Of a stretch of DNA of 64,000 nt, positions 1-64,000 are shown in pieces. Positions within the stretch are counted from its first letter, which is position 1, and each line of letters opens with the position of its first letter. Location: contig OZ004614.1 of assembly GCA_963924565.1 (NCBI GenBank), forward strand, positions 10,664,001-10,728,000. The letters run 5' to 3'. This DNA is from Ascidiella aspersa (Eukaryota). Below the pieces are notes generated by a model. That model made no database searches and was not told the origin of the DNA. It saw nothing but the letters and a program-made list of their open reading frames with translations. The translations under genes were made by a program, and so were the position numbers.

Positions 1-2
1 TC

Positions 3-454
3 GTCGAAGACCCGGCCGCCATCATGGAGTCGCTGCTCTTGGAAGAGAAAGGCGCCGACGACGATAGCGGTGGTATTGGTGCGGCGGGAGCGATGCCAGC
101 GCACGGCGGTAGGGTTTACTCGCTAGCAGACATGTTCAATCAAGACGACTTCATCGAGGAGGACCTGCTGCGTCAGCATCAGCACCACGGCAACCGGTGG
201 AATGGCAAGGCACGCTCTAGAGCTGCTCAGAACAAGGCGGCCAAACTCCAGCAACAGCAACAGCAGCAGCAGCTTCATCAACAACAGCTCCAACAACAAC
301 AACAACAACAACAACAACAGCAGCAACAGCAGCAACAGCAACAGCCCTTCCAGCAGTACATGAACAGCATGGAGTCGCAGAAGCTCGCCCTTCAAATGAT
401 CACCAACCAGCAACAGGCTTTCAGCACAGCCAACACCATAACCACCAGTAGCAC

Positions 455-485
<31 letters not shown>

Positions 486-1160
486 ATGATCGCGCAGCAG
501 CAGGAGATTCTGGCCAAGGCGCTGTCGGGCCAGATGCAGGGCTGCTTGCCCACTCTGCTGCAAAGCATCTACGCAAAGAGCCAGGCCGCGCAAAGTCGCG
601 CCGCCGAGGACGCGGAGGCTGTGGTCCCGGTCGCAAAGTCCCCTGTACAGTCTCCCCCCGCTACAGTCGCTACAAACCATTCCACCCACAGCGAGTTTGA
701 GCACGCCAACTTGGCCGCCAAGTTGGAGCCGGCGAGTGGCGACGAGCCTATGGCCGAACACAACTGGAATCAAAACAACGCCAAGCGCAGTCGACGCAAG
801 GGAGTGCAGCCGATGCGACGCTACTCGTCCAACGACTCCGGCGTCAAACCGGAGGCAAGCCCGCGCGCTACCAGCGTCGTTGACAGCGGCATCGTCGGTT
901 CCTTGTCTCCGCGCTCGCCCACCCGGTCCTTTTGCTCCAGTGAGCCCGACGTCGGCCCCGTCGGCGGCCTCGCGATCGACCAGTCGTCGCCCGTGCGCTC
1001 GCAGTCGTCCGACGTCTCGGCCGTCGACACGCTCTCGTCGTCGCCGCGTGACGACAGTGATGACGTCATCGTGTCGCCCAATAGCTTCGCCCCGCCGTCG
1101 TTTGTGCTTTTCGGCGCCGCGGCCGCCGCCCGACCGATGGAGACCGGCAAGACCATGTGA
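3..1160 (+). CDS. 3' terminal exon (5'-truncated by window edge) of a polyQ/Ser-Pro-rich, probably nuclear protein
   Basis: Frame is open from position 3 (VEDPAAIMESLL...) to TGA 1158-1160. GC-rich coding-like composition drops sharply after the stop. Basic NLS-like KRSRRK. No recognisable globular domain in the window. Confidence 0.8.
249..485 (+). repeat. CAG/CAA trinucleotide tracts encoding polyQ (Q8-LH-Q3-L-Q18, then Q10)
   Basis: Direct reading; includes pure (CAA)9 at 291-317. Confidence 0.95.
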
Positions 1161-1878
1161 AGAGCTAAACTCTCGGATAACGATTTGAAGATAAGTGAGG
1201 TTTTTACAGAAGAAGAATATTTTATGGATTCGTCTCGGATGGTTCCTGGATGCATCGTACGTCATATGCGTTACGTCATAGACACGCCCTTTTGCTTGTC
1301 ATTGTGCCGCTCAGATGTGCTTCTGTATTTTGAGGCTCCCGAGCATTGACCTTATATCTCTTAACCTTATTGGTCAGCAATTATTTGCTGTTCTCACAAG
1401 AGATATTACACACTATATATTTTTGTTTTTAGCACTCGCTTTATTTAAACCGCATGCCAACGCATTCAAGGCCTGTACATCGCCGGGCGCCTGTTATATA
1501 TATATATATATTGCCAAAGATTTCGCTGTTATCTCTACACTACTATGCCTGTTTATTTTATTTTTTTTTTGTATAACATCACGAACTATTTATCTCAGGG
1601 AACTCACGCTTTTCAGGGATGGCACAAAAACTACAAAGTGGCCAGAAGAACATGCGGTCTGGCCACGCGTCTTGAGTATTGACGGTGTCTGAAAAAGTTA
1701 AACGATATCATAAAATTAAACGTTTCTGTCTGCCGGTTTCACTAAAAATAGACCTTTGTTTGGCTTCCGCTTGAAAGATTCTGTCGTGGAACTCGCAAGC
1801 TTAGGCGTAAATGACACGTGGAACTGTAAGGTTTTCTACGCAACACTCACACGTATATACACAAGTAGGCGAATCACG

Positions 1879-1898
1879 CCCCCCCCCCCCCCCCCCCC
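1879..1898. repeat. C20 homopolymer (G20 on minus strand)
   Basis: 20 consecutive C. Confidence 0.95.
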
Positions 1899-1992
1899 AG
1901 TTAAAGTCGCCGTTGTGCAGCATTGTACATAGACAAGCTGGACGGCCAAAATGCAGAGGGTCCTATGCTGCCGGTCTCGTGCCTGTATAGTG

Positions 1993-2190
1993 CAGTGTTT
2001 CTCAACCTATGGTTCGCGGCCCAAATTGAGTTGTGTCGCCGACTAGAAGTTTACATGGTTACATTTATTGACATTGGTTCTAAGCAATTTTTCTCTACAA
2101 TTTACGAAAATTGCAAAAAAAGCATTTACGAGAGATAGCAAATAATAATTGTATTTTGGTCTCCGCTATAAAGGTTTGAGAAACTCGCTG
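1993..2190. mobile_element. hAT/Charlie-like MITE
   Basis: TIRs CAGTGTTTCTCAACC ... GGTTTGAGAAACTCGCTG; TSD not clean. Confidence 0.6.
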
Positions 2191-4634
2191 TAGTGTTTCC
2201 GCGCCAACACAGGAGATAATCGTATGCTTTAATTCTTCCTCAGCGCCTGATTATTTAAAGACAAGCGCGCCCTACAACTTTTACAAGGGCGCGCGCCAAC
2301 CTTCGTGCATTTACCCATTTTTGCAACTTGCTTATTGGAGAAATAAGACGTTCGCGTCTTTTTATTGAATTAAAAAAAATGATAAAATAATTTTTAACCC
2401 TCTACCAATGTGAAAAAGTTAGCGGTAGACGGTTTTACTCAAACTTATCTAATTAAGGGCGCCGTTTTCTCTCATTGTTGTTCCCCAGCTTGACAACGAG
2501 CTAGTTTTCATAGAGTTTCAGGTCTTTTCATTGGATTAGACCGCTGTATTGCGCCGCTTCGTGTCTGGCACGTGTTAAGTTCAATGTCTTCGCTATCTAC
2601 AGTTTCAAAAGAGCTTTTATCCTCAACTTTTTGCGCTTCGTATGCGTTTATAATGCAATAATCCGACGTCGATTTTTTTACTTCGACCCTTTTTGAACGC
2701 TTGGGTTGGGGTTGTCACTAAAATTTCACTATTTAATGAACAACATTTAATTAGAACCGTCGTTTAAACCTAATTCGAATTTAATGGTTAATACTTGCCA
2801 GCAAACGTTTCGTTGAAATAAAACCGACGAAGAACGCCAAATACGAAATAATTCGTAAGGTAGTAATATCCCACTTGTCCTTACTCGCCCGCAACTTTGT
2901 AAATAGTGTCACTTGCGCGGTATATTTCGTCAGCATTGCCATTTGTCGTTCGCAGCGTGTGTTACAACTAACCCCGTCGTGTTGTTTCTGTTTTTTGTAT
3001 CCTTTATTCCCCATTTAGTTTCGATGCGTACCGCCGCCGCCGCTGCGGTATTATCTACAATGCGAACACGCATCGTGAAAAACGTTTAGTTTTTTTTTCG
3101 CTTCTTGTATATCTACTTAGGGACGAACATCAGGGAACCCCGTCGCGATTTTCTAGAACTTATCACTTCTCTTTGTAGCTTTGCCTCCGCCCCGCCTCAG
3201 CCGCTGCTGCTATGCTTTCGTAAATCGACAACCAACCCCCTCTATTTTTTCCGCATTGTGGTTTTGCCATTTCACCCATCTACACATATATGTAGCTATA
3301 GTCCTCGTCTTCAAATCAAACGTTTCTCCCCGGTTTCCGTTTTGCTGCGGTCGCGCGCCCTGTGTAACGCTGTTTTGCCAATACTCCCGTCCAGCTGGCC
3401 TCTTCACGCTTTACGCTTGCTTTTGCTGATATGCTTACTGTCCTACGCGATGCAATACCTCAAAAATATCCTCGCACGTAATCGGGTTTGATGACGTCAG
3501 TTTTAATAGCGAAATTGCGACTGGGTCTGCGATACTTTTGAATACATAATACGGGTAGTTTTAAGGTTTCTGGTGTTCGAAATTGGTATTTTTGTAACAA
3601 AAAGTGCGTCACTTTTTGTGAAATCGTAACCGTGATTGTTGTAGCCCAAGCCTGCGTTTTCGAACAAACGCAACATGAACAATGGAACCCTATACCTCGC
3701 GTAGAAAACAACCGAATCAATGAAAGATCGCAACAAAAACAGCAATATACCTTTATAGGTTTAGTTAATCATGTGTCGTTTTCCCAAACTCAAGATAGCG
3801 TTTACCTCCCGGAAAGGATTTTTCCCTATTGCAGTAATATGAAAAAAGACGTTCGGTTGTGCAGTTGCTCTGCTTCTATATATCTCACTTTTACCTCACG
3901 TAACAATGTAACTGTACATTTTGTTTCTTTGTGTGTACTCGCCTGTGTTTCTTCTGTTGCTGTTGAGCTTTCGCCGTGCGCTATTTAGTTGAAACTCCCC
4001 GATACCTCATGTAGTTTTTTCTTCGTTCGCACCGTTTCCCTCTATTTTACCTTGTGCCATCGTGTTGCTCACAGACAATCTCAAAGAGTTTTTCCGAGAT
4101 AATATAACGTTGAATAACCTACCGCTGGTGCCATTGTACTGATCAGGACAGAGGTTAGACCTAAAATAAAGGTAAAAGATTTAAAGCAGCCGTTAGCCGA
4201 AACGTTGGATAAAATATATTAAGAGCCAGGAGAGCTTATTATGGTATATTATGCTTTGTTGCAACAGCATATGTTTATCAAAAAGGCCTGGTTTTGCTTT
4301 CTACAATAACTGTGTAAAAACAATAAAGGATCTCGAACGAGAGCCTTTCTTGTATAAGCACGAAATTAGGATGCTTTAAAAAAAAATTCTGTATGAATGA
4401 TTCATTTTAAAATAATTATTTATTTAAAAAAAATAAATTTTATTTTAAAAAACTACAAGAAAACATCAACCGTATGTATTGTAGATACAGCTTTCCGTTA
4501 AGTTATGCAATATTTATTTAACGATGTATCAAAATGGTTCCTCCTTTGATGCCCTTAACACGTCCAAACTTGGTTAGACTTACACAAGTAACCCGCTTTT
4601 AATCCCTTTCTACTGCGTGACTGCCACTTTAGAC

Positions 4635-4834
4635 CAGGGTTTTTAACCTTTTTTGTATGTTTTACCCTTTTAACAAAGATGAATATCAAATTTAACCTAA
4701 ACAAAGTGGTGCTCATTTATTAAAAAACGAAAGTAACAAATGACATCAGTTATATTCAGTGTGGCGGCTGCTTAACACCTATCCTTGTATTTACCCCCTG
4801 AAACGAGGAAATTTACCCCCTGTAAGAAAGGCTG
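4635..4834. mobile_element. hAT-like MITE (related copy begins at 30190)
   Basis: CAGGGTTTTTAACC ... TAAGAAAGGCTG; flanks CTTTAGAC/TCTTAGAC. First ~125 nt align with 30190-30320. Confidence 0.65.
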
Positions 4835-6669
4835 TCTTAGACCTAAGTATCCCATCCACTCGCACCCCTTTCCGCTAACTTCAAACCGAAGGCGCAAAAT
4901 AAGCCCTAAAATCGTGTGGTGTAAAAAAACATCCGGTTGGTTTTGGTTGTCCGCAACCTTCTTACTCTACCAGCTGCGGAAACAAGACTTTATCGAAACT
5001 CTTTGACGACGTTTTGTCGCCGCGGAGGTGTGTCGGAAGCGTCGTGTCGCTCAGCCTGCAATTGCGACGCGCGCTACGCGACACTTATTCCGAGATGTCC
5101 AATGATTATACACCGCTCAAAGCCGAATCGCCAGTGGACAAGAATTTAAATTTCCTTTGATCTCGTTACGCAAAACAAACAATCGGTAATTTTTGTGAGC
5201 TATAAAATAATAAGTTTTGCCATTTTATGTTAAATCCCGAGTGGAATAACGGCTCCGCGCACAATGGTAATCTTTTTAGACAAACTTGCCTGATTATTCT
5301 TTGTTTTAGGGGCATTAGGTGACTTGTAAAATATTTTTCAGGTTAGTCACTGGCACAAAATTGCGCAACTGGTGACCCATGTCTATGCTGAAATTATGCC
5401 CTATTGAGTAGCTTACCTGCCTTTTATAGGTCGACACCAAGACTAAATTGTATAGTGATTTTTACCCTATAGTTTTGTATCGCTATCCATCAGAGAAAAC
5501 TCCAGGGGTTTTAAAGGCGTATTTTTTAAAAAGTTGCACAATTAGCCCTGAAATCAATTTATGATCAAGCAGCACAGGAATAACCTCATTTTAAAACAAC
5601 TGTATAATGTTGATACCCTTTTTTGTTGCCTACGGTTTATGAACACCAGTCTATAGTTTTGTGTAGTTTAAAAAAGGACAAAAATGAACCGTAAAAAATC
5701 TTCAAAAGAAACGTCATTCGTGTAAGCTCACGATGTAGTTGTAGTGTGAAACCACGGTTTCAAACGGACACCTGGATGTTAAGACGCTTGTCAGTGGTCT
5801 CGTGTGTGTTTGTGCTTATTTTTTACAACAGCCTGATCAATACTGAACGCAGTCTAAAAGGCCTATGCCATAAAATCACGCCAAACCCAACTGAACTCTG
5901 ACGCACCGTATAAATAAACTGGACAGTCGATCGCGGTGTAGAGTGTCGGAATACCAAGTGTTTTGCTGCAATGAAAATACAGCCAGGCCGCGAATTACCT
6001 TCCAGAGGGCGCGATAGCCGTCGCTTTGTCTCACGAGAAGCCAAACTCGCCCTGCCCCGCGGCCGCGCAATTGCACACCGTCCGCAAGTTAGCTCGCTAC
6101 CGTTGGCTTTAACTTGACACCCGACTCGATTGTGTTGGCAGCAGGCGGGCTCAAATTGCTTGTGATACGGCCGTAATATGCGGTGATCGCCCAAGTTGCG
6201 AGCCGTATCGCGTGTCCACTGATGTGATAGAATCACGTGCTCCCGATGCTTGCCATTGAAACCTTCGGCAAATTTACGACTGTCCTTTTGTTTCTTTACA
6301 TCAGTCGTTCACGACCTTTTAGCTTTCGCGATCCCTTTTAGGTTTTCGATAATAACTTGCGCGACCCCCCAATTATAGGGTATGATGCATAAACTATAAA
6401 AAACACATTTCAAAATTGGGAAAAAATCTAGACGGATTGTATCCAAAATTTGGCTAAAATGTCCGGATTTAAGTATGCACAACAAGCTAAAGTTACGGTT
6501 TGAGGGTCCATTGATTTTTATTAGACATTGTTTGACTGAAACTACGCTTGATTTATTAATTGAAAATTGTAATGGCGACGTCATAAACAAGACTGGTTCA
6601 CTGCAGCAAAGGCCATATAAACACAAATGTTAGACGGGCGGTTGCTTTTGCTTCTTCTATATTGTTAAC

Positions 6670-6747
6670 TTTCAGTTCATATCGCGTATTTCTTATTTTA
6701 GTTCATATCGCCTATTTCTTATTTTAGTTCATATTGCCTATTTCTTA
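6670..6747. repeat. 26-bp tandem repeat x3
   Basis: AGTTCATAT(C/T)GC(G/C)TATTTCTTA starting at 6674, 6700, 6726. Confidence 0.9.
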
Positions 6748-9416
6748 AGTTAACGCGTGTCGCCAGAACAATCTAAGCAACAAACTGAAAATGTTTGATA
6801 ACCACTGCAAACAATTAAAGCACCCTTTTTAAGTCCCTGGGCTTCATGTGACCATGCCTTTCCGGGCTTGATTATAATTAATTTAAACGTTAATAAAGAT
6901 ATAGTTCACGCAGCACTATGGATGGCCACTCTGACTGAAAACATTTATCCCCATTATAGAATAGCGAACAGTCTAATGAAAATTGTGGGTATTTTATCTT
7001 ATAAATTTTTCAAACCTTTTTATATCGACGCACTTTTTTGAATAACCAAAAAATTGTTTTGCTCAACACCATTGTTAGATTACATAAACCTCATATTAGT
7101 CACGTATTTACTTTGAAAAATGGTGGTAAAATTGTTGTTTTATTCTATTAATCTTAACGTCAGATTGTCAATGGACGACTTAGTGTTTTTCATTTTTATA
7201 AACATATTGGGTGATAATAACTCGATGACCTCGTCTGATTTTTAATTGGCCGCCGAGCGGTTTTCGGAGAAACTGTTACGTTTAATGAACCTGGGAAACT
7301 AAGTTACACATGCGAAAGACGTACCGGAAACTATAGTAAGTTGTAAAATTATTAACCTATACACAGCTACAGAAATCATTAAGGCATTGGGGTATATGCA
7401 TTTTTAAATGAAGGCGGAACTGCCATTTCCGTTGGTAAATCAAAACCTGTACAGTCGCTCAATTACCGCCGGAAGCCCTTGGTTGATTAGAGTTTGGGGA
7501 GAAGAGAGACTCTTATTGCACTTTAAAGCAAGCTATGCGCTCATTTGTAAACTCCGGTAACCGATGTTACGTTTAAGTGCCTTTTGCCTTTTAAAGGTTA
7601 ACAACAATCGTTTTGTCGACGGCTTAAAACATTAAAGCAAGAGAAAAAAGTCAAACACACATTGCTGTAAAGCACGGACTTATAAAGACTTTGCAGAGAA
7701 TATATAAGAAATAAATTAAAATTATGTTTTTGTGGTTTTATTATCGCCTATAAAATCTGAAGGTAGCAAAACCGCGCAAGTAAGCGAAATACAATTTTCA
7801 AAAGGTTTCCTCCTACAAATTATAAATGTACTAGTCTCTATTTTAGTTTTATTTTGTCTAAAAATATTTATATTGTTACAGAATGCTGTTTGTGTTTAGA
7901 GGCGCATGTCCTTTAAGCCAGTGTCACATTTTTTAGCCTTTTCCGCGTTTGACCATAGTCTTAAATTTCAAACAACCAAGCCTTTTCAAACGCTGATTGA
8001 AACTGGACGTATAACGCTCACGGCTGAAATAACGAGTGACCTCTGACCGAGGTAATCCCGATTCGTTTACGTTGCGTTTGCGAAATTGCTTGCCCGGAAT
8101 GAGTTAATTAACTGTTGCGTGTTGCCGCTTCGAGAGTGAGAAACTTTGGTATGTGGTGGCTAACAAACAGTATTTTATTTAAATTGCGAACTTCTTATTT
8201 TAGAATTAAATTATCACCGCGCTTACTTCAAAACATTTTCATTCAGGAGACCAAAAGCTTTTTTATTGAAGATTGTGACCTTCTTAGTTCGTTGCATGAA
8301 AGGGAAATATAACGAAAGACAGGCAAAATGTGTTGCTATTATCAAAAAAATTAAATACAACAAAATATATAAGATAGCGGCTCGTGAGAGGTTTATTTGT
8401 CCCTTACTTCACAGCAAAGTTTTTTTGTTTAATTTTTATTAAAAGTATTTGAATGTACACGTCCAGTAAGTATAGTTCTTTGTTAGCCAAATATCGTCTA
8501 AACACCTGTCAATTCCAAATAGAAAAAAGGTTAACAAATCTGTGTTTTTACACGGAGTATAGGTAACAACTGTAGGTGGAAGGGTACCAAGTTTAAAGTG
8601 CCAACTTAAATATCGGTACGATGACTATTCGCTTTTTGCCACCGTCCTGTAAACACTCGCATCTCTATAAGCAGAAATCGTTGAGAACTTAAACGGATCG
8701 GCGAATAAACTCGCCAAGGCTTTCGCCCCGAGCGATTCAATCGGTTATGTCGCTCTACGGATCGCAGTCAACACGAAAACACAGCTCGTCATTCGGGACT
8801 TGACCTCGAAACACAGTTTCTTCTGTTTCTCTTTGCGCATGCGCTGCACACCGTAGCCGCTGCTCTCTGTTTCTACTTGCGTGCGCGCCTCACTCGTGTG
8901 TTTGTGTCCCGATATACAACACTATACGGGCGATTTTTTGCTCCTTCGGTCAACGCTGTAAGTTAGCCCTTGGCTTGGACAACGTACGGCATCGGCCGTT
9001 CTGCCATATTTGCCATCGGACTGTTCCTTTGTTTGGGGTCAGGGGTGGGCAATGGGCGGGGTTCCAATTTGGGTTGGAGTTGCAATTTGTAAGGGAGTTA
9101 GTGATGAACTGGGTTTGTGGTATAATTAAAAAGTTGATATTGTTAAGTGTTTTGGGTATTAGAATAAATAACACGATAAATTTCTTTACTACAGTATAGG
9201 TACAACCTTCAGTTATAATGATTCTAATTATTGTTTGTCATTGTGTATCAGCGCAATTCCACCCTACCATCAAGCGTTTATTCCTGCCAAAATTAGATAT
9301 AATTAAAATGCTTGATCATTAATCGATATATTTAAGCGAAAATGTATAAATATTTTTTAAGCGAAATGTATAAATATACCAATAAATGAGAACGGAGTCT
9401 CCTTAGTAGTGTAAAC

Positions 9417-9798
9417 CAGTGTTTCTTAATCAGGTGAATTGTCCACCCCAGGGTAAAAAAACCTTTTTGCAGGGGTGAATAAGGGTGAACCTTACAAACT
9501 GTTGTTTTTTGGTGTTTTTTGCTTAATGTGAAGTTGGTTTGCATTGAGTGTATAAGTACAAAGATTTTGTGACTGTGTTTTGTGCTTTTGTAGCTTTATA
9601 TCTCTGGACTCGAGAAATTGTAGATTTGCAATGGTACAACTTAGCTTGAGTTGATCTCAATAAAAATAGAAACAACCTAAGTTATTTTGTGCTGTTATAT
9701 ATAGACAAGATAGTTTTATCACATCATGAGACAAGGGTGAATGAAATCTGGAGATAGATGCTAGGGGTGAACAAAACTAAAAAATTTAGGAAGCACTG
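9417..9798. mobile_element. hAT/Charlie-like MITE
   Basis: TIRs CAGTGTTTCTTAA / TTAGGAAGCACTG; 8-bp flanks GTGTAAAC/GTCTATAC. Confidence 0.7.
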
Positions 9799-10455
9799 GT
9801 CTATACCACGATATCCCTGTTGTAATATTCTACCGAGATCCGACTGGCGATATGGCAATTTCGTTCAAACTTAACATCCAAATAATAAGGTTTTATGTTT
9901 TGGCAAATCAGTGCCGTCGGTGCTTTAGGCTATGTAGCACACCTTCTAAAACATTTTTTAAAACACGGATTCGTGAAGAGCGGGATAGCTTTTTTCCGCT
10001 TTCTTTTTAAAAGTTAAATATGTTCATGTAGTGCAAGCCAACTGTCTTAACACAGGGTTAGAAGTGCTGCATTGACAAGACTATAGGGTTTTTCAACATA
10101 GTGAAACATATAAGACAACAAACGGATTATTGAGCAGCCTTCGTTGACGAGTCTTTTTATTTCCCAACTTGCTGCAAAGTCGTCGTTCAGCTTGTGTAAA
10201 AACGCCTTTAACTGACTGCGCAAATTAGAATTCTTAAAATAACAACGCCCCAACCCGGTTTCAGGTGTTTTCCTTGGAACCGGGCTAAATAATTTACAAC
10301 TTCCACTACACGAGTACCGCTGGCAATCATGACATTCAGTTATTCCAGGTTTATATGTATATATATAGATCTAACTATACACAACACCGACATTCGCTTG
10401 ACGAGTGCCCGTTCTCAGAAGCAATTATATTCTCGTAACTGTTTGTTCCACGCAG

Positions 10456-10557
10456 ATACATCAGCTCCGATCCAACGACGTCAGACAACTTTCCAGTTAC
10501 GTCACCTGTCCTAAAGGAGAAAGCGCCGTCGTCTGCCAAAGGCAAAGCCAAAAAGAG
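10456..10557 (+). CDS. gene 2 exon (YISSDPTT...KGKAKK)
   Basis: ccacgcag| ... AG|gtaaac, phase 2->2. Confidence 0.7.
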
Positions 10558-13500
10558 GTAAACGCGCAGTGCAAATGCGTTGTCGCAAATGAAATTGCTT
10601 AATATAGACTAGAATTTTTTTACTTTTATTACATAACACGAATCGATGTGTTTTACAAATGTTTTTTTACTGTTGTAGAAAAAACAGGCGCTTCAGTATG
10701 AAACACAGGAGTGCACTTTAAAGGTCATTTGAGCCTACAGCGATTGAGCCTAAGTCTCTTAACATTACTTTGCGAATTGCATTCGTTTATGTTGCTTTAC
10801 CAAAGTTGTTCCCGAGCTTTTTAGACTTGCGACCTCCTACAGAAACTGAATTGTTTGCGCCCTCCTTACTAAATGGTTTATTGTAACGTCACAAAAAACG
10901 GAATAAAACAGCACTCATAAAGTTTGCCCAAGGTCGAAAAAACCTTAATTTTTTGCACTCTAATCTTGTAAAAATTTGTATCAAGAAGATTTCTAATAGA
11001 GCAAACTTGGAATCAAAAGGACTTTGAAATATTTCCCGGCACCGTTGAGCGAAATGGCACCCATGGTGCTGCGGAACCCTTGTTAGGAACACTGCAAAGT
11101 TATACCATCAATTTAAGAGGACCGTTACATTTGAGGCACTTTTCTTTTACATTTCAATGTGTGCTCTACAGCTATTTCGACACTTTATACCTCAACCAAA
11201 AGTTTTTTTTATTCTCAGCATGTCATCATTCCTCCTAAGCCAGGGTTTCTTAATTAGGGGTACGAGAACTGTTCCTCGGGAGTACAGGGATGCTGAATCA
11301 AACACAGAAAATGTATTACTGTCGTTTATTTCATCGCTCAGTTAAATCTAAAACTAACTCACATTTTGGTATTTGACTGTGTTGTAAGTTACTTGTATAA
11401 AAATATAATTACAATGGTTTTGTTATTTAAGCAATTCTAGAAGGGATGCTAGAATTGTTTGGTGATTTGAAAGGGGTTCAGCAAGGAAAAAGGTTAAGAA
11501 CCACTGCCCTAAGGGGTCTTAAAATGTTCTCAGGCTGGTCGCCGTGTCTTATTGGTTAAACGAATAAATGTAGTAATTTGTGAAAACAAAAAGGATTTAT
11601 ATTAACTAAAAAAATAGCACTTAAAGGAGAAAGAATTAGCGCCAATCTGACAACTGAATTTATGACATTTGATGAAGTAAAACAGCCTCGTTTATTGGCA
11701 TTAGTCTTGTTTTTAATCAATGGCCGAAGCAGAGCTTTATTAGAATGGCCTTGTGTATTACGAAAATGAGACTTTTGGCGACACTCATAGTCGCGTAGGT
11801 TTTCGAAAACTGGGAAGGGCTGGTCTTGAAAAAGATGTTTTTATTTTAAATTAGGAAATTAGAAGTGCGACGCTGCCCTGTAGGCACAATATTGTGTGAA
11901 TGTTTAAAATAAAATGAACACCACAGGCGTTTACAATCGCGTTAAATAGAGCATAATTTCTCAACTTGTTTTTCGTCGTCCGTACGACTTGAAAATTTTG
12001 TGGAAGTCTATTTGTCGTTTTTAAGTCATTCTGGTGCTTTCCGACTAATTTGGGCGAAAATACACACTTTCATAAATAAGGGCATAAGTTTTATGGTATT
12101 GCTGCAAATATTATTAAAATATTCTTCCAATATCTTAACTTTGCGTTTTGAAACCTTATTGATTGAGGATAGCATAATCACATATTGTTATGTTTCTGAA
12201 TCCTAAAGGACAAAAAAACTCATGCATTATTCCGAAAAGTGCTGTCTGTCAAAAACCACTCGGCAACCGTCGGGTCAGCATTTCAAATGATGCTGCTTGA
12301 CCCGCTTCTGTGACGTAATAATTGCCCTCGTTTAACTTGTTGTTTTTGTCAGACGAAAGGCCTCATCCAGCAGCGAGAGTGATAGCGTCGCCAATAGCAG
12401 TGACGCATCCAGCGATTATGACGTCACAATGCGAAGTCCCGCCAAAAAAATTGAGCTTCCGAGTAGGAAGTCGAAACGGGTAAGATGGAGCTTGCAGATA
12501 TAAAACACTTTCTATTGGAAAATATCTGACATTTCTGTTTGCAATTTGTTAAATCTGTTAAGTAATATAAAACTTTTGCTTAAAATTTGAAAAAAATACC
12601 AAAAACAAAACATACACTTGTATTTGAAGAACTGGAACCAATGTTTTAGGAGGTACAAACTTCAATCAGGTCAACTGTTTTAGATGCGTTTTTTCGTAGA
12701 CTCAATTTTAAAAGTAATAATATGCGTGGTTCGATTAATCACCACACCAGTTCAACCCTAACTATAATCTTACCGTGATATTGACGTAAATTACGTGTCT
12801 ACTACAGGAATTTCCCCTTAAAATCGGTATTTGTTTTGACCTGAGCGAGCGAATAGCCACTCAGTGGTTATACGTGAATTGATTTGCCCAATTAAACCTG
12901 TGTCCGAAACTCCGGATTATGTTTTGCCAGTTGCGAGATTAAAACGGTCGCCGACCCGTAACAAAGGTGCACTTGTCGCTAATTTGACCTGGTTCAGCTA
13001 TTCGCAGAATTTTCTTTGTTTGGTCGGCTCGCCCTTTGATCTTGAGTCGTTTCTTTGAGTGCCAAGGACTTAATTTTGGAGTGCTCCATTTGCTATTTTG
13101 GCGACTTCGCCATCATGCGTTGTCTTTTTGTATTTTAGCAACCAACTGGCCCGAAAATCACACTCACACTTTCAAAGTCAACCGCTATTAAAACAGTTTT
13201 TCTTTGCGATTACAATCCGCATATTTTTAATGAAATGTTTTTTTCACGCATTTTTATGCTAAAAATGCGCATATGGCATCACCTACTTTATTTCACAACA
13301 TAAATAGAATGGTAAATGACAGCTTGAGAAGCACACTGTTTCGAACAAAAAATAGTCATGAAGGTTTTAAACTTTTAATCTATAGGTATAAAAATAAATG
13401 GCATCATCAGTTTATGTAAATAGTAAAAATTAAATACTAAAGGAACTTTTATCGCCGGTTTTATGTGTTCTGTTGTAGGGCAAGATTCTGTTATGGAAAC

Positions 13501-16500
13501 ACATACCAAGCAATGGCAAATTACGCAAGTTTTTTTGTCTCTTTTTCTCTCACGGAGTGTTTTTTGACACAATACCATAACGACACAGGTCAAATTTAAA
13601 CCATTTGGAATTCATATTTTCGGTTAAGGAGGCCCGCAAAAAGCTTAATCAAAGCGCCGCCCCAGCTGACGAAGAACCTAGTGACGCGAGCATTGACGAT
13701 GACGTAGATGATGACGACATGGAGTACGATTTTGGATCTGAAGTCGCGAAGGCAGCGTCTTCCAAGAGGTTTGTGTCGTAACGTCTGTGCATATTTTTAT
13801 CTTCTGTTGTAGAACTTTAACGCTTCGAATGAATTCGTGATTCGGAAGTGAGTCGAAAAACTCACCCCACAAATTAGTATTTTTTAATAATCATTCAACC
13901 AAAATTATCCATCTTAAAGTGAATTTTTATCCAATGAAGTTTTATTAACCTATTTTACAAAAATAAAAACATGTTTTTAAAGGGACAACTCTCTAATCAT
14001 ACCCAAAAGAACCACAAAGGCTGGAAAGATCTAAAAAAGCATTACGTTATAAATTTATTTCACATGCGCAAAAATAGACTTGTCGCTCATTATTTTTGAT
14101 GATTTGTTTGTCACAGGTTGCCCAACCAGGGATTAGGCAATTCAGTGCAGTCCTAACCGGATGTGTAATTTGAGAATTAGTCTTACAGTGCATTTGCGCC
14201 CTCTTTCTTCTAATCATGATTTTTTTCAGCCCATCTACACTTTCTGTTAACTCTCACTTGCAAGGCAAGAATTCTCCAATTTAAGACCCTTTTTAAACCA
14301 GATGGCTTTAACGTTTACACATAACCTTTGTCCAGCAAGCACGGCCTGAACTTATATCGGATCTAGCGTTCGTATTTTACCAATTTAGTCCAAGGTGAAG
14401 AAAGCTTGCTGTCTTGTTAGTGGTGGCGTTATACCTTATATAGAAAAAACGGTTTTGCTTTTCAGATCCAATCGAAGGCTTTCGTCGCTGTTAAAAGGTG
14501 ACGATTCACTGAAGAGAAAAATATCGTCCAAATCATCTGAGAGTACGCCGCGAAGAAATAAAGCCAGGTCAGTCAAGCGCCAATAGGTGTTGTAAATTGT
14601 AAATATAGTGTTTTCAATATTCGTGGCCAGTGTTTCGTTAATTATTTTACCACATGCGCAGCTAGCAAAAAATGTGCGCCTGGTGAGCCAAAAAAACAAT
14701 AATATTAGATCCACGGTTAGACCTTGAGATATCACTGCTTTGTAGCCATTCAATTTTATAACCGTTAAGAAGCGACGTCTATCATTTCTTTGGCGATATG
14801 GAAACTATATGGGAATCCAACTAACATCCAAATTATATAAAATTTGTCAGACTTACAAAAAATAATTGTTTGGATACTTCTGTTTTGTTAGCTGTCAAAT
14901 ATAATAAAATATAAAATATGCACACACACACCAATCGAACCATTTGAAAACTACGATAAGTGGATCAGCAAAAATAGGTTTATTAAAATCACCTCGTCAA
15001 GGATGTTGAAAGCCGATAATAAGGTTTTGTGGTGTTTTATGACGAGATCATTTTTTTTTTCTACACGAAGATAGAATAAAACTAATTGCGACACTTAATA
15101 ATTCGCAGGTAGCTCGAACAAAACTAATATGGGCACTTTTTTGTACGTACGTAGCTCGCATAAAAGGAATTTCGACCCTTTGTGTTCGTACGTAGCGCGA
15201 ATAAAATAATAAAGCATATTTAGAAACGTCCAGGAAGTAAAAAGGGGGAATTGAAAACATTATATTTCTTTATCCCTAAAAATTATAGTGACCGTGTGAG
15301 CGCCAAGAGTGCCCAAAATGCACAAAATGGATGCCTTACATGGGAACTCTGTTCGTGGCCTAACCCTAAAGGTTTAGCACATTGGATTGCTTTCTCTTTT
15401 GTATATATCTGTTCATATATAGATTGGGTAAAAAGTCTTGGCTTACTAAAAGTTGTTTTGTCGGCCCGCGACTTTTTCAATAGAAAGGGTAGTGCAGTAA
15501 AAAATATTAATCTAAGTCAGATTCTGACACAATTAAGAAGACCAGGGGAACTTCGTGTTATTTTTTAGAGCTTGTTTGTTTGACAAAACCGAAAATATGT
15601 GTGCCTTCGTGTTTCAATGGTTGCCTCGTGAGACTTTAATTGACATTCTTCTTCTTAAAAAGCGTCGGTTTTGCTTTAATGTTTGAGCATCCGCAGTTTC
15701 TGTACTCATTAGACCCCTTGCAGAGCGCAATTTGCCCTTCTTCTTCTCGGAATGTATTGACTTTGCTCCACTGTTCGAACACTCGTGATTTCTGACATAA
15801 TCAACCCTTCAAAAAAACTTTGATCGGCGACTTTCTTCGGGGAAAAAGTGAGGCCCTTTTTACGAATGTCCGGCGTTTCTTATTTGTTCTCTCGATTTCA
15901 GCGCTGCAGTTTCGACCCCTTTCTTCGGCGAAATCGGCAAAGTTGCTTTGCCTTGAAAGGATATGCAATTTTAGTACTCACTTTACCGAACAGGAAAAAC
16001 GTTTACTAACAACCTGGTTCTAGTTTGCAACTGCTCGGCAATGCAGCTAACAAAGATTCTCGTTAAAAAGTGTTGAAAATAATATGCGAGTGGCTGCACA
16101 TAAAAGTTAAGCAACACCCCAAAATATTCCGATATTCTTGAGATGGATAAATTAACGCTGCATTTTTGCGGTGCGAAACTATAGTGCTTGTGTAACCCCG
16201 GAAATCATTCCACTTATTACGCAGATGTTCGCAGACAATATTCAGTAATCCAATTGACTAATTGCTTAGACCAGATTCTTAAACTTATCTTCTCGTAAAC
16301 TTATCAACTTTACTAATTTTTCATCATTTGTTTGTTCGGGACAGAACAGCAAATTCAATACCTGTAGTTTTTTCGTGCTTTAATGCACATGTCAGGAGAT
16401 AATAATAATATATTTGCGAAAGAACAGAATCATTGTGCGACGTTCTTAAAAAATTTCAACGACGCAAGGGCATCGCGAAACAAAGTTAAATAAACTTTCA

Positions 16501-18794
16501 GTTAGACCACCGACATACACATAATCATATACATAATAATAATAATTATGTTTTTGATAAAAAAACTTCATTTCTTAAATTAGCAAAAGCGCTCAACGTG
16601 ATGTCAAAAGTAAGTCAAGCGCCGACGAAATAGACCATGTGGCCACTGCTGGTGATGGGACGAAAGAAGGAAATTCATCTCAAGAACAAACTCCGCCTAC
16701 CGTTGATGCAGTAAGATAAACTTTGGAGCATAGTGGTTGGAGGTTGTAGTAGGACTTAATGAGAATATCAAAGCACATACAGATGTTGAAAATGAATAAA
16801 GAGTTATTCGAAACGTTCAAAATGATACCTATTCTGTTTGGGCCTTGTATTCTTATTACGTAGTAAGATTAATGTTCGATAGACCTTGGTGTTTTGTTGT
16901 ATGCCAATCATTATTTGCGAACGTTTGTAACCTTCAATAAAATGTTAACCGCTTGTATTTTGCTCCCGTGGCATTTCTCCCAATTAAATGAACAGATAAA
17001 TATACACATTTTTTTTTCACTAAAAGCATTGTGTCTTCCGTTTAATATTTATGCATAACAGTTTTTTTACGTCGAGGGCTTCAATACAATTCGGTCTTGG
17101 TTAGTGGTTAATGGTGACATGTCTGTTAACAACATGAAAAAATACCATTTAGCTCGGTGGTTCTCAACCGCCGGTCCACGTCCACTTTCCTGCCGGTCTG
17201 TCAAATATATTACATTCTTAAATTTCAACTACAAAATGCAAGATGTTGAAGGCTTGTCCATCAAATTTAGAAGAAATTCGCCAGCTTCGTTATTTGCAAC
17301 ATTGTGACGTTACATAGAGTTAATGGTATACTTTGGACTTAATCTTACATCACAATGCAAGTGTTGTGCCCAACTGTTTAAAAGTAGGCTACAGCTCGTA
17401 TAAGTCCTAAATTTTAGGACCAGCTGTATGTGAAAAACTTTAATAGAACCACGAATAACACTTATGATATCAAAAAGACAGCAGCAAATTGCTCAATGGA
17501 AGTTTCTATTCTTTGCTTTTAAGTTGCATACCTTTGTCATATTTGGATTTTGGGTTGATTTTGATTTTTGAAGGTTCACCGATCCGCAAAATTTGTTTTG
17601 AAATTTTACCGGTCCGTAAGATAAAAAGGTGGAGAACCACTGATTTAGCTAGAACAGTACGAAATAAATGTTAAGGTTTCGACGACTTTCGACGATAAAA
17701 AGTCCCATAGTCGTCTCTAATTCATCATTCTGTTTTTATTCAGCTCGAAAAAGGAACGTTCGTTGCACTCGCTCCTGGCGCGAAGAAAGAGCGCGAGCGA
17801 CCCCTCGTGGCCAAGGTTGTGGACTTTGACGCAGAAGAAATGGAGGTCACGTGGTATTTGGGCGGCTACTCGACCAAATGGAGCCAAAGCGCGGCAGGTT
17901 AAGAGCGACAAGACTTTTGGCGACCAAGCAAATTTTGGAAACCAGAAACGAATATGTTGAAAATAAAAACCAAACTGAAATAGATCTCACCGAAAAAATC
18001 AAATCGTTTTTTTTTTTTTATATTTCGGACCTAACAACAAGAAAAGGATTAGGAACTTTAAACAAAATTTTAAATATGACGATCCAAGCGTATGTGATTG
18101 CAAACCCAGCAATCTACGGAACACCGGGCTTGAAAAGGGTACAGTTGCACACCTGGGTGTAATATATAAAGAAAAAAAAGCAATCGCTTTAGGCGTTACG
18201 GGTTAAAAACAATGCACTTGAACCGTTGTCGGCACCCTGTTCTAGCTTTTCACTATGCAATTGTCGAAGTGACTTTGGATATAATTGATTTGCTTGTTAT
18301 CGATTTGAACCGTTCAATATCAGGGAATAACCTCTTCCAAACTATATTATTACTTTTTGAAGGCGCTTTCCATTGCATCACATGGTTTTCGTCTTCTAAT
18401 TAAAAACAAATGATTGGTAGTTTAACGCCAATATTTCAATTGCAATATTTGCCAACCTAAATTAGATTTACGATAAAGATTATCCAACTTCTTGAATTTA
18501 TTGCGCTTGGCCATTAGGTAAGTAACAACTTAGACTGAGACTTTACTTGCTGGTTGTATAAAATAACATTAGTAAACGTGATTTTTCAGTAAATTAGCCA
18601 CGCCGCAAAGCTCATCTAAAACCGAATTCAATTGTTGTGCAGGTAAGGAGCTGCGTGCCAGCAAACGCGACAAAATAGCGAGAAGTCGGGTGATTTACGC
18701 CGGGTTTCAACTGACGGGCAAAGGAAAACTTCCTGTGCAAGTCATGAAGGAACTGCGGAAACTGTACGCTCAGATAGACAAAACAAAACGCTGA
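10456..18794 (+). CDS. Multi-exon uncharacterised protein (5' end unresolved): Ser/Lys/acidic disordered region plus C-terminal putative Tudor/SH3-like beta-barrel
   Basis: join(10456-10557,12353-12479,13629-13768,14466-14567,16584-16710,17744-17897,18643-18794). All AG/GT boundaries, phases compatible (2-2-0-2-2-0-1), no internal stops, TGA 18792-18794, AATAAA 18943-18948. Confidence 0.8.
11241..11506 (+). mobile_element. hAT-like MITE; uninterrupted copy of the element at 56235-56704
   Basis: TIRs CAGGGTTTCTTAA / TTAAGAACCACTG; flanks TCCTAAGC/CCCTAAGG. Aligns end to end with the reverse complement of 56235-56704. Confidence 0.85.
12353..12479 (+). CDS. gene 2 exon (RKASSSSESD...RKSKR)
   Basis: tttttgtcag| ... 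CGG|gtaaga, phase 2->0. Confidence 0.8.
13629..13768 (+). CDS. gene 2 exon (EARKKLN...DDDVDDDDMEYDF...SSK)
   Basis: ggttaag| ... AG|gtttgt, phase 0->2. Confidence 0.8.
14466..14567 (+). CDS. gene 2 exon (SNRRLSS...PRRNKA)
   Basis: gcttttcag| ... AG|gtcagt, phase 2->2. Confidence 0.8.
16584..16710 (+). CDS. gene 2 exon (KSAQRDV...PPTVDA)
   Basis: ttaaattag| ... GCA|gtaaga, phase 2->0. Confidence 0.75.
16722..16858. mobile_element. Rearranged copy of hammerhead-bearing short repeat family A (Penelope-like pLTR fragment)
   Basis: 16722-16783 matches the reverse complement of ~56509-56570; 16780-16858 matches 56455-56535 directly. Confidence 0.8.
16784..16819 (+). ncRNA. Minimal type I hammerhead ribozyme-like motif (U3-A8 variant)
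   Basis: tg TTGAAAA t GAATAA agag TTATTC GAAA C GTT ca. Confidence 0.5.
17155..17642. mobile_element. hAT/Charlie-like MITE, 488 bp
   Basis: TIRs CGGTGGTTCTCAACC / GGTGGAGAACCACTG; perfect 8-bp TSD ATTTAGCT. Confidence 0.9.
17744..17897 (+). CDS. gene 2 exon (LEKGTFVAL...VTWYLGGYSTKW...)
   Basis: tttttattcag| ... G|gttaag, phase 0->1. Confidence 0.85.
18643..18794 (+). CDS. gene 2 terminal exon (...VIYAGFQLTGKGKLP...KR*)
   Basis: gttgtgcag|, phase 1, TGA stop, AATAAA ~150 nt downstream. Confidence 0.85.
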
Positions 18795-19897
18795 ACGGGT
18801 GGGGTGCTGCGCTTTTGGCGGTAGTGCGTTACTGTGCTGTCTTTCGTTTTTGTTTTTTGCCTTTCATGCGTTCAGGCGTGCTGTAAATAGTTCTAGTTAT
18901 CGACACTTCGAAAGTTTTGTTCTGACTTGTTTGTTTTATTTCAATAAACCACAAATTGAGTTGCCGCAATTCGCTTAAGAAATTGCACCTTTCATTTTTG
19001 ATTTTGTGCACGGGTCGAATAACTTGTTTTGCTTTTTAAACTCAGAAGCCATTTTTTGCATTACGTTTTTTCAAATCTGTTTCAATTATATAAAATTAGC
19101 TAAATTGTGTTGTTCATTTTTTTCAACACCGAACCTGTTGTTTGTAGAATTATGTCCACTTAGCTTTGAATGTTGTTGTTCTGTTTTGTACTGCATCGTC
19201 AGTTCTCGAATTTTTGTTCCTCGTTGGTTTTGTTTAAGCTTTTGTTGTTGTCATGCCTTTTTTCTGTGTGCGCTATTCACGCCATAAACTCACCCGCTGC
19301 CTCTATAGATTGTGTGTTCAAGTATCTAGTCTAGCAACAATCATTCGTTTATAAGTCATTTTTTCCTTTGCAGGGGCCTCCGTGTTTAATCTAATTTCAA
19401 AGCAAACCGCGCCCAGCTTACAAAACATATTTTTTTTAATTGCCTCAGATTGACTCTTTTGAACTATATTTGTTAATTAAAATGTGAATGGTAGTTAAAA
19501 CTTCGATTGTTGCATTTGCATAAAAAAAAAACAGGGACACTCCCCCTGATGAGAGTTATTATAATAAAATTCGAAAAATCCACACGTTTTTATGACAAAA
19601 CTGTTAGTGGAAATTTCTTCGCCCCGCCAGATCTGGCTGAGTTTGTTTGGCCCGCGACTCGGAAAAGGTTATCCAACCCTGATATATAGACTATGAAGGA
19701 CGGAGGTATTGTGAGTTACCATACAATGGCTATGACAAAGGCATTAAATAATTTCCCGAATAGCACCAAAAATACATTACCTAGGTTGGATTAACATAGA
19801 AGAAAATGCATTATGGAGAGAGTTACCCTATAGCAGGGGTCCCAACCGTTTTCATCCTGTCCAAGGGTGCTTATAAAGCAACACTATAGCTACAGGA

Positions 19898-20335
19898 CGC
19901 CGTAATCGTTGGTCATAAAGCAGCTTCCGAGGGGCTAGATCACGGTTGTTATTATAAACACATATGTGTGTGTGTCTTTCATTGATTGATACGGACTGAT
20001 GATCCCCCAATGTGAAGTTGCTTTTACTAACAGAATGTGCAATTATTGGCGTATGGTTGTTTCTCGACTCGCTCCTCTCTGAACCTGCATAGCTCAGTTG
20101 GTAGAGCGACGGTCCCGGCTTGATCGGAGGTTGTGAGTGCGAACCTCACTGCAGGCCAGTTGTTTTTCTGGCTTGCTCTGCTTCCATCATAGATCGACAG
20201 ATTCGGCTAGTCTGCGATGGGTTTTTGGTGTACTATTGATACGGAAGCCGTAATCGTTGGTTATAAAGCAGCTTCCGAGGGGCTAGATCACAGTTATTAT
20301 TATAAACACATATGTGTGTATGTGTCTTTCATTCA
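19898..20335 (+). mobile_element. Non-autonomous retroelement with ~85-bp direct terminal repeats and internal tRNA-like sequence
   Basis: Direct repeats 19899-19983 and 20247-20333; 13-bp TSD TATAGCTACAGGA at 19885-19897 and 20336-20348. Confidence 0.85.
20083..20157 (+). pseudogene. tRNA-derived cloverleaf (not a canonical tRNA)
   Basis: Acceptor ACCTGCA/TGCAGGC; A-box TAGCTCAGTTGGTAGAGC; stem CGGTC/GATCG with atypical loop CCGGCTT; T-arm GTGAG-TGCGAAC-CTCAC; T5 at 20163-20167. Confidence 0.75.
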
Positions 20336-21357
20336 TATAGCTACAGGAGTATTTCCATAACGCCATGGTATTACGACCAACGAAATATTAAAACAAAGTA
20401 CGCAATAAATCTATGATTGAACTCGTTAAAATAAAACCCAAACGCGTAGAATCAAGGCAGTGTGAAAAATTGAATTTCAACATTTCGCACAACTATGCTA
20501 TCATTCTCCACGGAGGCACTTACGAGAGGTTTACATTTAAATTTTATACAACGCATTAAAAAATCATGCGAATAACGCTAAGTTATGATTTGCGTTTTTA
20601 GCACAATATTGCACAGAACGCAGCCATACACTCAGCCTATGTTTACGTCAGGCCTCCACCAGCTTTGCTACGTATCGCATGTCTTTGCGTCCGATCTATA
20701 TCGTGCGTATTGACAAAAAATGTATTTGCGAAAATGTGAGACTGGCTAAATTTTATCGCCTTTATTCTGTGCGCCAAATGATGTTACTCTTACTTTGAAT
20801 TTAATCACAATTTGAAAATTCAAAATGGCGGTTTCGCCGAGACAAATGATATATAAACCCTAAATGACACAAATCAGTTTAAAAGACACTTGTTTTTACT
20901 TTTCCTTAGATAAAGTGAAAAATAGTGACACCTTAGGTTGAAAAGCTTATCTAACAATTAAGTTATAGATTGTTAGAAAATCGACCTATCGCTGCTGTAC
21001 TTTTTATGCAATTTTAAGCTTTTGCCCTATGCTTAATGTCTGACATTTGAAACCAGTTAAAGTTACTTTCCTTACACTTTAAAGTTTTCTTAATTTTTAA
21101 TTGATTCTGTGGCGAAACAGTGTTTGGCTACGAACTTAGTCTTATGCATTACACTTCTTTAGTTAGGCAAATACCGTCTATAGTTGTGTAGTTAAATGGT
21201 GGTATGTAAAACACGTTACCAATTTGTGTAACGTGTTTTCGAGAACGTGTTGATTTTTGGACTTAAAAATGCGAGCAGGCTAGTGGACGTAATTCTGTCT
21301 GGATTGTTAGTTTTAAAATTAGTATTTCTGCAGGCTGAAATACCGAGAAACTCTATA

Positions 21358-21990
21358 CTTTATTATTATTATTACAATGAAACAACAAAATAGAAAGACG
21401 GACGAGAATAAAAAATAGCACCCATCAAGAAGCGACAGGTTGGGCTAAAGGCCAGCCCACTTAACTCTATGAAATGCGCGATTTTCTGAATAGCACAGAT
21501 AAACCCAGAGTGTTTTACAGACTTGATCATAAAAACAAACATAGAAATCGTCGGTAATATATTCGAATACTTACCACGGTATATAACGAAGCGCGCACAT
21601 ATCAGTAAGCAATTCAACAAATCATTGTCAACACCAGTTTTAACAGGAGAGGTACAGGGTCGTTTTCCAAGGAAATTGAAAGTTTTTAAGAAATCCAAGA
21701 TGTTATTTCTTCCCAATAGCTTTTAGTATGAAGAAAATTATAAAATATGTGCGAAATAGTTTCAGGGGGATTTCGACAGAAAACACATCGGTCGGTGCCA
21801 GTTTTCCCAAAGGAGTGTAATGCTTCGTTTGTTACTATCGCACGTAGGTTAAGTTTGATTAGAAACGAGCGTATAGCTTGGTTTCAATTGATTAATTATA
21901 GACATTATCATACAGTTTTTGCCAAGGAGTTGTATTTGGAGAAAGGCCCAAGTCCCGCTCCTAACTTTTTTGTTGCTCTTCCGGAGCAAC
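21358..21990 (-). mobile_element. Degenerate 3' end of a LINE (ORF2 C-terminal zinc-binding zf-RVT-like region) with (TAA)n tail
   Basis: Minus strand reads IETKL/RSFLIKLNLRAIVTNEALHSFGKTGTDRCVFCRNPPETISHIF, then LLNCLLICARFVIYRGKY...P, with frameshifts. (TAA)n at 21358-21374. 5' boundary approximate. Confidence 0.75.
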
Positions 21991-23873
21991 CGATGCATAC
22001 TGCCTAATTTTATTGTAAAGAGCCTTTGGAGTGTCACACATTTTAAATAGTTCCGTACATTTGTTAACTAGACATACATTATTTTTCGAAATGTCGTAAG
22101 TATGGTCCCATTCGGGTGGAAAGGCAGTGAAACACTTGCTCGCTTGTTGATATGTGCGTTACAATCACCTGACGCAGCTAGCGGTTGTTTGCGAAAGCTA
22201 TAAAACAAAGCTGTATAGAAACTATAGAATCGCTTACTTTGGCTGTATCAGCCGCACGAGTCTTGATCTAAGTCAGAAATTTAGTTTCAGTGCTGGTAAC
22301 AGAAGATATTACGTGTCCAATGTCGGGCTCGTAGAAGCGCTGTGATTTAGTTCAAGGTCATATTAACCACCTATTTTCTGCTGAAGGTGTATGAAAGATA
22401 ATAAAACAAATCTAAATTATCTGAATGAAAAGTAACTAAGCATAAGGAATTTGTCCAGAAACTCGGCTCTGCATAGAACAGAGTAACGCATAATTTCTTG
22501 AAAACGCGGTGTTTAAATTGTTTGTCGACTAAGTTGTAGCTAAGGTCATTTGAAAGATGTTCCGTTTATTTCATAAAGCAACAATTGTGCCCCCTGTCTA
22601 ATGTTAAATTGCGAATTTGTACGTTTTTTTGCTGGAATCTTTCGTTTGTGTCGCCGCGTAACGATATGTTGATTTAAGGTAGCCAATTTATTGTCTTTCC
22701 ATCTGTCTGCTAACGTCCTATTCAAACGAAGCACAAGCGTAGAAACGTGCAAGACCATAAACAGGCTAAAGCGTCAGCAGCGAGGTATTGTTAAAACATA
22801 AATTGTGTAATTGTGACAGTTCTCAAACAAACTAACCTTCGCTTGTTTTCTACTAAGAAATGTGTTTATTTCAGACCAGACAGTCTCGTTTTTATTGCAC
22901 ACAGAATAGAAGCACTTTAAGTCATTAAGTAAACTTTCTAGTGTGCGCTTTATTTGAGTCACAGTTTCGTATAAACACGAAGGTACTGTGTCCGGAAATG
23001 CACCAGAAATTACGAAACGGACAGACTTTTACCAGAACGTCCTCTGGCAAACATTTGGCAATAACGCTGCGCAAATATCTCGCCGTCTCGCTGCCGCAAC
23101 TAAAAGGTGCTTAATAATATCGTCCGATCAAATGAGTATAGGAGGTGGGTGCGTTTTAAGGTAAAGCGGCGTCACGATGAAAAAGGTGGATGTTGTTTAT
23201 TTGGCATTATTCAGTGATCTCAGGTTTAAACAAGGAAACGTAAACGTATGGACAATCATTAGTACAGCACTCGCGGAAAGCGATTCGAGAACCCATGTTT
23301 AGCCTGTTTAATCGTTTTAACAATTCTTGCGACATATGTCTTGTCATATTTATTCAGGCTTATAACGAGATTTGTGTGAATTATTACTGTGTTGTATAAT
23401 ACGTATCCCTCACCAAAATCATCACCAAGTCAAAAGTCTACTTTTCCGAACAGCATGCTGGTGTTTTACTTTTAACCAAGTATATAAGTAAGCTAGCAGA
23501 CCGTTGTAAAAATCGTGGAATTGACAGAGTACAAATTACAGCAACATTGGAGTTTAAGCCTTAAATTTATACAAGCGTTTATATGCTATATTTCTGTAAT
23601 ACTGAGGAATGTAGAGTGAAATACGTAAAACTCAAACAAATATGTTTTATTTACGTATCTTTGTGTCATCTAATCGCTGTAAGGTACAGAATTGCCAATA
23701 TATCTGTAGTTCTATTCTAGGGCTTTGCAGCATACAAAGGTAATTAATAGCTTTAGCGTTAAACCCAAAAGTAAGCAAAATGTAGTCTCGAGTTTAATGC
23801 AGAATATGTCATCTTTAGGCACCGGAATATTATTTATAATGCTACTAAAATGCACTTTCGTAATTAACAGGCA

Positions 23874-23957
23874 TATAGTAAGAAGTATCAAAGCCCATAA
23901 GCAGCATTTTGAACGTTTCGAAAAACTCATTATTTATTTTCAACTTTTTTCAACATC
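23874..23957 (-). mobile_element. Diverged copy of hammerhead-bearing family A, ~80 nt upstream of GPCR ATG
   Basis: atagtaagaagtatcaaagcccata...cattttgaacgtttcgaaaaactcattatttattttcaac aligns to 56381-56456. Confidence 0.7.
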
Positions 23958-24037
23958 ATTTCGTTTTGTGTCGACAATCCTGATTTTCACGAACCGTATT
24001 ACCTCTTTGAAGCTCCCATTTTTTGTCAAAAAGGGCA

Positions 24038-24440
24038 ATGGCAATAAACCAACCCAACTGCGACTGGGTAATCGCCCCTTGGCTGCCGGGCTTTATCGCA
24101 AGTTCAGTCAACAGCAGCGAAACAGAGGCGGAAGACCTGATTCTGGAACATCTGGGAAATTGCCAGGACGCCGTTTTCAGCTATCTTTCCGATACTTACG
24201 TCTACACTCTGATCGCCCTTTACTGCATCATTCTTCCAATTGGATTCTTCGGCAATCTGACCGTGATGTGGCTCATCCTAAGCACTGCCAAACTTCGAAA
24301 GAGCATGAACTTTCTCTTGCTATCGCTGGCAGTGAGCGATTGGATTGCGGCGACCTGTATGCCGTGGACCCTTCATCACAACATCTCGTACGATTACGTG
24401 CTGGGCAAAATGCCTTGTCGAGCCCTGCCGCCCATCCAGG
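24038..24440 (+). CDS. GPCR exon 1 (N-term, TM1-TM3 start)
   Basis: ATG 24038; G|gtgagt, phase 1. Confidence 0.9.
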
Positions 24441-27156
24441 GTGAGTTGTTGCATTTCGAGCACTATACCTGGGTTTAATACATTTGCTTGCTAACGGTAA
24501 AGCTTGATAAACCTTCTGATTCTGGAGAGCTCTCCCAAGAGGGTTTATGTGTGGTTTACATTTACTTTCTTAAATGTTTCAATTACATTAAAAACTGTAA
24601 TTAATTACATCAACTACAATTTTCGGCACTGAAACTTCAATTTTCTTAATATCAATGTATTGAGCCAAAATTTATCAAATCACAATTAGAATTACGCAGA
24701 ATGAAAATGGCTCAATTACATTACAATTACATTAAAACCTGTAATTAATTACATCAATTACAAATTACAATTGATCCAACGCTGATGTGTGGTCACATAT
24801 TTGAAGAGAAACTTTGTTAGGCGTACTGATTTTTGTTAGCCTTTTCTTAGAGATTTTAATTTACTTGTGTCGCAAATTTTTAAAATAAAAATAGAAAGAA
24901 ATAGCTACGAAACGGCTTTATTAAGATAACTGAATGCCCAAACAAGCAAGTGGATTTTATTGTTTTTCGTGAAAAGTTACAGCAAATCAATCCAATTATC
25001 CTGGGCCGCATTTGCATTTAATCTAATGACGTTCTAAGTAAAATACCAGTCGAACATTTCCAATGGTTCGAAATTTTATTTAATGCAGGGTAATCAAGTG
25101 GCACTATATTAAGACAAATTGTTTTAAATTCTCGACAAGCTTTCGCACAACCGTGATTGATCAGGTCCAAGTAGAAAAAAACGGATGAAGCACGGTTGTA
25201 CGAAATCTTGTCGAGAATTCAAAGCAATTTGTCTTTAAGTAGTGCCACATGATTACCCTATTTAGAATTAGGCAAATATGACCATTTGCAAATATTAAAT
25301 AAAGTAATAATTGCGCCAATTCAGAGCGAAAATAAAAACTAATTGAAAAATAGAACGATTATTTGGCTAACAACCAAACGAACATAGTGCTTACTGCTTT
25401 GCCTGTTGTTTTCCTCGTTTTGAAAAATCAAACATAAAATTGTCACGTAGTTCTGCTAAGAATATTTTTTCGCAAAATAACATCTCGACACTTAAAACTT
25501 TTTAATCTAGGTACAGCGGTAATGAGCAGCATTTACGTCCTCGTCCTTATGTCGATCGAGCGCCACCAAGCGATTGTTTTCCCTACCCTCGATCGATTTC
25601 TTAGCTCCAATTTCAGAGTGGCCGTTTGTATCGCCGTTATGTGGATTCTCTCTTTCTGCTTTCAAGTAAGTTTGACGTTGCGGCTATCGTTTATTATTAG
25701 AGGTGACCAAAAGCGCTGTATTAACAGTATTGCCAATGAGGAAATTTCCAGAAAAAAATCTTTGCACGTCAAACGAATACCTGCAGTAATACCTCAATAC
25801 TTACGGACCTCGGCACTTTTGGCAAGAGTTCATCCAGAATGAAGAAACAATTACACATTTTAATTCAACAAAAAACAAGAACGTGGAAAACTAAAACATT
25901 AACGCTAACTTTTTAAAATGCACATGTGTACACTTTCTGGTAATTCGTTAAAATAGAAAGTTAACGGTAAATCTGCCTAAAAAGATGGTTTTAGATGTGC
26001 AAACAAACAATAACTTACAGATACTTAACTATCAAATATAGCCATATCAAAAAGTTGTTCAATGCTGGAGAACTGTTGATTGAAATTTCAAATTAAAGTA
26101 AAAGGTGTACAAAGGTAAAAAGGATAGTAAAAGTGAATCGCAACGAAAAGAATGTTAACAAGCTATGATTTCACTGATATTATAATTTTTTGTGCCAAAC
26201 CCAATCTGGCGAACATAAAATTATGTCATTTACCATCACCTAGCCTAGAACAAGTACGCCAACCAACACATAGAATAATATATAATTTTTTTTCTTCCTA
26301 TCCTGTTTTTCTTTCGCAGATCCCCCAATTAATCGTGCTCGAAGACGTGGTAATTGCCAACGGCACTTTCCCTTGGTTGGCAGAGCAAGACAGCGGTGGC
26401 TACCAGTCGGACAATGGGACACTCTCGCTTATCCAGCCCGGCATTGCTGTCAGCACGGTGGTGAGAGGCTGTATTGAAACCTGGAGCGACGACCAGGCTT
26501 TCTCCTACTCAATTGCAATACTCATAGTGCTCTATGTCATACCGCTCGTGGTGTTAGTACTCATGTACGCCAGAATCGGGTACATGCTCTCGATTCGGCG
26601 GCCTGTCGGTAACTTTCTTCCTGCCAGGGCGGCGGCGCGTTCCCGCAGAAAACGCCGGCTGATGTTGCTGTTTGTTTTGCTCGTGGTTTCGTTCGCCGTG
26701 TTCTGGGGTCCCTTTTTCATCCTGCAATGCTTGAAGGCTTGCCGAGAAGGCCTGTGTAACCCTGAAGTGATTTCCTATCTGCAGTGGCTCGGTCACGCGA
26801 ATGTGGCGCTCAACCCGCTCCTCTATGCAGCTTTGCACGAGCGCATTCGCGAAACCTTTCTCCTAAAGACGAGGGCCGTTCGCCTGCTTTTCGCTAAACT
26901 TTTCTGCGCTAAATGTAGGCCTACAAGTTCTTCCGTGACGCCGCGAAGCCCAAGGCGCTCTGGGGGCGAAGAAATGGCGACCATCAGCAACCCTACAGTT
27001 ATCCAGCGCTCGGCGCCTTCCAGTTTTAATCAAAACGCGGCGAACGCGATGCCCCTGCGTCCACGATCGGCGACGACAAAAAATGGAACTGCCGCCGATG
27101 AAACGCTAAACGGTCTTCAGCTTCCAGGCATCACGCTTTCTGAGGTTTCGGCCTGA
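24038..27156 (+). CDS. Class A (rhodopsin-like) neuropeptide GPCR, QRFP/NPFF-receptor-like, 464 aa
   Basis: join(24038-24440,25511-25665,26320-27156)=1395 nt. Motifs GN (TM1), LAVSD (TM2), ERH (DRY position), W (TM4), ECL2 Cys, FWGP (TM6), NPLLY (TM7). Confidence 0.92.
24578..24784. mobile_element. AATTAC-rich MITE fragment
   Basis: Many CAATTAC units, duplicated block CAATTACATTAAAA-CTGTAATTAATTACATCAA, ends CCAACGCTG. Confidence 0.55.
25087..25259. mobile_element. Inverted repeat (76-bp arms, ~87% identical, 21-nt spacer) with hammerhead-like motifs at the apex (family B)
   Basis: Arms 25087-25162 and 25184-25259. Each arm corrected by the other gives gac CTGATGA a GCAC ggtt GTGC GAAA G CTT gtc. 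Confidence 0.8.
25511..25665 (+). CDS. GPCR exon 2 (TM3-TM4)
   Basis: aatctag| ... CAA|gtaagt, phase 1->0. Confidence 0.92.
26320..27156 (+). CDS. GPCR exon 3 (ECL2, TM5-7, C-tail)
   Basis: ctttcgcag| ... TGA. Confidence 0.92.
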   Translation: MPQLIVLEDVVIANGTFPWLAEQDSGGYQSDNGTLSLIQPGIAVSTVVRGCIETWSDDQAFSYSIAILIVLYVIPLVVLVLMYARIGYMLSIRRPVGNFLPARAAARSRRKRRLMLLFVLLVVSFAVFWGPFFILQCLKACREGLCNPEVISYLQWLGHANVALNPLLYAALHERIRETFLLKTRAVRLLFAKLFCAKCRPTSSSVTPRSPRRSGGEEMATISNPTVIQRSAPSSFNQNAANAMPLRPRSATTKNGTAADETLNGLQLPGITLSEVSA

Positions 27157-28974
27157 ATTGACGTTGTGGGTGGTTTATCGAGTGCCTCGCGAGAATATCA
27201 ACTTGGTATGTCGCCTAAATAGTATTCCACAGCCAGTTTGGTTTCGCTTCAGTTTGTAAGTTTATTACGTTTTGTTACGTCCGAGTGCCGAACCACATTG
27301 ACTACATCTATTCCCCACATTAACATGTTGAACGTTTTCTTAAAATTAAAGTTAAACTTCACCATATTTTACAATCAGATAAAACACGTCACAGCTAAAC
27401 CGTGTGCTTTGGATATCATCAATTTATTTGAAACTTGTCGATTGAATTAGTTTCCCTTCATCGTGTTTTAACACATAGACTTGTGACGCTTCAGCTTCAA
27501 AATACCACAGCATTGTTATTTAGGTGTTGTTGTGATAAAAGACTAACTTTTGCGTTTTAACTGCTTAATCCTACCTTTTATCGTTGTTCTACATAGCCCC
27601 TCACACACAAAACCAAGCTTGTTGTTTACGTTTTTACTATTTTGTAATACCAATTTTGAAAAGTCGTAGGCCGCAAGATTGCCAGACTGCGAAAGAGCAC
27701 GAAAAACGGATTAACAAACGCACAGCGTCAGTATGACTTGAAGAGTTAAATTGTCATCCGGTCAACAAAAAATCGGTTGACTACAAAATTAACAGTTTAG
27801 GAAAATCCGCAATACTAAACTTTTTATTTTCCAGTAACATTGAAGTCCACTCGAAAAACAATAATAAAAGTGTATGCAATCGCAATGTGAATAAACAAAA
27901 GCGGATATAAAAATACTGAACTAAAAGGTAGAAAAGAACTATAGGAATGTGCTGTTCCCAAGCCTAAAACTATATAGGCGCTCTATATTCACACTTCAGA
28001 GTAAAGTCTGGCGAAAATAAAACGTATTCGGAACTTTTAAAAAACGCAAAACACAGTTGACTGCGTCCAGTCCGCTAGAACGAAAGCGCGACAAAACCAC
28101 AACTTTTAAGCTGTTTAAAAAGGCAAAAGTACACATTTCATTAAAAACAACAATAAAAAAGCATTGAAACTTTGGGAAAGTAATCGACGCAGGTAGGCCT
28201 AATTTTCTTTATGCAAAAAGCTCCAGTCCAGTTGCTAAAAAAGCACAATAATGTTTTTTACACTATATATCTTACAGTTAGAGATAGACCAACAGTTCAT
28301 GGTACTTTATTTTGTAAGAAAATGATCAGACTTATTTTTGCATTTCACCTTGTCTGTCTACACTTCTGCGTGAGCAAAACATAAAAGTTATCAACTACAG
28401 CCGCCAAGTTCTGCAAATCAATTTTATTCGCTTTTCGTTAAATAAAGCCACTACCTGGCCAGCTGTGTAAGCGACAAAATCACTTACACTGACCTATTGC
28501 ACCATCCCCTCAACCCACCAATCCACGAGCGGACTACATAACAACACCACAGGCTGCCTTAAAATGCTTAATTTGAAAACGACAACTCGCTACTATACGC
28601 CGACGCTAGGAAATGCCCCAAATCGCCCCTAACTTTTTTAAGTACTTCGCCAAGTAATTCAGTGGATCTTGTGTTATTATTAACTTGTCAACTGTCAACG
28701 GTTTTAAAAAGAATGGTTGATTGTATCTGTTTTGGCACTCATTGAATCCATGACGACCCTTTGTTCGCGAGCGCCAAAATGCGAAGTTACTATTACCCTC
28801 TGCTTTCAACTTGCCAGTAACCATTGCTGGCTTGCCACTCACAATCGCCCAATTGTCGCCGACGACGCGTTCGCTAAACAGTTCACAAAGTACACGGCAG
28901 GCAAACTACATGTTCCTCGAACACTAATCGCGGTCGGAAATGTCGGTTGGCAAAAGATCAGCCACTGGCGCCTG

Positions 28975-29201
28975 TCAGTGGTTGCAAACGACCTCCGACA
29001 GCGAATGCCACTTGTTGATTGTTTTGCGTGGGTGCGCCAGCATGTCGTGCCAGTGGAGAAGCTGCTCGCCACGGCAGAACATGTGGCAGCCGATTGCCAC
29101 TCGCCCGTAGTTGTGCTCTGCGCTGTACCGCCCCCGCGTGACCACGCTCTTGATGGCGGACTTGACCTTGCGGAGTTGACCCTTGTCGTTGGTCGTGATC
29201 A
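28975..29201 (-). CDS. SYT15: SYT15-like exon 11 (C2B end, stop)
   Basis: attacag|, phase 1. Confidence 0.9.
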
Positions 29202-32200
29202 CTGTAATTTGAGAATAGTCTGGTTGGACTTAAAGACATCGATAAGTAAAAGAAATCGAACGGCTTTACGTTACATTACGTGAAGCATTAAACAAAAAAA
29301 CACCGTTCTGAAGCCGCCACATTGTTCTGAAGATACCTTTAAGTGAAGTGCCCAAGCAACAAGGTTATGTGTTCGTAGCTGAAAAATATTTCTTTTTCGC
29401 AACTATTGGAAAGTTACTTGGTAAAGTTTGAGTTGCACACATTACTTTTTAGCATTTATTCATCGGTACACGTTTAATATGGGTTCTACAGTATGTGCAG
29501 TATGAAAAGATAGTAAAAAAGAGAAATTGTCGTTACAATCACACACATATCTAGTGGACTTTATTTTGGCTAACACATCCGTAAGCATTTTTATGCATAA
29601 CGTTGGAAATAACTATTGTTTACCGGTAATTTAATGTTTATCTTTCCAACATTATACAACAAGGTGCGCCCCACAGTGTGTTTTCGTAAAAGAATTGCGT
29701 AAATAATGACCCAAGTCAATACTTTTTTCATAAAAAAAAAAATGACCCAAGTCAATACTTTTTTCATAAAAAGGTCAAAATTTTTTTTTTTCTGCTTACC
29801 GTCGATAGAGAGACACGTCTTCTCCATGTCTTTGGACGTCACCTTGAAAGAAAACGATTCCTTGTATTTGGGATCGGCGGCTCCCTCTTGTACGAGCGTC
29901 CTTTTCGTCTTTACGACCTTGTGACCTTGGGTGAGCTCGACTCGGACAAAAATGTCTGCCAAAAAGAGATAAAATCTAACAATGCATGCAGTGCAATGCT
30001 ATTTATGATGTGTGAAATAAAAGAGCGGCGCAGCCTTTTTGTCCTATTTATTTTATTCTATTTCTATAGCACCAGCTGACCTTTTTTAAAATTAGCCTAT
30101 AGTTTGATATTAATTTTAAGTCTCACAACACAGCTATCATGTTATGTAAATATTTTGATGTGATATAAATTATACACTATAGGTTAAAGCAGGGGTTCTA
30201 AATGTTTTTGTATGTTTTGCCCTTTTAACAAACATGAATAACAGATTTACCCCCAATATATAAAATTGTGTTCATTTATTAAAATCCAAAGTAACAAATT
30301 ACATCAGGTATCATCAGTTATATAAATGACGTAACAATGAAGTAAGTATAAGAGATAAGGATGTTACCAACAAATTAAAAAAGAGTAACAATTAGCAAAG
30401 CTTAACGTTACCCACACTATATAGACGATAAATAATTAATGACTAGTCAACTAGACTAGCTTCGAATGATCAGCAGTTCAGCTGAACTTAAGGAAAGTAG
30501 GTTACCAATACCTATATATAGCTGCCAAAATGTTTCTGTTCCGGTTATAAATAAAATACACCAAAGCAGTAAATTAAACCTGTTTCTTGCAAGTCCATCT
30601 GGCGAAGATTTTTCGCTTCTAGTATGACCACTGTAAGCCGATCGAGGGCTGGGTTGTAAGCGAGGGAAACATGCAGTTCTCCCAACGAAGTGCCCGTGTC
30701 GCCCGGCTGCAAGTAAAGAAGTTCAGTTTTGTTTGCTTGCTAAGAGAAATGTAAGGTCAACGTCGATTTGATGCAACACGTTGCCTATGTGACAGCAAAA
30801 AACAAGCCCGCAGATTGGTTGGATAAAAATAAAGTCAATCACCCAACTGGCTAAAATTGATGTTATGATAATATAGGCTTTTCCATTCCAGGCATTACAT
30901 GACAGCCCGTGAAATTTGCAACAGCCGTTGATACTGTATCGTACATATGTAAGGACACGCATAATTCACTACGAAAACCAGTCGATCAAAAGCCAAGGAG
31001 TTTGGCGTTCGACATGACTAAATTTGACAACATGTACCACCATAGTACCAAGTCAACCAAGCATATAGCCATAAAAAGTCAGGGTTAGCCTACGATAGCG
31101 ATTATAAAAGTCGTACATGCAATTGCCAAATATTTTACTACTATAATATGGATACTGTTTTCTGGTCTCCCTTTAAGCCTCATAAACAACCAAACTCTAT
31201 CCGGGTAGAACAGGGCGGGAAATTGCTTAAGCTTTCCAGTTTTTTTTTTTTGCTCATGCAAAATTCAATAAACATTTAGCGTTTCACAAACTCACGTGAG
31301 CGATTTCGTCCAGGTCTCTCCACATAACCTCGTCGGCTCGCGATGGGTCGATGTCGTTCAGGCTCACCAGAGCGTGACCGAGCAGATGACGTGTCGACTT
31401 TCTCTTGTCGAGATCGTAAACTGAGAGTCGCAAGGACCGCGACTTGATGTCCGAGTCAGACACCTGAATGCAAAAGTTACGAATGTTTTTGTTTTGGTTT
31501 GGACGTTGGTAGAAGGCCACGTTGTGTAGTAAGTGATCGCGCAGCGTTGTTAACCAGACATTTTGAAATAATTCAAGTCAAAGTGAAGCATTTTCAAAAA
31601 TATTAGGTTCAAGTCATTAGTTGCCCATGTCAAGTCCCAGTCTAGTCATCATTAAAGAAAGTCAACTCGAAGTCAAGTCAATCCTATAAAAGTAAAACGT
31701 TGAATTATTTAAAAAAATTATGAGCAATACCTCAACTTAAAATTAACAAAAATGCAAAATATATCAAGCAAATTGTGTGTTTTTTTTTAATTCAGGTCTA
31801 TAACCCTATTTTATACAATAATTTTAAATAAAAACACTTAATTTCAGCCCAAGTCATTTGACGAATGATTAAAGTCCGAGTCAACTCATTTGACCAAAAT
31901 ACTTCGTTGAAGACGAGACAGAAAAAACAGTGACGTCATTACCACCCTGGAGCCGCAGATCCTATAATATAGGCAACAACTCGACGGGTTTAAATTTGTA
32001 AATCCATAACCAGGTAAAATGTTTGCAAATTTGTATTTAAATTGCTTAATGTTTGAAAGTCAATGCAGTCTCAATTTGAAACCAGAAACTTCGTACAAGC
32101 GCTTATCACAACCGGTTTGCGTAGACCGCGGTTTTCCTGGAGTTTGTTTTTTATTTGGCAGGTAATATATAGCGATATAAGCAAAGTACCAAGTCTGCTC

Positions 32201-35200
32201 AAATATTTCAAATCCTCTTGTATCCGTATGCAAATAATAATAATATCTGTTTGCAATCCTTAGTTGGAAAAGAATGGCCCAAACGACAGAACTTTTATAG
32301 ATAATATTGCCAAAACTTAAGAGCGTTTTTTCATAAGGGCCACTTAAATGAATACAGACCATGTCATACAATCACTATATTGTATACCAACAGACAAACA
32401 CCCGTTAAGAGCTTCTTCGTTTACTGTTGTCTGTTAATGTGCACAGATATGTACCTGGAAGACGAAGCTTTCGTTGAAGAGCGGGTTGTTGTTTCGGGGT
32501 CGGACCTTGGTTTGTTGCGAGATGCGCTCGTCTGGCAGAAGAAAGAGCTTGACGAAGCTGTCACGCGGGCTGTTGCTGTTGTTGCGTCCCGGAAGCTGCT
32601 TCACCTGAGAGTCATGTGTGTGACCATTAGTTGTTCTCATATACATTACCCTTGTTCGCATATACAGGGTGGGCCAAAAGTAGGCTTACAGTTATTTGGC
32701 ATGGAAGAAAAAGAAGCATTAAATGGCCACCATGCTCACCTGACCTGACCTGACATCAATGAATCTATTCTTTTTTTGGTTTTCGTTTTGGAGTGTTGTA
32801 AAGAACAAGGTGTGTGAGAAGAACCCCAAAACAATAAATTTTCTTTTAGACCCAAACCCTACTTTTTATAACTGTAAGGATACTTTTGGCCCACTCTGTA
32901 AATGTTGCACAGAATATTTTATCGTTTGTGTGTGTTGTTTTCGCCTTATTTAAACTATTGCGTTGTCACTTACTCTTCTTGCCTCTTCACGTCTGCACCT
33001 CAACTGTTTCTTTCACCTGTTTGTATCTCATTTAATCACGTTTGCTGTAAACACCTTTTTATATTTTGTTACTGTAGCCATCACAGCTTTCTGCATGCCC
33101 TGTAGTTTTGAAAAGGCTTTATAGTAGTCGACAGTCAGTTTGGTAAGGTGTGGATTAACAACAGTTTAGATCATCTTCGTTTGCGTCCGATTTTTAATAT
33201 TTTAGCCATGTTTTGTATTCCAATGCAGCAAATTCTATTTTTTATTGAACAACATAGGTTAATAACGGAAGGTAAACAAAATAAATCTTCTTTCCACTTA
33301 TGCTAATTTTGAATTATTAACCTGAAAAAATAACTTTAAATGTTTGAACTTAATCTATCTTGTTTGTTTAAGCACAGTAATGATGTCATTTAGTTTTGGA
33401 TAGCGGTACTTTATACCCATAATATTGGGTATCGGTACTAGAACAAAATGCCAAGTATCGGACATCCATTTTTGAACTAAAAACCGACAGGCCGTGAAGT
33501 AGAAATCGGATATTTTTGCGTGGCATTCATACCCAGCAAATATTTTATGTTAAAGGCATGTGGCCGAGAAGTGGTTATTAAAGATCTTTTTCGCCGGATT
33601 TTTACTTCACTACTTCAATCAATGCTGTCCGGAAGACGCGTTTAAACTTACCTTGATGACCTTGACTGTAAGCGATTCCACTGCTCCGTCATAAACGTAG
33701 GAAAACCAAACCCTCCCTCTTCTGCTTTGCGGAAGCTCCGTCTCGCTAGCTTTTGAGTATCTGGATGAAATATTTATATCACAAACTGATCTAATGTCGG
33801 TATCCATAATGTAGATTTTATTTATTTAGCAAGCAACTAGCACGTTATCTATAGATATCACTCTTCTAAAAGGATATTTTCGTAGGTTTTTTAAGGACTG
33901 ATGTTAATAAGCAACACTTAAGTCATTTGACAATACATGAACGTATACTTTTGAACATTTGTAGGAATATTATGGCCATATAGAAATAGGTAACCTTAGT
34001 TTTTATATGTACTTTGATATTCCTACTACGTCTAACCAAATCTACAACCATACTTCTTTGAATCTTGTAAACTTGCCCAATTAAAGATTTTATTTACTTC
34101 GAAAACTATACAATTAGGTGAAAATGCCCTGTTAAAGACACTTAACCCGGTGTTAATTTACAGAGCAGCAGTTACATAAAAGAACGCGTGACGCATAAGA
34201 CGCCTAATTTTCATTAATTCATATTGGCGTTTTTTTATTTCGTATGGTTCGATTGAGGTTCGGCTAGTATAGTAACTCGACCTTCACCTGTAAAGCTCCG
34301 GTTGTATTCTGCCTATCATCATGTTCCTCGCTCTGTTGGGAGAATCCTGGATAGAGTCCCTACTAGGAGAAGTCGGGTGCAGTCGCGGTGCTTCTAGAAA
34401 GAACAATCGTGCACGTAAGAAAACAATCACATTGAAGCAATTATATGTTTTGAGATGATGTTCGCTTATCGTTTTACTCCTTTTATGTGTTTTTTTTTCA
34501 TTACTCGTCCCACAACTGTAAGTTATAGCCTCTTGTGAGTAGCCTCTATGTCAGTGTTCGGCAAACTTTTTTCGTTGCGGCACAAAAAACTTTTTCCAAA
34601 TCTATTGAAGACCCACTACGTTAAACCACTACGGTGCGGACCCAGAATGGGCTAAAAGTATAGTTAAAAGAAGCCATGGCCTGAAGGTCCTGTGATGCAA
34701 CAATGAGTCAAGATAAAACTCTCAGCAACACTGAGAGTTTTAATTCAGTACAATGCCCGGCTATTGTGCGGCCTACAACTCCATGATAAACCTAGTCTAA
34801 TAAAAATAGCTTGCGGCCGGGCCCACTAAAAATGGCTCAAAAAGCCCACATTTAGGCCGCGCGGCCCACAGTTTGCCGGCCACTGCTCTACGAACCCGGC
34901 GAATCGCTGCAAGCCCCTCACAGACAAAGAGGTGGTGATTAATGTCTTAGATATTTTAAACAGATTCTGTTTTGTTGTGTAAATGAATAAAGAGATATTC
35001 AAAGCGTTTTAAATGACACCTACTTTTATATTGGCTTTGATATTCCTACTAATTAAAACATCCGTCAAATTAAACCTCTAAACCAATAATCTGTTTTATT
35101 CCGCATTACAAACAGAACAGGTTACGCCTATTATTGGTTGAAACCTTTGTTCCGTTAATTACCATGTTCGACCGGTTGTTCGCAAGCCAACGTGCTGGAA

Positions 35201-38200
35201 TCAATTGATGACGTGGCAGAAGATCGTCGGGATGAACCAAAAATGTCCGGCTGAACCTTTACAAAAATAGTACTAATAACACAGGGTGGAGGGGTCTATG
35301 TATAGTCAGCGGCGTTTCTCAAAGGGACAAAACCAATCATCGGAATAGGAGAGAATTTGAAGGAGCCAGAGTTACCACCGCTTTTGCCCAAACGGCCCTT
35401 GACGAGTAAACAGTATAGGTTTAAGATTTGTGCTTTGACATCGGCAAAAGCTTAAGAAGTTATAGTTTTTATTCATTTTGTTCCAAGTAAATAGTTTATT
35501 GTCATTCTATTCTCCCGCACATCTCATCTAAATATAGGAGTTAATTAAATATATGTAGATAAACTGAAGTGTTATTTGGACGTTATTGTAGGAGTAGGGA
35601 AGCCTGACAGTTTACATTTTATGCTGATACCAATACCTTATCTATATTGTGGACATAAAGCATCGCGATCCGATGCGATACCAAATGACGTCATTGGCAT
35701 GCTCCAATATGCAAAAGTGGTGGAATTGAACGTTCAAGTGTATTTTTTTCGGTTATTAGGCCAACTGCTGCAGTGAACTACTGTAGTCGGCGTCCCGAAG
35801 GAATCGACAACAATTTTGGGCCGCAACCAATCAGATTAAAATTACTGGTAAAACTTACGTGTAGCGTTTCCGTCATTCGCGGCGACAGCGGGGGCAATTG
35901 AAAAGGAATGTCGCAGTGGTGGAGCGAGTGGGTGAACTGGGGTGACTTGCGTCCAGGAGGGGTCCCGATCCGGGCTGCTGGGGCCTCAAGGGACACGGGG
36001 TGTATGCGCAGTGTCGGCGACGTGTCGATGTTGATCGTCGGCGTGGACCCGCTGTAAAAAAACGCACATAAAAATCGGCTTTATATTACACCAAACAGAC
36101 ACATATTTGATGATAGTCTTATAAAGTTTTTTTCTGTCAGTGAACCTCGAAATTTAGGGGTTGTAGAACAGTGCTCCCCAACCTTTTTTCAGTTTGCGAC
36201 CCACTTTTAATGCAAGTTTTATTGTGCGACCCACAATGAGATATAAAATCAAATTAATGAGAAAAAAAAAACAATGCATACACATTCAATTTACTAATAA
36301 TGCGAAACTGAAGCTTGCATATTGGATATTATCAGCATAAATGTTACGTAATAATAATGCAACAATTTCCCGATCTAATAGAAAACTGTAACATTAGAAA
36401 TGCCTCGCGAACCACCTGAAATAGGCTGGGAAGCACTGTTATAGAGTGACACTTGTATGTTTTACATTCGTACGACTTGACCAACGTTGCTACGCATAAT
36501 ACTCATTACCGGCGGATAACAACGAGGAACTATAGCAGGTTTGCACACTTGAAGAAAACTTTCAGCCTGAAGGTCTGGTGTAATATTTTTCCCTTTTAAA
36601 GTGTTCACAGCACTGTATGGAACCATGTTTTACACAAATTGCAATATATGTTAAATTATCTGGTAAATGCACGTTTTTATTTGCGCAAATTGATGACGTC
36701 CGTATGATATTGTCACTGTGTCGTAAGTACCTAATATCAAACTTAAAAAAATATAAACTCAATATAGAAAAAATAATAAAAAATAGGCCTCAAACTAGAC
36801 ATCCTATTTTTTCGCTTTGTGATTTTCATGTGATTTCGGTGGAGCCATTCAGCTATGAAATCAATAGTGCTAATCTATTTATGAGCCCATTGTGCCAAGC
36901 TTCCTTTTAAAGTTAACATGTTGCCGATAGACATTAAATAAACACAATTTTTGTCAACTTAAGTTCGTTGCATATTTGCGCTACACTTTGTTCGATAACA
37001 ACACGCTCCTTAAGATTTAACAAATTACGACGTCACGTTGTCACTAACTTGTGACGTAATTTTCTCAAATAAACTATTATGCCCCTCAAAAAAAGTCCCA
37101 GAACCGCCCTGTACGTGTTTTTTCCCCGAGCGATTCGACAAACGGCCCGCGAGGCACTGTTTTGATCCTGATTGATCAGGACCCTTTTGCCCCATGTGGT
37201 TGCCACGTCTTGCGTGTGTGTATCACGTTCGAACACAAACTTTCCGATTCGTTGATTTCGGTTGAAAAACCTTTCCTGCTAACGGCAAGTCGTGAAGAGT
37301 TCTGCGAATTTTTGCTATTCTTGTTCGCCTTTACGCTCGAACGGCGCCACATTCGACAGGCAACAAACAGTCAGATATTATCCGTCGTAAAACGTGGAGG
37401 TAATTTGCAACGTGAAATGTCTTTACGCACAAACGCTTGACGTTTTGAAAGCACTGCCAAATCAAGCGTTAAACTTCGCAAAGGTCAAAGGGAATGCGGT
37501 ACACAATATTCCTCCAGAAGCAGCAATATTCTGGCTCGTTGGTCGAGGATGAGGCAAGAAACATTTAAGTTAACATTTGCTTCAAATTGTAGAATACCTG
37601 TATCCATTTCGAATATCCCATTTGCTTGGCAATATGTGCTGACATGCCTCGTTAAACATTTCACTTATCGGCATTCAGAATGCTAATGTTAAAACCTTAA
37701 GATAAGTATTTCTGCGAAAAATAACTTTTAATTTAGTCCACCTGTACTTTGTAAGTGATACTACCTACATAAGCAACTATTCAATCAAGTCAAGGGAAAA
37801 ACTTACAGGACGAAAAAAATAGATTTTAATATATTCTTCAGCCTACAAAGACTACAACTGGCGGGATTAAAAATAACGCAACATCGCTGCCAAATTTGCA
37901 ACTGGTCCAAGGGTTGTGAACATTGCGCCTACAGTCGAAACAACAATTTAGGTGACTATTCCTAAACTGATAGTGTGCAATCAAGGCCGGCCGAGCCAAA
38001 TGCGGCCGACAAAGCGAGATTATGCTGCGTGGCATGTTTTAGTTGGAGGACCGCTAAAAGAATAGTCCTACGAGTATAGTTTTATGGCTAATTCGAATGA
38101 AACGTGTTAATCGCATAATGAGTTTGTTGAGGTTTCTTTGCAATTCTTCTGAGAATAAGAGCAAAAATGCTGTTTAATATGTTAATCTTCGATTTTCAAA

Positions 38201-41200
38201 TACTACAGCATACGGCCTGACAACTCAAATGGCTGAAAAATTGGCACTTGTCTAATGCACGTAAAGATGTCCCCAAGTTTGCCAGCATTTTAGTTAAGGT
38301 GTATAGGGTCGATAAGAACTGGGGGTTTCAGGAAAGTTTATACCTCTACACTCCCACAAATAAACTCTACGTGGATCAGGTATACGCTGTCAAAACCAAA
38401 TACAACGGCATTAAAAATACGAAGCATGCAAATCTAGAACATGCTTAACCTGAAATTACACCTCAACTCGTAACTTAAATCTGATTTGTTTACATTTTCA
38501 AAAGATAACCCGAAATGAATAGGAATTGTTTTGGGTTTAATCGGTTATTCGAACTATCGCATTACGGTTACGCCCCTAAAAAAGATAGCTTTATTGCTGA
38601 CTCCCGTCAAAACGGCTATTCACCATTTATATTGCTCTACGGCCAGAAAATGCGTGGTAAGAAAACTGAGGGCGCACCTTAACGACCTACCTTAAGGTGA
38701 ACACGTACATCACCTGTCGGCCGCAGCTGGCAACTGGCGTGCACTATACTAATGAGCCTCATAACTGCTTTAGTACAGTAGCTCCTCACCAATTGACAGT
38801 TACTATGCAAATTATCAGGACGTCTGCGGTCGGTTTCGCGTTACAGCTCTTAAGCAAAAAAACACATTCGAACCCTGAAGATTTTGCGGGGTTGGAGTGA
38901 CTGAGCAACGAATTTACAAAATTTGGCTTGCAGCCGTTTCTTACGCCGTGTCGCCGTTGCATTGCGCTAAAATAATGTCAACCGCGTCTAAAAACTAGTT
39001 TATATCGACCTATAGCGTAAACAGAATTAAAGTCCGTACAGTAATGTACGAAGTAAAGAGTAAGTCAACGACCAACATACCATCTTTTTCTTCAGCTACA
39101 ACGTTTATACCACCTAAACATGATTTTCTTAAATAAAAAGCGCGGGCTTCATACATAAAAGCAAATGCTATCGATCTTTTGTAGTTCATACGTAAATAGA
39201 AACAATAACCTTGTTTAAAGCCAATATTTGCAGCCCCTCCTGTAGCCGTGTGTTCACAATTGTTTGACAAACAAAAATCGTTTCAAACAATCGTTCTCGT
39301 TTTAGATAGTGATGTATTAGTTTTCAAATGTACTGTTTTCCAAAGCAAAATTTGAATGTGCAGGCAAGCATCAAATTACTTGTCTTGTTAATCTATTGGG
39401 TGTTTCTATTAGTTTAAAAATCTGCTAACCTCGACTACGTCACAACATCTACTGAATTAATCTGTGGTTAAAGTCACGTACATAATATACTTTTTATGTC
39501 CTAAATCATTGTGATACACAATTGCCGAACTTAACCAGGCGCTTTCGATAAATACGTTTTATATATAGGTTCATGATTAGTAAATAAGTTGATCGGTTAA
39601 ATTAATAGTAGCATGGCTAAAAAGATATTAGCAAGAGGCAAAATACTTTTGTGATACACGTTTGACTGTTCCTGTCTAAAACTTGCCAAGAATACAATGG
39701 TTGATACCTTTTCTACAACAGTACTGTAAGCACAATAACTAGAAAGCTTAGCGCAACACTAAGACCCGACTAACGAACTCTTACTCTATTTACAGCCCTG
39801 GAAAAGGCAGCAGCTGTTACCAAGGCTAAAAACGATGCAGTACATGCCACTCGCACACACTAAGACCACTCTGAATAAGCGCTGCGCCGTTTAAATAGAA
39901 CCACAGTGAAAGGGAAAAAACACACGCGTTTCTTTGTTTTCTAGACAACTGCTGTCTTTTAACTACGCATGCAATCATTTCTAATGCATTTGTAGCAGCT
40001 TAAAGAATATGTCATAACTAGGGCCATTTTTATTTTAACCTAAAAAAAAAATTTTAACTTTATTTCTATCAAATTTTAACTTTATTTTAACCTAACGAAA
40101 TTGCTTATTTGTAGAGGCTACAGTTTCTCCTTGAATTGATACCAGTTACCCAAACATAATATTTTGTCAATTTCAGACCCAAACGTAATATTTTGTCGAA
40201 AAGTCAAGGTGTTTTATGGATTTTTAAAGTGCTTTGTGTTTTCTGGCGTTAGATTTAGCTTGCTTAGGCATTTTTGTATTACAGAATGCCAGTAGGCTAT
40301 TACTAAGATCCAAACTGTTGATCTTCGAAAAGACCACGTTTATGAAGAGGAAGTGTTTTATAAGAATTATTCAAATGCGTAACTGTACGAATAAAAAAAT
40401 GGACAATTTGCGCTATAAGTTACTGCTGATCCAAGTTGGCATTGTTACATATTTCCTGCTTTGATAGGTTAATATGGTTTAATTGTGTCGCAGTTCCTGA
40501 TTTACAATCCTTCCATGACGATTTTTACAAAAGTTACTAAAAAAATTTTAACTTTATTTTAACCTATAAACGTATTTGAAATAGTCCCCTAGGTGCTGAA
40601 AACAACTTTATTCTTTGATTCGTGGACAGATGAGCTCCTTAAAAAAATTTAACTTTATTGACTTTTGCGGGCCCTATAGTTATAACATCACAGAACCTAG
40701 TTGGGTCTCGGGGCGGTGGACAATCTTTATATTCAACGTTTCGTGCCGGTTTGTTAATCCTTATGTATTTGTAAGTGCGGATTCAATACTTTTTGCGTCA
40801 ACGACCGACTGTTTTTAGCTTGTTTTCTTTTGGTGGCTGATAAATTTACCATCTTTAGTGTGCACCAGTCGCGTTAAAAGTGTTTACGTTTGCCGAAAAA
40901 TGTTTTTTTTATCACGAATATAGGCGTATTGTGTATTTCTACATTTTGCTCAAATGTTTGCCTTCTTCTCACTGTATTTAAAGCAACGTGGTTTAATTGT
41001 AGACAGCCATACGAAGTAGGAATAAGCTTCAATCTAAAGATTTTCGCTGTAGATAGTTTTTCGCTAAAATACTAGTGCGCGGAAAAAAGTGGGATCAAAT
41101 AGTTTCAGGATCTACAAAACTCTGACAACTATAGTCACACAAGGTTAAAATTGATTGATGTATTTTTTCGTATGGAATACATGTTCCTCTTGATAGTTAT

Positions 41201-44200
41201 CCTGTACATACATCCTAGTAAGGCTTCTTTGCAACCTGTACATTACTAAACTCGATTAGTATGTCTTAAATAGGTTTGTGGCGTCGCTCTACGTAAACGA
41301 AGTGGCCTATTGATTACGCTCATAATAACGTCAAACGATAGGGTTTAAAATTGATTTGCCGTCAGCTACGGAATCGGCTAAGACGTCTCAAGTTTTAAAG
41401 ATGGCAATAAAGGATAATCGATGGCTCTCTATTATTTTCCAAGGGCACAGCAGTCGTCCAACCTCTACCAACGTCGAGTTTTGTCGCCTTTTATTGCCTA
41501 AAAACGTTTTACGCAACTTTACGGAATGTCTGTTAAATGGAAAAAAAACAGGTCATCCTGATTGGGGGTTGATAGCGCGTTTAAACTACACATATGATTG
41601 ATCATTCTCTGGGCCTCTTGGAATCGAAAATTGCTGTTAAATAACTATTTGTAAAGCTCCTTGGACATTTGGGAAAAATCCCAAGAGACGAGCTCATTTA
41701 CACAATTCTTTGCTGGTTACACTTGGCCGTTTAACAGAAGCTGTTACCATTGTCATGTTTTTTTTTCTAGGATGTTGGAAAAAATGACATGTAATACAAC
41801 TTGCTTGAGTTGTTGTGTGTGATATAGTCAATGTTTTAGGAGCAAGCGAGCTAGCCTACTATAGTTGCATTTGTTCAAGAACGAGAATAAGTTGTGTGCG
41901 TACACGAGGTCAGCTACAGGCCGTTAGGTATAGGTACCAGTTTACCATAATATGGCGTAACAACTGTTCTAACCAAACATACTCCAATATGTCGTCTCAC
42001 ATAGCAAATATATATAAAAGGGGTCAAAACATTGATAAATTGTTAATATAATTAGTAGAGTGCAAATCGGAAAATCGTGTATTACATTTTAGCTGCTTTT
42101 TATGCAAAGCTTATAGGCAGGGTTACCATCTGCTCAGACCAAAGATAAGCACGCTACTCAAAAAAATAAGCACGCTACTGAAAACCAGGGTCAGATCCAG
42201 GTTTGCGGGGGTGAAATCCAAGCTTTCAGGAATAATGTCTTAAAATAAAATAAAAACACCTATTTTTGTATGCGCAAAACGTAGCTTAATCGCGCGAAGT
42301 ACGAAAAAATGCCTTTATTTGCTTGAAATAGTTTATCACCCGTATTTAATGCAAGCTTTGTTAACTATTTTGCGTCGGAGCGCACCTGTACACCTTTTGA
42401 AACGCCTGCAGCTGACCCTTCCTGCCTTGTAGTCAAGTTTATTTCACTTGGCGGAGTTTAGCTCGTAATAAAATTATTCATTGAATGATCTACTGTAATG
42501 CTTCTAGCATTTTTTGTTGTTGTTGTACCATTGTGTTTTCCATGCTTCTAGGCTGATTTCGCAAACACAATAACAGCAATGATTATAGCTCTTTTCCCTT
42601 TTGATTTCATTTGACATTAGAAAATTCATTTTCATGTTTATCACAAAAATACGTGCATATGCTGACTCATTCTCTTAAATAATATTTTGTCTGTACTGGC
42701 AGTCTGACACACGTATGCCTATACCTAAAATATCAGTCCTCACCTCAAGCCGAAAGTTTACTTGATTGCTAAAGCAAACTACCACACTTCTATAGGCTAC
42801 AATGTACTTTCTAGAAAAAAACAATCGAAATCCATTGAAATCCATTGTAATTATGCAATTTAATGCACTGTTATTATAATCTGGGTCAAAAAACTAAATA
42901 TACATAAATGAAGTCTCTCACTCCTCCGTCAATGTAAAAGAATTGATAAAGAACACTTTTAGAAATTAAAATAAGACAAACTAAGCACACACCTCTAAAA
43001 TAAGCACGTTTCTTAGAAATAAGCACGTTTGTGTTTTCTAAGACACTGCACCCAATAATAAGCACAAATCTTAGAAATAAGCACGGTATGGCAACCCTGC
43101 TTACAGGTCTCATAAGACAACGGGTACCAACTGTTCCGCGGGTCACAAATAATATTGTGTCCTGTTGGGTTTGGACCTCCTAAATATAGAAACTTCTATC
43201 AATTAACCAGATTTTTAATTTTACTGTTCTTTTTTTGACGACGTGATTGATATCTTTAAAACTAGAAAGTTATTCCTGCACCTTCTGATATGCTATAGCT
43301 AGGTCAGCACATCATCTGGCATTCCTAACTATTATTAGTTTTTGCAATTCCGGTATCGCCAATCAATTTTAAAATTTGGAAACCTAATACAATTAACAAA
43401 AAGGTTCGCCGACTTGTTTGCTGAAACAGCAGGGAAAAAAAACAAAATATATAATTAAACTTTCGCGAAACCGACAGAGCTTTAAAAAAAATGTATTTCA
43501 ATTAGCATCATTATGCAAAATTGCTCTACAGATAACATACAGGGTTGGGAATAAAACGGTAAAAAACAATCGCCCACCAAAAAAACAGGCGAGCGTTGAA
43601 AGAATGATTCGTCGACATTGCGCGATTAGTCAAATACAGTTAATTTGTTTTGCGGGTGTTGGTCTGTTAATGCGAAAGCTGCCGCGTGCCACTCAAACAG
43701 TCGGGCACGTCGTAAATCGTGCAACTTCAATACTTTGGAGCAGGAAGCTATACCGTTTGAATTTACCATAGTTTGGCTTCAAATTTGTTTCAGTTAAGAT
43801 CAATTTAAAAGTTCTAGTTTATCTTCTGTTCGCAAAAACTACAAAATTTCCCAAGTTTGCTTTTAAAATTATGTCGGGCGCTGCCAGAGCGTTTAGCGCC
43901 CATTTTTACATTCACTGTCATAGAAAACTTAATCAACTTTCTATAAAGTAATCAAAGTAAACAAAAGGCCAATTATTAAAACCTAAAACAATGCAACGTC
44001 TATTTAATAGTAACGAGATGCAATGATTTGCCGTATTTTTTTTTGCAGCGCGTATCATATTTTGCCGTAGCTATTAGCCTTTTGTTTCGTAACCATATTT
44101 TTTTCTATTAGTTTCATGGCTTCATATTGACCACACGAGTAACCAGCATGACAGTAATTAGGTTAACAATATTTAAGTTATTCATTGCTCATACAATCAT

Positions 44201-47200
44201 CGTACAGTATAACTTGACACTAACAATCTAACATGGTATAACTAGATACTTTTATCAATAAGGTTCGGTTCCGGTTCCGAAAAAATAAGACCATAGCCAG
44301 TTACAAAAGTTCTGCTTCGGGCTCGGTTCCTCTCCCTGCCTTAAAATGAATAGCTTAAAAATGTAGCCTAATGTATATCATTTCAAAAAATCCAAAATAA
44401 AAGATTGCTCGTAATCAAAAAACACGAAGTTTATGAATATATAAAGAGAAAATTTGAATGATGAACCTTAAAGTCCTACACTATTTATGTTAATAACAGG
44501 TAACCTACTATTAATATAACTCATTACCGAGAACCTGTCAAAAGTTCTGCCGTCTGAATATAGTATTACATATAGTCAAAATGTCGATGAAGTACCCCGA
44601 AATATACGACCTTTACTAAACCAAAATAATTGTTTTTTACCTTTCCGTTTTTCTATCTTCGAAACGCCACATCGATTTAGGTTTCCAAACGTAGCACTTG
44701 GCCGCCAAAATACAAAGTTTCTACTTCGCTTTTGTTCAATTATACTGCAGTCAAATTTGCGTGTAATGTTTACAACTGTGCAGACCTTCAAGTATTTCAG
44801 ACCAGCGTAAAAATCTCGCGCAAACCCATTTCAAGTGGTGATAATCCCGCGCCACAATGGGGCCACCGCTTTGGCGCCTTCGTCATCTGCCTTTTATGTC
44901 GCCAATATCCCCTTATTGTGACGTCGCAATGCGATAGCAAACATGTATCCGGGTTCAGGAAAACTTGACAGCGGCGCACAGCGAGAGAAAGGGCGAACTC
45001 TTTGCCGACGAAGTTAACCGAAATGCGTCATAACTGAGGTTGGCATTGTTACGTCAATGTTGCGATGGTTAATAATAATTGGTATTGATCACAAATCAAA
45101 AATATTTCCACTCATTGTTTCTCTGCCTACGTTGCTTCGTTTCCAGCTAAACAAGAAGTGTTGTATAATAAATAAACCCCTTTGGACAAAAGGCTTATGT
45201 GGCGATGTTAAGCCTTCTTTGAATAATCCGCAAACACACAAATACGATAATCGCCGCAAGGCCACTTCAAATGTCCATCGGTCGCTGAGGGCTAAACCCT
45301 CTGAAAGGACCAACTCCTTCAAAATTTTAAAGAGCTTTTGCGTTTCTTTTTCAAGTGTTTACCTCCATAACTGATCTGGTCAGTCGTTTGTCTACATTGC
45401 TGACTGAAATCGTTTGAACACGTTGTGATTCTTTTAAACAGTGATTCCTAATTTTCGATATTTTAATATTCGAAACGTTTTGACAAAGTTACCTATCGAT
45501 GACAGGATTTGATTTTCGGCCGACTTGTTATTATGGGTCCTGATAACGTATAAAAACACCCAAAATTCATTGTTGAAACAAAACTGAATATTAAAACATA
45601 TTATTTGTGTTGCTTTCCTCGCTAATCGATACCGCGCTGCACGCACCTTCTGTTCGATTAGCATAATTTATGGCGGTTTCTTTTAAAATCGTTCTTAAGT
45701 CACTAAAGTACAAATCTTTGACGCACCACAACCTCGAATTGTTGTTGAATCAGTTCCACGTTTGGCTGAACTCAATGCAAACAAGTTTCATTTAACCGCG
45801 GGGATGTTTGAGCGAAGAGCAAGTAAACTGTTTTTAGATATTTCGTTTCAGGAACGTATAGCAACCAGAATCGGAAATTTTGCAGTAAGTAATAACTTCA
45901 CGATTAAAATAAATCTATTTACTTTCCTCAATAAGCATCATGGCCCTTACCCGGCATATTCGCAATGAAAAAATTTGTAACAGTTCAGCGGGCGTCAATT
46001 GCGCCCAAAACATAGGGATTTGTGTCGAGATAAACACACGATTTCGCATATCCTTCCGTTTGTTACTAAAACACCTGCTTTATTAACGGTTCGCAGATGG
46101 CTGATAAGTCGTTGAAATTTGCCATGAATAAAAATGCCGTAGAAATCCGTTTTTTAAGTTTGTTTGCACAAAAATTGTCCACAAAATAACTTTGTTGAAC
46201 ATTTTTCATAAAAATGAATCAGGTTTAAACAGAATTCAACCAAGTGTTTCATTTTTTGCAATGTTTTCCTATTCGATCGCTAAACGACTTATGTTGTAGT
46301 TCTACAATACATTTCAACACAAATTTTACGCATGGTTAAAGCATTGCGACATGGCATGAAAAATGTCCAACAAAGTTTATTGTGCCGGCAATCTTTGGAC
46401 AGACAAACTTTAAATTAAGCTTTATGGTCAGAAACTATTACAGCTCAGAAACAAAACTGGATCTTTGCGGCGTTTTTATTAATGGCAAATTTCGTTTCCT
46501 GTGTTATCTCACAACAAATGATGGGATAAAGTTACAGTAGTCCTCAATCAACTTACAGCAGCGCACTTTTTCGAAGGCGCCCGAATCTGCGCGTTTTTTC
46601 TGCGAAAAAGCAGTTACGTGCCAGACAAGTCCGACGTTATTCGGCCGCAAGCAAACAGCGCTGTTTGAGAAAAAAACAATGTGACGCCATGTTGAATGAA
46701 GGTTTGTTATCGGAAAGTGGTCCGTCTATGACTATGTGTACAATGTAGAAATAGCGGCAATGTATGCGGGAGAACTTTCTAGGTCTGAGAAGTTATCGAT
46801 TATTTTGGAATTGTTTCAATGGTGGCTTTATGTCATTTGTCATAAGGATGTTTGTTTCCAAATTGTGAATTCAAGTCGATAATTAAGTGCTGTTGTTAAA
46901 AAAAAATAGATTTATTTTATTTCTAGCCCTTGTGTCAAAACAATATACCTTGGTCTGAACCACTTTTAATTTGTTTTTTCTAATCGTCCTTCCGAAACAA
47001 TGCTCATCATTTTTTGGTCTCTAGGTCTGTTAATTGATATTAGGGCCTATTTCGGTCGAATGTTGGTGGAATGAAAAATATTAGGCATATTATGTGTTGA
47101 ATATAAAATGTTTTCAACATTGATGTTTCATTTTTTTTCTATGGTATTATATAGAAGTGTTTTGATGAAATTTTGTTCGACTGTAATTCGAATTGGCCAA

Positions 47201-50200
47201 GTCACAGGCGTTTAACAATTCCGCGATCGCTTATGAATATTAGTATGGTTTATTATGTATGTGGCAGATCATGTGTGGAGTCGTTGGAAAGGTTTGATTA
47301 AGCGCTACCCGAATATTTTGCTCTCGTGGCGCGTAAATGATTTTTTTGTTGAAATTATGGCGAATGTTATTATTTTCTGAATTTTATTATATTTTTTAAC
47401 TGGGAAAATATAAAAAATATTCTTATCGTTGTGGCGAAATTTAAAAAAAATTCTGAAGGCAAATATGTTTACTTTGCCGGTTTTTGTGCTGGCTAGCTTC
47501 TGGTGGCTTTACATTGGGCAAGAAAGAGGCACCGGACAACATTTTTTGTTGTATAATAAACTTCACGTATGACCAATAATAAAAATTTAAGGGTCAATTC
47601 GGACAAAACAACTATACGCTGTTTGCTTTACTAATTTTGTATATAGGGACCTCAGTATGTGGTGTAACATATAAGCGCGATAAACCAATTGAATCGGCAA
47701 GAAAAATTATAGAAATTATACTGTTTCCGTCTTTGAAATACACGTTGAACAGAACCGTCGATTTGAGCCAATTATTTAGCTGTGGCCCGAAGTTTAGAAA
47801 AGTTTTTAGACTACTAATTTAAAAATCTTTATCTCTACGTTTCATTCGATATTAGCAACAAGACCTGCATCATTAACGCGTCGCCTATTACAGTTGCATC
47901 TATAAATAACCTACAATATTACAGTTACATCTAAAAACAACCCACATTATTACAGTTACATCAAAACAGAACGTACATCTAAAAACACCCCACTGACACT
48001 AGCTACTGTGTATTTTATTTTCGTCCTATAGTAAATTCTAAATATGATATGGACGTCGAAATCGCGGTCGTCAAAATACCGAAATATCGAAATGTTGTTA
48101 TTTGGGTCCTCGCGGTTTTTACGTTCCACGCCAAAAGCGATTGATTACCCCTTTTGGAAATCTATTGTGTTGTTGCGTAACCGACGTACTGTCGTTTTTT
48201 TTTCGCGAAAATTAAAATAAGCACTTCACGGATTAATGGTTTTGGTGATGTGAGGCGGTTGGCAACGTGCCAGAGGCTCGGCCGCATTTCTATTGGAAAC
48301 CGCGTGAGGCAGAAGCCTCATATCGCGTTACGACTGTCGCCCGTGCGGTTTGCAGTTTATACCCCTGGCAAGCTTTCAATGCATAACTGGGCATTATAGG
48401 TGTCGCCTACTGCCTAGTCATTGTGCTTGGGCAAATTCCTGCCGCGTGGAAAATTCAAGATGTTTGTCGTGTTCTTTGTGCGCCCCAATTTGCCGAATTG
48501 TCTCAAACTTGGACCCAAGTCTGGCAAAACTGGCAAGTTTACACTGTAAGGGCGGCTTTTATTTAGCACAGTCTGTTTTTGTGTGCTGATAATATTTTTG
48601 TGTGCTGATAAGTCGATAAGAAAATGAAAACCTCTGTTGTCAGGATTTTTTCAATTTTTCAAGAAAGCAATAAAACGGCTTAGTGCCCATTGGTTTATAT
48701 TTCTAAATAAGGTATTTTTTCAGATACAATTTCCAAAGTAATATTCTAGGATCACACCAAACTTAATGTTGATATAAGAAAGGATCACAATTCAAAATAA
48801 ATGAAAAAAAACACACCATAACATTTAAGCACCTATACCGTAAACAGTTACGTCAGGCATCCTAAAAGTGAAACAATTAGCCCACCTCATTTCGGACGAA
48901 TTATCTTCTATCTCTGCGAAAACAAACGTTGATGCTTTTAAATGCGATGCACTATTTTAAAATTCCTGAAATTTCGGTGGCTAAAAGGATACGGTACGGT
49001 GTTCACTGGCAACATTTTTACGTATTAAATCGAATCAAATGACGTATTGAATCGATCAAATGAGTGTTTACGGAAGTATACGTGATCAGTTTTGACCGTG
49101 GATCCCGAAAATGTGGTAACGCATCGCCACTACAGCGATCAAATGATGCCTGAAAACAGTTTGATCCTATTTCGCGGTCACCAACGCTCGCTATGTACCA
49201 GGAACACCTTGTGTTCCTCGCCGATATGACGTCACGATTTGGCCGCTGTCACGTAATAATACAGCGAGTGTTGTGCTTGCGATTAAATGATTGTCAGCCG
49301 CGTGTGGTCTATCTCGATAAAGGATGGCATTCAGGATTGAAGATGCGTCATAATGCAGCCGTTCATGCGCTCATAATGCAGCTGCAGCATGAACGATCTA
49401 GTTTTTTTATCCTAGTTTACAGTCGAACGATAATTGTGCTTAAATTATAAAACAATAATTGTGCAGAAATTCCCCCCCCCCTTTCGTGGCTTTGTTGTTG
49501 TATTTTTAAATACTAAAGCTACTCACCTCAGAGTAAAATGTATTTTTTTTACTTATAAGAAAAGTGGTATTATTTTTGCAAGTTTAGAATTTTATTATAT
49601 TTTATTTAAGTCAATAGGTTATTTTAATTATTAGGGCGGCGCGTCATAAGCGCTCACAACAAAAACAAACTTGAAAACCTAACAATATTTTTTAATTTGA
49701 CGTCAGAAAAATATTTAAGTGTCAAACTTAAGTCTTGCCGCGAAAGATAATTTCAGTAACTATAAGTGAGGCGCACCAGCAAAACTAAAAACACAAAAAA
49801 GTGTTTATAATCATATTAGATTTACTGCAACTACACGATGCTTAATTTACAATTTGGATACGCATAAAAATTTTAGCAGTTCTTAAAAACAAAGTAATAT
49901 ATATCCATAGGCACCTGCATAAATTTAATGTTTTTAAGCACTATATTTGAACAGAATCTATACAGCACATTATATACGCTCTTGCTCAACAAAACATTTT
50001 AAAAGGTCTCGCTGGCTGCATATATGTAGCTTCCCTATGTTATTCACACAGTTTGTAAGAAGTTTAACGGGTTTTCGGTAGTTTTCAGATATACCAAATA
50101 CCAAATTAGAAAAGGACACATATAGAAGCTATAAACAACAAATTGACTTGGATAGTGTTATGGTGGGCGAAATTGCAATGGGTTCTCCTATAATTGCTTA

Positions 50201-53200
50201 GTTGTTTAGCACGTCCTGTACCAATTTGTTTTTCTCCTAAATAAGGAATTATTCAGAAAAATCAGCAGAGCCAATTTGCCACGCTAAATTTACCGGTTTG
50301 GCCGAAAACGGCTCACCCGTTTTAATGTTCCTGCTTAATTGATGCGATGCATTTCAACTGTGGATTGTTGCCGATAAATAATCATGGATTTTGGGCTTAC
50401 TGGATATTTTCAGCGCTGAGATTTTTATTGGGATTTTCTGATGAAAAAATTGTGCTATTACAGGCAAAACGTGATATATTTGACAATTGTTGCACGGCTT
50501 CATACCCGGCGTACTGATTATGATGCTATATACGACCTGTGTATGCCTATAGTTAAGGGGGTAGATGTGCAGCTCTATATATACAATTCTAGTTTTAGGT
50601 CTGTTACGGCGTTGGTGCTGTTGTCATCGACCGCAAGCAAATTGACGGCCTTTGAATGTCAAACCTCGTCTGCCCTGAATGGATGTTTACACAAAACGCA
50701 TTGTTTTTAATTGGCATGTTGTAAACAGCGTCATAATAGGACCAAGTGCACTGAAACCTTTTTACTTGATAAACGTTTGGCAAACGTTTTAAATCAAAAC
50801 ACCATTCAAACAAACTTGTGTGGTCTTTAAAGAGGTTTTAGCACTATACCCACTGAGTTGTTGCCTTAATTTGGTATTGTGCATTAGGGTTAAAAGGCTG
50901 TTTTTTTATGATTAGCCTCGGAACAAAAAATAGCCTGTAATTAAATATTATGTTGTTTTGTCAAATCTATATAGTATAATAACATACAAATGACATAAAC
51001 CTGTCGTGATGTTTAGTTAATACCTCGTTTTGTTTCTTGATGTGTCGACCTAAATACGTACATTTGTTTAAACCAAACAAACTATACTGGCTTGTTCGAT
51101 AGAGCTCCTACATAGATACATGGGAGTCGTAAAATATTTTTCGGGAAACCTACCGGGACCGTTTCTCGCATATATCGTTCTAGGTCGCATTTACTAGACC
51201 AGTGGTTCTTAACCTTTTATGCTTCGTGACCCCCTTTGAAAGGCTCTCGACCTTCGTGGCACCCCTGCTTATAAAAATACCAAGCATTGTGTTTAAAGGA
51301 TTTTCACTTGTTTTACTTATTCACGTTAATAACCAATACAGCCATTAATCAACGAATAAATGCACTTACTTTCTAAAAATTTAACAAGAAGTCATTTTAA
51401 TTTAAACTAACTTAGTTAGTCATCACCAATTTTGTTCTTCGACGCCACCAAGGTATTTTTTATATTCGGCTCAGTTTTGTACTGAGCCAAGCGATGTCAC
51501 TACATTCGTCGAGATGATTACTCGGTTTTCGTTTTTTATTAATGCGTTACTATTAGCCTACTTGACAAATAAGCTGCATAAACCGCTGAATGTTGGCCTA
51601 AACATGACCTTTTGAACAACCCGTTAGCGTATACTTTATGCGTTTAACGGTGAAATGTTTTTTGCAACTGAACGCCCTTAATGAAAATTGTGAACCGCTG
51701 TACCTGGCAATACACACTAGTTGCTCGCCTAACAGCATTTGTCGGCAACTATAATTGGCCGCTCGAAAAAAATGCTGACGCCGCACGATACATGGCTAAT
51801 GGCTATCTGCAAAGTAGCACAGTAATAGTTTCGCCACAGCGACAGGTCTCTAACCAAACTTGCCACTCGGGAACGACCAATTAGGCGTTTCTTTACGCGA
51901 TAAAACGAATGAAAAAGGATTTAATATTCTACTTTAAACATCCCTACTGACTAGTCAAAGCCGGTGTCAGAAAAATGTGTTAATAAAACGAATGAAAAAG
52001 GATTTAATATTCTACTTCAAACATCCCTACTGACTAGTCAAAGCCGGTGTCAGACAAATGTGTTAATAAAACGAATGAAAAAGGATTTAATATTCTACTT
52101 TAAACATCCCTACTGACTAGTCAAAGCCGGTGTCAGAAAAATGTGTTAATAAAACGAATGAAAAAGGATTTAATATTCTACTTCAAACATCCCTACTGAC
52201 TAGTCAAAGCCGGTGTCAGACAAATGTGTTACAAAACGTTCCAAGAAAGGTTTACAGTCATAATAAAAACACAAAATTAAGTTAACTGGTAAATTTTGAA
52301 ATTAGTGACACTTTGGTTTACGCATTCTATAGCTGGAGAGTTATGCCGGTGGCCCAATGACCGCTCCGTGGCCCCCCAGGGAGGCGAGGGCCACGGTTGA
52401 GAAACCCTGGGCTAGCCAATGTCGCACATATCAATACATTTCGAATGTATTCAAAAATGATTGATAAGAAACTTAGTGGAAACAAACTTGTGCGCATTTA
52501 GCTTATTTTTCCGTTTAAAACGAGGATTTGATTTTAGGTTTAAATGGCGCACGTAGTGCAGATTAATCTTTTCTAAAAACGAAAACATCAGTGTTATAAA
52601 AAAGTATTTTGCCATTTACCTTCTTGGCTTGTCTAAAGCAAAAGCGGACTCCAGCTGTCCAGGTTTCGACACGTTGGCAGCTTCGACGTCGTCATCTAGC
52701 TTTTCATAATCGCTGCTCTTTCGCTTGTCTTTCCCACCACGCCGTCTAGCGGTTAATAGATTCCGACAAGGAAGCAGGCAAAAACGAGCCAGAACCGCGA
52801 CAAGCACCAGCAAGACGAGAGTGCAACTGACCGCAATTGCCGCTATCGTACCTGGTTTGTAAGTGGTAGATTGGTTTCAATTTATTAAAAGGAACACAAT
52901 CTAACAGAGAAGTTAATACAATCGTCGAACTATTGTAGTATTGCCGATATCATGGTAAGAATATAAAAAGCATCGAAGCACACGTTTGGTTTTACGCAGT
53001 GTTGTAAACAAGTCATTTTCAACTGATCCCAGTCAAGAAATTTGTAAAATAAGTTCAGGTCAAGTTTTTTATTAAATAACAAGTCAAATTGAATTCCAAG
53101 TAACCAATTGTTTAACTTATAGTCAAGGCCTTATCATAAAACTAACACGTTAAATTAAAAAAGGCTAATGAAAACACTTATTTCTAACTTAAATCTTTTG

Positions 53201-53806
53201 TCTAAAAGGCTGAAAGTCAAGCCAAGTAAAAGCAGTTAATTAAGTGCACTTAAGCTAAGTCATTGACTTAAATCATTACTTCAGTGGTATTTCGTGCGTT
53301 TATCTCGCCATCACACCCAAACAAACGAAATGACGAAAATAAAAATGTGTTGTAGAACGTAAGCGAAATCCCACTTAAAAAGACTAAATTGTTCTTCATC
53401 ATTAACAATCATTAACAAATATGCTATTGCTACCAGGCATAGTATAATAAAAAAAGTTCTTTTGGTATAAAAAAAAATGACACATGTGATTTTATTTTGC
53501 GACATGTTGGCCATGGGTGTCATTCCCTGAAAAAGGCTTTTAGAATAGTAAGCCGAAACGTTGGTTTAACAAATATATACCAGAAGAACCTATTTTTATT
53601 CTCCATCAATAACGTTCAGGCGCTTAAATTGTAAGTTATTGCGACGGCAAAAAAAAAACTCTCCCTATGAACAGTTGCTTACCTATTCTCAATGCGCTGG
53701 CATGTCTGCTGAATATGTCATCGTCTTGCACGGCAGGGTTGTCGGAAGGGGTCGGGGTTAGAGGCGATGGCGGAAAAGTGTCTCCGTCAACAACAACTCC
53801 AGCCAT
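28975..53806 (-). CDS. SYT15: Synaptotagmin-15-like protein (N-terminal TM, linker, tandem C2A/C2B), 561 aa
   Basis: complement join(53683-53806,52620-52851,35859-36051,35163-35256,34288-34393,33652-33760,32455-32604,31296-31463,30580-30706,29800-29955,28975-29201)=1686 nt, phases all compatible. SYT15-type signatures IPFQLPP, GRIQPELY, GRVWFS, VKLFLLPDER, WRDL, HMFCRGEQLLHWHDMLAHP...KWHSL. Confidence 0.9.
29704..29772. repeat. Short direct duplication (AATGACCCAAGTCAATACTTTTTTCATAAAAA x2)
   Basis: Direct reading. Confidence 0.85.
29800..29955 (-). CDS. SYT15: SYT15-like exon 10
   Basis: DIFVRVELTQ...CLSID; AG/GT boundaries. Confidence 0.92.
30580..30706 (-). CDS. SYT15: SYT15-like exon 9
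   Basis: PGDTGTSLGELHVSLAYNPALDRLTVVILEAKNL...; AG/GT boundaries. Confidence 0.92.
31296..31463 (-). CDS. SYT15: SYT15-like exon 8
   Basis: VSDSD...LRLSVYDLD...WRDLDEIAH. Confidence 0.92.
31542..31949. mobile_element. AAGTC-rich MITE (related element ~52997-53286)
   Basis: CAGCGTTGTTAA ... TTACCACCCTG with many CAAGTC/AAGTCA subterminal units. Confidence 0.55.
32455..32604 (-). CDS. SYT15: SYT15-like exon 7
   Basis: VKQLPGR...NPLFNESFVFQ. Confidence 0.92.
32665..32898 (+). mobile_element. Internally deleted Tc1/mariner-superfamily transposon
   Basis: 30-bp TIRs CAGGGTGGGCCAAAAGTAGGCTTACAGTTA / TAACTGTAAGGATACTTTTGGCCCACTCTG; TA TSD; transposase relic WHGRKRSIKWPPCSPDLT...FWSVVKNKV. Confidence 0.9.
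33652..33760 (-). CDS. SYT15: SYT15-like exon 6
   Basis: YSKASETELP...GRVWFSYVYD...KVIK. Confidence 0.92.
34288..34393 (-). CDS. SYT15: SYT15-like exon 5
   Basis: ...MMIGRIQPELY; phase 1->2. Confidence 0.88.
34552..34885. mobile_element. hAT/Charlie-like MITE
   Basis: CAGTGTTCGGCAAACT / AGTTTGCCGGCCACTG; flanks CTCTATGT/CTCTACGA. Confidence 0.8.
35163..35256 (-). CDS. SYT15: SYT15-like exon 4
   Basis: VQPDIFGSSRRSS...; phase 0->1; alternative in-frame acceptor at 35250. Confidence 0.8.
35859..36051 (-). CDS. SYT15: SYT15-like exon 3
   Basis: GSTPTINID...DIPFQLPPLSP...; phase 2->0. Confidence 0.88.
36169..36438. mobile_element. hAT/Charlie-like MITE
   Basis: CAGTGCTCCCCAACCT / AGGCTGGGAAGCACTG; flanks TTGTAGAA/TTATAGAG. 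Confidence 0.8.
42118..43099. mobile_element. Non-autonomous hAT element, 982 bp
   Basis: TIRs CAGGGTTACCAT / ATGGCAACCCTG; TSD CTTATAGG/CTTACAGG; repeated subterminal ATAAGCAC at both ends. Confidence 0.9.
46010..46527. mobile_element. Degenerate foldback element with long inverted arms
   Basis: 46113-46210 aligns (with one gap) to the reverse complement of 46355-46493; outer ends 46018-46040 / 46500-46520 are also inverted. Confidence 0.7.
47884..47990. repeat. Degenerate ~30-bp tandem repeat
   Basis: TATTACAGTTACATC-like unit x3-4. Confidence 0.7.
51200..52409. mobile_element. Non-autonomous hAT-like element (~1.2 kb) containing an 83-bp tandem array
   Basis: CAGTGGTTCTTAACC / GGTTGAGAAACCCTG; flanks TACTAGAC/GGCTAGCC (partial TSD). 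Confidence 0.65.
51900..52231. repeat. 83-bp minisatellite x4 with A-B-A-B variant order
   Basis: Units at 51901, 51984, 52067, 52150; differ only at two sites (CTTTAAA/CTTCAAA; CAGAAAA/CAGACAA). Confidence 0.95.
52620..52851 (-). CDS. SYT15: SYT15-like exon 2 (transmembrane helix)
   Basis: GTIAAIAVSCTLVLLVLVAVLARFCLLPC followed by basic RRRGGKDKRK; phase 1->2. Confidence 0.85.
53525..53564 (+). ncRNA. Minimal hammerhead-like motif (family C, core mismatch C3-A8)
   Basis: cc CTGAAAA a GGCTT ttagaatagt AAGCC GAAA C GTT gg. Confidence 0.45.
53683..53806 (-). CDS. SYT15: SYT15-like first coding exon
   Basis: MAGVVVDGDTFPPSP...; G|gtaagc phase 1; acceptor tttaacag 2 nt before ATG. Confidence 0.75.
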
Positions 53807-55874
53807 GACTGTTAAATGTCGTTATTTTATCCCAACTTTGACATACAAAACCAAAGTGTTCCTTTCCTTCTATAAACCAAGTGAATAGAACTTTTAAAAA
53901 GCATGTTTTTAAAAGCACTAAAAACGCTTATTTATATGAAATGGCTTTGCAAAATACCCGTCTAACTTAATCGGTGTCAACCATCCTAATCGTTCTTGAT
54001 GCTGAACTGCTAATTAACACTGCCTTTTTACAATGAAAATTAACTGATTCAACAGGAAATAATCATTCACAAATAAATGTCAAAATCAAACTATTTGCTT
54101 TTTTAACCAATAACATGTTTAATAGGGAGCGATGTTATATATTGTCGTATAAAAACTCATGCTACCGACATCACTACGAACAACAAAATTTTCCTAAAAC
54201 CAATGACAAATTGAATGTGTAAAATATGAAAATTATCCTCGCCCTTACACGTAAATGATGACAATGGCTTCAAATTGGAGCAAATATTCTTCAGAATTTC
54301 CTGTCTTAGGCAAAGTCAGTCACTCAAAAGTTCCAGTCTTTAACTATGACATCATCAGTCTTTTAATTCGAATAAATCATTATGATATTAAAGTACAATT
54401 CCACAGCCATTCTTGCTGTGGCAACAAAACCGGACGAAAGCCACTTAGCAGCAATAATCGTCTTTAGCACGAAGCGCCACAGAATATCTGGAGCCAAAAC
54501 GCGAAACTCTAAAGCCCCTTTCTCGTGGCCACGAGCCGGGAAAAGGCAAACTCTAGGGTTTCTGGGAGACTTAAGAAAGGCGTGAAACCGGATTTCGACT
54601 TGGGTTGAACCGCGCGGCCGCGGGTTTGTTTACTCAAATAAGCGCCTTTACCCGGTCGAAAGTTTTCACGGTCGCACTACAAACAAGCGGCCGGCCGTAT
54701 TGTTGTTGCATATAGAAACAACTCTTTTCAGAAACCCATTGGCAATTATAATTTGTCGTCAATCAAACAGAAAAAGGAACGCAGGGGGTGAAATAAATTA
54801 GTCAATAAGCTAAGCTAAAAAATATATAGCCTGCCTGTATAGGCGGTTGAAAAACAGCATGATTGGCTTGTGCACATGGTTTTATCAAGGGTAATTCACC
54901 ACGCTATATGCTAAGATCTAAAAAAAGTGTTTTCTCTGCTCAGTTGTAATCAGTCAAGTTTGTCGGACTGCTGCGTGGGTTCCCACGCCCATGGTTTTAA
55001 CACTGTACTACTGGGCGTTTATTGTACGAAGCTTTAATTACAATGGGCGAAATTGTGTTACCCTGTAATGAATTTCTGTTTTCAAACGACCTGATTTAAA
55101 CAGGCACGGGATTGCTACTTGGTTGTAACACTATTATCTATATTCATTAAGTTACTTACTGTGACCCGATAAAGCACGGGGTTGTGTGAAAACTTGTCAA
55201 CTTAAAACTACATTTTGTGAACAGTGCCACTTTGTTGTTCAGTTTTTGATTAGGACAAATACGTCGTTTTTCGTTTTTAACTTCTATTTTATTACAATCG
55301 AACTTTGGAAACTATATATACAAATAAAACTACGTGGCAGCGTGATTGAAACGCAAATAAAGTCCGCCTAGCGTGAACTTGCGCATTCATACAGAAGTCG
55401 TGATCGCGCTGCTATATTTTGTGGCTCCACCTTGCATAAACAGTTAATGTTTCCACACCCTAAAACCAATAACACCGCTTGCCTACTTCTTGCCAATACA
55501 CATACGTCATTAGCTTGGGGGAATTTAAAGTTTATGGAAAATGGTGGTAAGACTCTCGTTTAAATTTTAACTGTGGGTATGTGATATAAAAACCTCGCCA
55601 TAAAACGCATTTCACAGTTCGCACCATTTTTTACCCAGTGATGAAAATTAAGGGACACGCTTGCCTTAGACCCGCCTACAAGTTGAGCCAGCTTAAAAAT
55701 AACAAAAAATTAATGCTTTTCTCTTTCGTAATGTTTTAATGCAAGGCATGAACACTACGTTTAACCCATAAAAAAAACTAAAAATGATTGTTTTCCACCC
55801 TGTTTTACAAGCAAATTAAATTTTTTCTACTATGACGCTAATTTACTACCATTACGTCGCCGACCCCTTTAAAG

Positions 55875-56060
55875 CAGGCGTCATTTAACTATATGGTCCG
55901 TGGGCCACATCCGGCCCGCCTGGTCAATTTATCCGGCCTGTGGCATATTTCCTAATGAAGATAAAGTACTAAAATTTTGATAAAGTTTGTAGGACAATTT
56001 GTTAAGGCTAACTACAGTTTGCATAGCGATGGTCAGGCCTCACAGTTAGACGGCCCCCTG
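55875..56060. mobile_element. hAT/Charlie-like MITE
   Basis: CAGGCGTCATTTAACT / AGTTAGACGGCCCCCTG; TSD CTTTAAAG/CTTTAAAA. Confidence 0.75.
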
Positions 56061-56376
56061 CTTTAAAATTATGATGTACAGGCATGGTTTTAGAAATAAG
56101 TGGACTTAATTTTGACAAACCATATAGGGATGGTCACAGAAAAACTCGCAAGCCAGCTATCTGACCAGGACACAACAAAAGCAACTCACCCCAAGTAAAT
56201 AACGCGGCAAGATTTAAAAAATCACTTTATACCATAGTGGTTCTTAACGTTTTTCCTTGCTGCATCCCTTTTAAACCACTAACCAATTCTCGCACCTACT
56301 TCTAGAATTGTTTAAATAACAAAACCATTGTAATTTAATTTTTATACAGGTAACTGATAAAACAATACCAAATGTG

Positions 56377-56570
56377 AGATATAATAAGAATATCAAAGCC
56401 CATACAGAAGTAGGTATCATTTTGAACGTTTCGAATAACTCTTTATTCATTTTTCAGATGTTGAAAATGAATAAAGAGTTATTCGAAACGTTCAAAATGA
56501 TACCTACTTCTGTATGGGCTTTGATATTCTTATTATATCTTACTCCAACCTCCAACCATTATGCTCCAAA
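56377..56570. mobile_element. Family A hammerhead-bearing insertion: near-perfect 80/79-bp palindrome plus 30-nt tail
   Basis: Arms 56377-56456 and 56462-56540; flanked by duplicated host sequence CCAAA(A)TGTGAGATA (56368-56381, 56566-56580). Confidence 0.9.
56459..56494 (+). ncRNA. Minimal type I hammerhead ribozyme-like motif (U3-A8 variant)
   Basis: Identical to 16784-16819. Confidence 0.5.
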
Positions 56571-56950
56571 ATGTGAGATAGTTTTACATTTAATTGAGCA
56601 AAGAAATAAATTACAGTAACATATTTTCCGTGTCTGATTCAGCATTCCCACACCCCCTTGGAACAGTTCTCGCACCCCAGGGGGGTACTGGTTAAGAAAC
56701 CTTGTTCTAGAACCTTGGGCTTCAGCGCCCGACACCCGTAAAACTTTTTTACAACGTCTAAGCGTGAGGTTGTGCGAGTCAACAGCCGCTCGGCAGTTCG
56801 ATGCCGTCACGACGCGTTACGCGGTGTTTCTTTTACGACTTTGGGGCCTGTTTACGAGCAAAAGTGCGCCATAGCAGCGAAGCGCGATACCGCAGCCGAT
56901 AAAAATGTGGCGCAACGTCTGTGGTGTCGGCATCGGGACGAAATCAATAT

Positions 56951-57276
56951 TAGTTGTGACCGATACTTTTATTTTATTCCGATACCGATATCCGATATTT
57001 CGGACAAAAAGCATCGCGATTTGATCCGATACCGCATGACGTCATTACTACGCTCAAGCAGGAAAAATAGATACTGTAAAAAAAGGCAAAACATTTAGTA
57101 ACTTTCAGTTAACTACTTTTTTGAATAAACGCGGCTTTAAAGAATAAACTATAGCTGTGCTAGATCGCAAATCATGGCTAAAATTCACACATTAATTTAG
57201 TATCGGCACCGATACTACGTAAACATCGCACGAGTACCGATACTATCACCTGGCATCAAGTATCGGCTCCGATCTA
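56951..57276. mobile_element. CCGAT(AC)-rich MITE carrying ATGACGTCAT (relatives at ~35620-35720, ~60650-60920, ~33380-33470)
   Basis: Shared block GATATTT-GGACA-AAAGCATCGCGAT-CGATCCGATAC-ATGACGTCATT; ends TAGTTGTGACCGATAC / GTATCGGCTCCGATCTA. Confidence 0.7.
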
Positions 57277-60200
57277 ATATTATCAGACATTCTATACTCA
57301 TTATTTCGTAAATCGCCGTTTTACTTTTTATTTCGTATATCCCCGTTCATTTATTATTTTCGTATATGGCCGCTTCCTATATTTTAGAACGCTGCTGGAG
57401 TTCTATCAGGATACTCCAGTAATAAAACTGTAATTAGAATACCATCAACGTTGATATAAAACAATATATTCCATATAGGGATTAAATTTGGACTAAGAAA
57501 TACAAGATATGATTCAAATAGAAAAATGCCTAAACCCCTAATGGCAAGACTTGAACGATCTTCAACTAACGTAAAACACCATACCTCACTTTATAATTAA
57601 CTTTACGAATAATAATATCTTTAACCAAACGTTCTACTCTACGTATTAGTCACCCATGACCTTATCCAAGGGCACACAGTCCGCTGCCAAAGCAATGGCA
57701 TCGAAAAGACGGCGTTCAAACCACGGTGCCCAAATTAGGATGCAAAAACAGCCTTCGCCGAATCGCCTCATACCTATCGCCGAAGTAAAACTATAGTCGT
57801 TGGTTTTATTACTATGTTATTAATGTCATTTCTTTATAGGTCCTAATACCTTTACCACTTAAGCTATACTTGCTTTATGTAAATTACTTGTTTTGGCAAC
57901 AATGTTCAAGCTGAATGGCCGAGTTGAATAGATCCGTCGCCTATAGGCAAAGCACACAATATGGGAATTGAAATTTAAACATAAAGGGTTTTACTGTGTT
58001 TCTCGTGAAACCGTGGTGCAAGCTAGACACTTCGCGTTTTCTAATATATTTGCCTCCCCTCCACATCTTACGTACCAGGGAAGTGGATATAGTTCCGTGG
58101 CGCCTGTCGCAACTTTTACTGTTGTATTGTTCGCATGGGTCTTCGTACTTTTAAACGTACAGACTGCTTACGTATTTGCACAAAGCACATAACGGTATGA
58201 AGCCGCCATGCGTCCTCTGTATCTCGACGATACCTGATATATCACGAATTTCCCTTAAAAATTGTAACAAAAATACCTAAGAGGATGCTATAGTTAGAAG
58301 TAATTCCCGGCGAACATTTAAGTTCTAGTGGTCTAATTTACTTAATTTCCGTCCACACTTGTATTCCTTATTTAACTTTACGATGAAAAGCGCTATAAAC
58401 AAAACACTTTTCAGAACAATTAACTAAAATAAGAAATTGCGTTGAATATGTCTATATTTTCCACGGCGAATGAATAGCAGGGTCCTGTTTTGTCGTCGCA
58501 ACTATAGGCATCAACGTGGCCTTCTGATTTGGCTGATGGTTACGGATACTTATTTAGTAAAAAAAATTATACGGTTTTCAGTACGCCTAATCTAATGTAT
58601 ATTGTGGATTATTGCAAAGATGTGTTTGTTCGCATTTATTGATAAGTTATATAGAGTTGAACATCTACCACGAGATTTTTGTGTAAACCTAGCCAAAGTA
58701 TGTTAATTTTAAAACGAACTACAGAAATTTACAAGTAAATTTAATAAGCAAAATCTTCAGAAAGTGGCAACATGCAGTTTACTTATAAACTCAAACACCA
58801 AAAAGCAACTTTAGCAAGGGAACACACAATAAGACCTAGAAAGCAACAATACCTAAAGCAGAAAAATCTATAAAACCAAAGAATTAAGACCAGCGACACA
58901 ATCAAGCCAAATACGCTGTAATATCCAGTAGAGAATGTTCGAAATCGTCTGCAGAAGACTAAATCTGCTGGAATACGTTCTAAATTCAACCGAATAAGGC
59001 CTAAATGGCCAAAATAACGCTATACTACGACCATTAGGTATTAGTCTTATTTTCGCCTTATTCGGAACTGTGTTTTATTTTGACGTTGATGTTGTTCTTA
59101 TCTCGTTCATGTGGCTGGAGTTTAGCAAGTCCTGTCTAACATAGACGAATAGACGAATTAAAAAACCTAGCCACAACTGTGTTCAAAAACTTTCGCTCCA
59201 ACGGTTGCATACTGAATCAGAGACTTGTAGTGTATAATAAGACAAAAACATATATATTTCAAAATAGTCTACACTATCCACTCAAAGACTAGTATGTTTC
59301 ATCACGTAACATCTAACAACAGCAATATACTTGCGCTAAATATTTCGTTTACTCACCTTTAATTAATTTTATTTAATACAAGTTAAAATGAATGTTTATT
59401 TAAAATATTCGGGTTTGCATTTAAAAAGTTTATTAAACTAGACTAGAGTGAGCTAAACCTTACAAACGTTTGCGTTAAGAAGGTGAATATCGATATAGTC
59501 AACAATTAGCTGAAATGCACCAAACGGTACAACGGTGCTGCATTTTGTCTTAAATAAACCTCGAACTATATATTTACATTTTCAATAAGCGCTTTGAAGG
59601 CCATAAATCTATTTAAAAAATGCCGTAAATATAAAAGTTGCTTTCTTATCAAATGATCGGGGTAAAGTGATACACCCCGGCAGGAAACAAATACCAAAAA
59701 GTGTACTAAAGAGTTAATACAGTTTAAGTAAGTAATTTTGCGTCACTAAACTATAATCCAGCGGCAATCCTGTTTAAAAACATACATAACTTGCTGTTTC
59801 AAGGAACTTTGTTACTATTTAGCTGCCGAAAGCAGGGTGGCGCTCTTTTTAGCACTGGTAGACCTAACGAAACACATTTTAACTTTGGACTTCGGTAAAT
59901 ACCCTCCCTCCCTCCAAACAGGCAGACACACAAAACGTATACACAATATACATATCGCACAATTTTTAAATGGAGGTAGACGCCAATGGCCAACTAAGGA
60001 AGGCGAGGCTTTCATTTCTTCCAGCCTTGATTTATCGCAGTCGACAATCGCTTTTGATTGTTTGACCGTCACCTGGGTAAATCGTTGTGGCAGGCAAAAC
60101 CAACACGCACTCCTTTATGGGTCAATGGTAAATATCCGGGTGGCAATATTTCAATCTTGATTTGGTGCTGCCGATAAAGTCGAATAAGTCCATTGAGGAC

Positions 60201-61454
60201 CTCATGAATAAAAATGTAAATTTCTCTATATGCACTGGATTACGAAGGGCAACCCTTTTTATGTAATACGTGCTGTGTCTAGCTGCGTAGCATTAAAATC
60301 GATGTCGCATATTTGTTTGAAGTTCTTCGGCGGATTTCCAATTGTCTTAAAAAAAAACTAAACAGCATGAACTTTAAAGTATGCGTCACGGAAAAATTGC
60401 AGAGAACAAACCTATCTGCAAAATAGCACTTTGTTGGATTTTGGTTAAACGTTTTCACCAACGTCAGTTTTGTCTATTTTTTTAAATTATTAAAATACGG
60501 TACAACAGAACTGTAACTCAGACCCTAATAAAATTATTTGAGCAAACATTTAATTAATATTATTTAAACCCACCTATGAAAATCAATAAACCAATATGCC
60601 TCCATCGAAAGTGTGATGACTGCTGACTCAACGACAGGTTTATCTGATATTTGACATTTTATTTAAATACCGATCCCCGATATTTTGGACAACAAGTATC
60701 TCAAACCGATCCGATAGCAAATGACGTCATTAATATGCCCATTAAAGCAAAGTCGATTTAACTTAAACGTTTAAAGGTATTTGTTCCTAGCGACAAATTT
60801 ACCTTTAACAGTAGAACACTCGGTGTCAAAAAGTTTCTATATTACTTTGATAACGGAACAGAACTCTTACCACCCTCGAATCGCGGTACCGGTTTCAATC
60901 CAATATTATCGGATATCCCTGTTCTCAACCAAACCAAGCAAAATTACTATAAGAATTTTGGAAACTCAGGAGTGTAATTACATTACCTTCCAAGTTGACG
61001 CCGTTCGTTGTTGACAAAGGCCTATGTTTTTTGCTTTGGTGAGTTAGCAAGGCAAAGTACGAAATTGACTTGACGCAAACAATCGTTGTGCGCGAAAGAG
61101 TTTCGTTTTGAAAATTCACGACCCCAGCTTGTCGTCCCCTGCATTCTTAAAACGTACAATGTATGGTAAATCGTGCTCAATTATCTACTTGTCCACATTG
61201 ATTACAATGTATGCATGCTTTTTAAAGTTAATTTCTCGGCTTTGATTTGTTAACGAAAGGCTCAGGCTTAACTTACACAACAAAGCTTACTGCTGCTATC
61301 ATCGAGACACGATAATATACCTCGGTTACCAACGAAACCAACGCATCTATGACATGCAGGTATGCACCAAGTCGCTATGCATGCCGGGAGGTCGCGCGGT
61401 TTTATACAACCTATTAAAAAAATTATTTAAATAGTTTTTTGCCATGGCCTTATA

Positions 61455-61597
61455 ATCTTTTTACTCCACATTATTTTCGGTCACAAGAACTAATTAAAGG
61501 GCGCCATGGTATTTAAAAAATAGCATGGCGAGTTTTTAAATACCATGGCGCCCTTTAATTAGTTCTTGTTACCGAAAATAATTTGGAGTAAAAAGAT
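61455..61597. repeat. Palindrome, 65-bp arms (63/65 identical), 13-nt loop
   Basis: Arms 61455-61519 and 61533-61597. Confidence 0.92.
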
Positions 61598-64000
61598 ATG
61601 CAGTAGCAAATGTAACACATCCAACCCTTGGCACCTGCAGCTTATATTTTAAAAACAGCACATCGATCGTGCGTACGATGAAATATCGGAACCTTGTTAC
61701 CTTTAACACGATTTTTAACCCGAAGTGACTCGATCGCAATTTTGGTACAGCACAAAAGCGTGCACAATCAATAACCGGGAAAGCCGTAATTGGCGTCGAT
61801 AAATAACGCTCAATTCTGCCTGTCGTCTATTTACAACCGACTTCACTGTGAAAAGGGCGGGCGTGTTGACGCCGCAACGCAAGCTTACAACTGACAAATA
61901 AGGCGTCCTGGTTTGGAACGGCCTTCAAGCCGCGAGAGGTTAAGAGACCCGCTAAAATCACAAATCACCTTGCTCCCACAGGACTGGGAAGTCGGCTCAG
62001 GTTTTCTCACTTGAAACAAGGTGAGTGAAGAGCATACCACTTGTCAGAGGACAAAATATATCCCCTCGAGTTCTTTTATAATATGCCCTCGATTAAATCG
62101 TCCAAGAAAAGGCAGCATTTATAATATTACTGTTGTTTTTCGCCACTGTAGCCCAAGTCAAAATACAGGCGACCACGGGTGAGCTGTTATAAAACAAGTT
62201 AAGAGCTCACAATGAAGTTACACTGTCTGAACCTGTATGGTCCAAGAAGGTTGCCGTCTTCGCGGGCGAAAAATTATCTGCGTATTATTGGCGGGCCGCT
62301 ACGAAAACGTTAAAAGGTTTATTTAGTAGTTAAACCTGAATTTTGTCAAATCATAATCAAATATGGCCAGGGTTTAATCAAACCTGGCCTCAAAGGTTCA
62401 AATTCAGTTAAATATTAAGCACCAATTTGACCATCAGTAAGCCTGTTTATATGCAAGTTTAAGCCGGATTCGAATCTATTTCGTTAATTCATTCTCTCTC
62501 GTTTTGGCGCTGGAATGAATTAAGTTCTCTTGTTTCTTAATCGGTCAAAAGGAGAGGTTTTCAATTCGTTCGCCGCTTAATCTGTTCGTTTCGCGGACGG
62601 CCTTAGTCGTTTAATGTAGAATGACCTGCTTTAACGCAGTAAACATCACGCTACTTTTGGGTCATTATGATGTAACACGAACGGCTAACGGTAAACAAAA
62701 CAACAAGTTTAGCGCATAAGAAAAGAATAATACATACACTCGTAAGAAAAGAATAATACATACACAGCGCTGGTCTAGAATCCACAAAATCGAAGATCAT
62801 TATTCTATGCCAGCGCCAAATACAGTTTTCATTAGTCATGTTTGGTACATCTTATCACCTTCTTTTGTCCACTCTGCCTTATATATAGCGTTCACCAGCA
62901 CACATAAGCTTAAATTTCCTGCACTTACATTCTGTGTGCCAGGTAAACTGAAGTACTATACAGTCAAAAACGTACTTAATCGGCAAACCTAACTCAAGTA
63001 ATTCTTGTTTTTTTTATCAATTTTAGGTTAATAAAAACGAACAAGCAGCAATAGATTGCTACCGCAAGGAGTAGCCTAAACCGAAAAATCGGTTGTGCGT
63101 CATAAGTTTACTGAAATATTACTTGAAAATGCATATCAGTGAAGTTTGTACACTCAAGCTGGCTTGAACTTCGCGCTATGTAATTACAACGCTGGTACTT
63201 TTCAATCCGGATTAAACCTTAATCTAATCTGCCCGCGAAAGGTGCATATAAACAGGCTTAGTGTTATAAATTTGTTATGTACTCTTAGGTACCCTTTCGT
63301 AAAAAGTGCACCCCGTGGCCTCATACATGTTTTGGTACATCCTTAGTTTCACCGTGCATGCACATGAACTGAAGAGTACTGATCTACCTCATGCATATAT
63401 ATCAGTCTAAATATACTTCAAATTACAGGTCGAATTAAATTACATTTTGTTTGGCAACACTAAAACATTTGATCTCATCTCTTTCGCGACTTCGGCCCAA
63501 TCTGACGTTGATAATAATAATTTTATAGGGTGCAAATTACTGACTCTGCTGAAACTGTAATTACTTTAACCAAACTTTAACACAGCACGATATCAGTTAT
63601 CAAATGGAAAATAAAGCATTAAATATAACTTATTTTTGCAAAACAACCTTTCTTATAGCAGTCAATCGTGAGCTTTTTTGGTAAAAACATTCAAACTTTT
63701 ACACAACCTCACTATTTTTTGGGCGATTTAGCAACAAAATAATACACCGGCGGGTTGACGTCGTTTACTAAATAGTTACTTTCTGTAATAATATGTTATA
63801 GACGATTTAGGAACGCAATATAGAGTTCTCCGAAACGCACAATTTAACGGAGTGTATTGTTGGACATGGTTCGACGAAAACGAACTTTTCACAACAGTAT
63901 TTGGTGCGTATCGGAAAAGCCAAAGCAGACAACTGGGGAAATTTGTTGGAAACTACCCGTTTCTCACGTAGCTTGCGGCTGGCAAACCGGCTTCATTGCG

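What the first reader, a model, noticed from the sequence alone, without database searches (positions are those of the whole stretch)
19885..20348. 438-bp element with a tRNA-like core in the middle, direct terminal repeats and a 13-bp TSD
Seen: TSD TATAGCTACAGGA, then R1 (85 bp), ~100-nt leader, tRNA-like cloverleaf with all four stems pairing but non-canonical anticodon and T loops, a GCCAG-TTGTTTTT-CTGGC hairpin that holds the T5 Pol III terminator in its loop, two more hairpins (CCATC..GATGG; CGGAAGC..GCTTCCG), R2, and the TSD. The 11-mer ATTGATACGGA occurs both after R1 and before R2. Established: classic SINEs begin at the tRNA head and lack terminal repeats; LTR elements have 4-6-bp TSDs and TG..CA ends. 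Inference: a circularly permuted 1.25-unit insert copied from a tandem or circular Pol III-derived RNA, or a PLE-dependent tRNA-containing mini-element.
Basis: partly seen in the sequence, partly recalled or inferred. Interest (0 to 1): 0.75.

Follow-up and report, generated by a model that had tools for sequence, protein, structure and literature searches.

The report
tRNA-carrying Penelope-type partial tandem retroposon
A 438-base insertion in a probable sea-squirt genome has a tRNA look-alike in its middle and the same repeat at both ends; it belongs to an abundant repeat family that likely borrows the enzyme of Penelope-like jumping genes, and no known self-cutting RNA was found in it.

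Summary
The anatomy is real: 13-bp TSD, 88/90-nt repeats 348 nt apart, central tRNA fold. Reads show a family of about 1,800 tRNA-bearing copies, about 400-800 of them close to this copy outside the tRNA. Copies do not start at the tRNA, and the upstream repeat is family-wide, so this is not a chance SINE fusion. The odd T loop is private to this copy (98.6% of reads are canonical). All 4 listed inverted joints have one arm starting at 20230-20238. The target also matches 20232-20245 (1 of 9,051 control sites). Both point to a preferred 5' end, not free permutation. Depth suggests mostly 1.3-unit copies and an optional 40-nt tail. These are Penelope-like (PLE) hallmarks, so the best reading is a non-autonomous PLE parasite carrying a tRNA gene. 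No known ribozyme was found. The partner, the RNA, circles and long arrays were not shown, and copy ends were not mapped directly. The scan noted the same architecture in three other genomes (unchecked notes), and these notes moved my reading. Closest in print: Schistosoma Sm-alpha, non-LTR retrozymes, pLTR-captured cargo.

The parts
19885..19897 (.). Left target-site duplication (13 bp); with the 2 nt before it, it resembles unit 20232-20245 (5'-junction microhomology)
   Evidence: end-anchored score reached by 1 of 9,051 control positions
19898..19947 (+). R1 head: 5' copy of the terminal repeat (pLTR-like, inferred); in the family it likely extends about 15 nt further left
   Evidence: 736 of 745 reads over 19898 carry the unit's A, not this copy's C
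19948..19985 (+). R1 tail with AC/TG-rich hairpin; internal copy of the putative optional tail
   Evidence: fold; depth
19985..19995 (+). 11-mer after R1; also resembles the TSD; variable in the family
   Evidence: right-junction similarity reached by 3.6% of control sites; loose ends
19996..20082 (+). Leader; 19995-20031 is a degenerate inverted copy of the R head, predicted to pair with it; 20060-20082 is about as deeply covered as the tRNA
   Evidence: depth
20083..20157 (+). tRNA-like cloverleaf with A and B boxes; family majority letters restore three stem pairs and the T loop; one extra base between the D and anticodon arms
   Evidence: majority letters at 20083, 20124, 20139 and variable-loop letter 20132
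20155..20172 (+). Hairpin with T5 (Pol III terminator-like) in its loop
20173..20229 (+). Trailer X with a hairpin and a second T run (T5 here, T4 in 95.6% of reads)
20230..20245 (+). Inferred preferred 5' end of the family's RNA or cDNA; holds the second 11-mer (20235-20245)
   Evidence: 4 of 4 listed opposite-strand joints have one arm starting at 20230-20238; simulation 168 of 200,000
20246..20295 (+). R2 head: 3' copy of the terminal repeat; predicted to pair with the leader and close the tRNA+X domain
   Evidence: most pairs of 20266-20294 at probability 0.9 or more
20296..20335 (+). R2 tail (40 nt) with AC-rich stem-loop; likely start site of reverse transcription; likely missing from most 3' repeats in the family
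   Evidence: summed R depth 8,481 -> 5,927 -> about 4,500; analogy to PMC11167929 and PMC8557442
20336..20348 (.). Right target-site duplication

Best explanation
This is one copy of an abundant 348-nt repeat unit that carries a tRNA-like gene, inserted as 1.26 units between a 13-bp target duplication, and it is likely a non-autonomous parasite copied by the enzyme of a Penelope-like element (PLE). Shown: the anatomy, the family, the family-wide upstream R, the intact tRNA boxes in the family, and the 5'-junction microhomology. Inferred steps: (1) A plus-strand RNA starts near unit position 20230, just after the second T run, and runs R-tail-leader-tRNA-X-R-tail. It is most likely started from R as from a pLTR, or cut from a read-through transcript. 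It is unlikely to be the direct Pol III product of its own tRNA, because T5 would stop that transcript and the leader would be missing. (2) PLE endonuclease cuts the target with a 13-nt stagger. (3) Reverse transcription starts internally at one of two sites about 40 nt apart, either at the end of the R head or at the end of the tail; this copy has the tail. (4) The enzyme copies back through X, tRNA, leader and R to about 20232, either on a more-than-unit RNA or by jumping onto a unit RNA. (5) The cDNA end anneals to the look-alike target overhang and closes the 5' junction; other insertions gain an inverted 5'-truncated head. The tRNA gene is the best-kept part across subfamilies. It likely acts as a Pol III promoter in rare tandem source loci (as described for Sm-alpha) or keeps the locus open, rather than serving translation.
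For: Partial tandem with direct repeats. Family-wide upstream R: depth 3,551 at 19966 and 3,145 at 20010, against 8.3 in the unique right flank. X depth 6,134 plus leader depth 3,145 gives 1.09 times the summed R depth of 8,481, where 1.0 is expected for pure partial tandems and 2.0 for long arrays. All 4 listed opposite-strand joints have one arm starting at 20230-20238 and the other arm variable (19908, 19925, 20053, 20125); the 19908 row (sides 47-58 nt, contig depth 279) fits only a head-to-head joint. That is the inverted, shorter 5' head described for PLEs (PMC3846280, PMC8557442, passages). 5' microhomology: 1 of 9,051 control sites scores as well; the same kind of junction is described for Pen2_Av. 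Depth drops at about 20295, 40 nt before the end, matching the optional 30-40-bp tail, and the tail holds an AC-rich stem-loop like the PAc initiation site. R1 and R2 share five letters that 74-85% of reads lack, so both come from one minority subfamily. The plus strand folds better than the minus strand (z -4.3 against -3.3). pLTRs alone can move unrelated cargo in trans. PLEs are noted in this genome, and similar units in three other genomes (unchecked notes).
Against: No autonomous partner sharing R was found; no genome was available and the window holds no second copy. Copy ends were not mapped directly. Only 15 of 309 joints and 24 of 1,528 loose-end rows were shown, each inverted joint rests on 0-4 DNA reads plus contigs, and the 9-nt window was chosen after seeing the data. 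Direction could be inferred for 2 of the 4 joints only. The depth drop at 20295 could come from clipping, because R2 has several private changes there. The 85% cut-off loses diverged subfamilies, so all ratios are rough. The TSDs in the PLE passages read are 8-10 bp, not 13. In vitro, PAc starts at a site not homologous to the target, whereas this right junction has weak similarity (3.6% of controls). 5' inversions and microhomology also occur with LINEs (own knowledge; cites this for LINEs). No hammerhead was found, unlike most canonical pLTRs (Naiads also lack one). The R:leader helix alone is only modestly above chance (87 of 5,000 and 22 of 400 shuffles; 216 of 2,514 and 3 of 314 window segments). 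One of 16 control windows folded at z -3.5.
Confidence: 0.65

Rival explanations
1. Retrozyme-like circle: a unit-length RNA is cut out by an unknown self-cleaving motif near 20220-20245, or by RNase P/Z acting on the tRNA fold, then circularised and reverse-transcribed round the circle for more than one turn. It could use the same PLE enzyme.
For: The unit folds well as a circle (z -4.2 leader-first, -2.5 R-first). Its size, 348 nt, lies in the retrozyme range. R1 and R2 share subfamily letters. A 20300->19955 back-joint has 110 DNA reads. The preferred 5' end sits in a hairpin whose 7-bp and 3-bp stems follow the first half of the HDV-like order when majority letters at 20221 and 20226 are read (by hand; row 20219).
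Against: No known ribozyme (Rfam). Hammerhead cores occur only with a mismatch and a 1-bp stem II. The HDV-like candidate lacks the recalled L3, P1.1 and P4 features, and the loose descriptor gave 233 raw hits, so it does not discriminate. A circle predicts scattered stop points, but the 5' ends seen cluster. tRNA processing would put ends at 20083 or 20157, where depth shows no step. The back-joint reaches at most to about 20224-20227 and can arise from R1/R2 equivalence, so it does not prove full tandems. RNA reads show both directions and no discrete ends.
Confidence: 0.15
2. LINE-dependent tRNA SINE with an unusually long leader, whose 5' repeat comes from frequent template jumping or dimer formation.
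For: 13-bp TSD, 5' microhomology and 5' inversions all fit LINE-type TPRT (own knowledge). A and B boxes are intact in the family. X->R depth is about twice R->leader depth, so many copies may lack the 5' R.
Against: No poly(A) (no run of 4 or more A on the plus strand) and no clear simple-repeat tail. T5 lies 5 nt after the tRNA. Depth shows no step at the tRNA 5' end or 10-20 nt before it. Hundreds of copies have R upstream. The preferred 5' end lies downstream of the tRNA.
Confidence: 0.12
3. LTR mini-element (TRIM-like), or a DNA-level nested insertion in which the 11-mer is the TSD of a tRNA module inserted into an R dimer.
For: Direct terminal repeats; the exact 11-mer flanks both R and the body (162 of 20,000 shuffles).
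Against: TSD is 13 bp, not 4-6. No TG start is seen at either repeat. Inverted joints and a microhomologous junction are not integrase products (own knowledge). The 11-mer varies in the family. A one-off nesting cannot explain hundreds of R->leader copies, although the 11-mer may be a fossil of the unit's origin.
Confidence: 0.05

Closest known systems
EN+ Penelope-like elements: partial tandems, inverted heads, optional tail and pLTR-captured cargo in Adineta vaga (PMC3846280, passages), PAc of Anolis (PMC11167929, parts 1-2 of 4), Naiad/Chlamys with non-autonomous MRC1 (PMC8557442, passages)
   Same: Partial tandem giving direct pseudo-LTRs; inverted shorter 5' head; likely 40-nt optional tail with an AC-rich stem-loop; microhomology at the 5' junction; non-coding cargo between repeats
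   Different: The cargo is a well-kept tRNA-like gene with a terminator, amplified to more than a thousand copies; TSD 13 bp against 8-10 bp in the passages read; no ORF, no hammerhead; sequence link to a PLE not shown
Schistosoma Sm-alpha / Sj-alpha (seen through PMC6765202 and PMC2770079, passages; original papers not read)
   Same: tRNA-derived, Pol III-type promoter that ends up inside or at the 3' side of the mobile unit; repeats of at least two units needed to propagate
   Different: Sm-alpha is cut by a hammerhead; none was found here; here a T5 follows the tRNA and most copies look like 1.3 units
Animal non-LTR retrozymes (PMC7229834, passages and section 13; bioRxiv 10.64898/2026.07.22.740005, parts 1-3 of 5)
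   Same: 150-450-bp non-coding unit, GC under 50%, long TSD, strongly self-paired RNA, proposed PLE dependence
   Different: Defined by a type I hammerhead in each unit and by circular RNA; no hammerhead here, circles untested, tRNA inside
Classic tRNA-derived SINEs (own knowledge)
   Same: tRNA-derived A and B boxes, TSD, high copy number
   Different: tRNA in the middle, terminator right after it, terminal repeats, no poly(A) or simple-repeat tail

Membership tests
Non-autonomous PLE | Partial tandem forming direct pseudo-LTRs | tested here: met
   family-wide by depth
Non-autonomous PLE | Inverted 5'-truncated head next to the 5' repeat in some copies | tested here: inconclusive
   4 of 4 listed opposite-strand joints share an arm at 20230-20238; head-to-head inferred for 2; 15 of 309 joints seen
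Non-autonomous PLE | Optional 30-40-bp tail | tested here: inconclusive
   Summed R depth halves across about 20295, but clipping at private changes could do the same
Non-autonomous PLE | 3' sequence shared with an autonomous PLE (RT plus GIY-YIG) | not testable with these tools
   No genome held; no ascidian assemblies or repeat library on offer
Non-autonomous PLE | No coding capacity; TSD present | tested here: met
   No ORF of 110 aa or more over the insert; 13-bp TSD
Non-LTR retrozyme | Type I hammerhead in each unit | tested here: not met
   Rfam; motif scans; tested on this copy only
Non-LTR retrozyme | Tandem repeats of two or more units | tested here: inconclusive
   The back-joint does not prove full tandems; depth ratio 1.09 favours partial tandems
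Non-LTR retrozyme | Abundant unit-length linear and circular RNA | not testable with these tools
   One long-insert RNA-seq run, both directions, no discrete ends
tRNA-derived SINE | Element begins at the tRNA head | tested here: not met
   Depth 14,672 upstream against 15,526 on the tRNA
tRNA-derived SINE | No Pol III terminator inside the body | tested here: not met
   T5 at 20163-20167; no variant there among the 40 of 271 rows shown
tRNA-derived SINE | Poly(A) or simple-repeat tail | tested here: not met
   (this copy only)
tRNA-derived SINE | Intact A and B boxes | tested here: met
LTR mini-element (TRIM) | 4-6-bp TSD and TG..CA ends | tested here: not met
Functional cytosolic tRNA gene | Canonical cloverleaf geometry | tested here: inconclusive
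   Family letters restore stems and the T loop, but two bases lie between the D and anticodon arms; a G34 Thr anticodon is unusual in eukaryotes (own knowledge); tRNAscan-SE not available

The most novel reading that the evidence does not exclude
This is a member of an undescribed, multi-species class of ribozyme-free 'tRNA retrozymes'. In these 335-355-nt PLE parasites a tRNA gene replaces the hammerhead module, and the unit RNA is released at a fixed point near 20230 by a new self-cleaving motif or by host processing, closed by the R:leader helix, and copied for more than one turn.
Probability: 0.2. Interest if true: 0.8.

Novelty: new variant of a known kind. Interest (0 to 1): 0.55.

Why it matters
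SINEs are treated as parasites of LINEs. A family of more than a thousand tRNA-bearing copies with Penelope-type insertion marks would show that PLEs also have tRNA-derived parasites, without the hammerhead that defines Sm-alpha and retrozymes. At 348 nt it would be a minimal substrate for the open questions of how pLTRs, tails and inverted heads form, now that a PLE protein works in vitro (PMC11167929). The fixed 5' end without a known ribozyme gives a defined place to test for a new RNA-cutting motif. Practically, such copies inflate tRNA gene counts and would be mislabelled as SINEs or LTRs.

Tried and rejected
No genome was held. Within the window there is no second copy by blastn or nhmmer. 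Pattern scans for other copies: viral contigs 0, metagenomes 0 and 0. Prokaryote genomes gave 11 hits that share only the 18-21-nt word and are treated as chance. Earlier findings by sequence and by relatives: 0; one word search 0. The ends of family copies were not mapped directly, so the tail and the 5' end rest. Rejected: C/D snoRNA in the leader (no Rfam hit; the C-box-like word varies in loose ends); hammerhead at 19996 (mismatch, 1-bp stem II); twister in R (motif words present at 19903 and 20251, but by hand no T1/T2 pseudoknot partners against a recalled consensus; no Rfam hit). HDV-like ribozyme: the hairpin near 20198-20215 recalled the P4 arm of the CPEB3 ribozyme (from memory, no call), but the rest of the fold was not found. 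A 10-nt repeat flanking the tRNA (D11) and a 13-nt inverted match in the right flank (I3) were judged chance by rough count. The 20300->19955 joint was first read as proof of tandems, then dropped as proof. In the minimum-energy fold the leader out-competes the cloverleaf (-34.0 against -23.1 kcal/mol); this was not tested on family letters. Ten paper searches listed no title or abstract opening that describes a tRNA-bearing, ribozyme-free PLE parasite; most listed papers were not opened, and Repbase, Dfam and SINEBase could not be searched. Supplements of the bioRxiv preprint were not seen and may list such units.

Full report
Observation. The sequence is as described. A perfect 13-bp duplication (19885-19897, 20336-20348) encloses 438 bp. 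R1 (88 nt) and R2 (90 nt) lie 348 nt apart and differ by 5 substitutions and a 2-nt indel. ARAGORN and Rfam both call a tRNA at 20083-20157. The window is from an animal (7tm_1 and C2 domains); earlier notes on the same genome call it a sea squirt (not tested here).

The family. Reads of four runs were laid on 19700-20599 at 85% likeness. Contigs match both unique flanks without a difference (X1 records 1 and 8), so the species is the same; the individual may differ. In raw DNA reads (X21) the right flank has depth 8.3 and the tRNA 15,095 at 20083, about 1,800 copies if the flank is one diploid locus. X has about 735, the leader 377-788 and R1 about 400. The left flank has depth 1-3 only, so these are rough numbers. 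Depth is 14,672 in the bin just upstream of the tRNA and 15,526 on it, so copies do not begin at the tRNA. The large loose ends at 20013, 20045 and 20052 are homologous leader variants, which means subfamilies. Depth stays above 3,100 across the R1-leader junction.

The tRNA. Majority letters restore the first acceptor pair (92.4%), an anticodon-stem pair (94.9%) and the T loop (98.6%). The loose end behind 20118 (1,278 reads) reads as a canonical loop with anticodon GGT. The odd loops are thus decay of this copy. An extra base between the D and anticodon arms remains. T5 follows 5 nt later, with no variant among the 40 of 271 rows shown. A Pol III transcript would be about 95 nt and would lack R, so it is unlikely to be the mobile RNA (inference from known Pol III termination).

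Ends. All 4 opposite-strand joints among the 15 of 309 joints shown have one arm starting at 20230-20238; the other arm is 19908, 19925, 20053 or 20125. Random ends do this in 168 of 200,000 trials, with the window chosen after the fact. For the 19908 row only a head-to-head joint fits, since sides of 47-58 nt and contig depth 279 cannot lie in the unique left flank. In this copy the target end aligns with 20232-20245; 1 of 9,051 control positions scores as well. In other copies, 736 of 745 reads over 19898 carry the unit's letter. So the 5' repeat likely starts near 20230, and the cDNA ran past the visible start of R1 and annealed to the target overhang. On the 3' side, summed R depth falls from 8,481 to 5,927 at 19948/20296 and to about 4,500 in the last 40 nt. 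This fits an optional tail but could be clipping. X depth plus leader depth is 1.09 times R depth, near the 1.0 of partial tandems and far from the 2.0 of long arrays. The back-joint 20300->19955 (110 DNA reads, 75 starts) reaches back at most to about 20224-20227 and can come from the likeness of R1 and R2, so it is no proof of full tandems. R1 and R2 share five letters that 74-85% of reads lack, which favours one template over fusion of two random copies.

RNA structure and expression. The unit folds better than shuffles (z -4.3 linear, -4.2 circular, leader-first; -3.2 and -2.5 R-first; minus strand -2.7 to -3.6; 1 of 16 control windows reached -3.5). The main feature is a helix between the R head and leader 19995-20031 that closes the tRNA and X. 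Most of its core pairs have probability 0.9 or more, and the 49% A/G variant at 20271 pairs either way. On its own the complementarity is marginal (87 of 5,000 and 22 of 400 shuffles). Its outer end, about 20294, coincides with the depth drop, as if the leader began as a tail-less inverted pLTR (inference). No known ribozyme was found. The RNA run has 1,114 reads in both directions, 4% of the DNA level per megabase, and no discrete ends. This fits copies inside host transcripts and says nothing on small or circular RNA.

Mechanism. Partial tandem, inverted shorter head, optional 30-40-bp tail, 5' microhomology and cargo between pLTRs are all described for EN+ PLEs (PMC3846280 and PMC8557442, passages). 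PAc starts reverse transcription internally at two sites in an AC-rich stem-loop, and the tail is the stretch between them (PMC11167929, parts 1-2 of 4). I therefore read the element as a non-autonomous PLE parasite (0.65). A plus-strand RNA from about 20230 is copied from the tail end back through the unit and R again, then joined by microhomology. The helper, the promoter and the RNA are not shown. Rivals are a retrozyme-like circle (0.15), a LINE-dependent SINE with template jumps (0.12) and an LTR or nested DNA event (0.05).

Comparison and novelty. Sm-alpha is tRNA-derived and tandem, and is cut by a hammerhead that leaves the promoter at the 3' side (PMC6765202 and PMC2770079, passages; originals not read). 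Non-LTR retrozymes are defined by the hammerhead and are proposed to be PLE parasites (PMC7229834, passages and section 13; bioRxiv 10.64898/2026.07.22.740005, parts 1-3 of 5). This element works like them but fails their defining test, and it fails the SINE and TRIM tests. Also seen as passages, with no bearing on the verdict: PMC7761336, PMC8501958 and PMC9977147. Ten searches listed no description of such a family, but most hits were not opened and repeat databases were out of reach. The scan's notes report 341-, 334- and 355-bp units of the same build in three other genomes. They share no indexed words with this one and are unchecked. They moved me from a SINE-dimer reading to the PLE reading, which I then tested. 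Verdict: new variant of a known kind, interest 0.55.

Noticed in passing
window 19546-19577: Hammerhead-like core with a 5-bp stem II, 320 bp upstream of the element; no matching stem I seen and no Rfam hammerhead hit; possibly a decayed PLE stub. Its 21-nt likeness to the R tail (D2) rests on AT-rich letters private to R2.
   Followed up: partly
window 19832-19870 and about 19600-19682: Short stretches that look like ends of hAT-type MITEs (recalled motif, not tested) next to the insertion site
   Followed up: no
window 20360-20419: Read depth 21-38 against 8 with shared variant letters: a low-copy repeat or duplicated stretch in the right flank
   Followed up: no
window 19700-19879: Depth only 1-3 in the raw DNA run against 8 on the right flank: the sequenced individual may carry diverged or rearranged alleles here
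   Followed up: no
window 20261 (RNA run X22): 43 RNA reads leave the element at 20261 into one sequence (agreement 0.94): likely a truncated copy inside an expressed transcript
   Followed up: no
window 20295-20297 to 19954-19962: Several contigs have 4-11 unrelated letters in place of the first bases of the tail, each different (table 5c); may mark the tail-less end or a hypervariable spot
   Followed up: partly
window 51900-52238: Tandem array of 4.1 copies of an 83-bp unit, 96% alike
   Followed up: no
window 56236-56678, 11257-11505, 16722-16858, 23873-23944, 34978-35051: A dispersed repeat family with inverted arms, MITE-like
   Followed up: no
window 3-1160 (+): Open frame with long glutamine runs and no Pfam hit
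   Followed up: no
window 24011-27156 (+) and 29591-29998 (-): Exons of a rhodopsin-family GPCR and of a C2-domain protein
   Followed up: no

Follow-up and report, generated by a model that had tools for sequence, protein, structure and literature searches.

Why should an intron of a GPCR gene hold a palindrome with a hammerhead-like motif on either side of its apex? We examined this question in a window of 64,000 nucleotides of the Ascidiella aspersa genome, where the palindrome lies, as the initial annotation had placed it, between the first two 7tm_1 exons of a rhodopsin-family gene, in the first detected intron (Table 1). We find that it is an ordinary decayed stump of a Penelope-like element (PLE), with a layout and a ribozyme type that are already in print. 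Very probably, two 5'-truncated 3' ends of an EN+ PLE stand here head to head in decayed form, a pair most likely built once on site as both ends of the cut target primed reverse transcription of element RNA. Recognizing such hairpins for what they are avoids misfiling them as MITEs, microRNA precursors or mobile ribozymes.

An asymmetric palindrome with two damaged cores

The inverted repeat (25087-25162 and 25184-25259) has arms of 76 nt that are 87% complementary, and the arm length and motifs reported by the initial annotation were both found in the sequence. The element is longer than had been noticed, however, because the right arm runs on into a tail that ends at 25295. The tail-less left arm has its 5' end 13 nt ahead of core C3, a position within the family-B hot spot of arm ends described below, and the hammerhead of this arm differs from that of a young copy at G8, at G10.1 and at one position of helix I. 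In the right arm, truncation falls within the core, whose first remaining base is G5 (25184), so the string CGGATGA probably represents junction filler followed by GATGA rather than a core mutated at U4; helix II and the helix III palindrome of this remnant are altered as well. When folded, neither arm of the window copy forms a hammerhead (z +0.85 and +0.66), and an Rfam scan of the window returned no hammerhead match at E up to 1. No TSD is recognizable at the window copy (the best candidate is 7 nt and misplaced), as in most older copies, and a 10-bp inverted match between its flanks was judged to be AT-rich chance. The window copy is 83-87% identical to young members and both of its cores are broken, and thus the earlier description, old and probably dead, is a fair reading. 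Folded in full, the palindrome forms on either strand a hairpin of about -95 kcal/mol. The same intron holds a further high-copy repeat at 24570-24790 (contig depth ~9000 versus 50).

Table 1 Features of the window discussed in the text
Feature	Position	Strand	Basis
Host rhodopsin-family GPCR, first coding exon detected	24035..24444	+	7tm_1 positions 1-61, E 1.4e-11
Tail-less arm, 5'-truncated pLTR fragment of family-B PLE	25087..25177	-	87% to L056 reference
Damaged minimal type I hammerhead (core 25164-25158)	25131..25170	-	Alignment to intact copy L011
Head-to-head junction, few A-rich filler bases	25178..25183	.	Sequence
Tail-bearing arm, 5'-truncated within ribozyme core (start = G5)	25184..25295	+	83% to L056 tail arm over 113 nt
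Hammerhead remnant without C3, U4 and helix I 5' strand	25184..25215	+	Sequence and alignment
PLE tail, ~34 nt, right arm only	25262..25295	+	Comparison with L056
Host GPCR, next exon	25513..25666	+	7tm_1 positions 68-116, E 2.4e-8
Host GPCR, last exon (5' boundary approximate)	26320..27156	+	7tm_1 positions 138-260, E 9.3e-16
Family-A palindrome (feature to 56575)	56374-56543	.	Dispersed family

Intact copies carry a minimal type I hammerhead

The intact 31-nt core has 315 exact matches genome-wide and none in a reversed control, so the motif belongs to a dispersed family, here called family B, and is not a chance occurrence. An intact CUGAUGA/GAAA core, which the initial annotation had proposed to look for in a family consensus, is present in young copies as well as in these 315 matches. 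In standard numbering, it consists of CUGAUGA, one extra A, a 4-bp helix II closed by G10.1-C11.1, GAA, A15.1-GC-U16.1 and U17, with the predicted cut after U17. Two details of the earlier model need revision. A14 must stay unpaired for the core to form, so the usable helix III palindrome is AGCU (A15.1-GC-U16.1) and not AAGCUU, and helix I, described as 3-5 bp, can form up to 6 pairs in intact copies, two of them G-U. An intact arm is predicted to fold helices I and II at -10.2 kcal/mol; when two intact arms are cofolded, the minimum pairs them through helix II and the AGCU dimer is not favored, a result that is uninformative for a 4-bp helix.

Cervera and De la Pena (PMC4209133) describe dual minimal hammerheads 100-700 bp apart on opposite strands, with most single motifs linked to truncated PLEs. 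Intact family-B cores share the defining features of these minimal PLE hammerheads, namely a conserved type I core, an extra nucleotide at 9/10.1, G10.1-C11.1, a palindromic helix III and dual motifs on opposite strands, and the U3-A8 variant among them corresponds to family A (see below). Helix II is 7-8 bp in the Schistosoma families but 4 bp in the ribozyme predicted here, whose helix I has at most 6 bp. The back-to-back arrangement of the two ribozymes stands, but the cores lie on opposite strands, so a single transcript bears only one of them, locked in the long hairpin. The ribozyme is best seen as a passenger of the pLTR, with no role in the inserted hairpin.

Family B leads into a Penelope-like reading frame

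Many copies among the first 30 exact-core loci have the same sequence ahead of the core, and in L050/L056 this sequence runs into an ORF with RVT_1 and GIY-YIG domains. The L056 ORF (RVT_1, E 3e-10; C-terminal GIY-YIG, E 2.3e-7) contains a YIDD motif and a C-x4-C-x2-C RT-EN linker motif at residue 349, and it ends 181 nt before C3. The sequence of the short palindromes matches that 3' end at 97-100% identity. Because the shared sequence leads into an RT and GIY-YIG ORF, family B is the 3' end (pLTR) of an EN+ Penelope-like element. A Zn-finger-like linker motif marks the Neptune and Nematis groups (PMC8557442), and the C-x4-C-x2-C linker makes family B Neptune/Nematis-like; it is probably a new family of Neptune type. 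Its closest homologues are ~50% identical, and the named ones are uncharacterized turtle proteins. The L056 insertion is itself an inverted pair, with a 165-nt tail arm, a truncated tail-less arm of ~2 kb and a 12-13-bp TSD.

From a DNA search of the genome of the species itself (308 Mb) we obtained 1495 first-look candidates, scored 40 of them and retrieved 25 loci, a set biased to short pairs. Protein searches uncovered a ladder of 5'-truncated copies, the longest of which is 5'-truncated and carries one frameshift. Two such searches (96/469 and 82/82 candidates scored) yielded no full-length master, and no partial tandem with a pLTR upstream of a full ORF was found in the assembly; neither the source RNA nor the junction between an upstream pLTR and the ORF was thus observed. 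About 50 distant RT matches occur elsewhere in the genome, among them a tandem array of another PLE-like RT ORF with 816-aa frames and a 2.67-kb period (G000:C9:23485698-23494871).

A second family shows the same layout

The window also contains a palindrome of another family, family A, which has 774 exact cores genome-wide, a single tail and a 12-bp TSD (L178-L210). The initial annotation had stated that the two palindromes share their layout without sequence similarity, and this holds: no significant DNA similarity was found between families A and B (best match 13 nt, E 0.77), and the single tail and TSDs recur in family A. Its hammerhead core is the U3-A8 variant. None of the first 30 family-A loci had an adjacent PLE ORF, but a wider pair (L208) did: there, the family-A sequence leads into a frame of 248 codons with a GIY-YIG-like end that matches PLE proteins (E 3e-9) and in which no linker Zn-finger was seen. 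From its sequence, family A is the 3' end of a second PLE, unrelated to family B. With A and B as unrelated coding PLE families, their shared layout reflects one mechanism. The earlier proposal of a shared mechanism across several PLE-dependent mini-elements is borne out as to the PLE mechanism but not as to the class of element, since the palindromes of both families lie at the short end of an unbroken series of 5'-truncated coding-PLE insertions.

Two further repeats were observed in the window. At 55157-55263 there is another family-B arm, solo, tailed and older (73%), and a 70-bp palindrome at 61455-61597 is 94% complementary with a 3-nt spacer and has no visible hammerhead core. The latter could represent a MITE, or else a third PLE family truncated downstream of its ribozyme.

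Arm lengths point to two primings

We compiled 70 non-redundant loci (16 duplicates dropped), comprising 48 inverted pairs and 22 solo arms, whose arm lengths range from ~20 nt to 2 kb and whose 5' ends span reference positions 1 to 2030. One tail is present in 40 of the 48 pairs, none in 7 and two in 1. In young pairs, defined as those with both arms at 94% or more, a ~34-nt tail is found on exactly one arm (27/27), a direct repeat of 11-15 bp, mode 12, flanks 23/27 (raw count; target duplications are for the most part 12-13 bp long), and the tail-less arm reaches at least 10 nt further upstream in 14/27 (hand count); older copies have direct repeats of 4-11 bp that are mostly misplaced. Junctions are of 22 types in 25 palindromes, and the three types that occur twice join copies of different subfamilies or copies with the tail on opposite arms; some secondary copying may have contributed to these three. 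Diagnostic sites are shared between the arms of a pair in 22/24 cases, compared to 19.3 in shuffled pairs (p 0.0065; 24 of 38 pairs scorable), in keeping with a single RNA or a single source locus. Junction overlaps of 5-9 nt occur at L012, L023, L056 and L061. Close same-strand cores were present at a few loci (L135, L136), and no arrays were seen. These results demonstrate that the two arms are truncated independently.

Published EN+ PLE insertions combine an inverted 5'-truncated copy with a 30-40-bp tail (PMC8557442; PMC3846280), and the same layout appears in PMC2377424. The complex insertions of Adineta Pen2a (PMC3846280; scheme in PMC8557442) resemble those studied here in their head-to-head pLTRs, one-arm tail, similar TSD length, heavy 5' truncation and an ORF with RT and C-terminal GIY-YIG. 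Unlike in Adineta, the window arms are cut to ~90-110 nt, and neither a partial tandem nor a full-length copy is found in this assembly. For PAc (Poseidon, Anolis carolinensis), PMC11167929 reports two RT start sites that bound the tail, cutting and extension of both strands, and a predicted dimer; the formation of inverted pairs or short arms is not treated in the available part of that paper. The two start sites match the two classes of 3' end seen here, and targets are AT-rich in both systems, whereas the C-x4-C-x2-C linker of family B, typical of Neptune/Nematis, sets it apart from PAc.

In the model that we favor, a staggered cut of ~12 bp would open the target, one target end would prime at the distal RT start site to give the tail arm, and the other would prime at the proximal site to give the tail-less arm. 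The two cDNAs would then stop separately and be joined head to head, with short arms often stopping at the 5' end of the RNA, just upstream of the ribozyme. Two primings, rather than fold-back, are inferred here from the greater length of the tail-less arm in 14/27 young pairs, which simple fold-back of a cDNA cannot give. The family data thus bear on how PLE inverted insertions form.

Self-priming of one strand by fold-back, proposed for the inverted junctions of Adineta Penelope on an antisense template (PMC3846280), would account for the short junction overlaps and for the usual membership of both arms in one subfamily. It is nevertheless unlikely, because fold-back of the first cDNA needs a longer tail arm, and the tail arm is the shorter one both in those 14 pairs, as at L056 (165 nt versus 2 kb), and in the window copy. 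A non-autonomous mini-element, with the short palindrome as the unit that PLE proteins transcribe and retrotranspose, is also quite unlikely. Trans-mobilization via pLTRs has been reported (PMC3846280), the recurrence of three junction types and the sharing of diagnostic sites within pairs speak for such a unit, and short arms are far commoner than long ones: 55 of 94 arms (duplicates removed), taken from the first 100 among the matches listed (315 in total), end within 22 nt of the core. Yet arm lengths grade without a break into the coding region, junctions are mostly unique with the repeated ones crossing subfamilies or tail sides, solo arms are frequent among short copies, and the coding element has this sequence, almost fully identical, as its 3' end. 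Non-LTR retrozymes (bioRxiv 10.64898/2026.07.22.740005) are likewise short PLE-derived sequences with type I hammerheads; that study and a review (PMC6765202) deal with tandem forms, and unlike those head-to-tail repeats the families described here are dispersed head-to-head pairs or solo arms, continuous with a coding element.

The palindromic, dispersed and TSD-flanked copies might also recall a MITE or another DNA transposon with long terminal inverted repeats. Linkage to an ORF refutes this reading, to which we assign almost no probability: what is repeated here is the 3' end of an element that encodes an RT, the tail on only one arm makes the ends asymmetric, TSD length varies from 8 to 15 bp, and solo arms with TSDs exist. 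Neither fixed ends nor an internal structure amplified as a unit, the hallmarks of a MITE or mini-element, were found, as the centers vary. Inverted repeats of a DNA transposon with a defined TSD were the outcome that the initial annotation had set against its own proposal; a TSD of ~12 bp is indeed present, but it points to a PLE and not to a DNA transposon.

Short arms stop just upstream of the ribozyme

In the same survey (first 100 of 315 matches), 46 of the 94 arms have their end 5-14 nt before C3. Between 6 and 14 nt, arms stop at a rate of 0.069 per nt, compared with 0.011 at 15-59 nt, a 6.4-fold ratio (p 2e-12, with bins set after seeing the data). Contigs of two public runs, one of which carries another organism label, show the same depth step and loose ends at this place. 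The edge of the hot spot falls between TC and ATTT, which we take to be an initiator-like motif. At six loci (L009, L011, L016, L121, L139 and L140), short arms begin at the hot spot with an extra T relative to long arms; slippage, either where the RNA starts or when the arms are joined, is a candidate explanation. A splice-acceptor reading of the hot spot was rejected, as there is no AG and no common upstream exon.

The hot spot may mark the RNA start of the element, and family A provides the cleanest evidence for this. Its short arms end at two exact positions, 31-33 nt behind TATATATA, a TATA motif, and the preceding base is G in 10/14 short arms where long arms have T (p 6e-4). G replaces the templated base in 12/15 arms of a palindrome-selected set; at the second position it does so in 4/5. 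Non-templated G from cap copying is known in other retroelements. For family B, a 5' G was counted in 4/10 versus 7/38 by an exact-match script (p 0.21), which counted three point-mutated long arms among the short ones and left some arms out, and in 6/11 by hand.

These observations lead to a more specific proposal, to which we give an even chance. The stumps would be a fossil strong-stop record: at both target ends, the PLE protein would prime at the tail closest to where its own capped mRNA begins and, copying RNA whose ribozyme is uncut, run off the cap. In that case the stumps would reveal where transcription starts and would document double priming in vivo. The competing possibility, which we place a little below even, is that the hot spot arises not from the RNA start but from an RT that stalls at helix I of the ribozyme, or from joining within the U-rich tract. 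Family B gives it some room, since its ends spread over 6-15 nt in a T-rich tract with no clear TATA box upstream and the G excess counted by script is not significant. However, the stops fall after helix I has already been copied, and the exact end positions of family A, with G for the templated base at a set distance from a TATA motif, argue for an RNA start. A literature search confined to main texts, and mostly to papers outside subscription, returned no paper stating the short-palindrome or cap-G idea of an RNA start. Stop positions may in this way give PLE transcription starts from genome sequence alone.

RNA reads from family B and from the GPCR locus

We identified 412 family-B reads in 6% of one RNA run with the same species label, of which 83% continue into unrelated sequence. 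Starts and ends of these 412 reads show no pile-up, and none falls at the cut site. Mismatch places in the reads are A>G (24), T>C (16), G>A (12) and C>T (11), and several of the A>G changes are absent from DNA contigs of another sample. A>G changes cluster at L059:2440-2540, where most are likewise absent from the other-sample DNA contigs. The mismatch pattern suggests A-to-I editing, the cluster may reflect hyper-editing of inverted pairs, and intronic inverted pairs may be substrates for A-to-I editing. At the GPCR locus, run X6 gave 12 partial reads, which derive from other repeats; none lies on the palindrome and none joins exons.

Elsewhere in the window, a tRNA-like match at 20083-20157 (40.9 bits, above the gathering score) is a candidate tRNA gene or tRNA-derived SINE, and the minus strand at ~29600-31600 contains exon-like frames that, by eye, resemble a synaptotagmin-type C2-domain protein.
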